Notes under the pieces: model-generated
What the model saw: only the letters and a program-made list of their open reading frames with translations
Database searches by the model: none
What the model was told of the DNA's origin: nothing
Assembly (NCBI GenBank): GCA_963665095.1
Contig: OY762069.1
Coordinates: forward strand, 3,872,001 to 3,936,000
Direction: 5' to 3'
Length of the DNA stretch: 64,000 nucleotides
From: an uncultured Desulfobacter sp.
GTDB taxonomy: Bacteria; Desulfobacterota; Desulfobacteria; Desulfobacterales; Desulfobacteraceae
Translations under genes and position numbers: made by a program
Shown: positions 1 to 64,000 of the stretch, piece by piece
How positions within the stretch are numbered: position 1 is the first letter of the stretch
Layout of the letters: each line of letters begins with the position of its first letter

Positions 1-1
1 T

Positions 2-1903
2 GAATCGGCCATGGAAGCCCTGGACCTGGCCGTGGGACTGATCGCCTCAGGTGAGGTTGACCCGGATGATACCCTGGATGTTTTAACTTTGGCGGCCAGG
101 GTGCTGGCTTACCTTGACACCCTGGCTGAAACCGATGCAGCAACGGTGCTGGCCATTCTTGCAAACGCCAATGAGATTGCAACGGCAGCTTTATCAGCCC
201 ATGAAGCAGGACAAACGCTTACCAGCTATGAATTAACGCTGATTTTAAGACAATCCACTGCAGTTATAGAAAGCCTGGGGGCACTGGTGCAAACATTGGA
301 TTTTGACGACCGGCTTGACATCCTTGACCAGGCAGGAACCCTTCTGGTGTCCGGCATTACAGCCGGCCTGGCTGCTTCGGATATGGATACCGACACCCTT
401 TCCAGCCTGGTGGATACCATCAGCGATCTTATGACCGCCTGCATGTCCGGTACCGATGCAAAGGGGTGTGCACAACTCATTGACATGGCCAAAGATACCA
501 TCCTCGGGGCGGTTGAGGCGGCCCTGGCCGCAGATGGCGGCAGTGGTGCGGGTCGGGATCTTGCCGGGGAGATTGCAAATGAAGTGCGGTTAATCTGTGA
601 CGCTGTTTATGACTTTTTAACGGAAGAGGCGTCTGCCGGTTCGGCAGCCCTGTCCCGGAATCAGGCCCTTGCCGCCGGCAGTGTTGCAGCCATGGATTCA
701 GAGGAGACAGATGAAAATCTCACCCTTTCCGATATCCGGGACCTCACCGGGGACATCGCGGAGATGCTCTCGCCATTCACTGAAAATGACCTGACGCTCA
801 GCAATCGACTGGTCAGATCCGTTGTGGCCCTGCTGGATGAGCTTTATGAGGCCGGCATTGATCCGCTGGCCGAAACTTTGGGAATTGATACCAGCCAGGG
901 CGCCATTGCCGGTGATCAGGCAGCCCTGATATCGGCTCTGGCCGATGCCCCGGGCCTTTTAGGGCAGCTGCTTGACGCCTTTGCCGCAACCATCGCCTGC
1001 AGTATTGACCGCCAGGATCTGGTACAGGCCCTTGAAGCAGTTTATACCGCCGAACTGGCAGCCGCCCTTGAAGGGGCGCTTCCGGCCCTGGTGGATTTTA
1101 ACCAGGTCCTTTTGACCCTGGACAGCCAGACGGTGATTGACACCGTTACCCGGGCACTTGGTCTGTATTACCCGGATGATGTTGTCTCGGTTACCGGAGA
1201 TCTTGACACCAGCCTGGCAATCAGTTTAGCCGGAGGGGACGGTTCAACCCTGGGGGAGATCCAGACAGTCATGGTCAGTGATGTGCGCCTGGTTCCCTCG
1301 GTTATCCCCGACGGCGTCTACATACTTGGTGATGATGACAGGCGCCTGCTTGTGTCTGCCCCCCTGGCCGTCACCATCGCCCCGGTGTTCTCCCATACCT
1401 GTGATGCCATGCTCGCCCTTCTGGACGATGATTATCCCGTTGCCCTGGAGACCGACGGCCGCTTCACCATTGCCTTTGATGAGGCAACAACCCTTTGCGC
1501 CATGACCGGATACGGCCTTAGCCAGGTGTCGGATGAAGACGGCAGCGGTATTTTATTCAAGGCGCAGGTGGATGACCCGGCATCTGCAACATACAAAATC
1601 GCCATCAATTACGCCGACAGCACCACCCAGGATATGGTTCCGGCAGTTCTGGATCTGGATATTTTAAAAAATTATCTCAACAGCCTGAATGTAACGTTTT
1701 CCATTGACCGGGACAGCGGCATCTTTACCCTTGGGGACGGATGTACCTACCGGCCCGGATTCTGGATCACCGCCCTCACCGAAGATGATCTGAGCTATTT
1801 TAATGAACACCAGGTATCTGGTGCGGCATTTAGGTTGGCCGGAAACAATATCCAATTTATCAGCGCCACCGGGAAACAGGTGTTTTATTTCCTGGAGGAG
1901 TAA
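2..1903 (+). CDS. Large acidic Ala/Asp/Leu-rich hypothetical protein, probably 5'-truncated by the window edge (possible surface or secreted protein)
   Basis: 630-aa ORF from ATG 11. The frame is open back to the window start. No family recognised. Confidence 0.7.
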   Translation, partial: ESAMEALDLAVGLIASGEVDPDDTLDVLTLAARVLAYLDTLAETDAATVLAILANANEIATAALSAHEAGQTLTSYELTLILRQSTAVIESLGALVQTLDFDDRLDILDQAGTLLVSGITAGLAASDMDTDTLSSLVDTISDLMTACMSGTDAKGCAQLIDMAKDTILGAVEAALAADGGSGAGRDLAGEIANEVRLICDAVYDFLTEEASAGSAALSRNQALAAGSVAAMDSEETDENLTLSDIRDLTGDIAEMLSPFTENDLTLSNRLVRSVVALLDELYEAGIDPLAETLGIDTSQGAIAGDQAALISALADAPGLLGQLLDAFAATIACSIDRQDLVQALEAVYTAELAAALEGALPALVDFNQVLLTLDSQTVIDTVTRALGLYYPDDVVSVTGDLDTSLAISLAGGDGSTLGEIQTVMVSDVRLVPSVIPDGVYILGDDDRRLLVSAPLAVTIAPVFSHTCDAMLALLDDDYPVALETDGRFTIAFDEATTLCAMTGYGLSQVSDEDGSGILFKAQVDDPASATYKIAINYADSTTQDMVPAVLDLDILKNYLNSLNVTFSIDRDSGIFTLGDGCTYRPGFWITALTEDDLSYFNEHQVSGAAFRLAGNNIQFISATGKQVFYFLEE

Positions 1904-1935
1904 GGGTTTTGGAGAGGTACCATATTTTTTCCGAT

Positions 1936-2529
1936 CTAGGGTGCGGCATTGCCTTTAGCCTGTTCAATGAGGTCTGCGTTCTTCTCTTTTAATTCCGGGT
2001 AGCCGGCACAAAAGCTTCCGGATTTCTTTGCCAGTGATACGGCCTGCTGAAAATGGCCCTGAGCCAGCTGTGACCTGGCCATGAGATGCCATATCAAAGG
2101 GTCCCGGCCGTCTATATAAAGGGCCTGTTCCAGAGTGGCAAACGCCTTTTCCGGCTCTTTCCGGGCCAGCTGATCTTCGGCCTTTCTGATCATCCGGGTA
2201 AGCACCTTTGGCCGTTGACGGGGTTCGGGGCTCAGGGCTGCCATGGTCTGGCCGGATGCAGTGTCATCACTTCGGACAGTCCCGCCGATCCCAGGCACCG
2301 CAGGCCGGCTCTGGACGGGCAGATCAACTTGTGAATCCGCGTCCGGGCCCGGGGCGGAAAGATCTGCAGCAGGCTGTGGCGTCTGAACCGGGGCAGGCCC
2401 GCCAATCTGCGGCACGGATTCCGGTGGAACATGTCTGTCCGGAATGGTTAACACCTTTTTCTGCCCGCAGGCAGACAAGATAGATAGAGCCAGAATCATA
2501 GTCAGAAAACCAAGGCAGATACGTTTCAT
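1936..2529 (-). CDS. TPR-domain lipoprotein, LpoP-like putative PBP1B activator
   Basis: Lipobox LSAC, Pro-rich linker and C-terminal TPR-like helices. Start overlaps the mrcB stop. Confidence 0.7.
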   Translation of the reverse strand: MKRICLGFLTMILALSILSACGQKKVLTIPDRHVPPESVPQIGGPAPVQTPQPAADLSAPGPDADSQVDLPVQSRPAVPGIGGTVRSDDTASGQTMAALSPEPRQRPKVLTRMIRKAEDQLARKEPEKAFATLEQALYIDGRDPLIWHLMARSQLAQGHFQQAVSLAKKSGSFCAGYPELKEKNADLIEQAKGNAAP

Positions 2530-4883
2530 TTAAACAGATCCTTAAGCCAGTCGATGAGATACCGCGGCTTTTCATTTTTGTCTGGCAGGTTATTTTGCTC
2601 AAGCGCCGGTGCTGTTCCTGTGTCAACTTCCCCTGCACCCGCGTCCGGGATGACACCGGCAGCATCAGGAACAGGTTCCGGATCGGTCTCAGGCACAATA
2701 TCCGGAGGGGCCGAACCGCTGATAAAGGGAACAGCAAGGGCATTGTCCGCGTTTCTGTCCGTGCGAAGACCGGTTTGGGGATTGACCACGGCCCATTCAA
2801 TATTTTCAGGCTGGGTAACCACCAGGGGGGTATTTGAAATATGTGACATGATCCGGCCAAAAATCGGCAGGGCACCGGTGGCGCCTGTCAGCCCGGTGGA
2901 TCGGTTATCATCCCGGCCGACCCATACCACGGCCAGGTGATTCCCGGAAAATCCGGCAAACCAGGAATCCCGCAGGCCGTTGGTGGTGCCGGTTTTTCCG
3001 GCAATATTAAGATCCGGGGAGAGCCAGCGGCGCACCCCTTTCCCCGTACCCTCCTGCACCACCGCCTGAAGGGTTTTATTCACCAGGAACACGGCACCTG
3101 GTTCCAGGCGCTGCTCAATGCTTAAGGGATACCGGGCCAGCACCTCTCCGTCAGGTGTATACACGGCCCTGATGGCCCGGGCCGGGGTAAAAAAGCCGCC
3201 TGAAGAAAGGGTGTGATATACCTGGGCCACCTGTATTGGCGACATCTCAACACTGCCCAGAAGCATGGCCGGTACCAGGGGCGTTGAAACAGTAACCCCC
3301 AGACGGTCCATGTTGTCTGATACCGATTCCAGGCCAAGGGCCATGCCCAGCCTGACTGTGGAGGTATTATAGGAATGGACCAGGGCCTGGTACAGAGGGA
3401 TATCGCCATGATATTTCCGGTCATAGTTCCGGGGCTCCCACCAGGTACCATCAGAATTTTTCAGACGCACCGGCCCATCACTGATGGATGTGACCAGGGT
3501 ATATGACTCCGGCCTGGAAAGCGCCGTCAGATAGACCGCTGGTTTCACCAGGGAGCCAATGGGCCGCGTGGCATCCAGGGCACGGTTAAATCCGGCATCC
3601 CTGGGCTGCTTTCCCCCCACAAGGGCCTGGATTTCATTGGAGGCGCATGCTGTGACCACAGCACCGGCTTCAAGTGCTTTTTTCTCTGTTTTCATGAAAT
3701 CAGCCACCCCGTCTTCTGCTGCCAGCTGCACCAGGGGATCCAGGGGGGTAAAAATCCGTAACCCCATGGTTTTCAGATCCTCTTCCCGGTACTCTTTTAA
3801 CAGCCTGCGTTTAACCAGGTCCAGATAAAAGGGAAAGCGGACGTGACGGGGTGCCGGTATCACATGTAAGGGTGTAACAAGGGCCTTTTGAAGCTGGGAA
3901 GCTGAGATCAGGCCCTGGTCCGCCATAAGCCCGAGAACAGTGTCCCGCCGCTGCCGGGCCCGATCCGGATGCAGGCGGGGATTATAGTAGGACGGCCCCT
4001 TGAGCAGTCCCACCAGAAGGGCGGTCTCCCCGGGTGTTAAAAATTCCGGAAGCTTATCAAAATAAAACCGGGATGCCAGGCCAAACCCGTGGATGGCCCG
4101 GGGACCGTCCTGGCCCATGTAGACTTCATTGATGTAGGCATCAAGGATCTGATCTTTGGTATACTGGTATTCAATGGCCCCCGCCACAAAGGCTTCGCTC
4201 ACCTTGCGGCGCAGGGTCTTTTCAGAAGAGAGGAAAAAATTTTTTGCCAGCTGCTGGGTCAGGGTGCTGGCCCCCTGGGTGAACCGCATCTGGCGGATGT
4301 TAACGGCCATGGCCCGCACAATGGATTTAAAATCAATGCCGTAATGGGTATAAAAATTTCTGTCTTCCACGGCAACAATGGCACTTCTGAGCAGCTTGGG
4401 GATCTGTTCAGATGCCAGAAGGATGCGGTCTTCCATGGAAGAGGGATAGAACTGGCCGATGAGAACCGGGTCCAGCCGCACCATGTCATCGTCCCGGCCA
4501 CGGATTCTGAGCCAGGAGACCTGGTGGTCGGCCATGGTAAGTGCCACCCGGCAGGCAGGCCGCTGTTCATCCCCGAAATCAAAGGCCCGGCACATCAGGG
4601 TAAACTTTTCCCGGTACCGGGTGTATCGGCCTGGCGCTGTGAGTGCTGAGGCACCTGTCACTTTCCGGTACCCCAGTAATTCAAGTTCCTGCTCAAGACT
4701 ATCCGGTGACAGGGCCAGCCCCGGATAAAGGGATAACGGCCGGGCATAAACCTTGGCAGGCACCTGCCACAGCTGGCCCTTGAAACGCTCAGCCACCTGG
4801 CGGTTCACCTGGTATGCATAACCGAAAACGGCCACGCCGGCACAAAGAATCAACAGAATCACTATTCGTCTCAAAAATTTCAT
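2526..4883 (-). CDS. mrcB: Penicillin-binding protein 1B
   Basis: N-terminal TM helix and UB2H-like region. Glycosyltransferase motifs EDRNFYTH and GASTLTQQLAKN. Transpeptidase motifs SLVK, SYN and KTGT. Confidence 0.93.
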   Translation of the reverse strand: MKFLRRIVILLILCAGVAVFGYAYQVNRQVAERFKGQLWQVPAKVYARPLSLYPGLALSPDSLEQELELLGYRKVTGASALTAPGRYTRYREKFTLMCRAFDFGDEQRPACRVALTMADHQVSWLRIRGRDDDMVRLDPVLIGQFYPSSMEDRILLASEQIPKLLRSAIVAVEDRNFYTHYGIDFKSIVRAMAVNIRQMRFTQGASTLTQQLAKNFFLSSEKTLRRKVSEAFVAGAIEYQYTKDQILDAYINEVYMGQDGPRAIHGFGLASRFYFDKLPEFLTPGETALLVGLLKGPSYYNPRLHPDRARQRRDTVLGLMADQGLISASQLQKALVTPLHVIPAPRHVRFPFYLDLVKRRLLKEYREEDLKTMGLRIFTPLDPLVQLAAEDGVADFMKTEKKALEAGAVVTACASNEIQALVGGKQPRDAGFNRALDATRPIGSLVKPAVYLTALSRPESYTLVTSISDGPVRLKNSDGTWWEPRNYDRKYHGDIPLYQALVHSYNTSTVRLGMALGLESVSDNMDRLGVTVSTPLVPAMLLGSVEMSPIQVAQVYHTLSSGGFFTPARAIRAVYTPDGEVLARYPLSIEQRLEPGAVFLVNKTLQAVVQEGTGKGVRRWLSPDLNIAGKTGTTNGLRDSWFAGFSGNHLAVVWVGRDDNRSTGLTGATGALPIFGRIMSHISNTPLVVTQPENIEWAVVNPQTGLRTDRNADNALAVPFISGSAPPDIVPETDPEPVPDAAGVIPDAGAGEVDTGTAPALEQNNLPDKNEKPRYLIDWLKDLFK

Positions 4884-5134
4884 ATATATGCGGTATGGTT
4901 TTCCGGTGGGTTCATTATTGTTTTATCATTTTCGTTTTTTGGCAGAAGGGTACCACTGTTTGAAGATGGGAAAAAGTATTTGTTTCTGAATATATCCCTG
5001 GTGTTGAAGAACAGTGATACATTGTGCACCGGGAACTGACAGCAGATAACAAAGAATCAGGGGATTGGCAGGGACTTGAAAGGCAAATTGAAACCCCTTG
5101 GGAACCGATCAAAAAGATTTAGCAGATCCGGTGG

Positions 5135-6898
5135 TCAGGCGCCCCGGACAAGGGCCTCAGCTGCCATGGCCGCCTTAACAGCATTGGGTGCCCAGCCGTG
5201 GGCCCCGTACCGGATGGCTCTGTTTTCATCCACAGGGGCGCCGCCCACCATGATTTTAACCCGGGGATCAATCTCTTTCAGGGCATCAACAACTTTCGGG
5301 ATATTGCGCATGCTGGTACTCATCAAAGCAGATATTCCCACCAGTGTGGGGCGATACTCCCGGTAGGCTGCCACGAACTGCGCCGGGCTGACATCGGTGC
5401 CCAGATCACGAACCTGCCATCCGGCAGCCGTAAACATGGCAATTACAAGATTCTTGCCGATTTCATGAATATCCCCCTGAACCACGCCTATCAGCAGTGA
5501 GGCAGGTGTTTTCAACGGATCGGCTTCGGCCGCCAGAAAGGGCGTGACCACCTCCAGACCGGCGTAGAGGGTGTCGGCACATCTTAAAAGTTCGGGAATA
5601 AAATAAATATCAGAGGAAAACAACTCCCCGGCCGCTTCCATTCCGGCGGAGAGCCCATTTTCCACGGTTCTCACAGCCCCCACGCCATCATCCATGGCCT
5701 GCCGGCACAAGGTTTTGCACAGCACTGGCTGGAACTTAACCACGGCATTCCTGATCTGATCCAAAAGGGTGTTGTCAGGTGCGAGGACAGAATCCACCGA
5801 TATAGCAGGGGTATGTGGGTCCGGCGGCTGTGTATCGGTCTGGAAGCGCGTCCCGGATGAACAGGCAAGGCCCTTCTTCAGCGGGCTTGCATTCCTGTCA
5901 TGCCTGAATGACCGGGTGGTTTCAATCAGCGCTGTTAAGTTTTCCCTTGGCGTCTCCAGAACAAGGTCGCACCCTGTGGACATGAGAAAATTGGGATACC
6001 CTGCCACGGCCTCAAGCAGCCCCCGGGTTTCCCCGACCACGTCTCTGGCATCCATCTCAAGCATCACATCAATGGGATCAATATTGCCGAACACCACGAT
6101 ATCTTCGGGAATCTGCGGCATCAGGGAGGGAATGTCCATGACCTGGTCCAGGCTGATCCCCTGGAGGGGGCAGGTTAAAATTTCATCCAGCAGGTGGCTG
6201 GTATCTCCGCAGATGTGCATCACCGGCCAGGCATGAATCCCTTTAAATACAGAGTGTACCCCCGGCACCACAAAGGTTTTGAACTGGACCTTTGACAGAA
6301 TAATGGCCGTGGGTTCGGCAATGGAAATCAAAGCGGCACCGGCATTGGCTGCAGCATGGGCGTAGGCCCTGACCGTTTTGGCGGTAAAGGCCAGCAGTTC
6401 TTTGACAAAATCCGGATCTGTAATGATGAACCGGGCCAGATCCTCCACACCGGCCAGCTGGGCGGCCAGGGTGAAAGGCCCTTCCACACTCAGCGCAACA
6501 GGTTTATCACTGGCTTTGACCAACGCCCGGATGGACTCAATATTGGTGGTCATGCGGCTGCCGGCCAGGGGATCAGGCACAGACAGGGCAGCAAGCTTTT
6601 CCCGGCTTTTAATGGCATGGTCTGCCACAGCCGGAAAATCATAATCAAATTGTTTGATGGTAAGCCCCAGTGTCTCACTGCAGATAATACCGTCATCCAT
6701 GATGCCGGTGAAATCAGCGTTAAATGTACGTTCCATCTCTTTTGCCACAAGGAGCTGGGTCTTTTGGGACTCATAGATGTCATACAGTTTTTTCGGACAA
6801 AGCCCGAGGCTGACAAGCCCGGTCCAGGGCAGGCAGAGGCGGCGGTCAAAACTGGAAATATAGGATAACAGTGTTGGGTGCTGGCGTAGATCAATCAT
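5135..6898 (-). CDS. Fused MT2/URO-D-family (MtaA/CmuA-like) methyltransferase and corrinoid-binding protein
   Basis: N-terminal URO-D-type barrel (GPFTLA, HICG, FGNIDP, STGCD). C-terminal B12-binding domain (DIHEIG, SALM, VGG). Confidence 0.85.
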   Translation of the reverse strand: MIDLRQHPTLLSYISSFDRRLCLPWTGLVSLGLCPKKLYDIYESQKTQLLVAKEMERTFNADFTGIMDDGIICSETLGLTIKQFDYDFPAVADHAIKSREKLAALSVPDPLAGSRMTTNIESIRALVKASDKPVALSVEGPFTLAAQLAGVEDLARFIITDPDFVKELLAFTAKTVRAYAHAAANAGAALISIAEPTAIILSKVQFKTFVVPGVHSVFKGIHAWPVMHICGDTSHLLDEILTCPLQGISLDQVMDIPSLMPQIPEDIVVFGNIDPIDVMLEMDARDVVGETRGLLEAVAGYPNFLMSTGCDLVLETPRENLTALIETTRSFRHDRNASPLKKGLACSSGTRFQTDTQPPDPHTPAISVDSVLAPDNTLLDQIRNAVVKFQPVLCKTLCRQAMDDGVGAVRTVENGLSAGMEAAGELFSSDIYFIPELLRCADTLYAGLEVVTPFLAAEADPLKTPASLLIGVVQGDIHEIGKNLVIAMFTAAGWQVRDLGTDVSPAQFVAAYREYRPTLVGISALMSTSMRNIPKVVDALKEIDPRVKIMVGGAPVDENRAIRYGAHGWAPNAVKAAMAAEALVRGA

Positions 6899-6901
6899 GG
6901 C

Positions 6902-7879
6902 TTACTCCCTTTTTTGTTGAAACACCACGGCATACACACAGACAGAGACCACAATGGTCAGGCCGTAAACCAGGCGGGTCCAGAAGCCGGACAACCCCAT
7001 GCTGATGATGCCGGCCTCAAGAATACCGATGATCACGGCACCGGCAAGGGTGCCGAAAATCGTCCCCGTGCCGCCAAATACCGATGTGCCGCCAATGAAA
7101 ATGGAGGCAAACACGATGAGCAGATACCCCTCTCCCTGGGTGGGCCACCAGTTGGCCATCTCCAGGCAGATCATCACGGCGGCCAGGGCGCTGACCGCCC
7201 CCATGGCCACAAAGAGCAGAATGCGGGTCCCCTGGGTATTGATGCCCATCATTTCAGCGGTTTTAATGTCGTCTCCGATGAACAGGACATTGTCCCCGAA
7301 CACGTGGCGATGCAGTATCAGCCAGGCAAAACCCGCCAGGCCCAGACACCACAGGGCCTGCACCGGTATGGTATCAAAAAGACGCCCCACCATCACCGGA
7401 TGCAGCCAGGTATCCCGGACCGCCACCAGGTTCAGCGCCAGACCCGAGGCCAGCACGGTGGTAAGCCCCCGCCAGAAGAACTGGGTGCCGATGGTGGCAA
7501 TGATGGATGGCACCCCGATCTTCACCACCACAATACCGTTGACCAGCCCCACAAAACAGCCGGCCGCAAGGGCAGCCCCAAGGGCCAGAAGGCAGGAGCC
7601 GGTATGGGTGAAACAGAAGGCAAAAATATACCCGGAAAATGCCATCACTGAAGGAAAGGAAAGATCCATCTCCCCTGCCACAATGAGATAGGTAAGGCCC
7701 AGGGCCAGGATGGCGGTAAAGGGGATGGTGGACATGAATGAAATATAGATCCGCAGGGAAAGAAAGGTTTTCGGGCTGAACACCATGAATACCAGCCAGA
7801 AAAAAACCAGCACCCCCAGAACGCCTGCCTGAAGCTTGTGGGTACCCAGAAACCGTGATATCCGCATCCTGATACTCAT
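6902..7879 (-). CDS. Sugar-type (CUT2) ABC transporter permease
   Basis: Multi-TM protein with GEMDLS, PSIIATIG and IGGTSVFGG motifs of RbsC-like permeases. Confidence 0.9.
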   Translation of the reverse strand: MSIRMRISRFLGTHKLQAGVLGVLVFFWLVFMVFSPKTFLSLRIYISFMSTIPFTAILALGLTYLIVAGEMDLSFPSVMAFSGYIFAFCFTHTGSCLLALGAALAAGCFVGLVNGIVVVKIGVPSIIATIGTQFFWRGLTTVLASGLALNLVAVRDTWLHPVMVGRLFDTIPVQALWCLGLAGFAWLILHRHVFGDNVLFIGDDIKTAEMMGINTQGTRILLFVAMGAVSALAAVMICLEMANWWPTQGEGYLLIVFASIFIGGTSVFGGTGTIFGTLAGAVIIGILEAGIISMGLSGFWTRLVYGLTIVVSVCVYAVVFQQKRE

Positions 7880-8622
7880 GAGGCAATCTCCACCAGGCGG
7901 TCGGTGAGGTCTTTCAGGCTCAGGTCCTTTCGCATATGGCTGCCGGCCACCCGGCCCCGTTCCAGCAGAAGAAACCTGTCCGCCGCCTGCCAGGCATGCC
8001 CGATATTATGGGTGATGAGAATCCCCGATTTGCCCTGGGCCTTGATCCCGCCGATAAATTCCATCACCTTTTTGACCTCTCTGACGGAAAGTGCGGTGGT
8101 GGGCTCATCCAGGATCAGAATGCTGGACTTGAAAAACAGGGCCCTGGCAATGGCAAGCCCCTGCTTTTCTCCGCCGGACAGGGTTTTGACCAGGGCATTT
8201 TCATCCAGGCCCACCCCATGAAGTCCCAAGTGATCTTGAAGAATCCTACGGGTATGCATCTTCTCTTTTTTAATATCAATGAACCCGAACCGGTTGGTAA
8301 GATGCCGCCCCATGAACACATTGCGCCACAGGAACTGTTTGGTGCCAACGCAGCTCTCCTGGTACACGGTTTCAATGCCAAGTTTTCGGGAGTGCTTGAC
8401 TGAATAGCGGCTGAAATCCACTGGCGTGTCATGGATACGCATCTGACCGGCATCAGGCCGGACCAGGCCGGAAATGATTTTAATCAGGGTGGACTTTCCC
8501 GCCCCGTTATCCCCAAGCAGCGCCAGGACCTCGCCCTGGGGCAGCTGGAGGTTGATATCATCCAGGGTCAGGGTATTGCCGAACCGTTTGGTGATCTGTC
8601 TAAGGTCAAGGGCATTGGGCAT
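7876..8622 (-). CDS. Sugar ABC transporter ATP-binding protein
   Basis: Walker A GDNGAGKST, LSGGEKQ and ILDEPT. Likely start at MPNALDL rather than 8694. Confidence 0.9.
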   Translation of the reverse strand: MPNALDLRQITKRFGNTLTLDDINLQLPQGEVLALLGDNGAGKSTLIKIISGLVRPDAGQMRIHDTPVDFSRYSVKHSRKLGIETVYQESCVGTKQFLWRNVFMGRHLTNRFGFIDIKKEKMHTRRILQDHLGLHGVGLDENALVKTLSGGEKQGLAIARALFFKSSILILDEPTTALSVREVKKVMEFIGGIKAQGKSGILITHNIGHAWQAADRFLLLERGRVAGSHMRKDLSLKDLTDRLVEIAS

Positions 8623-8629
8623 GGATGGA

Positions 8630-9631
8630 TCAGCGAAGGCCCTTTTTGGCCAGAGGGGCGATAAGATCAATGTTGTCTTTTGTGACAAACCCACCGCCGG
8701 TATTGATCTTCAGGCCGGAAAATCCCAGCTTTTTGGTCAGCACCAGCTGGAGTACCGGCAGATAGCCCTGCAGGTAGGGCTGACCATCACCGATGAGATC
8801 CACATAGCCGCTTTTAACGGCAGAGGCTGTGGCTGGAGACAGACTGAAACCGGCGCCATAAATATCGTCGGGTTTCAGGCCTGCCTGGCGGAAAAAATTC
8901 TCCAGCTGGGCAGTCAGGGCCCCGTGGTCCATGACCACCAGGTCACAGTCCGGGTTGGCAGACAGGTAGGCTGTCATCACAGGCGCCCCCAGTACAGCGT
9001 CCTTATCAATTTCCGGGGTAATCTCCATGTAATCCACCTTAACACCGGCCGCTTCCAGGGTTTCAATAATGCCGACGGTGCTGCGGCCACGGGTGGGCTG
9101 GCTTTTCAGGCCCCATACCAGGGCCTTGTTGCCCTTGCCCAGGTGAAATCTGCGCGCAGCCTCGGCAGCCAGGGATTTTCCCCGGGCATAGTTATCCACA
9201 CCTGAATAGCCGAATCCTTTGGCCTGGTACCGGGCCTGCAGTTCCGGCAGCTCCGTGTCCGCGGACGTTACCAGAATGCCTTTGTCCATGGCCTCTTTAA
9301 TGAAAGGTGCATAGGCACTGTCCCCGGGATGGCCCATAACCACAATGCCATCCGGAGAAGAGGCCACGGCCTGCTTGAAGTTTTCCACCATTTTCTGGGG
9401 GCTCCAGTCCGAGTAAAGCAGTTCAATATCGCATCCAAGATCTTTGCCCGCCTGGAGCGCGCCGTTCTGGACAATGGTGTTGTAGGTGCCGCCCACAGGG
9501 CCGCCGGTGTCAAACCAGATGGTCATCCCCTCCCCCAGGGGTTTTAAATCATTTTTCTGGGCATAGGCCTGGGGAAACAGGGAAAGACAGAAAACAAGGG
9601 CGCCAATGGCAACTGATTTTAAATGGTTCAC
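8630..9631 (-). CDS. Sugar-type ABC transporter periplasmic substrate-binding protein
   Basis: Signal peptide (AYA), PBP type 1-like sequence with QPYLQGYLPV motif. First gene of the operon. Confidence 0.85.
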   Translation of the reverse strand: MNHLKSVAIGALVFCLSLFPQAYAQKNDLKPLGEGMTIWFDTGGPVGGTYNTIVQNGALQAGKDLGCDIELLYSDWSPQKMVENFKQAVASSPDGIVVMGHPGDSAYAPFIKEAMDKGILVTSADTELPELQARYQAKGFGYSGVDNYARGKSLAAEAARRFHLGKGNKALVWGLKSQPTRGRSTVGIIETLEAAGVKVDYMEITPEIDKDAVLGAPVMTAYLSANPDCDLVVMDHGALTAQLENFFRQAGLKPDDIYGAGFSLSPATASAVKSGYVDLIGDGQPYLQGYLPVLQLVLTKKLGFSGLKINTGGGFVTKDNIDLIAPLAKKGLR

Positions 9632-9820
9632 AAAAAGCTCCTAAAATTATGGTTTAATTATTTACTCCGGCAGGCTGACACGCAGGCCGGATAAGTATCT
9701 GTGAAGCGGTTGCTGGTTGTCTTGAGATATATGGACTAAATATATATGGCAGGATTGCAAGGTCAATTCGATATTCCTGATCCATTTTCAAAATCCAGAT
9801 ACAAATAATCTATTCAAACA

Positions 9821-11130
9821 CAGTAGTGTCCGGTTAGGTTTTTGCTTGCTCAGTAATTTTTTGATCTTTGACAATATTGTCTCTGTTTGAACCGTGAAAA
9901 GCATCATTGTTGCTCTCAATCAGATCATTCAAGATGGCTGTTCGTAACTGCCGAACCCTTTTAATAGTAACCTTTTCATTAAACTCGTTTCGACAGTAGA
10001 TTGCAAGCAACAGATACGTGATGAGGCCGCTAAGGATTTGCACCATAAGGCCATATTCGCTGCGGGCAATGAGGTGGTAAACTTTCAGGTGTCCTTTCCA
10101 CCATTTGAAAAAATCTTCAATGGTCCACCGGAGCTTATATATGGTTGCTATTTGCTCTGCCGTTAAATCATGCCTGTCAGTTGCTACATAGTATTTCACG
10201 CCGGCAATTTTATAGCCAACAACCCGGACGGGAGTTTTTGTCTGGTTCAGGTTCGGAGTGCCAAGGAAGACCAGAGCATCATAGAAAATGTAGCTGCCAT
10301 AGTTGACCTCGTGAGTCTCAATTACCGTTCTGGTTGTTTTGGCTTTTATACGGCAAACAAAATGCTTGCCTTGTGCCTGTAGCAAGTCAAAATCGTGATG
10401 TGATTGATAGCCACGGTCCATAACACCTGTTTGCCCCTCGGTAAGTATCTTTGGGACAAAAGGGCGCTCCCCGCCGTTGCCTTCTGTCAGGAATATTTTG
10501 TTTGGAATGCCGTGATTTATGTCAAATCCGCAATGCGCTTTGGCTTTTTTACTTCCTTTCCTGTAGTTTGCCCAATGCATTGAAAGGACGGCATTTATAA
10601 GGCTGCCGTCAATGGAAACCAGATCGCCCAACTCGGCATGCTCCTTTGGCAGGCACCCAACAGCCTGTTTATAAAGATCTTCGAAGACAAATTGCAGTTG
10701 TTCAAGCCCTCGGTGGTTGACTGCTTCACAAAAGCTGCTGCGGCTGATACCGCCTTCCGGAGCAATATGTTCTTTGGCAAAAATATTTTCCTTGAGATCT
10801 TGGACTAAATGCCGGGCTGATTTGTGTTCCTGCAGATGAAAATAAATCAGGGCATTTATCTGGTCTTCGAATGTCATTTTTAAAGGTCGGTCTCCTCGAG
10901 ATTGCAATTCTGGTGCTTGTGGAAGCGACCTTATCAGAGGGTTACGGAACTTGTCAAAATTCAGGGACGATATTATGGCTTTGGTAATTGAAATGCGCGT
11001 CATTTGGGCTCCTTGATAAAATTTTTCAAGGCGCGCAAAAATTTTTACGCACATTTGTCAACATAAAAATGACGTTTTTTGAATAATTTTAGATATTTTT
11101 TATATGCAACAACCTAACCGGACACTACTG
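9821..11130 (-). mobile_element. IS4-family insertion sequence, complete
   Basis: Perfect 20-bp terminal inverted repeats CAGTAGTGTCCGGTTAGGTT. 9-bp target duplication ATTCAAACA at 9812-9820 and 11131-11139. Confidence 0.95.
9834..11003 (-). CDS. IS4-family DDE transposase
   Basis: IDGS, MDRGY and YKLRWTIEDFFK (YREK signature). Start uncertain (11003 or 11054). Confidence 0.92.
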   Translation of the reverse strand: MTRISITKAIISSLNFDKFRNPLIRSLPQAPELQSRGDRPLKMTFEDQINALIYFHLQEHKSARHLVQDLKENIFAKEHIAPEGGISRSSFCEAVNHRGLEQLQFVFEDLYKQAVGCLPKEHAELGDLVSIDGSLINAVLSMHWANYRKGSKKAKAHCGFDINHGIPNKIFLTEGNGGERPFVPKILTEGQTGVMDRGYQSHHDFDLLQAQGKHFVCRIKAKTTRTVIETHEVNYGSYIFYDALVFLGTPNLNQTKTPVRVVGYKIAGVKYYVATDRHDLTAEQIATIYKLRWTIEDFFKWWKGHLKVYHLIARSEYGLMVQILSGLITYLLLAIYCRNEFNEKVTIKRVRQLRTAILNDLIESNNDAFHGSNRDNIVKDQKITEQAKT

Positions 11131-11318
11131 ATTCAAACATAAATTTTTCATTTTCTGATCTCCCTTTTTCTCTGATAACGCTTTATATTCTGAAGGAAAT
11201 CAGGATTACCTATACAACTCCGGCTGCCCATTGCATCTATCAATTGGCAATCCATGTGATAGACGGTCTATTTATAAAATTTTTGTATATGAATTTTTTA
11301 ACTTAAAGGGTAACCGGT

Positions 11319-12458
11319 ATGAAACAGGCACTTTTCAATAAACTGCAACAGGTCTCGGACGAAAATCTTATTAATATTGAGGCCCACAAGACCAAGGGTA
11401 ATTCCGCCATCGGGTTTTACTGCCTCTATGGTCCCACGGAACTTGCCATTGCCGCCGATGCCATTCCCCTGCCGCTGTGCGGCACCAGAAACGACCCCAT
11501 TGAAGCAGCTGAAAACGACCTGCCCCGCAACCTGTGCCCCCTGATCAAAAGCAGTTACGGCTTTGCAGTCACAGATACCTGTCCTTTCTTCAGGGTATCG
11601 GACCTGATTGTGGCAGACACCACCTGTGACGGCAAAAAAAAGATGTTTGAAATCATGAACCAGATCAAACCGGTCCATGTGCTTCAGCTGCCGCAGCAGC
11701 AGGATGTGGAGTTATTTTTAGGGCCCTGGATTGACCAGCTTGAAAAGTTGAAACAGGTCATTGAAGCCGCCACAAAAACCACGATCACCGATGAAAAACT
11801 GTCAGATGCCATTGACCTGATGAACCGGGAGCGGGCCGCAAGGAAACGGCTCATGGATGTCACAAAAGCCAACCCCTCTCCCATCACCGGAATGGAGCTT
11901 CTGGAAATTTTATTCAAAAGCGGTTTTTTTGCAGACAAGGAGCAGGGCATTGCCCTGATGGAGGAATTAGCCGGTGCATTTGAGCAGATGGCCCGTGACG
12001 GGGTCTGCGCATTTCCGGCAGGTTCTCCAAGAATTCTTCTCACCGGTGTGCCTGTGGGGCTTGGCTCCCATAAGGTAATTCAAATCATTGAGGAGTCCAA
12101 AGCCAATGTGGTGGCCCTGGAGAGCTGCAGCGGATACAAACAGGTGTTTGAAGTGGATAAAACCCTGCCGCCCATTGAAGCCCTGGCCCGCCAGTACCTG
12201 GCAGTTCCCTGCTCGGTCATGAGCCCGAATCCCGGCCGCATGGATCTGTTACGGCAGATGATCACTGATTTTAAAGTGGACGGGGTGGTGGATCTGACCT
12301 GGCAGGCCTGCCACACTTATAATGTGGAAGCCTTTCAGGTTCAAAAACTGGTCAGCGATGAGATGGGCCTGCCCTGCCTTCACATTGAAACCGACTACTC
12401 GCTGTCAGATACGGAACAGCTGCGGGTCAGGATTCAGGCTTTCATTGAGATGATATGA
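11319..12458 (+). CDS. 2-hydroxyacyl-CoA dehydratase family protein, probable double-cubane [8Fe-9S] cluster reductase type
   Basis: Cys motifs GFYC, LCG, NLCPLIKSSYG, TCPFF, TTCDGKKKM, ESCSG, PCSVMSPN and ACHTY. C-terminal ETDYS...QLRVRIQAFIEM. Confidence 0.8.
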   Translation: MKQALFNKLQQVSDENLINIEAHKTKGNSAIGFYCLYGPTELAIAADAIPLPLCGTRNDPIEAAENDLPRNLCPLIKSSYGFAVTDTCPFFRVSDLIVADTTCDGKKKMFEIMNQIKPVHVLQLPQQQDVELFLGPWIDQLEKLKQVIEAATKTTITDEKLSDAIDLMNRERAARKRLMDVTKANPSPITGMELLEILFKSGFFADKEQGIALMEELAGAFEQMARDGVCAFPAGSPRILLTGVPVGLGSHKVIQIIEESKANVVALESCSGYKQVFEVDKTLPPIEALARQYLAVPCSVMSPNPGRMDLLRQMITDFKVDGVVDLTWQACHTYNVEAFQVQKLVSDEMGLPCLHIETDYSLSDTEQLRVRIQAFIEMI

Positions 12459-12548
12459 CCTTCAGGAATCACCGGTCACAATACAGGGTCTTCCCGTAAC
12501 ACCCGCCTTTCATCCTCATGGAAAGGCCCTGTTCTAAAGCATAAAAAA

Positions 12549-12584
12549 AGGTTTCTGGCCGGCATGCCTGCCCGCCAGAAACCT
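12549..12584 (-). terminator. Intrinsic terminator hairpin between convergent genes
   Basis: AGGTTTCTGGC...GCCAGAAACCT stem preceded by an A-run (U-tract on the minus strand). Confidence 0.7.
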
Positions 12585-12609
12585 GCGATAATTCCAAAGG
12601 TTATCCACC

Positions 12610-13341
12610 CTATAAAATCTGTTTAAGAAACAGTTTCGTCCGGTTATGGGAAGGATTGGTATAAAACTCTTCAGGGGTACCTTCCTCAATAATCTGCCCC
12701 TGGTCCATGAAGATCACCCGGTCTGCCACTTCCCGGGCAAACCCCATTTCATGGGTAACACAGACCATGGTCATGCCTTCCTTGGCAAGGGTTTTCATGA
12801 CATCAAGCACCTCGCCGATCATCTCCGGGTCCAGCGCTGAGGTGGGTTCGTCAAAGAGCATGATCTTGGGGTCCATGGCAAGGGCACGGGCAATGGCCAC
12901 CCGCTGCTGCTGCCCCCCGGAGAGGTTGGCGGGCCAGGCATGGGCCTTTTCGGCAATGCCCACTTTTTCCAGCAGCGCCATGGCTTTTTCCTCCCGCTCC
13001 CTTTTCCCTCTTTTTCGCACCAGCTTCTGGGCCAGGGTGACGTTGCCCAGGATGGTCTGGTGGGGAAACAGGTTAAAGGACTGAAACACCATGCCCATTT
13101 CCATGCGTACTTTATTGATATCGGTTTTGGGATCAAACAGATCCACCCCGTCCACCAGGACCTGGCCATGATCAGCCGTTTCAAGCCGGTTCAGACAGCG
13201 CAGAAATGTGGACTTCCCCGAACCTGAAGGACCGATCACCACCACCACTTCCCCTTCATTTATAAAATTGGACACATTGTCCAGGGCCTTGACTTCGTGG
13301 GGCACATGAAATGTTTTATAAAGATTTTTAATTTCAATCAT
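12610..13341 (-). CDS. Polar amino acid ABC transporter ATP-binding protein (GlnQ-like)
   Basis: [24 protein letters not shown] and [11 protein letters not shown]. Likely start at MIEIKNL, overlapping the permease stop. Confidence 0.93.
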
Positions 13342-14354
13342 TTTGCAGCTGTCCTCCTTTCCAGATACTGTACAAACATGGACAGCGTAAATGTCATGGT
13401 CAGGTAGAGCACAGCACACAGAAACCACAGTTCAAAGGTCTGCAGACTGGTGGTAATACCCTCCCTGGTGGCTTTGGTCAGCTCAGTGACTGAAATCATT
13501 CCCAAAAGGGAAGAGTCCTTGATCAGGTTGATAAACTGGCCTGCCAGCGGCGGCAGGATGGTTTTCAGTGCCTGGGGCAGGATAATGTGAAACATGGTCT
13601 GGAAATAGGTCATGCCCTGGGATCTTGCCGCTTCGATCTGGCCGGGATGGATGGCCTCAATACCGGCTCGCACGATCTCCACCACATAGGCGCCGGTGAA
13701 CACGGACAAAGCCATGATGCCGTACCATTCCGGATGAATTATGGGCAGGCCGTGTGAGCTTAAAATACCGTTGATGGTGGTGCCCAGAACAAAATAAAAA
13801 ATCATGATCTGAACCAGCAGCGGTGATCCGCGCACAATTTCCACATAGGTAATGGCAGTCCACTTGAGTACCGGGGTATTTGACACCCTGGCCACACCGC
13901 CGATGATGCCTAAGATAATACCCAGAATAGTGGATATAAAAGAAATTTTAAGTGTGATCCACAGCCCTTTCAGCAAAATACCCGGTTTCCAGCTGTCCTG
14001 GTATTCTGCGATAATGTCGCCCGGGGATACCATATCCCCTTCGTCCCAGGAGATGGATCCTTTGGGTACCATATAGGTTGAAGTTTTACCGTTTTCTTCC
14101 ACCACCAGCTCAACTTTATCGCCTTTAGCGGTGATGGATTGAATTTCACCGTCATCTTCAGCATAGATGGTCACGGCCGGTTTATATACAAAATACTGGG
14201 GCACCTTGAACCAGCGCCACTGGTATTTTACAGCCACGGTGGCACCGTATACGGCGCCAATGACCAGGGCTATCAGAACGATGAATCCGACAACAGACAT
14301 GAAATAGGCAGTGGGATTGCTCAGTCGTTGGATATTGGATGTATTTTTTTCCAT
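13338..14354 (-). CDS. Polar amino acid ABC transporter permease
   Basis: [16 protein letters not shown] loop ([11 protein letters not shown]) and LIKDSSL. Confidence 0.92.
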
Positions 14355-14378
14355 TGAATCTTACGCCTTAATAAAACA

Positions 14379-14402
14379 GCCGGCAGTTATGCAACTGCCG
14401 GC
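14379..14402 (-). terminator. Hairpin between substrate-binding gene and permease (terminator or mRNA stabiliser)
   Basis: GCCGGCAGTT-ATGC-AACTGCCGGC with A/T tracts on both sides. Confidence 0.6.
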
Positions 14403-14433
14403 ATTTTTTAACTTTCAAGTCCTGCAAAAGGGT

Positions 14434-15255
14434 CTATTTTGCCAGGTCTTTCTGCCAGTCATTGGATTTGATCCATTTGTTGTAGGATTTTTCCCATCTG
14501 CCGTCATTCTTGTACTGACGGATGAAGTTATTCAGAAAGTTGATAAAATCAGGGTCACCTTTTTTCAGACCGATTGCCAGGGGCTCAAAGGTAAAAGGCT
14601 GGTTCAGGGCGTAAGTTTTGCCCTCGCCGTGGGCTGCCTGGAAGAACTCAATCAGGGGAAGATCGTAAACCGTTGCATCGGCATTGCCCTGGATAACTTC
14701 CATGCAGGCTTCGGATTCCACTTCAAAGGATTTGTATTTTGCCTTGGGAATGTATTGTTTTACTGCTTTTTCACCGGTGGTGCCCAGTTTTGAGCATACA
14801 GTGTACTGGGGATCATTCAGATCTTTGTAAGATTTAATTTTGCCTGCGTGCTTTTTGTTAACCAGAATAGCCTGACCCACAACAATGTAGGGATCTGAAA
14901 AGCAGATGGCCAGGTTTCTTTCCTGGGTAACGGTCATGCCGCCGATAATAACGTCAATTTTATCGGTGATCAGGGCGGGGATAATGCCGTCCCATGCGGT
15001 ATTGACCGGCTCAAACTTAACGCCCATGGCCTTTGCCAGGTGTTTGGCCATGTCAATGTCAAATCCCATGTAATTACCCTTGGTGTTGGTCATTTCAAAG
15101 GGCAGGTAACCGGATTCAAAACCCACACGAATTTTTCCGGCTTTAAGGATGGATTCAATGGTGGATTTCTTAGCCAGTTCAATGTCAGCACTGAATGCTG
15201 GTGTGGATACCAGAGCGAACACGGCGACAAGCATGCACACGATAATTCTTTTCAT
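14434..15255 (-). CDS. Amino acid ABC transporter substrate-binding protein (family 3)
   Basis: Signal peptide. Motifs PFEM, GFDID, WDGIIPAL, MTVTQER and GTTG. Confidence 0.92.
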   Translation of the reverse strand: MKRIIVCMLVAVFALVSTPAFSADIELAKKSTIESILKAGKIRVGFESGYLPFEMTNTKGNYMGFDIDMAKHLAKAMGVKFEPVNTAWDGIIPALITDKIDVIIGGMTVTQERNLAICFSDPYIVVGQAILVNKKHAGKIKSYKDLNDPQYTVCSKLGTTGEKAVKQYIPKAKYKSFEVESEACMEVIQGNADATVYDLPLIEFFQAAHGEGKTYALNQPFTFEPLAIGLKKGDPDFINFLNNFIRQYKNDGRWEKSYNKWIKSNDWQKDLAK

Positions 15256-15536
15256 TCCTTTTTCTCCTTAAATTTTTTGTGTCCGGCACTGCTTTGTGCA
15301 TTCCTACCCTGCCCAAGCAGGCTGCCGTAACATTAGTTAAACGCCACTTATCCGTTAAATTAAATCAATTCTTAGCATAATATTTTTAAATGGCAAACAC
15401 TATTTGTTCTTTTAAAGCAGGATGTTTTTTTTCCACAGGTTTGCCCTTTAGATGATTTCAGGCTAAAACCGTTCTATATTTTGCAGACATTAGCGTAAGA
15501 ACTCTTACACAAGACCACAATAAAACAGGAACCAAT

Positions 15537-16292
15537 GTGACCATGAAGATCCTATTAACAAATGATGACGGATACCAGGCCCCGGGGATCCGGGCCCTTT
15601 TCGATGCATTGAAATCCGACCATGACGTGACGCTGGCCGCCCCGGACAGGGAGAAAAGTGCTGTGGGTCACGGCATCACCCTGAATACCCCCTTGAAACA
15701 CCAGAAAGTACGCCTGGGCCATAATGATTTTGTCCATGCCGTGGCCGGGAACCCGGCCGACTGTGTAAAACTGGCCCTGTTTGATATTTGCAGCGACACA
15801 CCTGATCTGGTGCTTTCAGGAATCAATGCCGGCTCCAACACCGGGGTGAACATCAACTACTCAGGCACCGTGGGCGCGGCCAGGGAGGCTGCCATTAACG
15901 GGCTGCCGGCCATTGCCGTATCCATCCAGCATGGAAACAACATGGACTTTCAAGGTGTGGCCGCCTATACCGCCTCCATCCTGGAAAAGGCCCTTGCCCT
16001 GAATCTGCCCCCGGGGGTTTTCCTGAACATCAATGCCCCGGCCATTCCCTTTGACCGGATGACCGGCACAAAGGTAACTTCCCAGGCAGACAACAATCTG
16101 ACCAATATGTTTGACCGCCGACAGGATCCCAGGGACCGCTCTTACTACTGGTACGCCGGCATGGAGCCGGTGGTTCCCTGCAAGGACTCAGATAACGGTG
16201 CGCTGCTTGAAAACTGCATCTCCATCACGCCCTTGCAGTGCGACATGACCGCCCGCGGGGTCATGGGCATGATCGCTGAAGCGGGGTTTTAA
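15537..16292 (+). CDS. surE: 5'/3'-nucleotidase SurE
   Basis: ILLTNDDG, GNPADCV and SGINAGSNTG...YSGTVGAARE. Confidence 0.95.
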   Translation: MTMKILLTNDDGYQAPGIRALFDALKSDHDVTLAAPDREKSAVGHGITLNTPLKHQKVRLGHNDFVHAVAGNPADCVKLALFDICSDTPDLVLSGINAGSNTGVNINYSGTVGAAREAAINGLPAIAVSIQHGNNMDFQGVAAYTASILEKALALNLPPGVFLNINAPAIPFDRMTGTKVTSQADNNLTNMFDRRQDPRDRSYYWYAGMEPVVPCKDSDNGALLENCISITPLQCDMTARGVMGMIAEAGF

Positions 16293-16294
16293 TA

Positions 16295-17485
16295 ATGACT
16301 CCAGATAAAACGGCCATGACATCTGTACCGGCTGCTTCTGCCTTCCAGGCATCCAGGGTCTCCATGATTGCCTTTGCCCATTTTGTCCACGATCTTTACA
16401 CAAGCTTTCTGGCACCGCTTTTACCCCTGATCATTGAAAAGCTCTCTTTGACCCTGAGCCAGGCAGGTCTTTTGTCCACGGTGATGCAGATCCCGGCTCT
16501 GGCCAACCCGTTCATAGGGCTTTTTGCGGATAACAAAGGGCTTGCCCGGTGGCTGGTGATCCTGGCCCCGACCTTGACAGCCATCCCCATGAGTGTCATC
16601 GGCATTGCTTCCTCCTACGGTATGCTGCTGATCCTGGTCTTTATCGCAGGCATCTCCGTCTCTTTGTTCCACGTACCAGCCCCGGTAACAGTGGCAAGGT
16701 ATTCCGGGAAGTTCAAAGGCCGGGGCATGAGTTTTTTCATGACCGGCGGTGAACTGTCAAGGACCTTAGGTCCGCTGATTGCCGTGGCAGCCGTATCACT
16801 TCTCGGGCTTGGCCGGTTCCACTTTGTTCTGGTCCTGGCCCTGGCAACCTCAGTCCTCCTGTTTTTGAATCTGGAACCATCGGAAGAGCCGGTAAAGGCC
16901 AAGCGCCGGGGATCCCTGACCAGCGCTTATAAAGAGGTACGCCATGTACTCAATCCCCTGGCAGGCATCCTTTCGGCACGGGCGTTGATGCACGGATCCA
17001 TGGGCATGTTTCTGACAGTGTATGTGGAGCAGGCCACCGGATCTTTGTGGCTGGGCGGCACTGCATTGACCCTGTACGAGGCCATGGGTGTGGCAGGCAT
17101 TCTTTCCGCAGGCATCCTGTCCGACCGCCTGGGGCGTCAGCGGGTACTGTTCTGGGCCTTGATGGTGGGTCCGGCGGGCATTCTTCTATTTACTTTGACC
17201 TCCGGGGCGATCCAGGTACTGGGACTTCTGGCCGCAGGCTTTGCCGTATTGTCCACCACGCCTGTGATGCTGGCCCTGGTTCAGGAAAATGCAAATGAAA
17301 ACCCGGCTGCGGCCAACGGGCTTTTTATGATGATCTCCTTTGCAGTAAGGTCCCTGGCTGTTGTTGTGGCCGGGGCCATTGCAGATGCCTTCGGGCTAAA
17401 CATGATGTTCATTGTTGCGGCCCTGGCAGGGTTTACGGCCATCCCGTTTTTAATTAAACTTAAGGTGTCTGCCGGCACAGCGTAG
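16295..17485 (+). CDS. MFS transporter (Fsr-like)
   Basis: About 12 TM segments. HFVHD near the N-terminus, LFHVPA and GILSDRLGRQ MFS motif. Confidence 0.85.
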   Translation: MTPDKTAMTSVPAASAFQASRVSMIAFAHFVHDLYTSFLAPLLPLIIEKLSLTLSQAGLLSTVMQIPALANPFIGLFADNKGLARWLVILAPTLTAIPMSVIGIASSYGMLLILVFIAGISVSLFHVPAPVTVARYSGKFKGRGMSFFMTGGELSRTLGPLIAVAAVSLLGLGRFHFVLVLALATSVLLFLNLEPSEEPVKAKRRGSLTSAYKEVRHVLNPLAGILSARALMHGSMGMFLTVYVEQATGSLWLGGTALTLYEAMGVAGILSAGILSDRLGRQRVLFWALMVGPAGILLFTLTSGAIQVLGLLAAGFAVLSTTPVMLALVQENANENPAAANGLFMMISFAVRSLAVVVAGAIADAFGLNMMFIVAALAGFTAIPFLIKLKVSAGTA

Positions 17486-17539
17486 ATTTGAACGGCGGCA
17501 TCATTATAAGAAGGCATAGAATCATTCAAGGAGCAAACC

Positions 17540-18442
17540 ATGTTAAAAACCAATAAAGACAAAGTTGTTGAAATGTATCTGGCGTGCAAGCCCGGCATGC
17601 CCCGGGCCGGTGCCGGCTGGAAAGTGGACCATCAGGGCAATCCTTTTCTTTTGCCCGGCATTGGCGGCATCACCCTTAATGTTCAGGCGGGCGACCCGGC
17701 CTTTGGACTGGCCGGAGACCATATTGAACCGGGTGTGTCCTGCACGGCCAATATGGAAAAACCAAATGAGTTTCCCAACAATACCCTGCAACTCTTCTCC
17801 TGTGTGGGCAACGAGGCAAAAATCATCTCCGGGGATGCCCAGGGAGAGACGGGTGTGGTCATAGGCCACCACGGCGGGTCCGAACATGTGATTGTGGAGT
17901 TTCCCAGGCAGACCAAGGAAAAGATGAGCTACGAGGACAAAATCCTGATCCGGGCCAAGGGCCAGGGTCTGGCCCTGACCGATTACCCCAGGATCAAACT
18001 GTTCAACCTGGACCCGGACCTTCTGGAAAAAATGAACATCGTTGAAACCGGCGCAGGCGTTCTCCAGGTGCCGGTGACCACCATTGTACCGGCTCCCTGC
18101 ATGGGATCTGGTGTGGGACGGGCCCATGTGGGCGCAGGCGACTATGATGTCATGACCTCCGACCCTGAAACCGTTAAAAAGTACCACCTGGACAAAATCC
18201 GGTTCGGGGATTTTGTGGCCCTCATGGACCACGACAACTCCTATGGCAGGGCCTATGTGCAGGGTGCGGTCACCATCGGCATTGTGGTGCACTCCGACTG
18301 CCTGCTGGCCGGCCACGGTCCGGGCGTATCAACGCTTCTGACCTGCCCTACCCCGCAGATTGAGCCCAGAATCGACCCGAAAGCCAATATTGCCGACCTT
18401 CTGGGAATCGGCAGTGCGGCCCCGCTAACAGATGGCGATTAA
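17540..18442 (+). CDS. Conserved hypothetical protein (DUF4438-like)
   Basis: [22 protein letters not shown] and HSD...GHGPGV pattern recalled from DUF4438. Confidence 0.7.
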
Positions 18443-19337
18443 GCCGGCACTTGGCATATACCTGGTCTGGAGTCTTTCAACCTTTGGACTCCAGACCCTG
18501 GGTCAATGCCTGCCGGCAAGATTCAGCGCCGGACTTGAGTATATTTTTATCCTGGGCCTGATCATCTGCCTGGCCTGGATAACGAGGATTTATCAACGGC
18601 AGATTGAACCGGTCATCGGCACAAACACCATGCGGCGCCTGTCATGGACAGGATCGCTGGTGCTGATTTTTGTCATTCTCTACCTGCTGGCCGGCCAAGC
18701 AGGCCTCAGGAACAACCTTATCACGGCCTTTTCCACAGCGACCCTGGTGCTGCTGGCCTGTGTGACAGGCCACTGGCTGGTCATCCCCCTCAAGCGCCCT
18801 GCTGAATTTATCCCCATTGGCATGGCCGTGGCCCTGTCTGACATATTCAGTGTGTTTTCAGGGCCCACAAAACATTTTGCGAAAAATATTTCTGATTACT
18901 ACCGGGACGGCATGGCCGGCCCTGCGCCCCTGGTGGATTTTTTCCTGGTTAAAATGCCCTTGCCCGGAAATGATTATTTTATGCCGGTGTTCGGCATCAC
19001 CGACTGGGTGGTGGTGGCCCTGCTGTCAGCCGGCGCGCTTCGATTCAGCCTGAGCGACAATGTATTCAGCCTTGTGGGGTCAAAAAAAACAAAAGCCGCC
19101 CCCCGGGTATTTTTCCCCGTGGCCGGCATCGGGCTTATCCTCTCCATTGTGGCGGCAAGATCCTTTAACCTGTACCTGCCGGCCCTCCCGTTTATTGCTG
19201 TTGTTTTCCTGACTGCCATGGCGGCAAAATATCCGGAAATCCGAAACCTGGGACGTGAAGAGCTGCGGGCCATGGCCATTGTTGGGACCCTGATGGTCAT
19301 GGCTATGGCCGTGTTTTACGTCATAAAGGCCCGATAA
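18432..19337 (+). CDS. Multi-pass membrane protein (weak resemblance to GxGD-type intramembrane proteases)
   Basis: Hydrophobic. Contains SDIFSVF, FGITD and LPALP. Confidence 0.6.
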
Positions 19338-19350
19338 AAAGGGGAATAAC

Positions 19351-20061
19351 ATGAGAATCTGGGATCTTCATCCAGGATACCTGAACCGCCAGAGCCTATT
19401 AGGTGAGCACAGGGAACTTCACGGCATGGTATCCATCATCGTCAACGGCAAAAAAGGCTATTCCCGTCATCCTGAAACCCTGCGCTGGGCCGATTTCGGA
19501 TGGGCACTCTACAAGCGTCACCAGCTGCTGGCCGCAGAGATGCGCTTGAGGGGATACAATGATAAATCACCCGTGACAACCCGGGAAAACAGAAGTGAGT
19601 GGCCGGCCAAATATATTGATGAGCCCTTTGTTCAAATCCAGCTGCTCAAAGAAAAATACAAGGACAAGAACCCGGGACGCATCCCCCTGCCTTTAAACGC
19701 CCAGCAAATGTGGCGCCATCATAAATATTCCATTATGGCCAGGGACGTGTCACTGTACAAAAAGACAGGCGCAGATGTCGCCCTCATGGCCCCTGGGGAT
19801 GATTTCAGTGATCTGGCCCGCCTCCTTACGGAAAAACTCAGAATTTCGCCTTCACAGGGCGGGCTGAGAAATGCCCTCCAGCATATGTGGGGATATGTGT
19901 CAGACAAGTATGATGAATCCCGGCAGGATATGAATGACTGGCCCCTGGCAACCCTGCTTGGCCGCATTCAGGACCTGGGAGTCAGGCACCAGCAGCCCTA
20001 TCTGATGGAATCAACCGCCCTTAGTGAACTTGCTGTCTGGATAGAACTCCCGCGGCATTAA
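19351..20061 (+). CDS. Pyrimidine-dimer DNA glycosylase-like N-terminal domain plus DUF1722-like C-terminal domain
   Basis: MRIWDLHPGYLNRQSLLGEHRE and GYSRHPE. C-terminal HKYSIMAR and NALQHMWGY. Confidence 0.75.
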   Translation: MRIWDLHPGYLNRQSLLGEHRELHGMVSIIVNGKKGYSRHPETLRWADFGWALYKRHQLLAAEMRLRGYNDKSPVTTRENRSEWPAKYIDEPFVQIQLLKEKYKDKNPGRIPLPLNAQQMWRHHKYSIMARDVSLYKKTGADVALMAPGDDFSDLARLLTEKLRISPSQGGLRNALQHMWGYVSDKYDESRQDMNDWPLATLLGRIQDLGVRHQQPYLMESTALSELAVWIELPRH

Positions 20062-20376
20062 TGATACCTTAGCCCCTCTTTATCAAACCCGCATATATAG
20101 TTCTGACTCTTCTGCACACATCCTCCCATAAATTTCATGCCGGAAGGCAGGTTCAGGGCTTGTAACTTGCTTATTGTTTGATGCAGCTTGCCAATAAAAT
20201 TGATTATCACCGGATAAAAAAACATTTAAAAATAAGGGGTTCCCTGATAGACATACATTCAGGTCGATGATAGGACACTAATCGGGGGTTAATCTCCATT
20301 GTTTTGATTGTCTGCTTTTTATTTTAAGCAGAAACTGTTTCCGGGTTGAAAGTACGCGAACTGGTAAAATACGGAA

Positions 20377-20440
20377 TCTGCCTATTGGCCTATTCTGTAT
20401 ATCACCATATCCGCTCATTCTGCCTATTTCACTGTTAGCG
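20377..20440 (+). other. Candidate attI-like start of the cassette array
   Basis: GTTAGC at 20434 is complementary to the first cassette's R'' GCTAAC (20872-20877). No attC hairpin upstream. TCTGCCTATT direct repeats at 20377 and 20419. Confidence 0.45.
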
Positions 20441-20495
20441 TGTTAAAATCGACCATGGATATCATTAAACATACAATGGGAAAAAAGGAAATTTA

Positions 20496-20867
20496 TTGAC
20501 AATAGTTTTCATCATTCTTTGTGTTTCTGTATATATTTTGGAGGGAATACCAATTAACCCTTTTGCTTTTTGGAATATGGTCCCTCTTGTTCTTGGATAT
20601 ATAGTATTGAAGAGTAGCTTTAAAAGCAAAAGCTATGCCAATAAATTGGGGGGTATTGGATTCGCTACAGGTGCGACCATCATAGTCTTTTTTAGTCATT
20701 TCGCATGGTTTTTTGATTGGTGGGCAACTAAAACTGGTTCATCTACAGCTGGCCTTATATTTATTTTTATTCCGCTATACGCAATTGGCGGTAGTCTTGT
20801 TCTGGGATTAATAACATCACTAATTGGAGTGATATGCGATAAAACCATAAACGTAAAAAAGCTATGA
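20496..20867 (+). CDS. Cassette 1: small 4-TM membrane protein, unknown function
   Basis: AT-rich ORF between GTTAGC and GCTAAC. TTG start; an upstream ATG would be in frame with one more A in the A6 run. Confidence 0.7.
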   Translation: MTIVFIILCVSVYILEGIPINPFAFWNMVPLVLGYIVLKSSFKSKSYANKLGGIGFATGATIIVFFSHFAWFFDWWATKTGSSTAGLIFIFIPLYAIGGSLVLGLITSLIGVICDKTINVKKL

Positions 20868-21178
20868 TTCAGCTAACCAATAAGGATTGATGCGACCTGA
20901 CAAGGTCGCTTTCAATCCATTGTTCAAGAAGCCCGGGTTTCATATGGGTAAAGATTGATTGTGGTGCAGGCGGGGTAGGCAAGCACAGGGTGGAAATTGA
21001 TAAAAAGTGCTTGCCGGTATGCTTTAACTTTTCAATTTTGAATAATTTTGACGTCGTTCTTTGAAAAACAGGACAGGTTCAGGGTTCGTTTTTCGGCCGC
21101 AGGACGTACTCGTCCCTGACGGTTCAGAAAACCGTTAAAAAACATGTATCCTAAAACCCGTTCCCTTTACGTTGAAGC

Positions 21179-22279
21179 CTATCCGAACCCAAAATCAGGC
21201 AACGGTAAGGGGCGGATATAGTAGATGTGACATCTGAGCTTGAGGCCCGCCCCGCATTCCGGGCAAATTGGCTTTGGCGAAGATTTGGGTGTTTCTATAG
21301 GCCGCTGTTCTTTGAACCCCAGGGTTGACTGGATAAGTGAACGGATTCGTTCAAGCGGGATGGAAGATCCCGGTCCCATGAAGCCATAATATCGGATTTT
21401 CATAAATCCTGTGGGCAGGACATGCTGAAGGAACCTGCGCATAAATTCCATTGTATCAAGGGTCATTTTCCGCAGGCGCCGGCTGCCGGGCTTTTTATAA
21501 TGGAACATCACCTTCTGCTGATCGTAATGGATAATCCGGTAGTCGGAAATCGCCACTTTGAACACATAGGGGGCCAGGTATTTGATACTGTGGTGACTGG
21601 AAACGGCCTGGGAATTTACGTTGAACGGCTTTGACCAGACGTCCGGAGCAATACTTTGAAGTATTCCGGCCGTATTCAGCTGGGTTTTAAGCTTTGCTCT
21701 GAACACCTTGGACATGGCTTTGACCGGAGCGAAGAAGGCCGGACGGCAGGGATGCCATTTGCCGTCGGTCCGGGAATATGCTCCGCCGGGAACAACATAA
21801 TGGATGTGCGGATGATACTGCATGGTCCGTCCCCAGGTGTGAAGGACTCCAAAAAAGCCGGGCAGATCACCGCCGATGAATTTGCTGTCCCTGGCAAAGG
21901 CTTTAAGTGTCTGTGAGGATGCCGCAAACAGTGCCGCATAGGCCTCCTTCTGGTTGCTTCGAAACAGAGCGCGCAATTGTTCCGGGATGGTAAATGTTAT
22001 CAGAAAATGAGGGCCCGGCAGTTGTCGTTCCAGCTGCCGGTCACGCCACTGGCGGGTTTTATGGTACTGGCATATGGGGCAGTGACGGTTTCCACAGGAA
22101 CGAAAACCGAAATGTATCCGGCCGCAGCCGGTACAATCATAGACCACCAGGCCGCAGGCAGACGTCCGGCAGGAAATGATTGCCTTCAAGGCTTTTATGT
22201 GATTTTTTGGAATGCGGGTTTTATACCGATGGAGGTATTCCCGGGCTGACCGGGCAAAAATGTTTTGAATGGCTCCCAT
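21179..22279 (-). CDS. IS91-family rolling-circle transposase
   Basis: Zn-binding N-terminus (CRT..C..CTGC..SCGNRHCPIC), HUH motif HPHIH, Y2 motif YLAPY and HVLPTGFMKIRYYGF. Confidence 0.93.
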   Translation of the reverse strand: MGAIQNIFARSAREYLHRYKTRIPKNHIKALKAIISCRTSACGLVVYDCTGCGRIHFGFRSCGNRHCPICQYHKTRQWRDRQLERQLPGPHFLITFTIPEQLRALFRSNQKEAYAALFAASSQTLKAFARDSKFIGGDLPGFFGVLHTWGRTMQYHPHIHYVVPGGAYSRTDGKWHPCRPAFFAPVKAMSKVFRAKLKTQLNTAGILQSIAPDVWSKPFNVNSQAVSSHHSIKYLAPYVFKVAISDYRIIHYDQQKVMFHYKKPGSRRLRKMTLDTMEFMRRFLQHVLPTGFMKIRYYGFMGPGSSIPLERIRSLIQSTLGFKEQRPIETPKSSPKPICPECGAGLKLRCHIYYIRPLPLPDFGFG

Positions 22280-22281
22280 GG

Positions 22282-23151
22282 CTACACCTCCTTCATCAGA
22301 TCATTGATAAGTCCGCAGGCGTGTTCATGCCCCTGGGTGGTCAGATGCAGGTAAACCATGGTGGTGGTCAGACTGCTGTGGCCCAGATACTGCTGGATGC
22401 GCCGGATGTTGACACCTGCTTCGAGCAGATGGGTGGCGTAGCTGTGGCGAAGGGTGTGGATGGTGACCCGTTTTGTGATGGGCAAAGAGGTCAGTGTCTG
22501 TCTCAGGGCTCCCCTGACGGAATTGCTCCTCATGGGTTCTTCTGCTGTTGAGGCTTCTTTGCCGTTGCGTCCAAGTTTTGGAAAGATCAGTTTGGGGTTG
22601 CGATGGGTGGCCCAGTATTCACGCAGAATAAAAAGTGTCTTTTCAGGCAGCGGCACGTATCGGTCCTTTGCGCCTTTGCCCCGATGGACATGGATGAACA
22701 TGCGCTGGCTGTCAATGTCCCTGACCTGGAGGCTCAATCCCTCATTGAGCCTGAGACCGCAGGAGTAGACAGTGGTCAGGTAGGCTTTGTTCCAGGGTGT
22801 CCGGACAGCAGTAAGAATGGACTTAACCTCGTTAATACTGAGTACGGATGGTAACCGCTGTTCCCGTTTGGCATTAATCAGGGCAAGCGTATGCCAGTCC
22901 CGCTGCAGCACATTGATGAAGAAGAACTTTATGCCGCTGTAGCAGATACGCATGGTGGCGGCAGACCATTGATCAACGTTTTTGCGATGGAGAAAATAAT
23001 CCTGCAGTTCCCGCTCGGTGATTTCATCAGGGGTTTTGCCGAAGAAATCGACCAGCATACGGATAGCGCGGGTGTAGTTCTTTTGAGTGGAAGTGCTCAT
23101 CCCGGCAAGTTGCAGGGCCCTCATTGATTGTTGATAATAATCGCTCATCAT
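22282..23151 (-). CDS. Tyrosine recombinase associated with the IS91-like transposase
   Basis: Catalytic R (GLRLNE), K (GKGAKDR), HTLRH, LGH and Y (MVYLH). Likely start at MMSDYY. Confidence 0.9.
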
Positions 23152-23285
23152 ACCGTCTCCTTTCATGTGAAGGGTTAATTGGATTGGCGTCCAGATACGA
23201 TACGATGAAAATGACGGGCAATGCAACTTGCCGATTTTATTAATTAGAGTAGTTGTTTGGCTGCCGCGTAGCGGCTTACTTGAAC

Positions 23286-23405
23286 AAGCCGCTCCAGCCG
23301 ACCCGGGGGGCCTAGCGACTTTTGAAAGACCTTGATTTTTGAAAGGATTGGGCTTTTACAACGCGCTCGGCAATTTGCCCCGGTCGGCTGAGCTTGTCGT
23401 TGTGC
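23286..23405 (+). other. attC1 (main body; original R'' at 20871-20877)
   Basis: CAGCCGACC...GGTCGGCTG arms, R' GTTGTGC at 23399-23405. Confidence 0.85.
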
Positions 23406-23432
23406 CTTTAAAATCCAAAGAGGAATTTTAAA

Positions 23433-24173
23433 ATGTTGCTTTCCACTAAAATTGCGATTTGCTCCTCAATTATTGCGTTCGGGGCACTGGCTGTTTCTAT
23501 AGCATCTCTTTGGAAGACTCATCTTTCAAAATTCAATCCAGTATCAGCTGTTGGCCGTATACGCCATCGCATTTATCCGATCAAAAATGAGGAACAACGT
23601 TGGTTTATTTCAAGTTTCGACATACCGCTAACCATAACAAACGATGGTGCTCGTACTGGGAAGATATTGGATCTTCGCCTCATACTACATTTCCCAGAAA
23701 TTCCAATTCCAAACAATCAAGAAAGTATTAAGCCGACATTTGAAATAAGCCCTTCTGATGCACGGAAAATAGACAAAAGAAGATTTGAATGGATTGAAGA
23801 AATTGTGATAGGAGAATGGATGCCTTTTATTATTCTTCCTAAAAAAACAATCAGAAAACATATAGTTTTTGAAACGCGATGGGATGACCCTGTCATTCAA
23901 AATCAAATAGAAGCGGAACTTGAACTACTTACCGATTCCTCTATAAAATGGAAAAAAGTCTGTAGTTGGAATTTGTTTCTTGATGCCGCATCTTGGGGTG
24001 AGCGTGCAAATCGGGGTACATCTTTTTATTATCACCCAAAAGGATTTCAGTTTGATTATGGCAAGTGTTATCCCAAAGACCTTCATAAATATACAGGATC
24101 AAAGGAAGAGATACCGCTTAACGGATATGATGCGGCACCATCATATTTAGATTTTCCAGAAAATAAAGAATAA
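23433..24173 (+). CDS. Cassette 2: hypothetical protein with an N-terminal TM helix
   Basis: 246 aa, AT-rich, AGAGGA RBS. Bounded by GTTGTGC and GCACAA. Confidence 0.8.
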   Translation: MLLSTKIAICSSIIAFGALAVSIASLWKTHLSKFNPVSAVGRIRHRIYPIKNEEQRWFISSFDIPLTITNDGARTGKILDLRLILHFPEIPIPNNQESIKPTFEISPSDARKIDKRRFEWIEEIVIGEWMPFIILPKKTIRKHIVFETRWDDPVIQNQIEAELELLTDSSIKWKKVCSWNLFLDAASWGERANRGTSFYYHPKGFQFDYGKCYPKDLHKYTGSKEEIPLNGYDAAPSYLDFPENKE

Positions 24174-24184
24174 GCTAAATATTT

Positions 24185-24311
24185 GCACAAAACGCTGGAG
24201 AGGGACCAGGCTTACTGCGCGGCCTTTCGGGAGTGCCTGGTCCAGGAAAATTAAAACTTTTATCGGAGCTTTTAGGGTTTAAAAGCCTGGCCCCTCAGCT
24301 CCCCGTTGGCC
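24185..24311 (+). other. attC2 (R'' damaged by a small deletion)
   Basis: GCACA-AAACGCTGGAG...CCAGGCTT/AAGCCTGG...CTCAGCTCCCC-GTTGGCC. Same family as the attC at 34487. Confidence 0.8.
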
Positions 24312-24344
24312 CTTTAACTTCAAAAATGAAACAGAGGGAATAAT

Positions 24345-25718
24345 ATGCATATGCAACGTATGGACTGGGAAAAGTTGTTAGCTGAAGAACGGTGTGGTTC
24401 TGAGACAAAAAAAAGTAATGATGGTCGAAGTCAATTCCAAAAAGATATTGATAGGATTACATTTTCAAGCTCATTCCGAAGATTGGGAAGGAAAACGCAA
24501 GTTCACCCGCTGAATGAAAACGATCATATACATACTCGTTTGTCTCATAGCTTGGAGGTTGCCTGCGTTGGAAGAAGCCTTGGCCTTATGTTGGGGTATT
24601 TTTTAGAATCTATAAAGGAACTCCCCAAAAATATAACCCCTTCAAATGTTGGTGAAATTTTACGTGCTGCCTGCTTGGCTCATGATATTGGGAACCCTCC
24701 TTTTGGCCATGCCGGTGAAGAAGTCATAAAAAAATGGTTTACGCAAGCTTTTCAGGCATCGGAATTAAAAAACAGAATAACACCTAAAGCTTATGAATCA
24801 GATTTTACATGCTACGATGGTAATGCAATGGCATTTCGGATTGTTGTATATAAAGAGTATTATACAGGTAACGGAGGGATGAGACTTACCTATCCAACAA
24901 TAGGGGCAATGTTGAAGTATCCTTGGACTTCACACTACGTCGAAAAAAAGGAAAAATTTAGTTGTTTTATTTCTGAATTTGATGTCTTTACTAAAATTTG
25001 CGAAAAATTAGGACTTAATTGCATAGAAAAATCTATTGAGGAAAGAAAAGCGAAATTTGTACGCCATCCATTGGCATTTATGGTCGAGGCAGCAGATGAT
25101 ATTTGCTATAAAATATTAGATATAGAAGATGCAGTTGAGTTAGGTCTGTTGGACCCTTGCTTTATGGAACAACAATTCAAATCTAAATTACGCCTAAAAG
25201 ATGAAGAGAATGAACTTTTAAGTTCTGAATTGGTTTCAAGGAGGACGAAGAATGCTTTATTACGTGGAAAAATGATGGAGCTTTTAATATCTGATACATT
25301 TCAAGTTTTTAAGGATAATTACAATCAAATAATGGAAGGTAGCTACAACACAGGCTTAATCGATACGAAAACTAAAGAAAGTTGCAATGCCCTTAATGAC
25401 GCATATCAATACGTAATTGATACTGTGTATTCAAGTAGACGTAAAACATTAATTGAAATCGGGGCATTTTCAACAATTGGTCATTTACTAGACACACTCA
25501 GTGAGGCGGCCTTTCAAGTTTGTTTCTTAGAAAAAAATCGTCGATCTTATAAAACAAAAAAAATTTGTGAGCTATTAAAATCGAATATCCCCGATGTTTC
25601 TAAGCCAGATCCCGCATCGTTTTATTATGGACTTATGTTTGCTTTAGATTATGTAACAGGAATGACTGATCAATATGCAACATCAATGAACAAAAAAATT
25701 TTGGGACTTGATGTATAA
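24345..25718 (+). CDS. dgt: Cassette 3: dNTP triphosphohydrolase (dGTPase family)
   Basis: FRRLGRKTQV, HTRLSHSLEV, LAHDIGNPPFGHAGE, DGNA, KYP, EAADDICY and DYVTGMTD. Confidence 0.9.
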   Translation: MHMQRMDWEKLLAEERCGSETKKSNDGRSQFQKDIDRITFSSSFRRLGRKTQVHPLNENDHIHTRLSHSLEVACVGRSLGLMLGYFLESIKELPKNITPSNVGEILRAACLAHDIGNPPFGHAGEEVIKKWFTQAFQASELKNRITPKAYESDFTCYDGNAMAFRIVVYKEYYTGNGGMRLTYPTIGAMLKYPWTSHYVEKKEKFSCFISEFDVFTKICEKLGLNCIEKSIEERKAKFVRHPLAFMVEAADDICYKILDIEDAVELGLLDPCFMEQQFKSKLRLKDEENELLSSELVSRRTKNALLRGKMMELLISDTFQVFKDNYNQIMEGSYNTGLIDTKTKESCNALNDAYQYVIDTVYSSRRKTLIEIGAFSTIGHLLDTLSEAAFQVCFLEKNRRSYKTKKICELLKSNIPDVSKPDPASFYYGLMFALDYVTGMTDQYATSMNKKILGLDV

Positions 25719-25723
25719 AATTC

Positions 25724-25775
25724 GGCCTGCATTGCACCTGACTCGCGGAGCTCGCCGATGAATTTTACGTTATGT
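25724..25775 (+). other. attC3, short and degenerate (R'' AAC missing)
   Basis: GGCC matches the upstream GTTGGCC but lacks AAC. Ends in GTTATGT, followed by an RBS/ATG of a truncated cassette at 25804. Confidence 0.55.
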
Positions 25776-25814
25776 GTAAGATGTAAGAAAATAAAGGATC
25801 ATCATGAAATATGA

Positions 25815-26412
25815 ACTTTAGAACACGTTTATCCTTTGTCTTAGTAGCCAGTCTGCTCATCAAACGGTCGTGGTTCACCCTGTCAAAGAATTTTGACAGA
25901 TCCATGTCAACGGTATATCCGTACCCTGAAGCCAGATGATGCCTGGCCCTGAAGATTGCTTTATGCTGAGATTTTCCCGGCCTGAATCCAAAACTCGAAT
26001 TAGAAAAGGAAGGGTCCCAGATCTCTTGCAGAACCTGGCCTATTGCCTGTTGGATCAGACGATCCAGAATAGTGGGAATACCAAGCAGTCTTACGCCTCC
26101 CCCTGGCTTTGGAATTTCTTTCCTCCTGACCGGGGATGGCTTGTACCTGCCGTTTAACAGGTCTTCCCTGATTTTAGGCCAATGGCGTTTAAGGTATCCC
26201 GGCAGTTGCTCAACAGTCATCTTGTCGATACCGGGTGCCCCTTTGTTACCACGGACCCGTGCTAGTGCTTTAAACATATTTCCCCTCTCAAGGATCATCT
26301 CCATGAGCCTGGGACTTTTTGCCAGATGTTCGGTAAACAGATACGCTACAGTTATTTCAGGCGGCTGCTGCATGATAACCATAAGTAATATGCTCCTAAT
26401 AATCGTTTTCAT
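25815..26412 (-). pseudogene. ltrA: Truncated class C intron reverse transcriptase/maturase
   Basis: NKGAPGID, EIPKPGGGVRLLGIPTILDRLIQQA, SFGFRPG and DLSKFFDRVNHD. No YADD; fused to cassette remnant DNA. Confidence 0.88.
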
Positions 26413-26888
26413 TTACCCGAACCGCTGGTCCGGGCACCGTTCGGGCCTTCACCGGGGTGAGTCCTCCGTGTTGTTCACAGCTCGTTTCCACCGGCTAATA
26501 TACCCTCTGCTGACTTCTCCCATGCGGTCAGGACAGGTTACCCTGCCCTCAGCCGTAAGGCACATGGGAGACCTCCCGGGGTAAACACATGTCTTTCGGT
26601 ACGTGGGCGCCGGGTTTACGGACACCCTATAATGGATAGAGGACTTCGTCTTGTTGTGCAGACTCGTCCCAGTGTGGACGCCTTATACCCGATTTCTGTA
26701 CGTCACCCCGTACCTTTGCGGTACCCTGCCTCGGCAGGGCGGCTTCCTTCCGAAGTACCGTCGCCGGCACTCCGTTGCCATACCGCTATACCCTTCGCCT
26801 CCATCTGGCTGGGTTTGGGACTTGCCTTGACTTCCAAATACGGAAATCATAGGCTCACCCTTAAGAGCATGTGCCGTGCCCGGCACAC
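25815..26888 (-). mobile_element. Class C (IIC-attC type) group II intron, 3'-truncated
   Basis: 5' end GTGTGCCGGGCACGG at 26888, directly before the ACAA of attC4. IIC-like DI-DIII. RT ORF stops after RT domain 3. Confidence 0.88.
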
Positions 26889-26935
26889 ACAATCCAAATG
26901 AAGACGGATAAACCGCTTATTTGGAAACGTTAGGC
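26889..26935 (+). other. attC4 (short type), intron-interrupted
   Basis: ACAA-TCCAAAT...ATTTGGA-AAC-GTTAGGC hairpin. Confidence 0.75.
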
Positions 26936-26953
26936 ATACAAATAATTGGAGTG

Positions 26954-27610
26954 ATGATGAGCCTAAATATTACACGAAAACTGTTGTTTATTTATTTGCT
27001 AGCCACATCGATGCTTATAGCTATTGCATTCGTAAGTGTGGTATTCAATATTAGCATTCCCACATTTACCAGGGATGTTACAGCCATTGCAAATATTCAC
27101 CCTTTTTCAGGGATTCTTTCGAATTTAGGAATTTATCTGTGGTGTATATCCGCATCGTCTAGTTTCTTTGCCGCTATGGTGCTGCTAGAATTAAAACAGA
27201 TAAAAAGCTTTTCGTTTTTATTTAGTTCAGCCCTATTATCAACATATCTCATGCTTGACGATGCATTTCTAATTCATGAGGATTTATTTTCCAGATTTTT
27301 GGGTGTGAGTGAAAAAGTTATCTTTGTCATATTAGGAATAGTTGTATTAGTATATCTAAAATACTTTATTCATATCATCTTGAAGACAAAATATATTACC
27401 CTGTTGTTGGCCTTCGCGTTTCTATCTTTATCTGTAGTGATTGATTCCATCCTTGAACCATGGCTGTGGCGTCTTGGTCACTGGGAATTCTTCATTGAAG
27501 ACGGAGCTAAATGGATAGGCATAGTAAGTTGGTGTATTTATTACGTGGGCACCTCTTTTCATTTTGTTGTAGATGCATATAAATTGCCTAACAAGGCACT
27601 CGGACAGTAA
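26954..27610 (+). CDS. Cassette: multi-pass membrane protein, unknown function
   Basis: About 6-7 TM segments with DDAFLIHE and EDGAKW. Bounded by GTTAGGC and GCCTAAC. Confidence 0.8.
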   Translation: MMSLNITRKLLFIYLLATSMLIAIAFVSVVFNISIPTFTRDVTAIANIHPFSGILSNLGIYLWCISASSSFFAAMVLLELKQIKSFSFLFSSALLSTYLMLDDAFLIHEDLFSRFLGVSEKVIFVILGIVVLVYLKYFIHIILKTKYITLLLAFAFLSLSVVIDSILEPWLWRLGHWEFFIEDGAKWIGIVSWCIYYVGTSFHFVVDAYKLPNKALGQ

Positions 27611-27661
27611 AAAGCGCCGCTACGCTTTGCTTTTTACTGCCGGTGATTTTCGGCGTTGGCT
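27586..27661 (+). other. attC5
   Basis: R'' GCCTAAC, CAGTAAAAAGC/GCTTTTTACTG stem and R' GTTGGCT. Confidence 0.85.
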
Positions 27662-28029
27662 ACGCAGATGGAAACAAAATCATCACCACAATGGAGTGAA
27701 GTGGACCCCATGTCAAGACCGATTTTAACGTTTTTTAAGCTACATTTTCTCTGTTTCTAATTTCGAATCAGCCTGTTAAAGACCCTCTTTTCCGGCATAT
27801 TTTTCTTGATATTTAATACCGCTATGTTATCCTCCCGCCGCCAACCCGGAGGATAGGGCAATGCTGGGAAGCAACCTGAGCGCCGTGGCTGGCGACGAAG
27901 ACATGGGGGCAGTATACGTTTAATGTATGCTGTCCTTCCCCCATGTTTTTGTCCTTAATGCGTTAAATCCTCGCGCCTTAGCGCGAAATCAATACCCCGT
28001 AGGGCCGCCGGAGGCATCAGGCCTTTCCT

Positions 28030-28836
28030 TTAAGCCGCTCGATAGACCGAAAACGGCACCTTATACCCCAGGGCTGAATGAAGTCTCTCCCGATTATAAA
28101 ACCCGATAAACGCTTTTAACGATTGCTGAGCCTCTCTTACCGTTCTGTAGTCCTTCAAATAGACTTCTTCGTATTTAATCGTTCTCCACAGCCGTTCCAC
28201 AAAAACGTTGTCCAAGGCTCTGCCCTTTGAATCCATGCTGATTTTGATGTTTTTAGCCTGGAGTATCTTCAAAAATTTTAATGAAGTGAACTGACTACCC
28301 TGGTCAGTGTTGAAAATCTCAGGTGTCGATACAATCAATGCCTCCTCAAGGGCCTCAATACAAAATGTATTCTCAAGGGTGTTACTGAGGCGCCATGAAA
28401 GGACATATCTGCTAAACCAATCCATAACCGCCGATAAGTACATAAATCCGTTTCCAATTCTAATGTATGTGATATCTGTACTCCATACCTGATCTGGCCT
28501 GTCAATTACGGCATTTTTCAGCAAATAGGGGTAAACTTTATGGCTTTCATCCCTCCTTGTTGTTTTAGGTCCTGGGTAAATCGCTTCTATTCTCATCAGC
28601 TTCATCAGGCGCTGTACTCGTTTCCTGCTTACCGGATACCCCATATTGTTCAGCCAGGCTGTAAGCCTACGGCTTCCATAAAAGGGGGTTTTGGTATGCT
28701 GCTCATCAAGCAGATCCATAAGGGTTAATGTATACGGGCTTATGGCTACCGGCCTGTAATACAACGCCCCTTTTGAAACCTGAAGCAGTTCACACTGCCG
28801 GTTAATGCTGATGGAAGGATGTTGTTTATCTATCAA
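28030..28836 (-). CDS. IS3 OrfB, DDE integrase core
   Basis: WSTDITYI, FNTDQGSQF and DNVFVERLWRTIKYE. Confidence 0.92.
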   Translation of the reverse strand: MIDKQHPSISINRQCELLQVSKGALYYRPVAISPYTLTLMDLLDEQHTKTPFYGSRRLTAWLNNMGYPVSRKRVQRLMKLMRIEAIYPGPKTTRRDESHKVYPYLLKNAVIDRPDQVWSTDITYIRIGNGFMYLSAVMDWFSRYVLSWRLSNTLENTFCIEALEEALIVSTPEIFNTDQGSQFTSLKFLKILQAKNIKISMDSKGRALDNVFVERLWRTIKYEEVYLKDYRTVREAQQSLKAFIGFYNRERLHSALGYKVPFSVYRAA

Positions 28837-28846
28837 CCCCCTTCTG

Positions 28847-29131
28847 TCAGAGATTGATTGTATTAACCTTTTTTTTTAACCAGTCATTCTCAACTTCGAG
28901 CTGACCGATTTTCTTATATAATTCGTCTATTAGATTCTGAGTATCATTTGGGCTTTTCTTTTTCGCTGATGAAAACAACGTCGGAAGACCCTCTATCGCT
29001 TCTTTCTTCCATCTGTTTAACATAGTTCGATGAACCTGGTATTTGGATGACAACTCCGCAAGAGTTTCATTTTCTCGAATCACATCAACTACAACTTTAG
29101 CTTTGAACTTTCCGGTATAATTTTTTCTCAT
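28847..29131 (-). CDS. IS3 OrfA (HTH)
   Basis: FKAKVV..HTH..IGQLEVENDWLKKK, with an A9 tract at the 3' end. Confidence 0.88.
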   Translation of the reverse strand: MRKNYTGKFKAKVVVDVIRENETLAELSSKYQVHRTMLNRWKKEAIEGLPTLFSSAKKKSPNDTQNLIDELYKKIGQLEVENDWLKKKVNTINL

Positions 29132-29220
29132 GGACCTCCTTTTTCGGTACAAATTTGAACCGGGTTTTTATCACCTCATATGTACCTTAGCAACTGGTTC
29201 AAATTTCGGGGTCCATTATA

Positions 29221-30026
29221 CCTCCTTGCGGAGTTCCTTTTAGCGGATAAACAAGTGATCCGTCCGGCATTGCGATTGGGGCCTTTAGCCACCGTTCAAC
29301 ATACAAAAGTACCCAGCGACAATCTGTGTGTTTTACTACAGCTCTCATCAAAAGTTCATGACTGATATTGTCAAAAAATCCTTTGACATCAAGATCCAAC
29401 ACCCAGTCATACCGCCAGCATCTTTTGCGTGCTTCCCCCACGGCATCCAGGGCTGACTTGTTTGGCAGATAACCATACGAGTCCGGATGAAAATGATGCT
29501 CTAATAACGGTTCGAGATACTGTTTTACAACCATCTGGGCGACACGATCTCCCACAGTTGGAATACCAAGGGGCCTCATTCGGCCATCCCCTTTTGGTAT
29601 CTCTATACGCGCTACCGGAGGAGGGAAATAACTGCCGGAAGACATCCGGTTCCATATTTTGAAAAGGTTATTGGTAATATCCTTTTCAAAATCAACTATG
29701 GACTGATTATCTATTCCAGCCCCACCACGGTTTGCTTTCACGCATTTGTATGCTTCCCAAACTTGACGCTTTGAGATAATAAACGACTTTACTTTTTTCA
29801 ACAGAATCCTTCCCTATACGGGTTGTTCTTATGTTAAAAGTTGAACGACGCAACCCCTTCGCTCCAGTCCCATTACAGCACCTTCTTCACTACTACGAGT
29901 TGCTCCGCCCCTGTGCTCCGCTTCGGTACTCTGATCCTTGTGGTGCTTCCACTTGGATTTCTCCCTTAGCATCGGAACGACAGGTTCCCATGTTCCATAA
30001 GAAAGCCTAAGATATGTTCATGCCGC
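29221..30026 (-). pseudogene. Class D group II intron fragment (part of DI, DII-DIII and the 5' half of the RT ORF starting at 29801), truncated by IS3
   Basis: Near-identical to about 32307-33112. RT breaks at GTPQGG at the IS3 end. Confidence 0.88.
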
Positions 30027-30693
30027 CCCCCGGCGTACGGATCTCGTACCAAGGCGGTTCGGCTGGTATGAATAGAATCGGTTGTAGGTTATCCCACCGA
30101 TTTTATCGGGCTTTGGGCAAAGTCATGCTATGGAAATTTCGACCACTGCCGCATTATTTCCATAAAATCCTTCTACTTACTCACCACAACCATTTACCCA
30201 AGCCATTCGGCCCGGGTACCGTTCAGGCCTTCATCGGGGTGAGGCCTCCGGGTGTACTTCTCCCATGACAGGGAGGCCCGGCTCGTTTCCTTCCGACTAC
30301 TATGCCCTCTGCTGACTTCTCCCATGCGGTCAGGACCGGTTACCCGGCCCTCAGCCAATCCGGCACATGGGAGATCTCCCGGGGTAAACACATGTCTTTC
30401 GGTACGTGAATGCCGGGTTTACGGACATACCCTGTAATGGATAGAGGACTTTGCCTTGTGTGGCAGGCTCGTCCCGGTATGCGCGCCTTATACCCGATTC
30501 CTGTACGTCATCCCGTACCTTCGTGGTGCCTTGCCTCAGCAAAGCGGCTTCCTCCCGAAGCACCGTCACCGGTACCCCGTTGCACTACCACTACACCCTT
30601 CGCCTCCATCCGGCTGGGTCTAAGACTTGCCAAATGTATTGGAATTCTATACATTTGACTCACTCTTAAGAACATGTGCCGTGCCCGGCACAC
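30026..30693 (-). mobile_element. ORF-less class C group II intron (DI-DV), host of the class D fragment
   Basis: GTGTG 5' end at 30693 and DV GAACCGCCTTGGTACG..CCGTACGCCGGG. Essentially identical to 33820-34485. Confidence 0.88.
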
Positions 30694-30694
30694 C

Positions 30695-30815
30695 ACAAGC
30701 CGTTGCAGCCGACCCGGGGTTCTAGCGGCTTTTTGAAAGTGCTCGGTTTTCGAAAAAATTTGGCTTTTACAATCTGCTCGGCACAAGCCCCGGGCGGCTG
30801 AACTACACGTTGGCC
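30695..30815 (+). other. attC6, intron-interrupted
   Basis: ACAAGCCGTTGCAGCCGACCCGGGG...CCCCGGGCGGCTGAACTACAC-GTTGGCC. Confidence 0.85.
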
Positions 30816-30829
30816 TCAAAAAATACCAA

Positions 30830-30858
30830 TTGACAAAATGTACACTATGATGCACACT
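30830..30858 (+). promoter_or_regulatory. Sigma70-type promoter of the TA cassette
   Basis: TTGACA-17 nt-CACACT, with TGTACA/TGCACA operator-like motifs. Confidence 0.55.
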
Positions 30859-30884
30859 AAAGAGCATAAATATGGAGGTGTATC

Positions 30885-31121
30885 ATGAAAACAGTAACAT
30901 TTACCGAATTTCGCAAAAACGCATCAGAATTATTTTCTAACGTTGAACAAGGGGAAGTTTTCGTTGTAATTCGACACGGGAAACCCATTGCAGAGATCTC
31001 ACCAGTTTCAACAAATAGAAACTTACCAGCGTGGAAACAGCCTGCTTTACGACTTTCATCTAAGGGGGCGGAATTATCATCTGCAATTATAGAAGAACGG
31101 GACAATGAAAATATTTTTTGA
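30885..31121 (+). CDS. Phd/YefM-family antitoxin
   Basis: MKTVTFTEFRKNASELFSNVEQGEVFVVIRHGKPIAEI. Overlaps the toxin gene. Confidence 0.9.
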   Translation: MKTVTFTEFRKNASELFSNVEQGEVFVVIRHGKPIAEISPVSTNRNLPAWKQPALRLSSKGAELSSAIIEERDNENIF

Positions 31122-31518
31122 TTCATCAGCTTTTGCAAAACGCTATATTGATGAACCAGGTAGCGATTCGGTTGAGGCTCTATGTCAGAATGCAACCGAA
31201 CTAGCATTATCAGTCATTTGTATTCCTGAAATTATATCAGCTATGAATCGTCGTATTAGAGAAGGCTCAATTTCACAAACTCAATATCGCCAGATAAAAA
31301 CTTGTTTGGCGACAGAAACCGCTGATGTCACAATAATCAATTTATTACCTGAAGTCATTGCGGATGCGATTCAGGTACTTGAAACTAATACTCTAAGAGC
31401 TATGGATGCGTTGCATGTTGCTTGCGCACTGCAATGGAATGCAGATCTTTTTGTTTCATCTGACAATCGCCAATTGAACGCAGCTCACAATGCAAAGCTA
31501 TTAACTGAAAAAGTATAA
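31105..31518 (+). CDS. vapC: VapC/PIN-domain toxin
   Basis: IFFDSSAFAKRY, LRAMDALHVACA and FVSSD. Confidence 0.9.
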   Translation: MKIFFDSSAFAKRYIDEPGSDSVEALCQNATELALSVICIPEIISAMNRRIREGSISQTQYRQIKTCLATETADVTIINLLPEVIADAIQVLETNTLRAMDALHVACALQWNADLFVSSDNRQLNAAHNAKLLTEKV

Positions 31519-31563
31519 AAGGCCAATCGGGATAGGACTCCCCATCACTGAGGAGCCCTCCCA

Positions 31564-33113
31564 GGTGAGTAGCCCAAAGGAACTTCCCCTTCAGGCTCTC
31601 TCAGAACCGGACGTGAATCTCTCGACTCATCCGGCTCCTATCGTTCAGCCGTTTTTTTTTCAGGACACGCCAATGTACAAAAAGGTTCGGCTGTCGTTCA
31701 GCAATCTGTGTCAACCATCTTGTGGCCTTTTGTTGACGTCCCCTGAGTTTCTTATATTTACAGATTGCCCAACGTACTAACCGCCAATTTATATGATGGA
31801 GAATCCCAGACATCTCAGAAGGATTGTACCGCCAGTAATAATTAATCCAGCCTTGAATTATTGGATTACATTCTATAGCCAGATCCTCAAGCGTGTCCCC
31901 TGGCCGTAATTGCCAGTTCCAACTGCGTACTTTCTGTCTGATTGCCTTTGCAGCCTTGTTGCTTATCGCTGGTGTGAAGTTTTCAAAAAATTTTCCTCTG
32001 CGTTTTCTTGATAATCTGGGCCGAAATGTATACCCTAGAAAATCAAACTTCATAACAGGATAATCTCCTTTTCGATCTTCATCCTTGCAATAAACTATTT
32101 TTGTCTTTTCAGGGTGCAGCTCCAACCCACATTCACCAAACCTTAACTCCAAGTCAGCTTTCAACTGTTTGGCTAATGGTTCAGTTCTGCAGTGGCAAAC
32201 AGCATCATCGGCATATCGCTCAAAAGGCACATACGAATAGTTTCGCTGCATCCAATGATCGAAAACATAATGCAAAAATAAATTTGCCAGCAAGGGACTA
32301 ACCACTCCTCCTTGCGGAGTTCCTTTTTGCGGATAAACAAGTGATCCGTCCGGCATTGCGATTGGGGCCTTTAGCCACCGTTCAACATACAAAAGTACCC
32401 AGCGACAATCTGTGTGTTTTACTACAGCTCTCATCAAAAGTTCATGACTGATATTGTCAAAAAATCCTTTGACATCAAGATCCAACACCCAGTCATACCG
32501 CCAGCATCTTTTGCGTGCTTCCCCCACGGCATCCAGGGCTGACTTGTTTGGCCGATAACCATACGAGTCCGGATGAAAATGATGCTCTAATAACGGTTCG
32601 AGATACTGTTTTACAACCATCTGGGCGACACGATCTCCCACAGTTGGAATACCAAGGGGCCTCATTCGGCCATCCCCTTTTGGTATCTCTATACGCGCTA
32701 CCGGAGGAGGGAAATAACTGCCGGAAGACATCCGGTTCCATATTTTGAAAAGGTTATTGGTAATATCCTTTTCAAAATCAACTATGGACTGATTATCTAT
32801 TCCAGCCCCACCACGGTTTGCTTTCACGCATTTGTATGCTTCCCAAACTTGACGCTTTGAGATAATAAACGACTTTACTTTTTTCAACAGAATCCTTCCC
32901 TATACGGGTTGTTCTTATGTTAAAAGTTGAACGACGCAACCCCTTCGCTCCAGTCCCATTGCAGCACCTTCTTCACTACTACGAGTTGCTCCGCCCCTGT
33001 GCTCCGCTTCGGTACTCTGATCCTTGTGGTGCTTCCACTTGGATTTCTCCCTTAGCATCGGAACGACAGGTTCCCATGTTCCATAAGAAAGCCTAAGATA
33101 TGTTCATGCCGCC
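31564..33113 (-). mobile_element. Class D (RmInt1-like) group II intron lacking the 5' part of domain I
   Basis: DV GAGCCGGATGAGTCGAGAGATTCACGTCCGGTTC and 3' end CTACTCACC. No GTGYG 5' end at the junction. Confidence 0.85.
31601..32887 (-). CDS. ltrA: Group II intron reverse transcriptase/maturase, class D, no endonuclease domain
   Basis: KIWNRMSSGSYFPPPV, LGIPTVGDR, GTPQGGVVSPLLANLFLH, ERYADD, FDFLGYTF and maturase X domain. Confidence 0.93.
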   Translation of the reverse strand: MKKVKSFIISKRQVWEAYKCVKANRGGAGIDNQSIVDFEKDITNNLFKIWNRMSSGSYFPPPVARIEIPKGDGRMRPLGIPTVGDRVAQMVVKQYLEPLLEHHFHPDSYGYRPNKSALDAVGEARKRCWRYDWVLDLDVKGFFDNISHELLMRAVVKHTDCRWVLLYVERWLKAPIAMPDGSLVYPQKGTPQGGVVSPLLANLFLHYVFDHWMQRNYSYVPFERYADDAVCHCRTEPLAKQLKADLELRFGECGLELHPEKTKIVYCKDEDRKGDYPVMKFDFLGYTFRPRLSRKRRGKFFENFTPAISNKAAKAIRQKVRSWNWQLRPGDTLEDLAIECNPIIQGWINYYWRYNPSEMSGILHHINWRLVRWAICKYKKLRGRQQKATRWLTQIAERQPNLFVHWRVLKKKRLNDRSRMSREIHVRF

Positions 33114-33777
33114 ACCCGGCATACGGATCTCGTACCAAGGCGGTTCGGCTGGTATGAATAAAATCAGTTGTAGGTTATCCCACCGATTTTATCGGGTTTT
33201 GGGCAAAGTCTTGCTATGGAAATTTCGGCCACTGCCGCATTATTCCCATAAAATCCTTCTACTTACTCACCACAACCATTTACCCAAGCCATTCGGCCCG
33301 GGTACCGTTCAGGCCTTCATCGGGGTGAGGCCTCCGGGTGTACTTCTCCCATGCCAGAGAGGCCCAGCTCGTTTTTTCCGACTACTATGCCCTCTGCTGA
33401 CTTCTCCCATGCGGTCAGGACCAGTTACCCGGCCCTCAGACAATCCGGCACATGGGAGATCTCCCGGGGTAAACACGTGTCTTTCAGTACCTGAATGCCG
33501 GATTTACGGACATACCCTGTAATGGATAGAGGACTTCACCTTGTTGTGCAGGCTCGTCCCGGTATGTGCGTCTTATATCCGATTTCTGTACGTCATCCCG
33601 TACCTTCGTGGTACCTTGCCTCAGCAAGGCGGCTTCCTCCCGAAGCACCGTCACCGGTACCCCGTTGCACTACCACTACACCCTTCGCCTCCATCCGGCT
33701 GGGTCTAAGACTTGCCAAACGCATTGAAATCGTTTACGTTTGACTCACTTTTAAGAACACGTGCCGTGCCCGGCACA

Positions 33778-34485
33778 ATAGGGATAGGACTCCCCATTAC
33801 TGAGGAGCCCTCCCACACCACCCGGCGTACGGATCTCGTACCAAGGCGGTTCGGCTGGTATGAATAGAATCGGTTGTAGGTTATCCCACCGATTTTATCG
33901 GGCTTTGGGCAAAGTCATGCTATGGAAATTTCGACCACTGCCGCATTATTTCCATAAAATCCTTCTACTTACTCACCACAACCATTTACCCAAGCCATTC
34001 GGCCCGGGTACCGTTCAGGCCTTCATCGGGGTGAGGCCTCCGGGTGTACTTCTCCCATGACAGGGAGGCCCGGCTCGTTTCCTTCCGACTACTATGCCCT
34101 CTGCTGACTTCTCCCATGCGGTCAGGACCGGTTACCCGGCCCTCAGCCAATCCGGCACATGGGAGATCTCCCGGGGTAAACACATGTCTTTCGGTACGTG
34201 AATGCCGGGTTTACGGACATACCCTGTAATGGATAGAGGACTTTGCCTTGTGTGGCAGGCTCGTCCCGGTATGCGCGCCTTATACCCGATTCCTGTACGT
34301 CATCCCGTACCTTCGTGGTGCCTTGCCTCAGCAAAGCGGCTTCCTCCCGAAGCACCGTCACCGGTACCCCGTTGCACTACCACTACACCCTTCGCCTCCA
34401 TCCGGCTGGGTCTAAGACTTGCCAAATGTATTGGAATTCTATACATTTGACTCACTCTTAAGAACATGTGCCGTGCCCGGCACAC
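33778..34485 (-). mobile_element. Complete ORF-less class C group II intron (708 nt), tandem insertion
   Basis: GTGTG 5' end, DV with CGC triad and DVI ending CCCTAT. Short DIV with no RT ORF. Confidence 0.9.
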
Positions 34486-34486
34486 C

Positions 34487-34612
34487 ACCAAACGCTGGAG
34501 CGGGACCGGGCTTACTGCGTGGATTTTTGAAAGTTTGTGGTTCAAGAAAATGTAAACTTTTATCTGAGGATACGGCTTCAAAACGCCCGGCCCCTCAGCT
34601 TCCCCGTTATAA
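34487..34612 (+). other. attC7 main body
   Basis: ACCAAACGCTGGAGCGGGACCGGGC...GCCCGGCCCCTCAGCTTCCCC-GTTATAA. Confidence 0.85.
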
Positions 34613-34630
34613 ATTTGAAGGACAAACGAA

Positions 34631-35362
34631 TTGCATCAAGATAATAAAATTGCATTGCTGATTGATTGTGACAATGTTAGTCACAAATCTATTGAAGGTG
34701 TTATCGATGAACTTTCCAAGTATGGGAAAGTCAATATAAGGCATGCCTATGGAAATTGGAAAAACGATAGTATGAAAGGTTGGGAAGAGAAGTTGCACCC
34801 ACATGCCATCAAACCAATTCAGCAATTTGCATATACTAAGGGTAAAAATGCAACTGATGCTGCTATGATAATTGATGCAATGGATATTTTATATACTCAA
34901 AACCTTGATGCTTTTGCATTAATGACGAGTGATAGCGATTTTACACCGCTGGTTATGCGCATTTTATCTAATGGCATTACAGTTTATGGTTTTGGAGAGA
35001 AAAAAACTCCACAGCCTTTCGTCAAAGCCTGTTCTCAATTTATATACACAGAAAATTTAGAGCAAATAGAAGGGGAAGATGAAAAGCCTGATAATAATGT
35101 AAATGCAAAAAAGACAAGGAACGAACTGAGACAAGATGCAGCATTGGTAAAATTATTAAGAACAGCTGTAGAGCATTTTGCAGATGAGAGTGGATGGTCT
35201 CATTTAGGTCTTGTTGGGCAATATATTAGCAACAAAACCTCATTTTCACCCGTAAATTACGGGTATAAAAAATTAGGCGACTTAATAAGAGTTAGTGATC
35301 TTTTTCATATAGAAATGAGAGATGACAACTCTACTATGTACATAAAAGATATAAGAAAATAA
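34631..35362 (+). CDS. Cassette: NYN-domain (LabA/PIN-like) protein with C-terminal OST-HTH/LOTUS domain
   Basis: IALLIDCDN, KGKNATDAAMIIDAMD, TSDSDFTPL and FSPVNYGYKKLGDLI. Confidence 0.9.
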   Translation: MHQDNKIALLIDCDNVSHKSIEGVIDELSKYGKVNIRHAYGNWKNDSMKGWEEKLHPHAIKPIQQFAYTKGKNATDAAMIIDAMDILYTQNLDAFALMTSDSDFTPLVMRILSNGITVYGFGEKKTPQPFVKACSQFIYTENLEQIEGEDEKPDNNVNAKKTRNELRQDAALVKLLRTAVEHFADESGWSHLGLVGQYISNKTSFSPVNYGYKKLGDLIRVSDLFHIEMRDDNSTMYIKDIRK

Positions 35363-35364
35363 TT

Positions 35365-35493
35365 TTATAACAAAGCCGCTGAACCCGACCGGGCAACCTG
35401 CGCGGCGTTTTGAGGCTGCCTGGTTAATGAAATTTTAAACTTTTACCGGAGCTATTGTGGTTTAAACGCCCGGCCGGTTAGCTCCCCGTTATG
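35365..35493 (+). other. attC8
   Basis: R'' TTATAAC matches GTTATAA at 34606. CCGGGC/GCCCGG arms. R' GTTATG immediately followed by the intron's GTGCG. Confidence 0.88.
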
Positions 35494-36197
35494 GTGCGAC
35501 ACGAGGTCGCATTATTGGCTGTTTGGCGGACCAGTCGGTCCTGACCAAACCCGGCTCCTGCCGGTACCCTAGGTGGCATGCGGTTACCGGTGCATCCGGC
35601 AACGGTGTGAAGCCCAACCGACAAAGTACCGAATTCCGCAGCTGCGGAAGGGGTGGAAGCCGTGAGGCGGATACCCTCCTGGAAGCCTCAATCCGGGTAA
35701 GGGCAAGGGTTTGGATGATATGGTCAAATTAATTGAATGTTCCGTAAGTACCGTCAGGGAGAGCAAGCTAAAAAGGCTGGTAAGCTTGGACCAAAAGGTG
35801 AGCGGTCAGGTTGCAGGTTTCCTAACTGCCTGCACGGAGATGTTGTGCCGCCGGTGCTTAAGGGCAGACCTAAGTCATCCATAAATTGGCAATAATGCGG
35901 AACGTGGAAACCCCGTATCTTCGCCGGGAGTATTCGGCAGGTGAAACTGTAAGGCACACTGATGGAGGTGCGGGCGTAAGATGCAGGAAAAAGCGAATGC
36001 CGTCTTGTAATGAGATGGATACGGATTGAGGCGTATATCCCCAACATTACCCGGCCCGAAAGGGAGCTGACGTCCGGCGGGTGTGACTACAGACACACCC
36101 GGGCAGGTATTTCGTAAGCGTTTAAAGGACCCCATCTACAACTCATTAAAATGACATGAGAAGATGAGCCAACTTTTAATTAACGGAGGCCCATCAT

Positions 36198-36530
36198 ATG
36201 TCAGAAACAGAGAACAAAAACCAAAAGCTAATCCAGTTCTGGAAATACCATATTAAACAATGGTCTGAATCGAGTATGTCCCAAAATGCATACTGCAGGC
36301 AAAATGATTTAAGACCCAATCAATTTACATACTGGAAAATGAAATTCAAAAGCCAGGCACTTGCCCCAGAATTCGTTCAGGTCCCTTCAACGCAGATCAG
36401 CCAGGCACTAAGTCTTTCTGAACAAAAAGGCTTAACGTTGAATACAGATAACGGATTTCAGATCGAAATACCGGATGGCTTTTCCCAAACAACCCTGGCC
36501 CAGGTGCTTCAAGTATTGAGGCGGTGCTGA
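36198..36530 (+). CDS. tnpA: IS66 accessory protein TnpA
   Basis: W..SSMSQNAYCRQNDL..QFTYWK HTH; first ORF of the IS66. Confidence 0.85.
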   Translation: MSETENKNQKLIQFWKYHIKQWSESSMSQNAYCRQNDLRPNQFTYWKMKFKSQALAPEFVQVPSTQISQALSLSEQKGLTLNTDNGFQIEIPDGFSQTTLAQVLQVLRRC

Positions 36531-36883
36531 TGTTTTCTCCCACCCAGAATTTAAAAATTCATATCGCACTTGGAAACACTGATATGCGCAAGTCCATTGA
36601 TGGGCTATCCATACTTGTGAGCGAAAAGTTAAATTTGGATCCATTTTCAGGACACATGTTTGTATTCTGTAATCGGAAACGGAATATATTGAAAATCCTG
36701 TATTGGGATCGCAATGGATTCTGTCTTTGGCATAAGCGCTTGGAAAGGGATTATTTTCAATGGCCCAAGTCAAAAGAGGAAATTTTGACCATCGGAGCAA
36801 AAGAGCTTTCCTGGCTGATGGACGGACTTTCTATTCGTCAGGAAAAAGCACATAAATCATTAAAATATTCGGCTGTTTTTTGA
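36530..36883 (+). CDS. tnpB: IS66 accessory protein TnpB
   Basis: TDMRKSIDGL, FVFCNRKR and LYWDRNGFCLWHKRLE. Confidence 0.92.
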   Translation: MFSPTQNLKIHIALGNTDMRKSIDGLSILVSEKLNLDPFSGHMFVFCNRKRNILKILYWDRNGFCLWHKRLERDYFQWPKSKEEILTIGAKELSWLMDGLSIRQEKAHKSLKYSAVF

Positions 36884-36928
36884 TCATAAAAACTGGTGAA
36901 AACCGCGTGGTTATGGTATATACAACGC

Positions 36929-38521
36929 ATGAATAAAGAGGCTTTTGCAGACATAAATGACGTTGAGAAATTAAAAGAAATGATGGCTTGTTTTGTCAAT
37001 GATTTTTCAGATAGAGAGCACAATTATAAAGCCGAAATCAAAATTCTCAACGAACAGATTAAAAGCCTTCGGGACCAGCTTTTTGGTAAAAAGACAGAAA
37101 AAATCCATAAGAATGACGGTCAACTATCCCTTTTTGATACTTTTGAGCCGGATACGCCCATATTGGACGAACCCGAAGAAATCAGCGTGCCTGCCCATAA
37201 TCGAAAGAAGCCAGGGCGTAGACCTTTGCCTGAAAACCTTCCACGGGTTGAAGTGATCCACGATCTGACCGAGGAAGAAAAAATATGTGCCTGTGGCTGC
37301 ATGAAATCCCGTTGCGGCAAAGAAGAATCTGAACAGCTTGAAATTATTCCGGCACAAGTGAGAGTAATCAGAAACATTCGTTATAAATACGCTTGCAAAA
37401 ACTGCGAAGGTGTTGACGATGATGGGCCAACAGTGTCCATTGCCAGAATGCCGGAACAAATGATCCCCAAGAGCATCGCAACCCCAGGGCTTTTGGCCCA
37501 TATCCTGACAGCCAAATTTGCAGATGCTTTACCCTTCTACCGGCAGGAAAAACAGTTTAACCGAATTGGAGTAGACATCCACAGGTCCAATATGTGCAAT
37601 TGGGCTATGAAAGTGGCCCAGGCCTGTGAGATCCTGCTGGAATATATGAAGGATGAAATCCTTAAAGGCCCAGTGATAAATATTGACGAAACAACAGTCC
37701 AGGTTCTCAAAGAACCGAAACGGTCAAAATGCTATATGTGGGTGTTCAAAGGAGGGACACCGGATAATCCCATTATTCTGTTCCAGTATCACCCAACTCG
37801 ATCCGGGGATGTTGCCCGGAATTTTTTGAACGGTTATCAAGGTGTTGTTCAGACGGATGGCTATGCTGGCTATGACTTTCTTGATCATATTGTGGAAATC
37901 ATTCATGTTGCGTGCTGGGCACACGCACGTCGAAAGTTCATGGCTGTGGTCAAAGCTGCCGGAAATAAAACTGGCAACCCAACGGGAACCGCCGGCAAAG
38001 CCCTGAAGTACATCAGCAAATTATACAAAATAGAAAGAGAGGCCAAAGAACTTGGTTTGTCTGCTGATGGACTTTACTGGAAAAGGCAGGAGCTATCCTT
38101 GCCTATCCTTGATGAATTTAAAAAATGGTTGGATGCTCAAGTTGAAAAGGTACCGCCCAAAAGTCTTCTTGGTAAAGCCATTAACTACACCCTTAATCAA
38201 TGGCATAGATTGGTTCTGTATACGGCAAGTGGTCTGGTAATGCCGGATAATAATGTAGTCGAAAATGCCATAAGACCCTTTGTGGTGGGCAGAAAAAATT
38301 GGTTGTTTTCATGTACACCTGCGGGCGCCGATGCCAGTGCCTGCATTTACAGCCTGATCGAAACAGCCAAGGCCAATGGGCTTGAACCTTACTGGTACCT
38401 CAAATTTCTCTTTGAAAATTTACCGGAAGCCATGACGGAAGATGAATTTAAAGCCTTGATGCCACAAAACGTGGATAAACATTTGCTGGAATCCAACTAT
38501 ACAACACCCCGTCAGGCTTAA
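36929..38521 (+). CDS. tnpC: IS66 transposase TnpC
   Basis: Leucine zipper, Zn-ribbon, IDETT, QTDGY, CWAHARRKF and DNNVVENAIRP. Confidence 0.93.
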   Translation: MNKEAFADINDVEKLKEMMACFVNDFSDREHNYKAEIKILNEQIKSLRDQLFGKKTEKIHKNDGQLSLFDTFEPDTPILDEPEEISVPAHNRKKPGRRPLPENLPRVEVIHDLTEEEKICACGCMKSRCGKEESEQLEIIPAQVRVIRNIRYKYACKNCEGVDDDGPTVSIARMPEQMIPKSIATPGLLAHILTAKFADALPFYRQEKQFNRIGVDIHRSNMCNWAMKVAQACEILLEYMKDEILKGPVINIDETTVQVLKEPKRSKCYMWVFKGGTPDNPIILFQYHPTRSGDVARNFLNGYQGVVQTDGYAGYDFLDHIVEIIHVACWAHARRKFMAVVKAAGNKTGNPTGTAGKALKYISKLYKIEREAKELGLSADGLYWKRQELSLPILDEFKKWLDAQVEKVPPKSLLGKAINYTLNQWHRLVLYTASGLVMPDNNVVENAIRPFVVGRKNWLFSCTPAGADASACIYSLIETAKANGLEPYWYLKFLFENLPEAMTEDEFKALMPQNVDKHLLESNYTTPRQA

Positions 38522-38781
38522 AAAGGTGCGGTTGATACACCGCTTACGGTATTTCTTTGCAAGAGAGTCTGGAGAATCTTTGAGGATGGTGTAGATTCCC
38601 GAAATAACCTGAACAAAAACCCGCCAAATTTTTCATATTAAATTGACAAAGTTCCATTTTTCTCAAATTATCCTGTACAGGTTCTGATCAAAGCATTCTG
38701 ACAAAAATGAAAAGGGCGAAAAGCTTTGCAGAGCCTCGCCCTTAAGACCGGGATTTATAAAATCCCAAAACAACCATAAAA

Positions 38782-39228
38782 ATGATAATAAAGGTCAAAG
38801 CTGATATCAAGCAAATTTTCAAGCAGGGCAAAAATTTTACATGGCCAAAACCGTCACGATGTCCACATTGCAACGACTCCAGGCTGTGGGGACACGGCTT
38901 TGTACTCTCCTTTTTTGATGGATTTGATCAAGGGGTGTATTTGAAGCGATATCGCTGCCCCTATTGCAAAACCGTATTCAAATTGAAGCCATATGGTTTT
39001 TTCAAGAGGTTCCAGGCCAGTATCTGGCAAATCCTTACCAGCATTATGAGTCGTCTATACACTGACCGGTATCTGCCGGAACTCTCCTGGAACCGACAGC
39101 ATTTTTGGTTTACTGCATTGAAACGAAATATAGCGGCCTACCTGTCCAACAGTTGGGACAAAGGTGTGGTTGCTGGTTTTATCAAGCTAATCGGTATGGG
39201 TAAAATCCCGGTTACCAGTTCAATTTAA
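38782..39228 (+). CDS. Zn-ribbon accessory protein (DUF6431-like)
   Basis: CPHC..LWGHG..RYRCPYC; first gene of the element. Confidence 0.7.
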   Translation: MIIKVKADIKQIFKQGKNFTWPKPSRCPHCNDSRLWGHGFVLSFFDGFDQGVYLKRYRCPYCKTVFKLKPYGFFKRFQASIWQILTSIMSRLYTDRYLPELSWNRQHFWFTALKRNIAAYLSNSWDKGVVAGFIKLIGMGKIPVTSSI

Positions 39229-39331
39229 CCATGGGGCTGGATCAGGTTTAAACCACCCTACCGAAGGCTGTGATTTACCGAAGGATCATACTGTCATACA
39301 AGCCCTTAGAACCAAATTTTAAGGAGGAAGT

Positions 39332-40588
39332 ATGACAGAAAATCAGAAAAATGAGGTTGCCGTGTTCAGGTTTGGGGTCATTTGTGAATTTGTGACCGGA
39401 ACAAATTTTGATTACGGTGAAAAAGAACGAATTTTACAGCAGAAGTGCGCCCGCAAATGGTCCATCCCGTATTCTGGAAGGACCAGGCTTTCCAGAAGTA
39501 CGATTCTGGGATGGGTCCGGCAGTATAACGGTCGAATAGAGTCTCTTTACCCCAAAGACCGTTCAGACCAGGGAAAATCAAGGGTATTCGATGACGAGAC
39601 TGCATCTCAACTAATCAAACTCCGGTTAGACCAGCCTGATGCGACAGTCGATACATTGATCTGTTCACTTCAAAAAACTACATGCCAGACATACAGTCCA
39701 TCCAGTGTATACCGTTTTTTACGCGGCCGGGGGCTAATGAACACGGCCCGGCCAGAGGATAGAAGAAAGTTTGAAGCCCCGCACCCCAATGATATGTGGC
39801 AAAGCGACGTCATGCACGGCCCTACAGTCCTGGTTCAGGATAAGCAAAGAAAAACGTACCTGATTGCCATTATGGACGATCATTCCAGGCTGGTTACGGC
39901 TGCAGGTTTTTATTTATCTGAGAATCTGAAGACCTATCTTATGGTGCTGGAGCAGGCTTTTTTGAGCCGTGGGCTTCCCCGCAAGCTGTATGTAGATAAC
40001 GGTCCTGCGTTCAGATCCCATCATTTAAAATATGTAGCAGCGTCTCTGTCCATCGCTTTAATCCATGCAAGGCCATATAAGCCCCAGGGGAAAGGTAAAA
40101 TCGAGCGCTGGTTCAGAACGGTTCGGCTTCAGTTTCTGCAAAGATTTACAGGTAAGACCCTGGATGATCTGAATGGGGCATTTGAGAAGTGGCTTCATAA
40201 TGAGTACCATCAGCGTAAACACAGCTCCACAGGCGAATCACCGTTTAAAAGATTTACCTCGGCCATGGAGTGCATCCGTACCGCCCCACCGGATCTGAAA
40301 GACCACTTCCGCAAAACCGCCCGGCGCAAGGTGGCAAAGGACCGAACCATAACCCTTGACGGCAACATGTTTGAGGCCCCGGTTGCGCTGATCGGCAGAC
40401 ATGTGGATGTAAAGTACCATGAGGACACCCCTTTGCAGGCTGAAGTTATCTATAAAGCAAAGTCTTATGGCTTGTTAACCCCGGTGGACCTTGCTGTGAA
40501 CTGCCGGGTCAAGCGGCACCGCTGGAACGAAAATGATATCCGGATTATGCCTGAACCCTCAAATTACAAGGGAGGGCAACTGTTATGA
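39332..40588 (+). CDS. DDE transposase (rve/Mu-like) with C-terminal Mu-transpos_C-like domain
   Basis: WQSDVMHG, DDHSR, LYVDNG and GKGKIERWF. Confidence 0.9.
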   Translation: MTENQKNEVAVFRFGVICEFVTGTNFDYGEKERILQQKCARKWSIPYSGRTRLSRSTILGWVRQYNGRIESLYPKDRSDQGKSRVFDDETASQLIKLRLDQPDATVDTLICSLQKTTCQTYSPSSVYRFLRGRGLMNTARPEDRRKFEAPHPNDMWQSDVMHGPTVLVQDKQRKTYLIAIMDDHSRLVTAAGFYLSENLKTYLMVLEQAFLSRGLPRKLYVDNGPAFRSHHLKYVAASLSIALIHARPYKPQGKGKIERWFRTVRLQFLQRFTGKTLDDLNGAFEKWLHNEYHQRKHSSTGESPFKRFTSAMECIRTAPPDLKDHFRKTARRKVAKDRTITLDGNMFEAPVALIGRHVDVKYHEDTPLQAEVIYKAKSYGLLTPVDLAVNCRVKRHRWNENDIRIMPEPSNYKGGQLL

Positions 40589-41394
40589 GTGAAATGTATC
40601 GCACCTTTTTTGGCTTATCCAGGGAGGCCTTCCCGGCGCAGATAGAAATTAATGATATCCTGGTTACCCCGGAGGTCTCGGGCGTTAAAAATCGGATTGA
40701 TTATTCCTTAAGACTTGGCTGCAGTGCGGTTATCACAGGGGATGTGGGCAGCGGAAAGTCCACCGCCTTAAGGTATGCCGCCTCATCCCTACACCCTTCG
40801 GAATACAAAGTCTTTTATGTTACGGCCTCAAGCGGTTCCATCATGGAACTTTACCGGCAGATTGTTGAAGAACTGGGCATAGAGCGGACATCGACGTCCC
40901 GCGCTGTTATGATCTCCATTATTAAAAATGAAATACGTGAATTCGTCCTGGGAAAAAAGATCAAAACCGTTTTGATTATAGATGAGGCATCTCTGCTTCG
41001 CATGGAAGTCTTTGCCGAACTTCACACCCTGGTTCAATTTGAAAAAGACGCCATGCCCTGGCTGCCTGTGATCCTTGCAGGTCAGCCGACATTGATAGAT
41101 AAGCTTCAGTACCGGACGTCAATCCCGTTTGCATCCAGGATTGTGGCTAAAAGCCATCTGGATGGTCTGGATGTGGCTGGAATGAAAACTTACCTGATCC
41201 ATCATTTAAAACTATGCGGTGTTGACACCAACTTTTTTTCTGACCAGGCGGTGACTGCGATTCATCAAGGCTCCGGCGGCCTTTTACGAAAGGCGAATAA
41301 TCTTGCCAGAGGCTCATTGATTGCTGCTGCGGCAGAAAAATCAATGACGGTATCTGCAGAGCATGTCCGCATTGCTTCATCGGAGATTTTTTAA
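40585..41394 (+). CDS. ExeA-family AAA ATPase (transposition helper)
   Basis: Walker A GDVGSGKST, Walker B LIIDEA and ILAGQP. Overlaps the transposase stop. Confidence 0.88.
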   Translation: MSEMYRTFFGLSREAFPAQIEINDILVTPEVSGVKNRIDYSLRLGCSAVITGDVGSGKSTALRYAASSLHPSEYKVFYVTASSGSIMELYRQIVEELGIERTSTSRAVMISIIKNEIREFVLGKKIKTVLIIDEASLLRMEVFAELHTLVQFEKDAMPWLPVILAGQPTLIDKLQYRTSIPFASRIVAKSHLDGLDVAGMKTYLIHHLKLCGVDTNFFSDQAVTAIHQGSGGLLRKANNLARGSLIAAAAEKSMTVSAEHVRIASSEIF

Positions 41395-42043
41395 GAAAAA
41401 ACAGCCATAGAGCAGAATATTACGATTTCGGTGAAACGGAGCCGGGCTCTGCTGAGGAGCAACCTGGTAAGGGATAGCCGGAAGCAGGCAGCATTGAATA
41501 ATGCGCCAGGGGAAGTGGGGATTACCTGCTTCCCCTTTCTGCTTTATTCAAGCTGTTCTGCCTATGCCTTAAAAACCTACTGAGAAGGAGCGCAGCGACT
41601 TCTGTAGCTGTCTTAAATAATATGGAAAAGATTTAATCTGTTCAAAATAATTAGAAAATTTAAGTCAGGATAAAATGCGACTCAACAATGGGAAAGCAAA
41701 TGACGGCAATAGCTGGTGCGCCATCAGCAGCTTTACGCTGTTAAAAGACTGTAGATGCGTATCGCAAAGGTTGTTAAAGTAGCACACGGCATATGCGCCA
41801 GAGGTTCTTTCAAAAGGATGCATTTTCTTTTGACTCGGAAAAAGAACAGTGCTTTCCGAGAGAATGCTCAAGGACATATGCTATGAAATAACTGTAAATT
41901 TCATTATTGCTAAAACAACCGGGCGGCCCGCAAGGCTTAGTCTTAGAAATGCTTGAGCCGTATGATGGGAAACTGTCACGTACGGTTCTGAGGGGGCCTG
42001 GGGTAGATAACTACCCCAGGCTACCCGATTTTCAAAAAAATCG

Positions 42044-42080
42044 TTGCACGGATCCAAAAGTAATACTACAATGGTATTAC
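42044..42080 (+). promoter_or_regulatory. TA promoter with overlapping palindromic operator
   Basis: TTGCAC-17 nt-TACAAT. GTAATAC/GTATTAC inverted repeat spans the -10. Confidence 0.65.
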
Positions 42081-42100
42081 ATTATCAAAGGAGATTTATT

Positions 42101-42325
42101 ATGCGTGTAACCACAAAAGGCCAAGTCACTATCCCCAAGAATGTAAGGGAAATATTAGGTATTGCTCCAGAGACAGACGTTGATTTTCAAGAAGATAACG
42201 GAAGATTTTATCTGGTCAAAGTATCAAAAAACAAACCGACCTCTAAATTTTCGAAGTTAAGGGGGATTGCTACAGCTAAAATGTCTACAGACGAAATCAT
42301 GAATATGACAAGAAAAATAAAATGA
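42101..42325 (+). CDS. AbrB/MazE/SpoVT-family antitoxin
   Basis: MRVTTKGQVTIPKNVREILGI, with AGGAG RBS. Confidence 0.9.
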   Translation: MRVTTKGQVTIPKNVREILGIAPETDVDFQEDNGRFYLVKVSKNKPTSKFSKLRGIATAKMSTDEIMNMTRKIK

Positions 42326-42726
42326 ACGGAATTTTCATTGATTCGTGTGTGTTGCTTGATCTGTTTACGAATGATTCTAAATGGGGAAACTGGTCTGAAG
42401 ACGTATTAAGTCAGTGTAGCCAGACGAATACATTATTCATTAATTCAATTGTGTATACCGAAATATCAATTGGTTTCAACCGTATTGAAGAAGTCGAGGA
42501 AGCTGTTGAACAAGTGGGTGTAAAAGTCCTGGAAATTCCACGCGAAGCTTTGTTTTTGGCTGGAAAGACATTCCTTGAGTATCGAAGAAATAAGGGCACT
42601 AAAAGTTCAACCCTTCCGGATTTCTTCATTGGTGCTCACGCTACAGTATCTTCATTTGACTTAGTCACAAGGGACATTGCAAAATATAGAACGTATTTCC
42701 CAAACATAAAACTTATTTGCCCATGA
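42322..42726 (+). CDS. vapC: VapC/PIN-domain toxin
   Basis: IFIDSCVLLD, YTEISIGF, LPDFFIGAHA and VTRD. Confidence 0.9.
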   Translation: MNGIFIDSCVLLDLFTNDSKWGNWSEDVLSQCSQTNTLFINSIVYTEISIGFNRIEEVEEAVEQVGVKVLEIPREALFLAGKTFLEYRRNKGTKSSTLPDFFIGAHATVSSFDLVTRDIAKYRTYFPNIKLICP

Positions 42727-42814
42727 TTTGCTTCAAGACGTGGTCGCAAACAAATTTTGAACTTTATACCAAGCGAATAGGGATAGGACTCCCCATCACT
42801 GAGGAGCCCTCCCA

Positions 42815-43733
42815 GGTGAGTAGCCCAAAGGAACTTCCCCTTCAGGCTCTCTCAGAACCGGTCGTGAATCTCTCGACTCATCCGGCTCCTATCGTTCAGC
42901 CGTTTTTTTTTCAGGACACGCCAATGTACAAAAAGGTTCGGCTGTCGTTCAGCAATCTGTGTCAACCATCTTGTGGCCTTTTGTTGACGTCCCCTGAGTT
43001 TCTTATATTTACAGGTTGCCCAACGTACTAACCGCCAATTTATATGATGGAGAATCCCAGACATCTCAGAAGGATTGTACCGCCCGTAATAATTAATCCA
43101 GCCTTGAATTATTGGATTACATTCTATAGCCAGATCCTCAAGCGTGTCCCCTGGCCGTAATTGCCAGTTCCAACTGCGTACTTTCTGTCTGATTGCCTTT
43201 GCAGCCTTGTTGCTTATCGCTGGTGTGAAGTTTTCAAAAAATTTTCCTCTGCGATTTCTTGATAATCTGGGCCGAAATGTATACCCTAGAAAATCAAACT
43301 TCATAACAGGATAATCTCCTTTTCGATCTTCATCCTTGCAATAAACTATTTTTGTCTTTTCAGGGTGCAGCTCCAACCCACATTCACCAAACCTTAACTC
43401 CAAGTCAGCTTTCAACTGTTTGGCTAATGGTTCAGTTCTGCAGTGGCAAACAGCATCATCGGCATATCGCTCAAAAGGCACATACGAATAGTTTCGCTGC
43501 ATCCAATGATCGAAAACATAATGCAAAAATAAATTTGCCAGCAAGGGACTAACCACTCCTCCTTGCGGAGTTCCTTTTTGCGGATAAACAAGTGATCCGT
43601 CCGGCATTGCGATTGGGGCCTTTAGCCACCGTTCAACATACAAAAGTACCCAGCGACAATCTGTGTGTTTTACTACAGCTCTCATCAAAAGTTCATGATT
43701 GATATTGTCAAAAAATCCTTTCTCATGGCACAC
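42815..43733 (-). pseudogene. Class D intron with both termini but a large internal deletion (only the 3' two-thirds of the RT remains)
   Basis: GTGTGCCATGAG joined directly to the KGFFDNI codons. The remainder is near-identical to 31564-32470. Confidence 0.85.
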
Positions 43734-43786
43734 CACCACCCGGCATACGGATCACGTACCAAGGCGGTTCGGCTGATTTCGAAAAA

Positions 43787-44858
43787 TCAGTTCCCGGGCA
43801 GATACAATCCTTTCTTAACAAAATACATTTCAGGCATGGCAATGGCCACCCACTTGATTTTGCTCATGTGCCAATACTTTTTGCGTGCGTTGCCGCACAG
43901 CATGGCGTCCTGATGAGAAATACCAAGTTTTTCCAGGTTACGGACCCTGGTCCCAGGGTTTTTCCATTGTTTCCAAACAAGACTTCTCAGCCGTCGCAGT
44001 ATCCAGACCTTGAGTTCTTTCAGAAAATAGCGGGTTTCCGTGAGCCGGAAATATCCCCACCACCCTCGGAAATACTGGTTCAAGTCCTGAATCACTTGCC
44101 ACAGACTTTTACCCCGTTTACGGCAGGTTAATTCCCGGACCTTATCCTTGAACCGTTTCATACTCTTGGCATGAATCCGGATCTTGGACTGCCCACACAT
44201 TTGGAAATATGTGAATCCTAAGAATTTACCTATCCACGGTCTGCTTACAGCACTCTTATCCTGGTTTACCTTGAGCTTGAGTTTCACAGTCAGAAACCGG
44301 GTGATACTCTGCATAACCCGCTGGGCTGCTCTCAGGTATGGCCTTCAACCATATACCCCTTCCCCTGTATCACTGCATCGTGTGCGGATCTGCCGGGCCT
44401 GAATCCATAACTGAATTCAGAAAAAGAGGGGTCCCAGACCTGTTCAAGGACCTGGCTCAATTTATCATGACCATCGACACCTGGGATATGGCCTGCTGGA
44501 TAAACCGGTCCAGCACTGTTGGGATTCCAAGTAAACGGACACCGCCATCCGGTTTAGGGATTTCCTTCCTTTTAACCGGCAGCGGTTTGTACCTGCATTC
44601 CAGCAGGTCTTGTTTGATTTCAGGCCAGTGCTTTGCAAGGTAGCTGCCAAGCTGGCTGGTTTTCATGCCATCCACTCCTGGGGCACCCTTGTTTGCACAG
44701 ACATGCTTCCATGCCAGGATAATGTTGTTACGTTCAAGAATCATCTCCATTAAACGGGCATTGTTTCCCAGACGTTCGGCAATCTGTGACGCTGGAAACA
44801 GTTCCAACTGCTGTGGCGATCTGTTCACAAGTACACATCTCCTATTTGTCGTTATCAT
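43787..44858 (-). pseudogene. ltrA: Class C intron RT, disrupted by a small insertion and by deletion of the central RT domains including YADD
   Basis: N-terminal fragment (NKGAPGVDG, LLGIPTVLDRFIQQA). C-terminal fragment (LKVNQDKS, FLGFT, RGWWGYF). Confidence 0.85.
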
Positions 44859-45042
44859 TTACCCGGACCATTCGGCCCGGGCACCGTTCAGGCCTTCACC
44901 GGGGTGAGTCCTCCCTGGTTTGCAGGGCTCGTTTCCTCCGACTACTATGCCCTCTGCTGACTTCTCCCATGCGGCCAGGACCAGTTACCCGGCCCTCAGC
45001 TCCCCATTCGATTTTAAAAACAACCATACTTGTACAAAATAA

Positions 45043-45071
45043 TGGACAAGTTTAAAATCAAGTATTATACT
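45043..45071 (+). promoter_or_regulatory. Promoter of the yefM-yoeB cassette
   Basis: TGGACA-17 nt-TATACT, with a TTGTACAA palindrome just upstream. Confidence 0.6.
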
Positions 45072-45104
45072 TGTGCTATAAAGAGAACAAGTTTGGAGAA
45101 TGTT

Positions 45105-45359
45105 ATGAGAATTATAAATTTTAGTGAAGCACGAAACAATTTAAAAACTGTTTTGAATCAAGTGGCGGACGATGCTGATTATACAATCATCACACGTCGT
45201 GATTCAGAGGACGCTGTTGTCATGTCACTGGAGACTTTCAATAGTTTCATGGAGACTTTTTACCTTCTCAGGTCACCTGCCAACGCGGCACATTTAACAA
45301 AATCTATTCAACAATTTAAAAATGGGAAAGTTCAGGAAAGAGATCTAATAAATGAATAG
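45105..45359 (+). CDS. yefM: YefM antitoxin
   Basis: MRIINFSEARNNLKTVL..ITRR..METFYLLRSPANAAHL. Confidence 0.92.
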   Translation: MRIINFSEARNNLKTVLNQVADDADYTIITRRDSEDAVVMSLETFNSFMETFYLLRSPANAAHLTKSIQQFKNGKVQERDLINE

Positions 45360-45612
45360 AAAACTAACCTGGACCGGGGAAGCATGGAAAGACTATCTCT
45401 ACTGGCAAACACAAGACAAAAAGAAACTGAAAAGAATCAACAAACTCATTAATGACACAATGAGGCAACCATTTGAAGGCATAGGGAAACCTGAGCCATT
45501 GAGAGAAAATCTATCTGGGTTTTGGTCCCGAAGGATTGATGATACAAATCGTTTGGTTTACGCTGCAGATGATGATTTTCTTACAATCATTTCATGTAGA
45601 TATCATTATTAA
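45352..45612 (+). CDS. yoeB: YoeB/Txe toxin
   Basis: AWKDYLYWQ, GIGKPEPL, WSRRID and C-terminal SCRYHY. Confidence 0.95.
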   Translation: MNRKLTWTGEAWKDYLYWQTQDKKKLKRINKLINDTMRQPFEGIGKPEPLRENLSGFWSRRIDDTNRLVYAADDDFLTIISCRYHY

Positions 45613-45625
45613 AACATGGAATCGA

Positions 45626-45656
45626 ATCGTGATAGGACTCCCCCATTACTGAGGAG
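45626..45656 (-). mobile_element. 31-nt scar of a class C intron 3' end (DVI) in the last attC
   Basis: ATCGTGATAGGACTCCCCCATTACTGAGGAG matches the intron 3' ends at 31526, 33778 and 42777. Follows R'' ATCGA. Confidence 0.8.
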
Positions 45657-45819
45657 ATAATAATGAGCGTCTACAAATAAAGTGAACAAAACGCTGCTCG
45701 TACCCGGATAAATCCGAATCGCCCTGTCATTGCAACAATATGCACTTGATTTAGGTCCGCCCGGATAGTAAAGGTTGGAAACGCCGCATATACCAGATGC
45801 AGACAGACAAGAGGAGACC

Positions 45820-46752
45820 ATGACCGGGCTGACCACTTACAAAAAACTGTTCAATAACATTACAAGCGTGATCAAAGGCCAGGACGACACCATCACGCTG
45901 ATGCTGTCAGGATTTGCTGTAGGCGGCCATATTCTGCTGGAAGATGCCCCGGGCAACGGGAAAACCACGCTTGCCAAGGCCTTGGCGTTTTCTGCAGATG
46001 CGGATTTCAAACGCATCCAGTTCACCCCGGACCTTCTACCTTCGGATGTCTGCGGTGTTTCCATCTTTGATCCGTCCAAACAGGAATTCAGACTTCACAA
46101 GGGGCCGGTGTTCACCAATATTCTTCTGGCAGATGAAATCAACCGGGCCTCCCCCAGAACCCAGTCCGCTCTGCTTGAGGCCATGGCGGAATCCCAGGTC
46201 AGCATTGACGGCAACCGTCTGGCGCTGGATGATTTCTTTTTTGTTATTGCCACCCAGAACCCGGTGGAATCCAGGGGCACCTATCCCTTGCCCGAGGCCC
46301 AGATGGACCGGTTTGCCTTGAAGCTCTCCATGGGATATGTGGGGCCGAAAGACGAGGTGGACATCCTCACAAATCAGGAAAAATCAGAGCCGGTTGCCAA
46401 CCTTTCTCCCTGTATATCAAAATCAGATATCATGACCATGAAACAGTGTGTGGATGACGTCTTTATCAGTGAGGAACTCAAATTTTACATTGTCAGCCTG
46501 GTGGGGCAAACACGGACCCATAAGGGCATTACTTTAGGCGCCGGGCACAGGGCATCCATCACCCTGATGAAAACCGCCAAGGCCTGCGCGCTTTTTTCCG
46601 GCAGCGATTTTGTCACGCCCGAACATATCCAAAAGCTGGCCGTGCCGGTGATGGCCCACCGCCTGGTCCTGGATCCGGAATTCTGCTTTTCCGGCAACTC
46701 TTCTGCCGGCGTCATTCATGATATTGTCAGGGCCACCAAAGCCCCGGGTTAA
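45820..46752 (+). CDS. moxR: MoxR-family AAA+ ATPase
   Basis: EDAPGNGKT, RIQFTPDLLPSD, LADEINRA and YPLPEAQMDRF. Confidence 0.93.
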   Translation: MTGLTTYKKLFNNITSVIKGQDDTITLMLSGFAVGGHILLEDAPGNGKTTLAKALAFSADADFKRIQFTPDLLPSDVCGVSIFDPSKQEFRLHKGPVFTNILLADEINRASPRTQSALLEAMAESQVSIDGNRLALDDFFFVIATQNPVESRGTYPLPEAQMDRFALKLSMGYVGPKDEVDILTNQEKSEPVANLSPCISKSDIMTMKQCVDDVFISEELKFYIVSLVGQTRTHKGITLGAGHRASITLMKTAKACALFSGSDFVTPEHIQKLAVPVMAHRLVLDPEFCFSGNSSAGVIHDIVRATKAPG

Positions 46753-46765
46753 GGAAAATTGATCC

Positions 46766-48115
46766 ATGGCAAAGGCGTCAACAAGACTTCTCTACCGCAC
46801 CTATGTCCGTTTTGCCAGGTACGGCTTCTGGAAACAAAACAAGTTCACCGCCACCGGAAACATCTTAATATACGCCGTAATCCTGACCGCCTGCCTTGGC
46901 CTGGACACCTTCAGAAGCATGGTATACCAGTTATTTTCCCTGCTTGTATCCCTGTTTGCCGCATCTGCTCTCCTCTCCTTAAGGCAGGAAAAAGGGCTTT
47001 GTGCTAAACGGATCCTGCCGGAATACGGCAGCGCAGGCATTCCCATTGGCTACACCATCCTTATTGAAAACAGGACAAACCGCCTAAAGCAGGGGTTTGA
47101 AATCCGCGAGCGTTTGGGCAATACAACCCCTTCATTAAAAGATTTTTCCACTGCCAGGGAGCCGTTTGAGCATTTACGCAATGCCTGGGACAGGAAACTC
47201 AAGGTGCAGCGATGGAACTGGCTTGTCCGCAAAAGTGCAAATGCCCGTGTAGCTCGCATTCCTGTTCCGCCGGTCATGCAGGAAAGCAAAATCGAAGTCA
47301 TCGCAGAGCTGGTCCCCTTGAACCGGGGCTACATTTATTTAAAGGGGTTCACCTTTCTTAAAAAAGAGCCCCTGGGTCTCATGCGCGCCGTTTATCACAC
47401 GACCAGAGAAGAAAGGCTTCTGATACTGCCCAGACGGTATAAGGTGCCGGACCTTGTCCTGCCCGGGTCCAGAAAACACCATCGCGGCGGGGTTGCCCTG
47501 ACCTCCAAGGTGGGTAATGCCGATGAGTTCATCTCTTTAAGGGAGTACAGGCCAGGGGATCCCATGCGCCGTATCCACTGGAAAAGTCTTGCGAAAACAG
47601 GAAAACTCATTATCCGGGAAAACCAGGACGAACACTTTGTCAGACATGCCCTGATTCTGGATACCCATGTGCCCCGGGGTGAGGCATCCGACAAATTTGA
47701 AGCGGCCGTAAGCCTTGCAGCCTCCTATGTGTCAAAAATAAATACGAAAGAGTCTTTGCTGGATCTTTTTTTTGCCGGCAGCCGAATTTTTCATTACGCC
47801 TCAGGCAGGGGGCTTTCCGGCAGCAGAAAATTTCTGGAAATCCTGGCATTAATTCAGCCGGCAACCGAGAAGACATTTCAACCGGTGTCCCAGGCTGTAC
47901 TCAAGTATCAGTCGCTTCTAAGCGGCACTATTTTAATTTTCAGCAGCCTGGATCAGGACCGGCTGGAACTGATAAACCGCTTAAAAGCGGGTGGTACTGC
48001 AGTCACTGCGTTTTTGATTACCGATGCAGGCAGTGCAGCACCCTCTGGACGGGTTCATCTTCTCGATTATAAAAATATGCAAACCAGCCTGAACAGATTG
48101 AGACAACCGTCATGA
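46766..48115 (+). CDS. DUF58 domain protein
   Basis: EFISLREYRPGDPMRRIHWKSLAK; follows moxR. Confidence 0.88.
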   Translation: MAKASTRLLYRTYVRFARYGFWKQNKFTATGNILIYAVILTACLGLDTFRSMVYQLFSLLVSLFAASALLSLRQEKGLCAKRILPEYGSAGIPIGYTILIENRTNRLKQGFEIRERLGNTTPSLKDFSTAREPFEHLRNAWDRKLKVQRWNWLVRKSANARVARIPVPPVMQESKIEVIAELVPLNRGYIYLKGFTFLKKEPLGLMRAVYHTTREERLLILPRRYKVPDLVLPGSRKHHRGGVALTSKVGNADEFISLREYRPGDPMRRIHWKSLAKTGKLIIRENQDEHFVRHALILDTHVPRGEASDKFEAAVSLAASYVSKINTKESLLDLFFAGSRIFHYASGRGLSGSRKFLEILALIQPATEKTFQPVSQAVLKYQSLLSGTILIFSSLDQDRLELINRLKAGGTAVTAFLITDAGSAAPSGRVHLLDYKNMQTSLNRLRQPS

Positions 48116-50169
48116 AAACCTTCCCCCTTACCCTGGCCGCGTCCCTTATTTTCTGGGGGTCTCAAACCGGATATCTGTTCCTTTCCGGAGCCATGGCTGC
48201 GGTTGTGGCGCTTGGCCGTTACTTTAAAAAAAAATGGGACCCCTCAACGGATCAGATCAATAAGGTCAGCGATACCTGTGCAGTCTGTTTTGCCGGCGCC
48301 ATTGTCTATTTTGTTTCTTCGGACCTTGAAACCGCCCTTAAGAATATACTTCGTCTTCTTCCGGTTTTGACCTTCCCTTTGATCGTTATTCAGGAATTCA
48401 GTGTCAACCGGGTCATTGATATCCGGGCGCTGTACCTGTTCAGGAAAAAAATTCCCGATGAAGGAAAAGAGATCAAACTGAACTTGAGCCTTGCGTTCAT
48501 CATCATCTGTCTTATCTCTTCAGGTGCAGTGAATAACCGCCTTTTTCCCTATTACCCCATTATCCTTGGCATTATTGTCCTGGTGCTGTTTTTTCAACAG
48601 CCGCGGCCTTCCGATCTCAGGATATGGCTTGCTGCCGTCATTGCTGCCGCCATAACGGGCATGTTTCTCCACCAAGGCCTCCACCATACCCAGACGGTTA
48701 TGACCCGGCGGGCCATGGACAGGATACTGGATGACAACGCAGACCCGCTCACAGGCCATACCGCCCTGGGCCGGATTGGCCGGCTGAAATTCTCCAACAG
48801 AATCGTTTTCAGGGTAATTCCGCCTGAAAACCATAACGGTGCGCCATATCTTTTAAAAGAAGCGGCCTACAATTTCTTTTCAAACAACCGATGGAGTGCT
48901 GCGAAAAATATATTTGAACCGGTACCGGTTTCACAGAGCAGAACTTTTATTTTCGCCGGGCAACCAGACCCGAACCGGCCATTCTCCGGAGTGACTGCCG
49001 GTGGACAGGGGAGACATCAGTCCGCTCATTTTGTACCGTCCAAAGTCAAGCTGACCATCCTCTCCCGAATGAAAAAGGCCAACGGGGTTTTAAGAGCCCC
49101 GGAAAAAACCGTTTCTCTCTCCTGTAATGCAATTCAGTCTGTTAAAGTAAACAGGTTAGGCACCATTGCCGTTGACGGGGCACCGGGATTCATTACTTAT
49201 GACATCTGGTCGGGTGATCCTGGACCCGACCTCCTGGCGCCCGGAAAAATGGACTGCTACATCCCTGACCAGGAAAAGGAACTGTTTACAAACTTGACCG
49301 CAGCGCTGAATATTGGACCGGACATACCGGTTCAAAAAAAGCTCTCCCGAATCAAGACCTATTTTCTGTCTAATTTCAGGTATTCCCTGGAACTGGAAGC
49401 GGTGGATAAAAAATCGCCCATCACCGGATTCATGACCCGGACCAGAACGGGACACTGTGAATATTTCGCAACAGCCACCGTATTGCTGCTTCGAAGCGCC
49501 GGCATTCCTGCCAGGTATGTATCCGGGTATATGGCTTTTGAAAAGAATCTTTTGGGCGATAAAATAGTTGTGCGCAGAAAACATGCCCACGCCTGGACCC
49601 AGGCTTATGTCAACGGCAAATGGGTCTTTTTTGATACCACCCCGCCCGCATGGGCGGAAGCCGAAAAAAGCCTGTTCCTGAGAACAGCACTGCCGGATCT
49701 GCTTTCCCTGATGGAATACGGATTTGACCTGCTTCGATGGGGACGCCCGGAAACCAAGAAAAAACTGTTGTGGCTTCTGGTTCCCCTGGGCGTTCTGCTG
49801 ATCCGGCGACTGCTTCAGAAAGATCAAAACAGGTCGGGAAAGAAGGGGCCTGAGGAATCGCTTAGGTCCCCTGAAAACCCCGCGGCGGCCTGTGATTTCT
49901 ATATCCGAAGGCTGGAAACACAACTTGCCCGGTCAGGGTTTAGAAAAGCCCCCCACGAAACATATGAACAATTTTTCACGAGGATCAACAACCTGGCGTT
50001 TCCCCAGGAAGAGGTAAAAACACTTGGGACTATCATACAAATTCACAAAAAACTCCGTTTCGGACCAGTGCCTGTTTCCCTTAAAGAGCAGGCAGTGCTG
50101 GAAGCCGGGGTAGACCGGTTAATCCGGACACTGTCCAGACGACAACAGGGCGCGAACGCGCCTGATTGA
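48112..50169 (+). CDS. Membrane-bound transglutaminase-like protein (TgpA-like)
   Basis: N-terminal TM segments. Catalytic triad motifs GHCEYFA, HAHAW and FDTTP. Confidence 0.88.
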   Translation: MKTFPLTLAASLIFWGSQTGYLFLSGAMAAVVALGRYFKKKWDPSTDQINKVSDTCAVCFAGAIVYFVSSDLETALKNILRLLPVLTFPLIVIQEFSVNRVIDIRALYLFRKKIPDEGKEIKLNLSLAFIIICLISSGAVNNRLFPYYPIILGIIVLVLFFQQPRPSDLRIWLAAVIAAAITGMFLHQGLHHTQTVMTRRAMDRILDDNADPLTGHTALGRIGRLKFSNRIVFRVIPPENHNGAPYLLKEAAYNFFSNNRWSAAKNIFEPVPVSQSRTFIFAGQPDPNRPFSGVTAGGQGRHQSAHFVPSKVKLTILSRMKKANGVLRAPEKTVSLSCNAIQSVKVNRLGTIAVDGAPGFITYDIWSGDPGPDLLAPGKMDCYIPDQEKELFTNLTAALNIGPDIPVQKKLSRIKTYFLSNFRYSLELEAVDKKSPITGFMTRTRTGHCEYFATATVLLLRSAGIPARYVSGYMAFEKNLLGDKIVVRRKHAHAWTQAYVNGKWVFFDTTPPAWAEAEKSLFLRTALPDLLSLMEYGFDLLRWGRPETKKKLLWLLVPLGVLLIRRLLQKDQNRSGKKGPEESLRSPENPAAACDFYIRRLETQLARSGFRKAPHETYEQFFTRINNLAFPQEEVKTLGTIIQIHKKLRFGPVPVSLKEQAVLEAGVDRLIRTLSRRQQGANAPD

Positions 50170-50387
50170 TAGCAGAATTAGACAGGGGGTGTCGTCGTTG
50201 AACCTTTTTGCGAAATCCTGCTATTTTTTGCGAACACAGCAGAGCGTGGCCTGCATATCCCCGGACAAACAAACTTAACTATTCCGAATTTATATATATT
50301 TTTCTTTTATATCGCAGCACATTATGTTAAATAAAACTAAGATTCAGTTAAATTCAAAAATTAACTTCATAAAAGAGAGTCGATCCT

Positions 50388-51323
50388 ATGAGCTACACAG
50401 ACGAAGGCGATGCGTTTTCCGGAAACTCTGACGAACAATGGATGTGCAAGGAGGGAATGAGCAGGGCGGATATTGTTGAGAAATTCGCGGAAGAAGAAAC
50501 ATCTGCCCAGGGCCAGAAAAAAGCCCTGGTCATTGAAGAAAAACCTGCAGATGCCGTGGAAATTGCACAGAATCTGGGGATACAGACCGATTCCAGCGGT
50601 TTTTCCATACTGAAAATCTACTGCGATGAAAAAAAATGTTCCGAGTCCCAGGCAAGGACATTTGCCCAGAGAGTTGTCTCTTCAAGCGAGGAATATAACA
50701 ATTTTCTGAAACGACTCTGTGAAAACAGCCAGTTTTCTGCCCAGAATATTATGGACCTGATGCCGTCCGTTAAAAAATTATCAGGAAAGCGGCTTTTGCT
50801 TCTCCACGGGTTTACAGAGTTAAAGGGATTTGATCCCGGACATCTGAATCGTTTTTTTCTGGCAACGCTCCCCCAGATCGACCAGCGCACAGCGACCCGG
50901 GAGGCCCTGGAACTGGAAAAACAGGAAAAGGCCATGACCTCGGTGCAGATTGATCTTTTTTACAATATCTGCCTGAAACTTCCGGATTTAGATGCTGATA
51001 CGGCCCTGACCGTACTTCCGAAACTCAGAATGCTCAAAGAGCAGCACGCAAGGATACTGAATCTTTTTCTGGGTAAAGACACCTGTTTTGACAACAAACC
51101 CATTACCAACAAAAACCTGCCCGGATTGATCAAGCTTTGGGCAGGCCTGCCCGAAATTGAACATAAAGAACTCTTCGAAAAACTGATCAAAAAACTGTCA
51201 CACCAGTCAGATGAAAAAAAGCACGATTTTAAATTTTTAACCCAGGCATTTAAAAATGAAGTGACAAAAGAGACTGAACCCCACTCCAAAATTGGAAACG
51301 TTTTCAGGCACCTGATGCACTGA
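50388..51323 (+). CDS. Hypothetical protein
   Basis: 311-aa ORF with its own AT-rich upstream region. No family recognised. Confidence 0.7.
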   Translation: MSYTDEGDAFSGNSDEQWMCKEGMSRADIVEKFAEEETSAQGQKKALVIEEKPADAVEIAQNLGIQTDSSGFSILKIYCDEKKCSESQARTFAQRVVSSSEEYNNFLKRLCENSQFSAQNIMDLMPSVKKLSGKRLLLLHGFTELKGFDPGHLNRFFLATLPQIDQRTATREALELEKQEKAMTSVQIDLFYNICLKLPDLDADTALTVLPKLRMLKEQHARILNLFLGKDTCFDNKPITNKNLPGLIKLWAGLPEIEHKELFEKLIKKLSHQSDEKKHDFKFLTQAFKNEVTKETEPHSKIGNVFRHLMH

Positions 51324-51652
51324 CCACCTGCCTGTTCTTTGCCAATGCCGTTTCTGACGAAAGCGCTCCCAGGCCTTCAGCCAGTATGTAATTGCTGTGG
51401 CCCTGCGAAACGCAGGACGTCCGTCCTTTGCACAACCTTTCAATCAAATTTATTCCACTTTTTTATATTTCTGTAACTTATCTGTAAGTTTCCTCTGCTT
51501 ATTTTGAGCATACAGCCATTTCAATTACGCAGATCCTGTTTCCGGTATCAGGTAATTTCCGGTGTCCGACCAGTTCCTCCTGGGCAGATCCGTTGGGTTG
51601 ATCAATGTGACCGGCTGAATATCAATTATTCCGAAACAAGGAGGAAAGTATC

Positions 51653-52393
51653 ATGGCAAAATTTGTCAAAGAGCTCATTGTATTATTTGCAGCTATATCC
51701 ATTATAGCACAGGCGTCAGCCTTATGGGCCGGCCAGACAGAAAGGCCATTGGCCACAGCGTCCGGTTATTTTGATATCAAAACCGGTCATAAATATATTC
51801 AAAACAGCAATGGCTCTTATACGGAATTTTCAAGAACAGGAAAACTGCTCCGGCAGGACGTTCCCAATACAATGCCGTTACTGGTTTCAAAAAAATTTGT
51901 ACACCCCATTGAAGTCAGCCATCTTATGGTCTACAAAAAACGGGTTTCCGGTACTGTCCAGCACCTGGTTCTGCCCGCGTCCCAACCCCACCCTGAAAAC
52001 TGGCGGTGCAGGGCCATGGTCATCTCCGGGAAGCAGCATCTAAAGTCAAACAGCATCGGCAAGCAAGGTCCAGTGCAAAATGGTCCGTGTAACGATGGGA
52101 ATTCTGCGGCCACAAAAGCAGCCTATTTTGATGTTGCCACAGGCCACCGGTATCAACAAAACAGCGATGGGACATATAATGAATTCTCACGTAAAGGCGC
52201 ACTGCTTAAATCAGGCATTCCCTGCACTGCCACGGTGTTGACAAAGGGACCCTATGTCCGCGAACTCAACGATACGGATTATGTTGTATATGAAAAATAC
52301 CAGGCTGGTAAACCGGTCCGAAAAATTGTCTCTGCCGGCAGAAACCATCCTGACGGCTGGATATCCAGGGATGTGCTGGCTGCGGCCCACTGA
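51653..52393 (+). CDS. Secreted hypothetical protein with two tandem homologous domains
   Basis: AGGAGG RBS and signal peptide. Repeats GYFDIKTGHKYIQNSNGSYTEFSR and AYFDVATGHRYQQNSDGTYNEFSR. Confidence 0.8.
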   Translation: MAKFVKELIVLFAAISIIAQASALWAGQTERPLATASGYFDIKTGHKYIQNSNGSYTEFSRTGKLLRQDVPNTMPLLVSKKFVHPIEVSHLMVYKKRVSGTVQHLVLPASQPHPENWRCRAMVISGKQHLKSNSIGKQGPVQNGPCNDGNSAATKAAYFDVATGHRYQQNSDGTYNEFSRKGALLKSGIPCTATVLTKGPYVRELNDTDYVVYEKYQAGKPVRKIVSAGRNHPDGWISRDVLAAAH

Positions 52394-52491
52394 CCGGAAA
52401 GCCAGCAGGCAAGCCCAGTTGATGCCGGCAGCATGATAGTTCGTGAAACATATTTCCGAGCACCTCCAAAACAATGTTGCCGCCATTGCAA

Positions 52492-52520
52492 AGCAGGGTG
52501 CATGCCACACGCACCCTGCT
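52492..52520. terminator. Hairpin between convergent genes
   Basis: AGCAGGGTGC...GCACCCTGCT. Confidence 0.55.
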
Positions 52521-55500
52521 TATTTTCCGGTTTGTTTGAAAATCTCGTTTTTTAAATCCGTCATGGTTCCGGATAAAACATCTCCTCTTAGTTCCATGTG
52601 ACAGCGGGCCTCATACTGTTTGTACACCCGTGCGGCATCAATGGGCTGTCCCATTTTTAAATAACTCTGTATCATTCCCCGGTAAAAGGACTCTGTCAGC
52701 GGTTCTGCCGACACACCCCGCCGATAGCAGCGAATGGCGGCATGGAAATTCCCGTGCCCGGCAAGGATCTGCCCCGCCTTTTCAAGAATGCCCGTATATC
52801 GGGATCTCAACCGGTCTGCCATGGGAAAAACCCAGGCCTCCTGGTCACCATCCAGAAAAGGCCCCCGGTAAACTGAGAACAACAGGTCCAGGGCAGATGG
52901 CAAGGGGTTTACCGTCTCTATCTCGCCCGAAGACAGGGCCTTGCACACATCTTCAATCCGGGTGCAGCACTGTTCGAACAGGGCCGTATCGGTCCGGACA
53001 ACACGATCATTAAAGGAGAGCCGGCCCTGGGAATGAATCAGCGCGGCGTTATCCCCAAGAAATTTTCTGGCACGGTGAAGGGTTGTTGAGTATGCATTCT
53101 GTGCCGCATCTCCGTCACTGCCAGGCCAGAGTGCATCTTGAATATGATACTCCGGAACACCACGGCCACCCCGGGCAAGAAGATACTTAATCAGCAGAAT
53201 GGGCTGCTTTTTTCCTTTGCCCTTTGGCGCTGCTTTTTCACCGTTAATGCGGACGGAAAACCCGCCAAAGGATGAAATATCCACCGGCCATGGCCAGTCA
53301 GGGATATCCAGGGGCAGAGGGTCCGGTATCAGGTGGTGATGGGTAATCAGCGCCCGGACGTAATCGGTTTCCATATTTTCCTTCAAGGCTGTGGCACAAA
53401 GGGTGGCCATCTCCTTTGGAGCCCAGAATAAACCGTACCTGTAATTTCTTTGCCGCCCCATCTCAAGGGCACGGTGCAATACGGTGCAGGCTTTTTCCTT
53501 GTAGTTCAGGGAAAAATAGAGACCGGCCCGAGTTAAAAGGGCCATGAACGTGTCCTGATTCAGGTTGAATTGATCCGCAATTTTGAGACATCGCTCCAGA
53601 TGGGCGTCTGCAGACCTGAATTTTTTGGCTTTAAAATGTAACCGAGCTATATTCAAATGAGCCCCCGACCGGACCAGGGAATTTCCGGACTCATAATTTT
53701 TTTTAAAACTTTGCACGGCATGGAACCGAAAATTAGCAAAATCGTCCAGCCGGTCATACAGCCACGAAGAGACAATATGATAAAGCCCCTGCATCCAGAT
53801 CCCCTGGTGGGCGAGAAAAGGGGGAATCTCATCCAGAAGCTGCCTGGCTGTATTCAGCCTGCCAAGGCCAATGGCAGCGGCCGCGCCCTGGACCCTGAGC
53901 CCTAAAAAAATCAGACGGATTCCGGTAATTTTTTCCACCTTCATGCCATCCAGGGCGGCCTCAAACCCGGCCTGGAAATCACCGTTCATCCATGAGTGGA
54001 ATATTTTCAGGTCCTGAAGAATGAGATAGGACAAAGGTGCTGTTTTTTTGTGGGAGACATCTGTGAACATTTTGAGAAGATGCCCGGCAGTTTGAAGTTC
54101 GCCTTTGAATATGTTCAGAATAATCAGCGGCGAAAAAATGGATACTGTCTTATTGACATCCTTCACCGTCTGCAGAATTTCCCATCCCAGGCTTTCCCAA
54201 TTTTTGAGCATGGGGGAGTCAGGCCGGCGCAGGACCAGCGCATGTAGCATGGAACTGGTCAGTTTCATACGGATCTCCGGAATATCCACGGGCCCGAACT
54301 GGTTTTCAAGTTCGGTATACCGGTCAACCCAGAGATCCAGTTCCTGGAACAGACTGAACTGAAGGCTGATGGAATCCATAATCCCTGCCAGGGCCATGAA
54401 GCATCCTGCCGGATCCCCGGCCTGTTCAAACAGAGCCAGGGCCTGCTGAAAAAATGGCTTGGCAGATTCAGGGGATTCAGGGATCACACACACACCTTTC
54501 CAGAAAAGCAGCCAGGGCGTTGCATTAACGATGCCGGGGGGCAGGGAATCTATCCACTGCAAAAGGGTCGCCACCCGCCCCTGGATGGAGAAAATCAGTG
54601 CATGGGTTAAAATCAGTGCAACGGCCCGGTCATAATTGTCAGCATCAAGATATAATTCAACAGCTGCTTCAACATTGCCTTCCTGGTTTAATATGTCAGC
54701 ACTCTTTGACAGAATAGCTGTCAGGTCGGATCGGGGAAAAAACTGTACAGAGCGCTTCTGCAAAAATTCACGGAACAGTGGATGGAAATCATACCCGGGT
54801 GAATCTGTGGTTATCCGGTGAACAAACAGGTTCTCTTTATTTAGTTTTTCCAGGAGAACCAGGGCCTGTTTTCCGCAAAGCGCGGCTGCTGCATCCCGGG
54901 AGATCGCCGGAAGATGGCACAATGTTAAAAGGATGGTCTGGTCGGCCGGGTCAAGCGACTGGTATACAACACTGTTCAAATAGTCGAAAATCACCTCAGG
55001 CGTCTTCCGGGTCAGCATGCACGGTTCAATGTTGTCAAACTCTCCCCGCTTTAATAAAAGCAGCAGCCCGGCAACCCATCCACCGGTTTTGGTATGAATA
55101 TCGGCCGTGTTTTTTTCATCAAAGGCTTTGCCTGAGATGCATTGGATAATCCCGCCGGTCTCCCGGATATCCAGTTGAAGATGGTGCCAGCCCAGCATTT
55201 GTATCCTGCATTTGGCACTGGCTGCCACCAGGACGTCAGGGGGTTCCTTCCGGCTCAGGATAATAAACGTCACCTGTTTTTGAAGGCTGTTGATGGCATG
55301 GCACAGCACTTCATGAAGCAGAACATCCTCCCCCGCATCCTGGTAATTATCCAGGACCATCACATACCGGGAAGGTAAAATGGTCGCAAACAGTTCAAAA
55401 AACCGGTTTGTAAACGATGCCACGCCAGGAAAAAATTCCTGGGTCAAAAAGGGTAACTGCGGATATTTTTCAGGGTCGATCTGTTTAGCAACGTTGCCCA

Positions 55501-55756
55501 TATAGTAAAAAAAAGAAGACAGATCCCTGTCCTGCTCATCTATATTATACCAGATGCAGGGGAAATCCTGTGCGTCTATGAAGCTGTTGACAAGGGTTGT
55601 CTTGCCACTTCCCGCAGGGCCGCAAACCCACAACGCACGATGGTGGATATGGGTGGACAAGATATCAAACAAACGGGTACGGGGATAAACTGCCTGCAAC
55701 TCCGGACGGGTCAGTTTTAACGGAAAAACAGATAAAGGAAGGCCTGACATCTCCAT
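52520..55756 (-). CDS. MalT-like ATPase/TPR transcriptional regulator with C-terminal SARP-type winged-helix and BTAD domains
   Basis: PRTRL, GPAGSGKTT, VLDNYQ, TGGWVAGL and FHPLFREFL. C-terminal LWP..D, YRGPFL and EPLTE. Confidence 0.85.
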   Translation of the reverse strand: MEMSGLPLSVFPLKLTRPELQAVYPRTRLFDILSTHIHHRALWVCGPAGSGKTTLVNSFIDAQDFPCIWYNIDEQDRDLSSFFYYMGNVAKQIDPEKYPQLPFLTQEFFPGVASFTNRFFELFATILPSRYVMVLDNYQDAGEDVLLHEVLCHAINSLQKQVTFIILSRKEPPDVLVAASAKCRIQMLGWHHLQLDIRETGGIIQCISGKAFDEKNTADIHTKTGGWVAGLLLLLKRGEFDNIEPCMLTRKTPEVIFDYLNSVVYQSLDPADQTILLTLCHLPAISRDAAAALCGKQALVLLEKLNKENLFVHRITTDSPGYDFHPLFREFLQKRSVQFFPRSDLTAILSKSADILNQEGNVEAAVELYLDADNYDRAVALILTHALIFSIQGRVATLLQWIDSLPPGIVNATPWLLFWKGVCVIPESPESAKPFFQQALALFEQAGDPAGCFMALAGIMDSISLQFSLFQELDLWVDRYTELENQFGPVDIPEIRMKLTSSMLHALVLRRPDSPMLKNWESLGWEILQTVKDVNKTVSIFSPLIILNIFKGELQTAGHLLKMFTDVSHKKTAPLSYLILQDLKIFHSWMNGDFQAGFEAALDGMKVEKITGIRLIFLGLRVQGAAAAIGLGRLNTARQLLDEIPPFLAHQGIWMQGLYHIVSSWLYDRLDDFANFRFHAVQSFKKNYESGNSLVRSGAHLNIARLHFKAKKFRSADAHLERCLKIADQFNLNQDTFMALLTRAGLYFSLNYKEKACTVLHRALEMGRQRNYRYGLFWAPKEMATLCATALKENMETDYVRALITHHHLIPDPLPLDIPDWPWPVDISSFGGFSVRINGEKAAPKGKGKKQPILLIKYLLARGGRGVPEYHIQDALWPGSDGDAAQNAYSTTLHRARKFLGDNAALIHSQGRLSFNDRVVRTDTALFEQCCTRIEDVCKALSSGEIETVNPLPSALDLLFSVYRGPFLDGDQEAWVFPMADRLRSRYTGILEKAGQILAGHGNFHAAIRCYRRGVSAEPLTESFYRGMIQSYLKMGQPIDAARVYKQYEARCHMELRGDVLSGTMTDLKNEIFKQTGK

Positions 55757-55987
55757 GACGAATCAACTTCCTTCTATATATTTCAAGATGTTAAACGATT
55801 TTTTCCCTTATACCAGAACATGGATATTGATTCACTAACTTTTTAAAAATAAAAGACAGACTATAAAACCGGGAACCGGTTTAAAAAATCGTCACATTTT
55901 TTTTTGCAACAGATACAGGCCGGGAGCAGCCTGGGCAAGACATCGATAGTGGAAAATATGTCTCACACCTTCCCTTCCAAATTCAGT

Positions 55988-57229
55988 TTATCCGGTGATT
56001 TCTTTGGACGTTCCAGAGTCAGGAATTTCACGCTCATGGATACCTAAAAGAAACAAAAGGCCGTCCAGCCCCATGGTGGAGATGGCATTTGCAGCCTTTT
56101 CACGCACGATGGGTTTGGCATTAAACGCTACGCCCAGGCCGGCAAGTGAAATCATGGGAAGGTCGTTGGCGCCATCCCCCACGGCAATGGTCTGTTCAAT
56201 GGACAGCTTCTCCTTTTCCGCCAGCTGTCGCAAAAGATCCGCCTTTTTCTGTCCATCCACGATCTCTCCGGTGACCCGGCCGGTTACCTCGCCGTTCTCG
56301 ATTTCCAGCGTATTGGCAAACACATAATCAAAGCCCAGGGTCTCTTTGAGATAATTCCCCACAAAGGTGAACCCGCCGGACAGAATGGCCAGTTTATACC
56401 CCAGTTTTTTTAGGGTCCGGGTGACCAGATCTGCCCCGTCCGTCAACGGCAGGGTCCGGGCCAGGCCCTGGATATCCTTCTCCTTGAGGCCCTTGAGCAG
56501 GGCCACCCGCCGCCGGAAACTCTCCTTGAAGTCAATCTCCCCGCGCATGGCTGATTCCGTGATCTGTGCCACCTGGTCCCCGACACCCGCCAGCTTGGCC
56601 AGTTCCACGATCACTTCCGCCTGGATCAGGGTGGAGTCCATGTCAAATACGACCAGTTTGCGGTTCTTGCGGTAGATATTGTCCACATGAAAGGAGATAT
56701 CAATGCCCAGATCCCGGGAGATATGTATGAAGCGGCCCTTCATGTCGGCAATGCTTCTCGGGGTCCCGGAAACGGCAAACTGGATACAGGCCCGTGGGGA
56801 ATTCAGAGGACGCTGAAGGGATCTTCGGCCGGAGAGCCGGGTAATGGAATCAATGTTCAGGTCATGGTCGGCAATCACGCTGCTCACAGCGGAGAGCTGG
56901 GCAGCTGTAATGGTCTGGCCCAGCACGGTAATGATCCGGTGTTCCTTACCCTGGGCCTTGACCCAGGTTTCGTATTCATCAGGATCTACCGGCACCACAT
57001 CCACGGCCAGTCCCATTTTATGCCCTTCAAAAAGCAGGTCCTTGAACATCTGGGAAAAATCGCCGGCACAGGGGATATCCACCAGCATGCCCAGGGAAAT
57101 ATGTTCATGAATCACGGACTGCCCAATATCCAGAATGGTCACCCGATACTGGGAAAGGATACGTGAAAACCGGGCATTAAGCCCTTTTCTGTCTTTGCCC
57201 GTAATGCTGATAAGAACAATATCACCCAT
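55988..57229 (-). CDS. serB: Phosphoserine phosphatase with N-terminal ACT domains
   Basis: FDMDSTLI, SGGF and VGDGANDL. ACT-like ITGKDRKG. Confidence 0.93.
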   Translation of the reverse strand: MGDIVLISITGKDRKGLNARFSRILSQYRVTILDIGQSVIHEHISLGMLVDIPCAGDFSQMFKDLLFEGHKMGLAVDVVPVDPDEYETWVKAQGKEHRIITVLGQTITAAQLSAVSSVIADHDLNIDSITRLSGRRSLQRPLNSPRACIQFAVSGTPRSIADMKGRFIHISRDLGIDISFHVDNIYRKNRKLVVFDMDSTLIQAEVIVELAKLAGVGDQVAQITESAMRGEIDFKESFRRRVALLKGLKEKDIQGLARTLPLTDGADLVTRTLKKLGYKLAILSGGFTFVGNYLKETLGFDYVFANTLEIENGEVTGRVTGEIVDGQKKADLLRQLAEKEKLSIEQTIAVGDGANDLPMISLAGLGVAFNAKPIVREKAANAISTMGLDGLLFLLGIHEREIPDSGTSKEITG

Positions 57230-57315
57230 GAGCCGTCCCTTGTGCCTCTGCAATTACTATTTTATTTAACCGGAATTCCCGGCTTATATTTCGCTGCTGT
57301 CCTGTACCGGGTTAA

Positions 57316-58713
57316 CTATATATCGTTGCCGTTCGGATCTGTAAAGCGGTTTTGATCCATTTGCCGCACCAGATTTTCCAGGGATTGTTTCAGGTTCAAG
57401 GAAGGGTCTTCCAGCACCTGCTCAAATAACCAGGCTTTAATCCGGCCGATCTGCGGGCCCTGGGAGAGGCCAAGAATATTTTGAATGTCCAGACCGGAAA
57501 TTTTTAAATCATTGATGTTGAAAGCGGTCTGTCCCTTACGGGCAGAAAGAATTTTATCCAGGCGCAGGCGGATATCGCCAAGGGTATAGGGGGGCTTGGC
57601 CGGATTCCGATTCCCTTTTTTATCGGCAATGCGCATGCGCATAAAATCCTGATAGGAGAGGTTCAGGTCATCCAGCATGGCCAGAAGCCTTCGAACAGCC
57701 TTTGGTGTGGAGTCCGGTTTCAAGGGGCGCATGTGGCCCCGGACCAGGGAATAGATATAGCCGGCGTCCTTCCTGGAAAAGCGAAGGCGCTCAAGATCCG
57801 CCATCATGGAATCTGTACACTTTTGATGCCCGGGAAAGGTGGGATGGCCATCTGTATATTCCAGGGCATCCACCTTTCCCGTGTCATGGAGATACCCTGC
57901 CAGCCTGAGTATGGGCCGGGAGGCGGGCAGGGCATCGCCCACCATAAGATTATGCTCAAATACGGTCTCGCCATGGTGGGGACCGCCGTCAAGACCGTAA
58001 CACCGGTCCAGACTGGGAAGGATCAGGGACAGCAGCCCGGTATCATGCAGGAGAATGAAAAACTCAGATGGGCGCTCCATGGCCATGGCCTTGACCAGCT
58101 CCACCTGAATCCGGTCAGCCGCACCGTCAACCGTAATTTTGTTGGCATGGGTTTGGATGGCATCCAGGGAATCCGGGGTAAGTCTGAACCCGTAACGGGC
58201 GGCAAACCGGCAGGCCCGGACCATGCGTACAGGGTCCTCATCAATCCGGTCATCTGGATTGCGGGTAAACCGGATCACCCGGGCTTCCAGATCTTTCTGT
58301 CCGCCAAAGAAATCAAAAAGCATTTTTCTTTCCGGGTCCCAGGCCATGCTGTTAACGGTGAGATCCCGGCGGCCAAGGTCGGTGGCGGGGAATCTGTGGC
58401 CGGCTATAACCGCCGCCTGATCAGCCGGTCTGCCGGTGGCCACTTCCACCCTGTTCACCAGGGTCACGGCAAAGGATTTCCCCACATACCTGGGCTGCTG
58501 GTCTGTAAATAACCGGGCAAGGGTGTCTGGCGGGGCGTTGGTAAGAATATCCACATCCACAGGGTCAATTCCAAGGATACTGTCCCGCACGGCACCGCCT
58601 GCCAGAAGGGCACGAAATCCCGCCCCGGAAAGGGTGTCAAGAATAAGTGAGATGCTGTCTCTTGCCCGGAGGCTTTCCAAAATGGACAGGGCTGTATTTG
58701 TGGGTGAGCTCAT
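57316..58713 (-). CDS. cca: CCA tRNA nucleotidyltransferase (HD-domain type)
   Basis: GGAVRD, DVDILT, DLGRRDLTVNSMA, EDPVRMVRACRF and LHDTGK. Confidence 0.88.
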   Translation of the reverse strand: MSSPTNTALSILESLRARDSISLILDTLSGAGFRALLAGGAVRDSILGIDPVDVDILTNAPPDTLARLFTDQQPRYVGKSFAVTLVNRVEVATGRPADQAAVIAGHRFPATDLGRRDLTVNSMAWDPERKMLFDFFGGQKDLEARVIRFTRNPDDRIDEDPVRMVRACRFAARYGFRLTPDSLDAIQTHANKITVDGAADRIQVELVKAMAMERPSEFFILLHDTGLLSLILPSLDRCYGLDGGPHHGETVFEHNLMVGDALPASRPILRLAGYLHDTGKVDALEYTDGHPTFPGHQKCTDSMMADLERLRFSRKDAGYIYSLVRGHMRPLKPDSTPKAVRRLLAMLDDLNLSYQDFMRMRIADKKGNRNPAKPPYTLGDIRLRLDKILSARKGQTAFNINDLKISGLDIQNILGLSQGPQIGRIKAWLFEQVLEDPSLNLKQSLENLVRQMDQNRFTDPNGNDI

Positions 58714-58725
58714 GAAAACGGATCG

Positions 58726-59751
58726 CTATGAATAAATACCGAACATGCAGGTTCCGCATTTCGGACATTGATTGGCCAATGTTAATAAATTTTCTACATT
58801 ATAGCCAAATCGTTTCACCACTGTTTGACCGCAGGCAGGACAGCAGGTGCTTTCCCTGCCGCCGGGCACATTGCCGGTATACACGTGATGAAGGCCTGCA
58901 GCAAGGGCTATGTCACAGGCATTTTCAAGGGTGGCCACAGGTGTCGGGCCAATCCGGGTCAGTTGATACGCCGGATGAAACCTGGAGAGGTGCCAGGGAG
59001 TGGAAGGGCCTAGCTCCCCTGCGATAAAGGCAGCCATCTCTTTGAGCTCTTCCGGGTCATCATTCAGTCCCGGGATCACAAGGGTGGTCACCTCCACCAT
59101 AATACCCAGATCCACCATGTGTTTCAGGGTCTGCTTGACCGGTTCAAGACGGCCATTGCAATACCGGGTATAAAACTCATTTCTGAACGCTTTCAGATCC
59201 ACATTGGCAGCATCCAGCACCGGGGCCGCCAGCTGCAACAGCTTGGGGCTCATGAACCCGTTGGTGACAAAGATATTGGCAAGCCCCTTTTGCCTGGCAA
59301 CTCGGGCTGTTTCCAGGGCCAGTTCAAAAAACACCGTGGGCTCGGTATAGGTGTAAGAGATGCTTTCACATCCAAGCACCAGGGCCTTTTCCACAATCAT
59401 TTCCGGAGCAAACCGTCTGCCGGAAAGGCGTCCCGGAAACCCGGCAGCAGCCATGTCTCCGGCCTGGGCAATATCGGAATTCTGACAGAACCGGCAACGG
59501 AAATTACACCCGGGCGTGGCAATGGAAAAGGATAAGGAGCCGGGTTTGAAATGGTAAATGGGCTTTTTTTCAATGGGATCAACACTTGCCGCCACCACCC
59601 GGTCATATACAAGGCAGAAAAGCTGCCCCTCTATATTCTGCCTGACCCCGCACAGACCTGTATGGCCCGGCTGGATGGTACAGAAATGGTTGCAGGCCAG
59701 GCATTTCACCACATCCCCGGGCAGGGATTCAAAAAGAAGGGCCTGTTTCAT
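58726..59751 (-). CDS. amrS: AmmeMemoRadiSam-system radical SAM enzyme
   Basis: CLACNHFC, DPIEKKP, CNFRCRFCQN, YTYTEP and HLSRFHP. Confidence 0.88.
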   Translation of the reverse strand: MKQALLFESLPGDVVKCLACNHFCTIQPGHTGLCGVRQNIEGQLFCLVYDRVVAASVDPIEKKPIYHFKPGSLSFSIATPGCNFRCRFCQNSDIAQAGDMAAAGFPGRLSGRRFAPEMIVEKALVLGCESISYTYTEPTVFFELALETARVARQKGLANIFVTNGFMSPKLLQLAAPVLDAANVDLKAFRNEFYTRYCNGRLEPVKQTLKHMVDLGIMVEVTTLVIPGLNDDPEELKEMAAFIAGELGPSTPWHLSRFHPAYQLTRIGPTPVATLENACDIALAAGLHHVYTGNVPGGRESTCCPACGQTVVKRFGYNVENLLTLANQCPKCGTCMFGIYS

Positions 59752-60521
59752 TCTTCCGCCCTGAATCCTGATACCAGGCCGGTGGCGGGTTTGTAAATAT
59801 TCCGGTTCCGGATTTTCAGGGTCATGGGCCGGGTACGAAACTTAGGCACCGGCTTGATACGCATCCCAATAAAGCTGCCCCAATAGGACCACTGGATCAG
59901 GCTGAAATTTTCAACCCGGGACATGAGCGCTCCGGTCATATATGGGAACTGCACTGTGGTCCGCCATTTCACCGGCACTTTCCCCACAATGGCAGTCAGT
60001 ATATTTTTTAACTGCCAGACACTGAAAAAATGGGCATGGGCATACATATCCGGAAAAAAATAGCCTTTGATCCGTCGGCACATATTCTGAGGCGCATACC
60101 GGTTGTGGACGCCTATCACCACCTGTTCCCGGGCCACCCGACAGGCCTCTTCAATGGCTTTGGCCGGCCGGTCGGAAAACTCCAGACTGAAAAACAGTAA
60201 CGCCGTGTCAAAGGTGTTATCATCAAAGGGAAGGTCTTCTGCCGTACCCCGGTGCAGGTCAACCCGGTTTCCCAGCCGGACACCGGCCTTTTCCAGCATA
60301 TAGGGGGACGGATCAATGCCGGTCAGGTTCATGCCCAGGTCCACAAAGGGTTCCAGGCTCAAACCTGTGCCACAGCCAATATCCAGAAGACGCTTGCCCG
60401 GCAGGGGGCGGATCAGGGATTTAATGAGTTTGATTTCAAGGTCGAGGCAGTACCTGTGGCGGCCTTTTTCAAAAAAGGCATCATAGTCCTGGGCTGCCTG
60501 GAAATCAAACTCATATCCCAT
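59748..60521 (-). CDS. Class I SAM-dependent methyltransferase
   Basis: LLDIGCGTG and AEDLPFDDNTFD. Confidence 0.88.
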   Translation of the reverse strand: MGYEFDFQAAQDYDAFFEKGRHRYCLDLEIKLIKSLIRPLPGKRLLDIGCGTGLSLEPFVDLGMNLTGIDPSPYMLEKAGVRLGNRVDLHRGTAEDLPFDDNTFDTALLFFSLEFSDRPAKAIEEACRVAREQVVIGVHNRYAPQNMCRRIKGYFFPDMYAHAHFFSVWQLKNILTAIVGKVPVKWRTTVQFPYMTGALMSRVENFSLIQWSYWGSFIGMRIKPVPKFRTRPMTLKIRNRNIYKPATGLVSGFRAEE

Positions 60522-60523
60522 AT

Positions 60524-61288
60524 TCAGGCCATACTTTCCAATATGTTGTCAATAACCTTATCCACAGCAACCACGGCCGGGGAGTCATCAGGCAAATCCA
60601 TTAAAGAGCGGCGCTCCATATCAAACTCAAGCAGGTTGGTATCATCCGGGATTGTTCCAATAATTGGCAGCCCAATGCTCTCCACCTCATCCAGAAACGC
60701 CTGGCTCAACTTTTCAGGGGCCCGGTTCACCACAAGCCCCTTGGCGGCCACGGTCAGTTTAAGGCCCTCCAGCATCCCGTTGATCCGGCCCACGGCCCGG
60801 AGTCCGCGCAGGGCATAGTCCGTAACCAGAATTAAATAATCCACTTTGCCTTTGGTTCTGCGGCTTAAATGCTCCATGCCGGCTTCATTGTCCACCAGCA
60901 TATATTTATAATTTTTCTCCAGCTCTTCGGCAAACCGATTCAGAATATTGTTGACCATACAGTAACAGCCCTGGCCTTCCTGACGGCCCATGACCAGGAG
61001 ATCATAGGTTTTCTGTTCTATGAGAACCTGGTTCATCAGCATCTCAAGGTACAGAGTCTTATCCATGCCGGAAGGAACGGCCTGGGGATCTTTCATGAAG
61101 TTTTCACGCACATCCCCCACTGTATTTTCAATCTTAAGTCCTAATGTCTCTCCGAGATTGGAATTTGGATCAGCATCAATGGCAAGAAGGGGCGAGCCCC
61201 CCTTTTTTGCGAAATATCGTGTCACCAGCGCGGAAACCGTGGTTTTTCCAACACCGCCTTTTCCGGCCAGGGCAATTACTTTACTCAT
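60524..61288 (-). CDS. cooC: CooC/AcsF-type nickel-insertion ATPase (CO dehydrogenase maturation)
   Basis: GKGGVGKTT, IDADPNSN, GCYC and DNEAGMEHLSR. Confidence 0.9.
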   Translation of the reverse strand: MSKVIALAGKGGVGKTTVSALVTRYFAKKGGSPLLAIDADPNSNLGETLGLKIENTVGDVRENFMKDPQAVPSGMDKTLYLEMLMNQVLIEQKTYDLLVMGRQEGQGCYCMVNNILNRFAEELEKNYKYMLVDNEAGMEHLSRRTKGKVDYLILVTDYALRGLRAVGRINGMLEGLKLTVAAKGLVVNRAPEKLSQAFLDEVESIGLPIIGTIPDDTNLLEFDMERRSLMDLPDDSPAVVAVDKVIDNILESMA

Positions 61289-61434
61289 AGCAGCTCCTAA
61301 GGGGTTTAGTTCAATAGACCGGAAAAAGACCGGCCTTTCCATCGTCCATACTTCATCAACGCTATTAACATAACGCAATTGATGGAAAAAGCAATCAATC
61401 CGGAATAAAAAACAAAGAAGGGATTTAAAAGAAA

Positions 61435-62010
61435 TTATTCGTCCGAAACGGTCTGTTTTCTTTTCTTGTACCAGTCATACCCTTTATAAAGTTTATCCAT
61501 GCATTCAGGGCAGATGCCATGGGTAAAGGTCAGGTGGGAATGGGCCTCAAGATACCTGTCCACATCTTTCCAGAAACCTTGATCGTCTCTTATCTTTTTA
61601 CAGTGGGAACACATGGGCAAAAGGGCTCGAAGGGTTTTCAGTTCAATATGTGTCCTGATTCTGGCTAAAAGTTCTGCGGAATGAAAGGGTTTGGTGACAT
61701 AATCCACACCGCCCACATCAAATCCTTTGACAACATCCTGGGGATCGGTTTTGGCGGTCAGAAAAATCACGGGGATATGGCGGGTGGGAAGGATTGCTTT
61801 AAGTCCTTCACAAACCTCATATCCATCCATTTCAGGCATCATGACATCTAAAAGAATGAGATCCGGAATATCATTTCTGGCAAACTTCAACGCCTGTTCG
61901 CCATTCTGTGCCATGGCCACTTCATAACCGTTATTCGACAGCAACTTTCCAAGGAACTGAAGATTCTGAGGTTTATCGTCCACAGTGAGGATGAGGCTTT
62001 TATCGCCCAT
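61435..62010 (-). CDS. Response regulator with C-terminal Cys/His motif
   Basis: VDD, LLDVMMP and KPF. C-terminal CSHCKKIRD..HGICPEC. Confidence 0.9.
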   Translation of the reverse strand: MGDKSLILTVDDKPQNLQFLGKLLSNNGYEVAMAQNGEQALKFARNDIPDLILLDVMMPEMDGYEVCEGLKAILPTRHIPVIFLTAKTDPQDVVKGFDVGGVDYVTKPFHSAELLARIRTHIELKTLRALLPMCSHCKKIRDDQGFWKDVDRYLEAHSHLTFTHGICPECMDKLYKGYDWYKKRKQTVSDE

Positions 62011-62282
62011 GACAGTGCTCCAAATGAAAAAATTATGAAAAAAAAGTTATAATTATATAACGTTTATTTAATTTAAATGGATTTTTGTTCTGTTGCAAGC
62101 TGTTTCTAATCATTTAAATGAAAACATCCATTATAAGCTGGCAATGCATGGAATATAAAGGAGAATGAATGCCTCTCCGGATATTTTCACGCCCTGCGGT
62201 AACTGCGAAAACCAAAAACCAGAAAGCGAATTCTACCCCGGCATGTCTATTTTGTGCCGGATTCGTGCCGGAGCGGATATCC

Positions 62283-62408
62283 GTGTTTGGACGGCTAACT
62301 GCCCAGCTGCAAGGCGTGGGGCATTTTACAATCTGAATAATCTTTACGATGGAGAGGATTGTAAAATGCCCGGCAACGCCGCAGGTGGGTGACTTGCCCC
62401 CCAAACAC
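62283..62408 (+). repeat. About 125-bp palindromic interspersed repeat (MITE/REP-like), copy 1
   Basis: GTGTTTGG...CCAAACAC ends, with core GCCCAG.TGCAAGGC...AACGCCGCAGGTGGGTG. Confidence 0.75.
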
Positions 62409-62411
62409 AAT

Positions 62412-62924
62412 TTAACCGCAGCTGCAGGAGCCGCAGCACCCTGAGTCACATCCACCGCCGCTTCCACATCCGCCTTCAGGCGCAGGGGGCTCAAGCCCGG
62501 TATCGGCAACGGTGATATCAAACACAAGGGTTTTGCCGGCAAGAAAATGGTTCACATCCATGGTTACCGACTCATCGGTCATGGCAGCGACCCGTGCCGG
62601 AACCGGCTGGCCCTGGGGGTTCTGAAGATAAAGCTCAAGCCCTTCGGACAAGGGCATATCATCCGGGAACTGGGCTCTGGGGATTTGCACCATGGCGTTT
62701 TCATCCCTGGGGCCATATCCCATTTCAGGCGGAATGGTAACGGTTTTAGATTCTCCCTTTTTCATACCGACCACGGCCTGGTCAAATCCCTTGATCAGCA
62801 TGCCGGCGCCAACCGTAAAGGTCAGCGGTTGTTTGCCTTCGGAAGAATCAAACACATCTCCGTCTTCAATTTTTCCCGTGTAGTCCACGGCAATGGTGTC
62901 CCCTGATTTAATTGCTTCTGTCAT
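62412..62924 (-). CDS. slyD: FKBP-type peptidyl-prolyl isomerase (SlyD-like) with Cys-rich tail
   Basis: VDYTG, FDSS, IPPEMGYG and DVNHFLAGKTL. Tail GGCGSGGGCDSGCCGSCSCG. Confidence 0.88.
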   Translation of the reverse strand: MTEAIKSGDTIAVDYTGKIEDGDVFDSSEGKQPLTFTVGAGMLIKGFDQAVVGMKKGESKTVTIPPEMGYGPRDENAMVQIPRAQFPDDMPLSEGLELYLQNPQGQPVPARVAAMTDESVTMDVNHFLAGKTLVFDITVADTGLEPPAPEGGCGSGGGCDSGCCGSCSCG

Positions 62925-63177
62925 AAACGTTTTTCCTTCCGGCCCGGTCCGATTTATATCGCCATGTCCCATATGAATCAGGTCCATATTGCTCCGGCCC
63001 GTTCCGTTGGTTCCGGGGGTACCCGGAAATTTTTGTATTTATCCCGGTCAGGGATATGCGCTACACCAAAACGCTAAACATAGGTCATAAACCGGGTGTT
63101 GTCCAAATATATTTATATTTTTTGATAATTAGGCTATGGTGCGTCAAAGAAAATTTATATTGATAAGGAGCATCATA

Positions 63178-63339
63178 ATGGAACTTTTAAAAATTATTGC
63201 AGCGATTATCCTGCCGCCTGTGGGGGTCTTTTTTCAGGTGGGTCTGGGAAAGCATTTCTGGCTTAATATAATCCTCACTATTCTTGGTTATATCCCAGGA
63301 ATAGTCCACGCAATCTGGGTAATAGCCAAAAACAAATAG
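63178..63339 (+). CDS. YqaE/Pmp3-family small membrane protein
   Basis: AIILPPVGVF..FWLNIILTILGYIPGIVHAIW. Confidence 0.9.
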   Translation: MELLKIIAAIILPPVGVFFQVGLGKHFWLNIILTILGYIPGIVHAIWVIAKNK

Positions 63340-63462
63340 CGTTGCTTAAAAATCCACCCACCTGCGGCGTTACAAAAAAAATTACAATCCTCACAACCGA
63401 GAAGGTTGCTCCGATTGTAATTTTTTTTGTGCCTTGCATCTGGGCAGATTTTTAAGCAACGC
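63339..63462 (-). repeat. Palindromic interspersed repeat, copy 2 (inverted, different outer arms)
   Basis: GCGTTGCTTAAAAATC/GATTTTTAAGCAACGC arms around the reverse complement of the shared core. Confidence 0.72.
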
Positions 63463-63487
63463 CCACTATTGTGACGTCAAACTAAAG

Positions 63488-63522
63488 CAGGGCAGATACC
63501 GGTTTTCCCGGTATCTGCCCTG
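63488..63522. terminator. Strong 15-bp hairpin between convergent genes
   Basis: CAGGGCAGATACCGG-TTTTC-CCGGTATCTGCCCTG. Confidence 0.65.
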
Positions 63523-63612
63523 TTGTTATTAGCCTTCAGATTTTTGTAGGATCCTTATTCTCTATAGACATTCATGTTTCTTGACGGCTAATTCATGCCT
63601 CAACGAGGATCC

Positions 63613-63739
63613 GTGTTTGGACGGCAAGTTGCCCAGATGCAAGGCGCAAGCAAAGCTGCAACCGCAAGCGTACTTCAGTACGTGAGGATTGCAGCTTTGT
63701 GCAGCAACGCCGCAGGTGGGTGACTTGCCGTCCAAACAC
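63613..63739 (+). repeat. Palindromic interspersed repeat, copy 3
   Basis: GTGTTTGGACGGCAAGT...ACTTGCCGTCCAAACAC with the shared core. Confidence 0.75.
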
Positions 63740-63742
63740 CGG

Positions 63743-64000
63743 TTAGCCCATGAACGGATAGGGGTAGTTCCGTGGTGGAACAAAGGTTTCTTTGATGGTT
63801 CTTGGAGAAGCCCAGCGGATCAGGTTCAGGTAGGAACCTGCTTTGTCGTTGGTGCCGGATTTGCGGGCGCCGCCAAAGGGCTGCTGACCGACCACTGCGC
63901 CGGTGGGCTTGTCGTTGATATAAAAATTGCCGGCTGTGTGCGTGAGGCGTGCCATCAGTTTGTTAACCACCTTGCGGTCTCTGGCAAAGATAGCGCCGGT
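63743..64000 (-). CDS. pruA: Delta-1-pyrroline-5-carboxylate dehydrogenase, 3' end only
   Basis: AGNFYINDKPTGAVVGQQPFGGARKSGTNDKAG. Gene continues beyond the window. Confidence 0.9.
   Translation of the reverse strand, partial: TGAIFARDRKVVNKLMARLTHTAGNFYINDKPTGAVVGQQPFGGARKSGTNDKAGSYLNLIRWASPRTIKETFVPPRNYPYPFMG

What the first reader, a model, noticed from the sequence alone, without database searches (positions are those of the whole stretch)
31526..43790. Class D intron that homes into the DV/DVI junction of attC-targeting class C introns
Seen: the uninterrupted IIC intron (33778-34485) reads ...CCGGGTGGTG|TGGGAGGGCTCC on the minus strand. At 31563/31564 and 42814/42815 a class D 3' end (CTACTCACC) abuts that same TGGGAG. 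At 43733/43734 a GTGTG 5' end abuts the GGTGGTG. The two hosts differ (one ORF-less, one with its own RT) and the inserts carry different deletions. Inference: at least two independent insertions at the same nucleotide, i.e. an intron specialised to parasitise the most conserved part of another intron, which itself parasitises attC. Twintrons are known, but a target at the DV/DVI junction is unusual.
Basis: partly seen in the sequence, partly recalled or inferred. Interest (0 to 1): 0.85.

Follow-up and report, generated by a model that had tools for sequence, protein, structure and literature searches.

The report
Intron targeting other introns' catalytic end
A mobile self-splicing intron inserts at one exact spot, just past the catalytic hairpin of other self-splicing introns, and its target-recognition loop changes to match whichever kind of intron it invades, so it lives as a parasite of parasites.

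Summary
A class D group II intron sits exactly between domains V and VI (GGTGGTG|TGGGAG) of class C attC introns. The window holds three broken copies, not two. Two share one 5' deletion, and no copy in this genome keeps EBS1.

Intact 1.86-kb copies in two same-genus genomes have EBS1 CGCCAC, which pairs with GTGGTG, and EBS2 GCATA, which pairs with TATGC. All 9 5' ends and all 12 3' ends read in the genus are at DV/DVI junctions.

The target is wider than class C attC introns. The 13 closest metagenomic relatives also sit at DV/DVI junctions. The 8 with a readable 5' exon end in a non-IIC DV, and EBS1 is CAGATC/CAGAAC in the 7 scored. Bacillota, Bacteroidota and Endozoicomonadaceae class D introns use CACCAC on IIC introns. 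A tree test rejects a single origin.

Twintrons are known, and one published table lists class D B.t.I4 in 'RNA domain 6 of B.t.I3'. I found no paper describing this target. This scan noted the same site on other DNA. Splicing and homing are inferred, not shown.

The parts
33778..34485 (-). Uninterrupted ORF-less class C (IIC-attC type) intron, 708 nt; shows the empty target GGTGGTG|TGGGAG. Its EBS1 loop reads CACA rather than ACAA.
33113..33777 (-). ORF-less class C host B, domains I-V. It directly follows the previous intron and lacks its first G; its last 2 nt are lost in the deletion.
31564..33112 (-). Inner class D intron, copy B = nt 309-1867 of the intact intron; 5' end with EBS2 and EBS1 deleted at a GG microhomology; 3' end CTACTCACC intact
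31601..32887 (-). RT/maturase ORF of copy B, 428 aa, YADD present, no endonuclease domain; the C-terminus reads on into DV after a poly-A tract
   Evidence: (TIGR04416, 427 bits)
31526..31563 (-). Domain VI and 3' end of host B
43734..45000 (-). RT-bearing class C host A, broken: first ~340 nt lost, RT in fragments; DV ends GGTGGTG at 43734
42815..43733 (-). Inner class D intron, copy A: both junctions intact, nt 13-950 deleted
42777..42814 (-). Domain VI and 3' end of host A
30027..30693 (-). ORF-less class C host C, domains I-V, 99.85% identical to 33778-34485; inserted in an attC site
29221..30026 (-).
27697..29220 (-). IS3-family element that cuts copy C
34486..34590 (-). attC-like site (bottom strand) forming the 5' exon of the class C intron; cassette ORFs lie on the + strand. 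Boundaries read by eye.
   Evidence: consensus TTGT/T from PMC7923331

Best explanation
The inner element is a bacterial class D (endonuclease-minus) group II intron whose homing site is the DNA encoding the 3' strand of domain V of another group II intron. SHOWN: the exact site, the pairing of EBS1 and EBS2 to it, and the covariation of EBS1 with host type. EBS1 (CGCCAC/CACCAC) pairs with the last 6 nt before the site, which is the strand opposite the host's CGC catalytic triad. EBS2 (GCRTA) pairs with -14..-10 in the upper DV stem. INFERRED from class D biology: the lariat RNP reverse-splices into single-stranded DNA at the replication fork and is reverse-transcribed from a nascent-strand primer. 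INFERRED: the host cannot splice until the inner intron has spliced out, which restores DV-DVI exactly, so the host spreads clean and keeps making new empty targets it cannot easily mutate away. The copies in this window are dead relics, reshuffled by deletion and recombination.
For: Four intact 1860-1867-nt copies have both junctions in G037 and G043. In G037/G043/G045, 9 of 9 true 5' ends follow a DV (the 11 one-mismatch hits were an unrelated repeat). In these three genomes plus G000, 12 of 12 3' ends precede a DVI. Copies 95-100% identical over the aligned parts sit in different host introns in G037 (L336, L338, L339). All 13 closest metagenome relatives, of 80 loci kept, have DV and/or DVI flanks. 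EBS1 against IBS1 in 31 scored introns: 22 CACCAC:GTGGTG, 2 CGCCAC, 7 CAGATC/CAGAAC against G(A/G/T)TCTG or GTGCTG. Pairing score with own exon versus swapped exon: 11.8 vs 7.7 and 10.9 vs 6.3, of 12. The EBS1 loop sits on a 6-bp stem with 98% of cells paired and compensatory changes at 6 of 6 pairs. In an order-wide search not biased by the junction, 6 of 6 close Bacillota copies follow a IIC DV. Joined flanks fold a DV-type hairpin upstream of the cut in 12 of 12 loci.
Against: There is no RNA evidence of splicing or lariats, and no mobility assay. No copy in this genome retains EBS1. EBS3 could not be assigned by covariation. Some copies sit on imperfect targets (L249 GTGTTG; L013, L016, L017 one mismatch; L279 and L143 have a +1 base other than T). 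Most loci outside the window's lineage were found by a pattern that required the junction, so they show spread, not specificity. Five of 9 host DVs in this genome stay empty.
Confidence: 0.9

Rival explanations
1. One ancient insertion spread among host copies by DNA recombination or gene conversion; there is no repeated retrohoming.
For: Copies B and C share one deletion yet lie in hosts about 94% alike. Window inner copies are 99.4% identical. DVI haplotypes are mixed between ORF-less and RT hosts. Recombination therefore did act in this array.
Against: The same intron lies in unrelated host introns. Close relatives lie in non-IIC hosts with a matching EBS1 switch. Separate clades in other phyla use the same nucleotide. 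Recombination cannot explain these.
Confidence: 0.05
2. The intron is a specialist on class C attC introns in particular, chosen through the attC or integron context.
For: 7 of 9 5' ends (an eighth follows a truncated DV of the same type) and 10 of 12 3' ends in this genus are in the IIC-attC host.
Against: None of the 8 readable 5' exons of the closest metagenome relatives ends in GTGGTG. Other G037 copies are in other hosts. The IIC-attC family is probably just the commonest matching DV in these genomes (inference).
Confidence: 0.1
3. The element is kept by the bacterium as a brake on introns that disable attC sites, making it a domesticated anti-intron.
For: It occupies 4 of 9 host DVs here; in G037 no empty host DV matched the pattern.
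Against: Copies decay quickly and all four here are dead. The distribution is patchy (4 of 161 family genomes). Splicing of the inner intron should restore the host. This is the pattern of a selfish element.
Confidence: 0.05

Closest known systems
B.t.I4 of Bacteroides thetaiotaomicron (Table S1 of PMC3552965, read whole)
   Same: Class D, RT-X, 1904 nt, host listed as 'RNA domain 6 of B.t.I3'. Named Bacteroides records L125 (1879 nt) and L146 (1893 nt) carry class D introns at the DV/DVI junction of IIC-type introns, so B.t.I4 is probably the same site.
   Different: It is one table cell with no junction, EBS or mechanism. I could not read its sequence, and 'domain 6' might mean inside DVI. 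The Bacteroides clade is separate from the window's lineage.
RYADD-homing introns B.th.I3, M.a.I5, UA.I3, P.l.I2 (PMC2504315, passages); nested Methanosarcina introns (PMC4424553, passages)
   Same: Endonuclease-minus introns of about 1.8 kb that home to a conserved spot in other retroelements and form twintrons. M.a.I5 is listed as class D. The window's lineage falls among YADD homers in the tree and shares their EBS2 loop AAAGCGTA.
   Different: The target here is ribozyme core (the DV/DVI linker), not the RT ORF. It therefore also hits ORF-less introns, and it should block host splicing until the inner intron is excised.
Thermosynechococcus elongatus TeI3-in-TeI4 twintrons (PMC2882425, passages)
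   Same: Repeated insertion of one intron at a conserved site of another.
   Different: The inner intron is ORF-less and the site is in domain IV, between two start codons.
Trichodesmium Tr.e.I7/I8 twintron (PMC4649490, passages and title)
   Same: A bacterial twintron in a ribozyme domain, with sequential splicing.
   Different: The site is in domain I, and it is a single locus.
IIC-attC introns (PMC7923331, passages)
   Same: The host: inserted in the attC bottom strand at TTGT/T, antisense to the cassettes.
   Different: This genome also carries ORF-less versions and an EBS1 variant (CACA) that inserts after TGTG/GGTG.
Euglena chloroplast psbF twintron (recalled, and named in earlier finding e1-6784143; not verified, one search found nothing)
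   Same: As recalled, the inner group II intron interrupts domain V of the outer one.
   Different: Organellar, degenerate and not a mobile lineage.

Membership tests
Bacterial class D group II intron (inner) | IEP groups with class D | tested here: met
   It lies in one clade (SH-aLRT 100) with the Table S1 class D references E.c.I9 and D152. Identity is 53% and 59% to them, against 31-40% to other RTs of this genome.
Bacterial class D group II intron (inner) | RT-X protein of about 410-430 aa without endonuclease; intron about 1.8-1.9 kb | tested here: met
   ORF of about 417-429 aa and intact intron of 1860-1867 nt; Table S1 range
Bacterial class D group II intron (inner) | GUGYG 5' end, DV with AGC triad, DVI with bulged A | tested here: met
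   GTGTGCC...GAGCCG...CTACTCACC; RF00029 hits at 31564-31639 and 42815-42890
Bacterial class D group II intron (inner) | EBS1-IBS1 and EBS2-IBS2 pairing | tested here: met
   CGCCAC:GTGGTG (one G-U) and GCATA:TATGC; covarying stem under the EBS1 loop
Bacterial class D group II intron (inner) | EBS3-IBS3 pairing | tested here: inconclusive
   +1 is mostly T; no candidate position covaried with +1
Bacterial class D group II intron (inner) | Splices and retrohomes | not testable with these tools
   Public runs gave only patchy contigs
Class C (IIC) attC intron (host) | IEP closest to class C | tested here: met
   The full host RT (L217, 446 aa) scores 481 bits to GsI-IIC RT and 384 to chain 7uim, against about 145 to LtrA and the 6me0 maturase
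Class C (IIC) attC intron (host) | CGC catalytic triad in DV | tested here: met
   GAACCGCC...GGTGGT hairpin
Class C (IIC) attC intron (host) | Inserted in the attC bottom strand at TTGT/T | tested here: met
   9 of 12 host 5' ends in the genome follow TTGT. Two follow TGTG/GGTG (EBS1 variant) and one follows another intron.
Class C (IIC) attC intron (host) | Placement inside the published IIC-attC clade (S.ma.I2, Ge.s.I1) | not tested
   No named reference was fetched; best plasmid hits were 50-56% identical
RYADD-homing class D introns (M.a.I5 type) | Insertion after the YADD codons of an RT gene | tested here: not met
   None of the window-lineage junctions read is in an RT ORF. It works like these introns but is not one.
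Functional twintron | Inner intron splices first, then the outer | not testable with these tools
   Only the geometry was shown

The most novel reading that the evidence does not exclude
Class D introns have repeatedly and independently been retargeted to the DV/DVI junction, a site no group II intron can easily change because it pairs with the catalytic triad. One route is from YADD homing: EBS2 (GCGTA) is kept, because the Tyr-Ala codons TAY-GC resemble the TACGY/TATGC of the upper DV stem, and only the 6-nt EBS1 is swapped. A further swap of three EBS1 bases (CACCAC to CAGATC) moves the parasite between CGC-triad and AGC-type hosts. This would make a widespread, undescribed guild of core-targeting intron parasites, themselves hit by third introns in their own DV and DVI.
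Probability: 0.55. Interest if true: 0.72.

Novelty: new variant of a known kind. Interest (0 to 1): 0.6.

Why it matters
It shows a retroelement aiming at the catalytic core of its own class of ribozyme, a target held fixed by function, and doing so convergently in at least three phyla. It gives a natural series of EBS1 switches that track the host's catalytic triad, and testable bacterial twintrons in which inner splicing must come first. Pipelines that need DV and DVI together miss the outer introns (PMC8919778 notes that nested introns were missed), so such hosts are probably under-counted. In integron arrays it adds a layer that may dampen attC-invading introns.

Tried and rejected
Host as class E: rejected by the RT match to IIC structures and the TTGT/T site.

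A second inner intron type at 43733: rejected; its 12 nt are the 5' end of the same intron.

One DV-homing clade: rejected, p-AU 5.7e-5 on 52 rows. That set left out 17 near-duplicate or long rows and the outgroup. The narrower test (window lineage plus Bacillota) did not finish and was not resumed.

Viral contigs: no relative.

RNA evidence: RNA runs held at most 20% of the words. Laying 4 of the 20 runs on an intact twintron gave patchy contigs. Joints skipping 1867-1869 nt appeared only in a run of unrecorded kind and are explained by empty host alleles. No claim is made.

A degenerate 5' pattern in five genomes found nothing; it served only to obtain handles.

Whole-domain-I folding (z -2.1) did not resolve the EBS loops; the alignment test was used instead.

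My idea that the CACA host variant targets only occupied attC sites: not supported. In relatives it follows TTGTG in 3 of 4 cases and TTGT in one, and one readable 3' exon starts TCGC.

Strand bias: inner copies lie in the lagging-template orientation in 4 of 4 (G000) and 3 of 3 (G043), but only about 5 of 8 (G037). The Fisher p of 0.04 in G000 rests on non-independent copies, so this is weak.

Script slip: L044 was binned with the controls, so the non-DV control mean (8.2) is inflated and is not used. L158 and L068 had no anchor and were dropped.

Literature searches without a description of this target. PMC12584367, PMC3534033 and PMC7049729 (outline or passages) had nothing on it. Dai and Zimmerly 2003 was not held.
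Full report
OBSERVATION. The window (G000:3872001-3936000) contains a cassette array on the + strand with toxin-antitoxin genes, IS elements and several group II introns on the minus strand. The genome has 9 copies of the host domain V. Five continue into their own DVI (one with a changed target) and four are interrupted at or beside the same base. Three interrupted copies are in the window. Copy A (43733-42815) keeps both junctions but lacks nt 13-950. Copy B (33112-31564) lacks the first ~308 nt. Copy C (30026-29221) has the same 5' deletion and is cut by an IS3-family element. A fourth, nt 1-209, is at genome position 647002. No copy covers the EBS1 region, so the element is dead in this genome.

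INTACT COPIES. The 5' junction pattern hit 4 of 161 family genomes, all in the window's genus. L090, L092, L093 and L095 hold intact 1860-1867-nt introns, about 98.5-99% identical to copy B, with GGTGGTG before and TGGGAG after. Searching by the intron's own ends, 9 of 9 true 5' ends in three genomes follow a DV, and 12 of 12 3' ends in four genomes precede a DVI. Most hosts are the IIC-attC family, both RT-bearing and ORF-less. G037 also has copies in three other host introns (L249/L336, L279/L338, L280/L339). That establishes independent insertions. The window alone does not, because B and C share a deletion and DVI haplotypes are mixed.

CLASSES. The inner RT falls in one clade with two class D references named in Table S1 of PMC3552965 and has no endonuclease domain. 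The host RT is closest to the GsI-IIC RT, its DV has a CGC triad, and 9 of 12 host 5' ends follow TTGT. That is the IIC-attC consensus given in PMC7923331.

TARGET RECOGNITION. The site lies in the linker just 3' of the DV helix; joined flanks fold a DV-type hairpin upstream of the cut in 12 of 12 loci. In the intact intron the Id3 loop TTGCGCCACTG contains CGCCAC, which pairs with GTGGTG with one G-U. The preceding loop contains GCATA, which pairs with TATGC at -14..-10. Across 25 introns the 6-bp stem under this loop is 98% paired, with changes on both sides at all 6 pairs, and it beats 500 shuffles and all slid registers. Of 32 DV-site introns tried, 31 could be scored: 22 CACCAC on GTGGTG, 2 CGCCAC, and 7 CAGATC/CAGAAC on non-IIC exons. 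Swapping exons between the two groups drops the pairing score from 11.8 to 7.7 and from 10.9 to 6.3 of 12. EBS2 has at most one mismatch in 30 of 30 tallied. EBS3 was not assigned.

BREADTH. The metagenome scan kept the best 80 of 458 relatives. The 13 at 84% identity or more all have DV and/or DVI flanks (8 5' and 10 3' junctions read; L019 and L020 share a flank). None of the 8 5' exons is the IIC GTGGTG type, and one 3' exon looks like a class D DVI. I did not assign these hosts to classes by tree. Among the other 67, one (L044) is at a DV, many follow YADD codons and the rest are elsewhere or unreadable. The genome scan stopped at 120 matches. By eye, 29 are IIC DVs followed by a class D-type 5' end, 6 are DVs with an extra GTG and 85 look like chance. 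The 29 come from Bacillota (15), Pseudomonadota (7, four from one genome), Bacteroidota (5), Thermodesulfobacteriota (1) and one unassigned. All 9 whose 3' end was read continue into DVI. This scan required the junction. As an unbiased check, 6 of 6 close copies in an order-wide search of 201 genomes around G400 follow a IIC DV. In the family of G401 the only other close copy has lost its 5' end into a IIC-like RT gene.

EVOLUTION. In RT trees the DV label needs 5 changes, at least 3 of them forced by starred branches, and one clade is rejected (p-AU 5.7e-5). The window's lineage is a fully supported clade among YADD homers. YADD and DV homers share the EBS2 loop AAAGCGTA, which the four controls with other targets lack. 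Both targets carry TAYGY, one base further from the site in DV. I infer retargeting by EBS1 change. The direction is not rooted, and exchange of domain I by recombination is not excluded.

MECHANISM. Shown: site, pairings, covariation, spread. From established knowledge: endonuclease-minus introns prime reverse transcription at the replication fork, and twintrons usually need the inner intron spliced first (PMC4424553). Inferred: reverse splicing into single-stranded DV-coding DNA; a host blocked until the inner intron leaves; a host that then homes clean and renews the target; and a target hard to mutate because IBS1 is the partner strand of the catalytic triad. Orientation data lean towards the lagging-strand template but are weak.

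PRIOR KNOWLEDGE. Site-specific twintrons are known (passages only). Table S1 of PMC3552965 lists class D B.t.I4 in 'RNA domain 6 of B.t.I3', probably this site, but I could not read that sequence. Of that paper I read parts 1-2 of 4 of the text and Table S1, and searched Table S2. Nine searches found no description of DV/DVI homing. The library lacks most subscription papers, the Zimmerly database, theses and bioRxiv supplements, any of which may describe it. Earlier notes of this scan report the same site on other DNA; I did not use them as support.

VERDICT. The finding is real and mechanistically well supported: a new variant of a known kind, with a probable one-line precedent. Interest 0.6.

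Noticed in passing
L091 (G037:C1:1012000-1022000), also L339 and L340: A third group II intron (5' GTGCGTCCAG, 3' CGACCCTAC, 1710 nt in L091, internally deleted RT) is inserted in the DV 3' strand of the inner class D intron (CCGGTT|CTGAG), giving a three-level nest. Only its 3' junction was seen in L339 and L340.
   Followed up: partly
window 33778-34485 and 30027-30693; L303-L332: The IIC-attC family has three EBS1 variants that track the 5' exon: ACAA after TTGT, AACA mostly after TGTT/GGTT, and CACA mostly after TGTG. The 34485 copy may sit after the first G of the 33777 intron.
   Followed up: partly
G096:C1:2.36-2.43 Mb (L308, L325, L326, L329): Head-to-tail tandem copies (1931-nt period) of the AACA-variant IIC intron; 23 pattern hits in that genome.
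   Followed up: no
window 35494-42029 (+): Another group II intron on the + strand starts right after an attC site (GTTATG|GTGCGACACG) and is split by IS66 and IS481-like elements. Four more such 5' ends are in the genome. Class not tested.
   Followed up: partly
L093 and L095 (G043): The same IIC host carries two class D parasites, one after the YADD codons of its RT and one at DV/DVI.
   Followed up: partly
L016 and L017: Close relatives of the inner intron are themselves interrupted near their 3' ends: L016 by a class D-like intron at the DVI branch region (GGGCTA|GTGTG), L017 just after DV.
   Followed up: no
L108, L123, L126, L154, L159, L184: IIC introns with an extra GTG at exactly this junction and their own DVI after it; possibly footprints of lost inner introns, or repeat slippage.
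   Followed up: no
L334 (G040): The IIC host DV loop is split by about 2.1 kb that looks like the + strand-type intron in reverse orientation.
   Followed up: no
window 44990-45010: The RT-bearing host's 5' part appears deleted through a GCTGAGGGCCGG microhomology shared by the attC site and intron domain I.
   Followed up: no
window 21179-23226 and 24345-25718: An IS91-family transposase with a tyrosine recombinase, and a dGTPase gene in the cassette region. No protein among the 25 scanned reached the integron-integrase cut-off.
   Followed up: no

Follow-up and report, generated by a model that had tools for sequence, protein, structure and literature searches.

The element at 35494-42029 of the window, by which we mean the whole 64,000-nt stretch of Desulfobacter DNA analyzed here, is confirmed as an ORF-less, CL1-derived group IIB1 intron that hosts an IS66 element and an IS481-like element. 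Very probably, judging from comparison across its relatives, it is a non-autonomous and by now probably inactive copy belonging to a CL1/IIB1 clade that homes to the recombination core of integrons.

The intron has the same orientation as the gene cassettes and enters three bases past the GTT of the attC R' box, the seventh base of which is replaced by the intron's first G. Removing both mobile elements leaves 992 nt (620+34+338), the size to be expected from the first-pass annotation, and the d3 hairpin on which that annotation relied is present when 35494-36115 is folded, in the MFE and the centroid structure alike, as it is in those of an uninterrupted 998-nt copy elsewhere in the same genome (z -6.3). 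The hallmarks of group II introns are all found: a GUGYG 5' end (GTGCG at 35494-35498), the AGC triad of D5, the bulged A of D6 and an AY 3' end (CTACCCGAT at 42029). Rfam matches on the same strand cover 35550-35704 (D1D4-7, 79.8 bits) and 41953-42029 (D5/D6, 67.7 bits). The window attC passes a strict geometry test (R'' TAAC, L''/L' 7/7, extra base in L'') on which just 6 of 4000 GTT taken at random from the genome succeed. One part of the ribozyme is damaged: the CATT that follows 35554 in copies c2, c3 and c4 is absent from the window copy, which has thereby lost the match of 5 bases between alpha and alpha' GGAGA (35836-35840).

Table 1. Coordinates of the intron, its target site and the neighboring cassettes in the window. 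Limits of domains II-IV were set by eye and are approximate.
Feature	Position	Strand	Remarks
Upstream cassette gene, NYN + OST-HTH	34631..35362	+	
attC	35365..35494	+	R'' TTATAAC 35365-35371; L'' GCTGAACC 35378-35385; L' GGTTAGC 35476-35482; spacer TCCCC; R' GTTATG 35488-35493
IBS2 CTCCC	35482..35486	+	exon -12 to -8, final L' base + spacer
IBS1 GTTATG	35488..35493	+	5/6 pairs with EBS1
Intron 5' part (domain I, domains II-III, start of domain IV)	35494..36113	+	93% identity to full-length parent L164
Domain I basal stem	35509-35517 / 35890-35898	+	
Hairpin Ib with alpha loop	35550..35564	+	
EBS2 GGGAG	35757..35761	+	blind scan: exon -9, -10, -11 to 35758, 35759, 35760
d3 stem TGCAGG 35812-35817 / CCTGCA 35829-35834, 11-nt loop	35812..35834	+	EBS1 CCTAAC 35821-35826, loop positions 4-9
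Probable EBS3 (A)	35860	+	faces T at +1 of 3' exon; assigned by hand from blind scan
IS66 (tnpA, tnpB, tnpC) within domain IV	36114..38547	+	8-bp target duplication GGTATTTC at 36106-36113 / 38548-38555
Domain IV piece, reaching former RT start codon region	38556..38589	+	91% to parent
IS481-like element: small ORF, DDE integrase-core transposase, AAA ATPase	38590..41687	+	TG..CA ends, 4-bp duplication ATGG
Decayed RT gene remnants	41692..41954	+	N-terminal pieces and C-terminal ..ARLSLRNA end of parent ORF
Domains V + VI	41955..42029	+	AGC triad 41956-41958, bulged A 42023, end GAT
Downstream cassette, AbrB/MazE antitoxin + PIN toxin	42030..42777	+	

Both insertions belong to families that are repeated across the genome, IS66 with 4 near-full copies and the IS481-like element with 14; the transposase of the latter scores 208.7 bits against NF033577, below its cut-off of 224. 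The IEP gene survives only as remnants in the window copy and is intact in the parents L138 and L164. A search of this genome found no intact parent RT, the nearest RT there being 59% identical.

The relatives' RTs have the domain order RVT_N+RVT_1+GIIM. The best PDB match of both RTs compared is 6ME0 (E 3e-163 and 3e-151), which leads the other PDB matches by >110 orders of magnitude, LtrA and the IIC RTs lying at 1e-33 to 1e-40. We take 6ME0 to be the maturase of the T. elongatus intron T.el4h, of type IIB1/CL1; it has 562 aa, compared with about 500-525 aa in the relatives here, and we know of no association between it and integrons. The arrangement of a 6-nt EBS1 in the d3 loop plus an EBS2 is that of IIB1. 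The CL1/IIB class read from the sequence in the first pass holds on RT domains and PDB match, with the choice of CL1 over CL2 drawn partly from PMC7923331. The RT tree is a quick IQ-TREE run with SH-aLRT support only and no curated CL1/CL2 reference set, and it leaves out L041 and L044 as too short.

The strings that suggested pairing with the integron core are all in place (GTTATG at 35488-35493, GTGCG, the d3 stem, CCTAAC at 35821-35826 and GGGAGAGC at 35757-35764). Covariation among the relatives, a set gathered by similarity to two queries, assigns their roles. When 80 related insertion sites were scanned blindly, exon positions -1 to -6 were best complemented, antiparallel, by columns 35821 to 35826, and positions -9 to -11 by columns 35758 to 35760. 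The first columns identify CCTAAC as EBS1, as had been proposed, and the second place EBS2 in the region where GGGAGAGC had been suggested to pair with GCTCCC; that full pairing needs a bulge, and the contiguous helix is only GGGAG 35757-35761 / CTCCC 35482-35486. EBS1-IBS1 pairing averages 5.14 of 6 pairs (83 scored of 94 sites), compared with 3.28 when exons are permuted, a value that 0 of 5000 permutations bring up to the observed one; this and the other permutation values given here overstate the case because the sites are related by descent. Loop positions 4-9 give the 5.14 pairs, and the other five windows of the loop 1.6-2.94.

The sharpest form of the rule is the register. At 65 of 65 informative sites the place of AAC within EBS1 predicts the insertion point: AAC at EBS1 positions 4-6 goes with GTT+3 (35 sites), AAC at 3-5 with GTT+2 (30 sites), and both crosswise classes hold 0, in a tabulation that leaves out 18 other scored sites. 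On the RT tree, introns of one register are mixed among those of the other. EBS3 follows the registers, with G in 33/38 GTT+3-type loops and C in 33/34 GTT+2-type loops, a switch expected from GTTRRRY. With its position set by hand, EBS3 pairs with IBS3 in 30/48 cases (permuted mean 19.1), specifically 18/21 GTT+3-type and only 8/21 GTT+2-type sites; the blind scan across sites singled out no clear column for EBS3, nor a single column for delta-delta'. The alpha-alpha' match is found in 70/84 relatives (permuted mean 18, maximum 31). EBS2 pairings run short (mean 3.4, permuted 2.3), and imperfect EBS1 pairing is frequent, with 5/6 pairs in the window copy and 3/6 in L145. GTT is missing from the junction of seven scored introns whose EBS1 is of the AAC type, two of them following the end of another intron. 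In a later sample of the phylum, all three close relatives with a locatable start obeyed the rule.

Insertion at att cores extends across the clade. Among RT-encoding relatives for which an exon is available, 50/62 sit behind a GTT core (the site of L112, included in this count, is not an att site), and so do 23/24 copies that are >=90% identical in domain I. Strict attC geometry is found at 27/69 GTT sites (control 6/4000) and loose geometry at 47/69 (control 78/2500); the noise of the loose test is too high for an occupancy rate to be derived for the genome's arrays. Of the 22/69 sites that fail even this test, some resemble attI or are interrupted by other elements; a fuzzy search for the hairpin, tried third, is less sensitive than either and recovers only 15/69. 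None of 12 outgroup exons passed the attC test, and none of 7 plasmid CL1 introns had a GTT at the junction. Neither outcome named in the first-pass annotation as fatal to its proposal was thus found: the loop maps to EBS1, and most relatives sit behind a GTT core. Its central claim, a second route of attC targeting by pairing with R', is supported, and the covariation suggests that base pairing selects the site in vivo.

A different determinant, proposed speculatively by Sonbol and Siam and parallel to the bottom-strand hairpin used by class C introns, is the top-strand hairpin of attC, read by RT or RNA, with EBS1 merely fixing the exact bond. The imperfect EBS1 and short EBS2 pairings at many sites fit such a scheme, as do four copies inserted one base further on, at GTT+4, and the fact that EBS2 faces the spacer left unpaired in folded attC. 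We consider it unlikely. The attI sites beside intI fail the hairpin tests and yet are occupied: L142 and L144 adjoin intI and carry EBS2 AAGTAG/AAGTAC opposite CTACTT/GTACTT, a sub-lineage with a fitting EBS2 at attI. Seven relatives with another EBS1, forming one nested clade, have left att sites, lie outside integrons and pair 6/6 with their own exons, and the insertion point follows the EBS1 register in 65/65. A supporting role for hairpin or protein may exist. That there is no targeting at all, and that introns inserting widely survive only at harmless cassette starts, is very improbable: GTT does stay intact at this position and several downstream toxin-antitoxin modules would favor retention, but survival bias cannot yield a GTT-complementary loop in 56/62 RT-encoding relatives or couple a one-base loop shift to a one-base junction shift, and the register table and blind scan already contradict it.

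For homing by base pairing, the following sequence of events would account for the window copy. Intron RNA bound by an endonuclease-less RT would pair through EBS1, ending in AAC, with the top-strand GTT and the next 2-3 bases, through EBS2 with the L'-R' spacer and through EBS3 with the following base, and would then reverse splice there, presumably into single-stranded DNA at the replication fork. Fork-linked reverse splicing of this kind is described as established for En-minus introns in the accessible text of PMC4424553. The ORF-less form would move with RT supplied in trans. Since entry lies behind the G/TT crossover, the recombination core is left intact, and the downstream cassette now begins with the intron, which is oriented the way the cassettes are transcribed. 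Recombination between two copies at a later time may have given the window copy its mismatched junctions, and two IS insertions plus the alpha-loop deletion would have inactivated it.

The junctions are mismatched in the following sense. The downstream cassette's R'' CAAGCGAA (42770-42777), interrupted by a bottom-strand intron, fits GTTCGCTT and not GTTATGT, and in empty alleles of this cassette the junction, 6 bases past G, reads GTTCGC rather than GTTATG. The 5' exon in the window is thus not native to the downstream cassette, so that both junctions are probably chimeric and the window is no clean record of a single insertion. Clean exon joins in empty alleles were observed for L135, L014 and L127. 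Among sequencing-run contigs, none spanning the stretch, no listed joint skips the whole intron, so that they showed neither splicing nor an empty allele of precisely this site. Bottom-strand introns of the IIC-attC kind occur in the array, the RT at 25765-26412 being closest to GsI-IIC. The array integrase (22282-23226) scores 170.8 against a cut-off of 265 and adjoins an IS91-type transposase; the sole intI match above that cut-off is at C1:910169-911113, so this array has no adjacent intI. A promoter scan of 34400-36200 gave matches no more than chance. GC skew has its minimum near 4.7 Mb and maximum near 1.1 Mb, and replication orientation was uninformative as a clue, 4/6 genome copies being co-oriented with the fork and the window copy opposed to it.

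The window intron is not a group IIC-attC intron, given its strand, its position at R', an RT far from IIC and the presence of EBS2. As described in the accessible parts of the literature (PMC3001079, PMC4424553, PMC8876359, PMC7923331), those introns (e.g., S.ma.I2) likewise specialize on integron attC, but their insertion is into the bottom strand at R'', which leaves them antisense to the cassettes and attC split, and they use an EBS1 of 3-4 bp with a stem-loop in the DNA instead of EBS2; the present clade takes the top strand behind the R' GTT with a 6-nt EBS1 plus EBS2 and keeps the attC core. A closer counterpart exists, and novelty is lower than the first-pass annotation implied, although it had foreseen an occasional earlier report. 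UHB.I2, from a soda-lake metagenome (Sonbol and Siam 2021, PMC7923331), is a IIB1 intron with a CL1 En-minus IEP, directly behind attC and in cassette orientation like the window intron. In its accessible parts the report accounts for the site by a possible hairpin role, noting that the exons are poorly conserved and that the EBS3 bulge is missing, and presents one case without the clade, the EBS1-GTT rule, the registers, the attI form or ORF-less forms. By eye, its d3 loop (supplement 1) has AGAACG at positions 4-9, and its protein N-terminus, judged without alignment, resembles that of L008. Table S1 there gives attC c(7295..7364) and intron start 7296; if the attC call ends at the last R' base, UHB.I2 is GTT+2 and obeys the rule found here. 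The window copy differs in being ORF-less, of GTT+3 type and IS-interrupted. A CL1/IIB1 intron behind attC is therefore already known, while the base-pairing rule and the clade were not found in print in the literature searched on this point, mostly outside subscription journals.

Several genomes contain ORF-less forms, 934-1005 nt long, at distinct att sites (the label 'orfless' is not used here as a class, since it was given to every copy picked up through domain I DNA, the RT-encoding L138, L142, L144, L163 and L164 among them). In bacteria, group II introns lacking an ORF are described in the accessible text of PMC4424553 as holding IEP remnants in genomes with related RT-encoding introns, as here, and are called rare and non-mobile, in contrast to the spread seen here. 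When 416 columns are compared in 15 close copies, 35822 and 35823, within EBS1, both belong to the four that vary most. Tentatively, and at a little less than an even chance, all of this may be read jointly: a widespread CL1 clade would have tuned all three EBS to GTTRRRY, using two registers and including a branch specific for attI, and a second CL1-like lineage, cutting GT/T, would have done so independently; the introns would be cassette cargo moved by IntI, their 1-kb ORF-less derivatives spreading in trans and diversifying EBS1 to track cassette starts, and as repeats they would delete or swap cassettes without integrase, as the mismatched junctions in the window suggest.

Reviews, as far as their accessible text goes, distinguish three kinds of target among the bacterial group II introns, with attC assigned to class C alone (PMC4424553). 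The present clade suggests that ordinary EBS/IBS homing can aim at a degenerate, multi-copy recombination core, a second and non-destructive way for introns to colonize integrons. Such introns are predicted to be carried along with cassettes and to serve as hot spots of recombination within arrays, and they offer natural EBS1/target pairs with which homing could be assayed directly. For annotators it is of note that the intron masks where the next cassette begins. Toxin-antitoxin modules lie downstream of the window intron, c4, L011, L164, L165 and L166, and 7/30 first downstream ORFs match TA families in Pfam, a raw count with no background rate. In RNA run X15, a single contig of a relative joins the 3' end, a C and the 5' end, at most a hint of splicing.

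Within the hairpin of domain I termed d3, loop positions 4–9 pair with the last six bases of the exon at 5.14 of 6 positions, compared with 3.28 for permuted exons, and the remaining loop windows form at most 2.94 pairs with the exon. When 80 sites were scanned without regard to structure, exon bases −1 to −6 were assigned to columns 35821–35826 and bases −9 to −11 to columns 35758–35760. The identification of CCTAAC as the EBS1 loop, made in the first-pass annotation, is thus supported both by loop-window pairing at the 83 scored sites and by the structure-blind scan. The alpha/alpha′ pairing covaries in 70 of 84 relatives, so the fold around d3 is fixed.

The place of AAC within EBS1 goes with the point of insertion. 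Specifically, AAC at positions 4–6 accompanies insertion three bases after the GTT of the att core (GTT+3) at 35 sites, AAC at positions 3–5 accompanies insertion two bases after it (GTT+2) at 30, and the crosswise combinations number 0; because the sites share descent, a Fisher test on this table does not yield a true probability. The two registers interleave on the RT tree, and EBS3 switches along with them. The other 18 scored sites comprise seven AAC-type loops without a junction GTT, three at GTT+4, two GAC-type loops at GTT+3 and six unrelated loops.

The RT of L008, a full-length relative in the window's own genome, retrieved 41 genome and 80 metagenome loci, of which 102 were analysed together with L008; the rest were truncated at the N-terminus or had little upstream DNA. 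The intron 5′ end could be located in 88 of these 103, and 63 loci with RTs at least 60% identical remained after removal of duplicates. A DNA search for domain I in 161 genomes of the family found it in 25 and added 27 sites, with the diverged L151 and L154 (both likewise GTT+3) dropped by hand. The set holds 94 sites, of which 83 were scored; the other 11 have no exon or no standard d3 region. Across the phylum, 12 of 401 sampled genomes gave a match, and the insertion rule holds in all three close relatives whose start could be located. Sequence comparison identifies L138 and L164 as the window element's parents: their domain I is 93% identical to it, and they encode an intact RT whose ends correspond to its remnants.

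The relatives sit mostly behind a GTT core: the junction shows GTT in 50 of the 62 that encode an RT and in 23 of the 24 close copies. Among 69 GTT sites with 150 exon bases, 27 pass a strict attC test (control 0.15%) and 47 a loose one (control 3.1%); in many of the 29 failures viewed by eye R″ is degenerate or cut by another intron, and some are ambiguous. The 130 bases upstream of the window intron satisfy the strict test, which random GTTs pass at a rate of 6/4000. Two relatives, L142 and L144, adjoin intI, which scores above the cut-off next to L142 and is truncated next to L144; their sites end CTACTT-GTT and GTACTT-GTT, their EBS2 sequences are AAGTAG and AAGTAC, and the empty site beside the own genome's intI likewise reads CTACTT-GTTGGG. 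With L146 and L186:2852–2868 they make up an attI-type branch whose EBS2 complements CTACTT/GTACTT ahead of GTT.

Seven relatives at non-att sites pair 6/6 with their own exons. They make up a single clade (SH-aLRT 95) inside a larger one of 66 rows (SH-aLRT 94), to which every att-type member of the tree belongs, so that leaving att sites looks, on this phylogeny, like a derived state. More distant RTs (43–55%) are located elsewhere. One more distant lineage, in genome G136 (L217, L219, L220 and L221; 49–54% RT identity, EBS1 GCGTTT), lies at four different attC-like ends and cuts the core itself, GT/T, with 3′ exons TAAATT, TATGTG, TGTACA and TATGTG, a third register, possibly of independent origin. 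The copies at L104, L105 and L218 (reverse 3223) are stacked: a further group II intron ends immediately in front of each. The outgroup L029–L047, related Bacillota introns, is inserted in a conserved coding motif, which we take to be the HSDxG motif of IS3-type transposases, and is another case of homing to a conserved multi-copy target.

Re-reading the sequence recovered each string quoted in the first-pass annotation at its coordinates, and taking out both insertion elements leaves 992 nt, matching the estimate of about 992, in which the RT gene is present only as scraps.

Features of the window intron and its array
Feature	Position	Strand	Remarks
Window intron	35494–42029	+	Rfam matches to domain I and domains V–VI
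IS66	36114–38547		8-bp duplication; taken to sit in presumed domain IV
IS481-like element with AAA ATPase gene	38590–41687		4-bp duplication; taken to sit in presumed domain IV
IS91-type transposase and intI-like tyrosine recombinase	21179–23226		recombinase below cut-off; three identical-scoring copies in genome
dGTPase gene	24345–25718		cassette near array start (NF002205 above cut-off)

Recent activity of the IS481-like element follows from its 14 near-full copies in the own genome, which are more than 99% identical. The window copy itself is probably dead or nearly so, since it has no RT, its domain IV holds 5.5 kb of IS sequence, including one element on the former RT start codon, and its alpha loop is short of 4 bases.

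The own genome holds seven matches to the intron 5′ part. Four are near-identical copies that retain a 5′ end; the others are a 5′ fragment (exon ATTATG, behind an attC-like hairpin), an internal fragment and L008, which encodes a 497-aa RT without an endonuclease domain (exon GTTATA, loop TCTAAC). All four near-identical copies are preceded by AGCTCCCC-GTT, with exon/loop pairs GTTATG/CCTAAC, GTTTCT/CGGAAC, GTTCTCG/CGGAAC and GTTGGGG/CTTAGC; the uninterrupted copy is 998 nt and folds with the same d3 hairpin. The ORF-less form at three different sites here, and 990–1005-nt forms at six sites in other genomes, suggest movement in trans; an intact parent RT was sought in the own genome and not found. 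A separate RT-encoding intron, L215 (G000:C1:115955–117166; 51% to L138), has EBS1 CCGTAG pairing 6/6 with exon CTACGG at a site that is not a GTT core.

The downstream toxin-antitoxin cassette starts GTTCGC in five alleles that lack the intron, and its R″ matches GTTCGCTT; the 5′ exon of the window intron is GTTATG. The same mismatch recurs in c3, another of the near-identical copies, and exon and cassette agree over 7–9 bases in L135, L014 and L127. The simplest reading of the mismatched junctions of the window copy would be recombination between two intron copies. In another genome, too, the intron occupies this toxin-antitoxin cassette, and several copies fall within 15 kb of that array. 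Copy c3 (C1:944702), L163 and L218 share the 7-base exon GTTCTCG though their downstream cassettes differ.

In one metatranscriptome (RNA reads alone), just one contig, from a relative, runs from the last base of the intron through one C to the first. Parts seen of PMC4478347 describe extra-C circles for Ll.LtrB and RmInt1. The contig is a weak hint of activity in the family, since tandem copies exist and a tandem DNA copy would give an identical joint.

Integron-core targeting by base pairing, as first proposed, is well supported by the comparative evidence from sequences. It is less novel than first suggested: PMC7923331 already describes one IIB1/CL1 intron immediately after attC in cassette orientation, with speculation on a role for the hairpin, but the EBS1–GTT rule was not found in the accessible literature on introns at integrons, subscription papers falling mostly outside that coverage. 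PMC7923331 also cites a top-strand IIC intron of Enterobacter cloacae, the accessible text of PMC9229058 notes a Shewanella integron that contains a CL1 intron at a position not given, and the parts seen of PMC4424553, PMC3001079 and PMC8876359 present attC targeting as class C only. Since the homing chemistry of the clade is standard group IIB and one example is in print, this is a variant of a known system and not new chemistry; EBS1–GTT targeting is a predicted, directly testable rule.

The integrase at 22282–23226 scores below the intI cut-off and adjoins an IS91-type transposase, so the array is without an intI of its own; that of the own genome lies 3 Mb away. Bottom-strand introns at R″ appear nested (31524–31639, 33776–33815 and 42775–42890). 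A second intron, with a 428-aa RT (31601–32887) that is presumably class D-like by its motifs, is placed at the D5/D6 border of a class C-like bottom-strand intron, and the uninterrupted form of the bottom-strand intron at 42814 is present in sequencing contigs.
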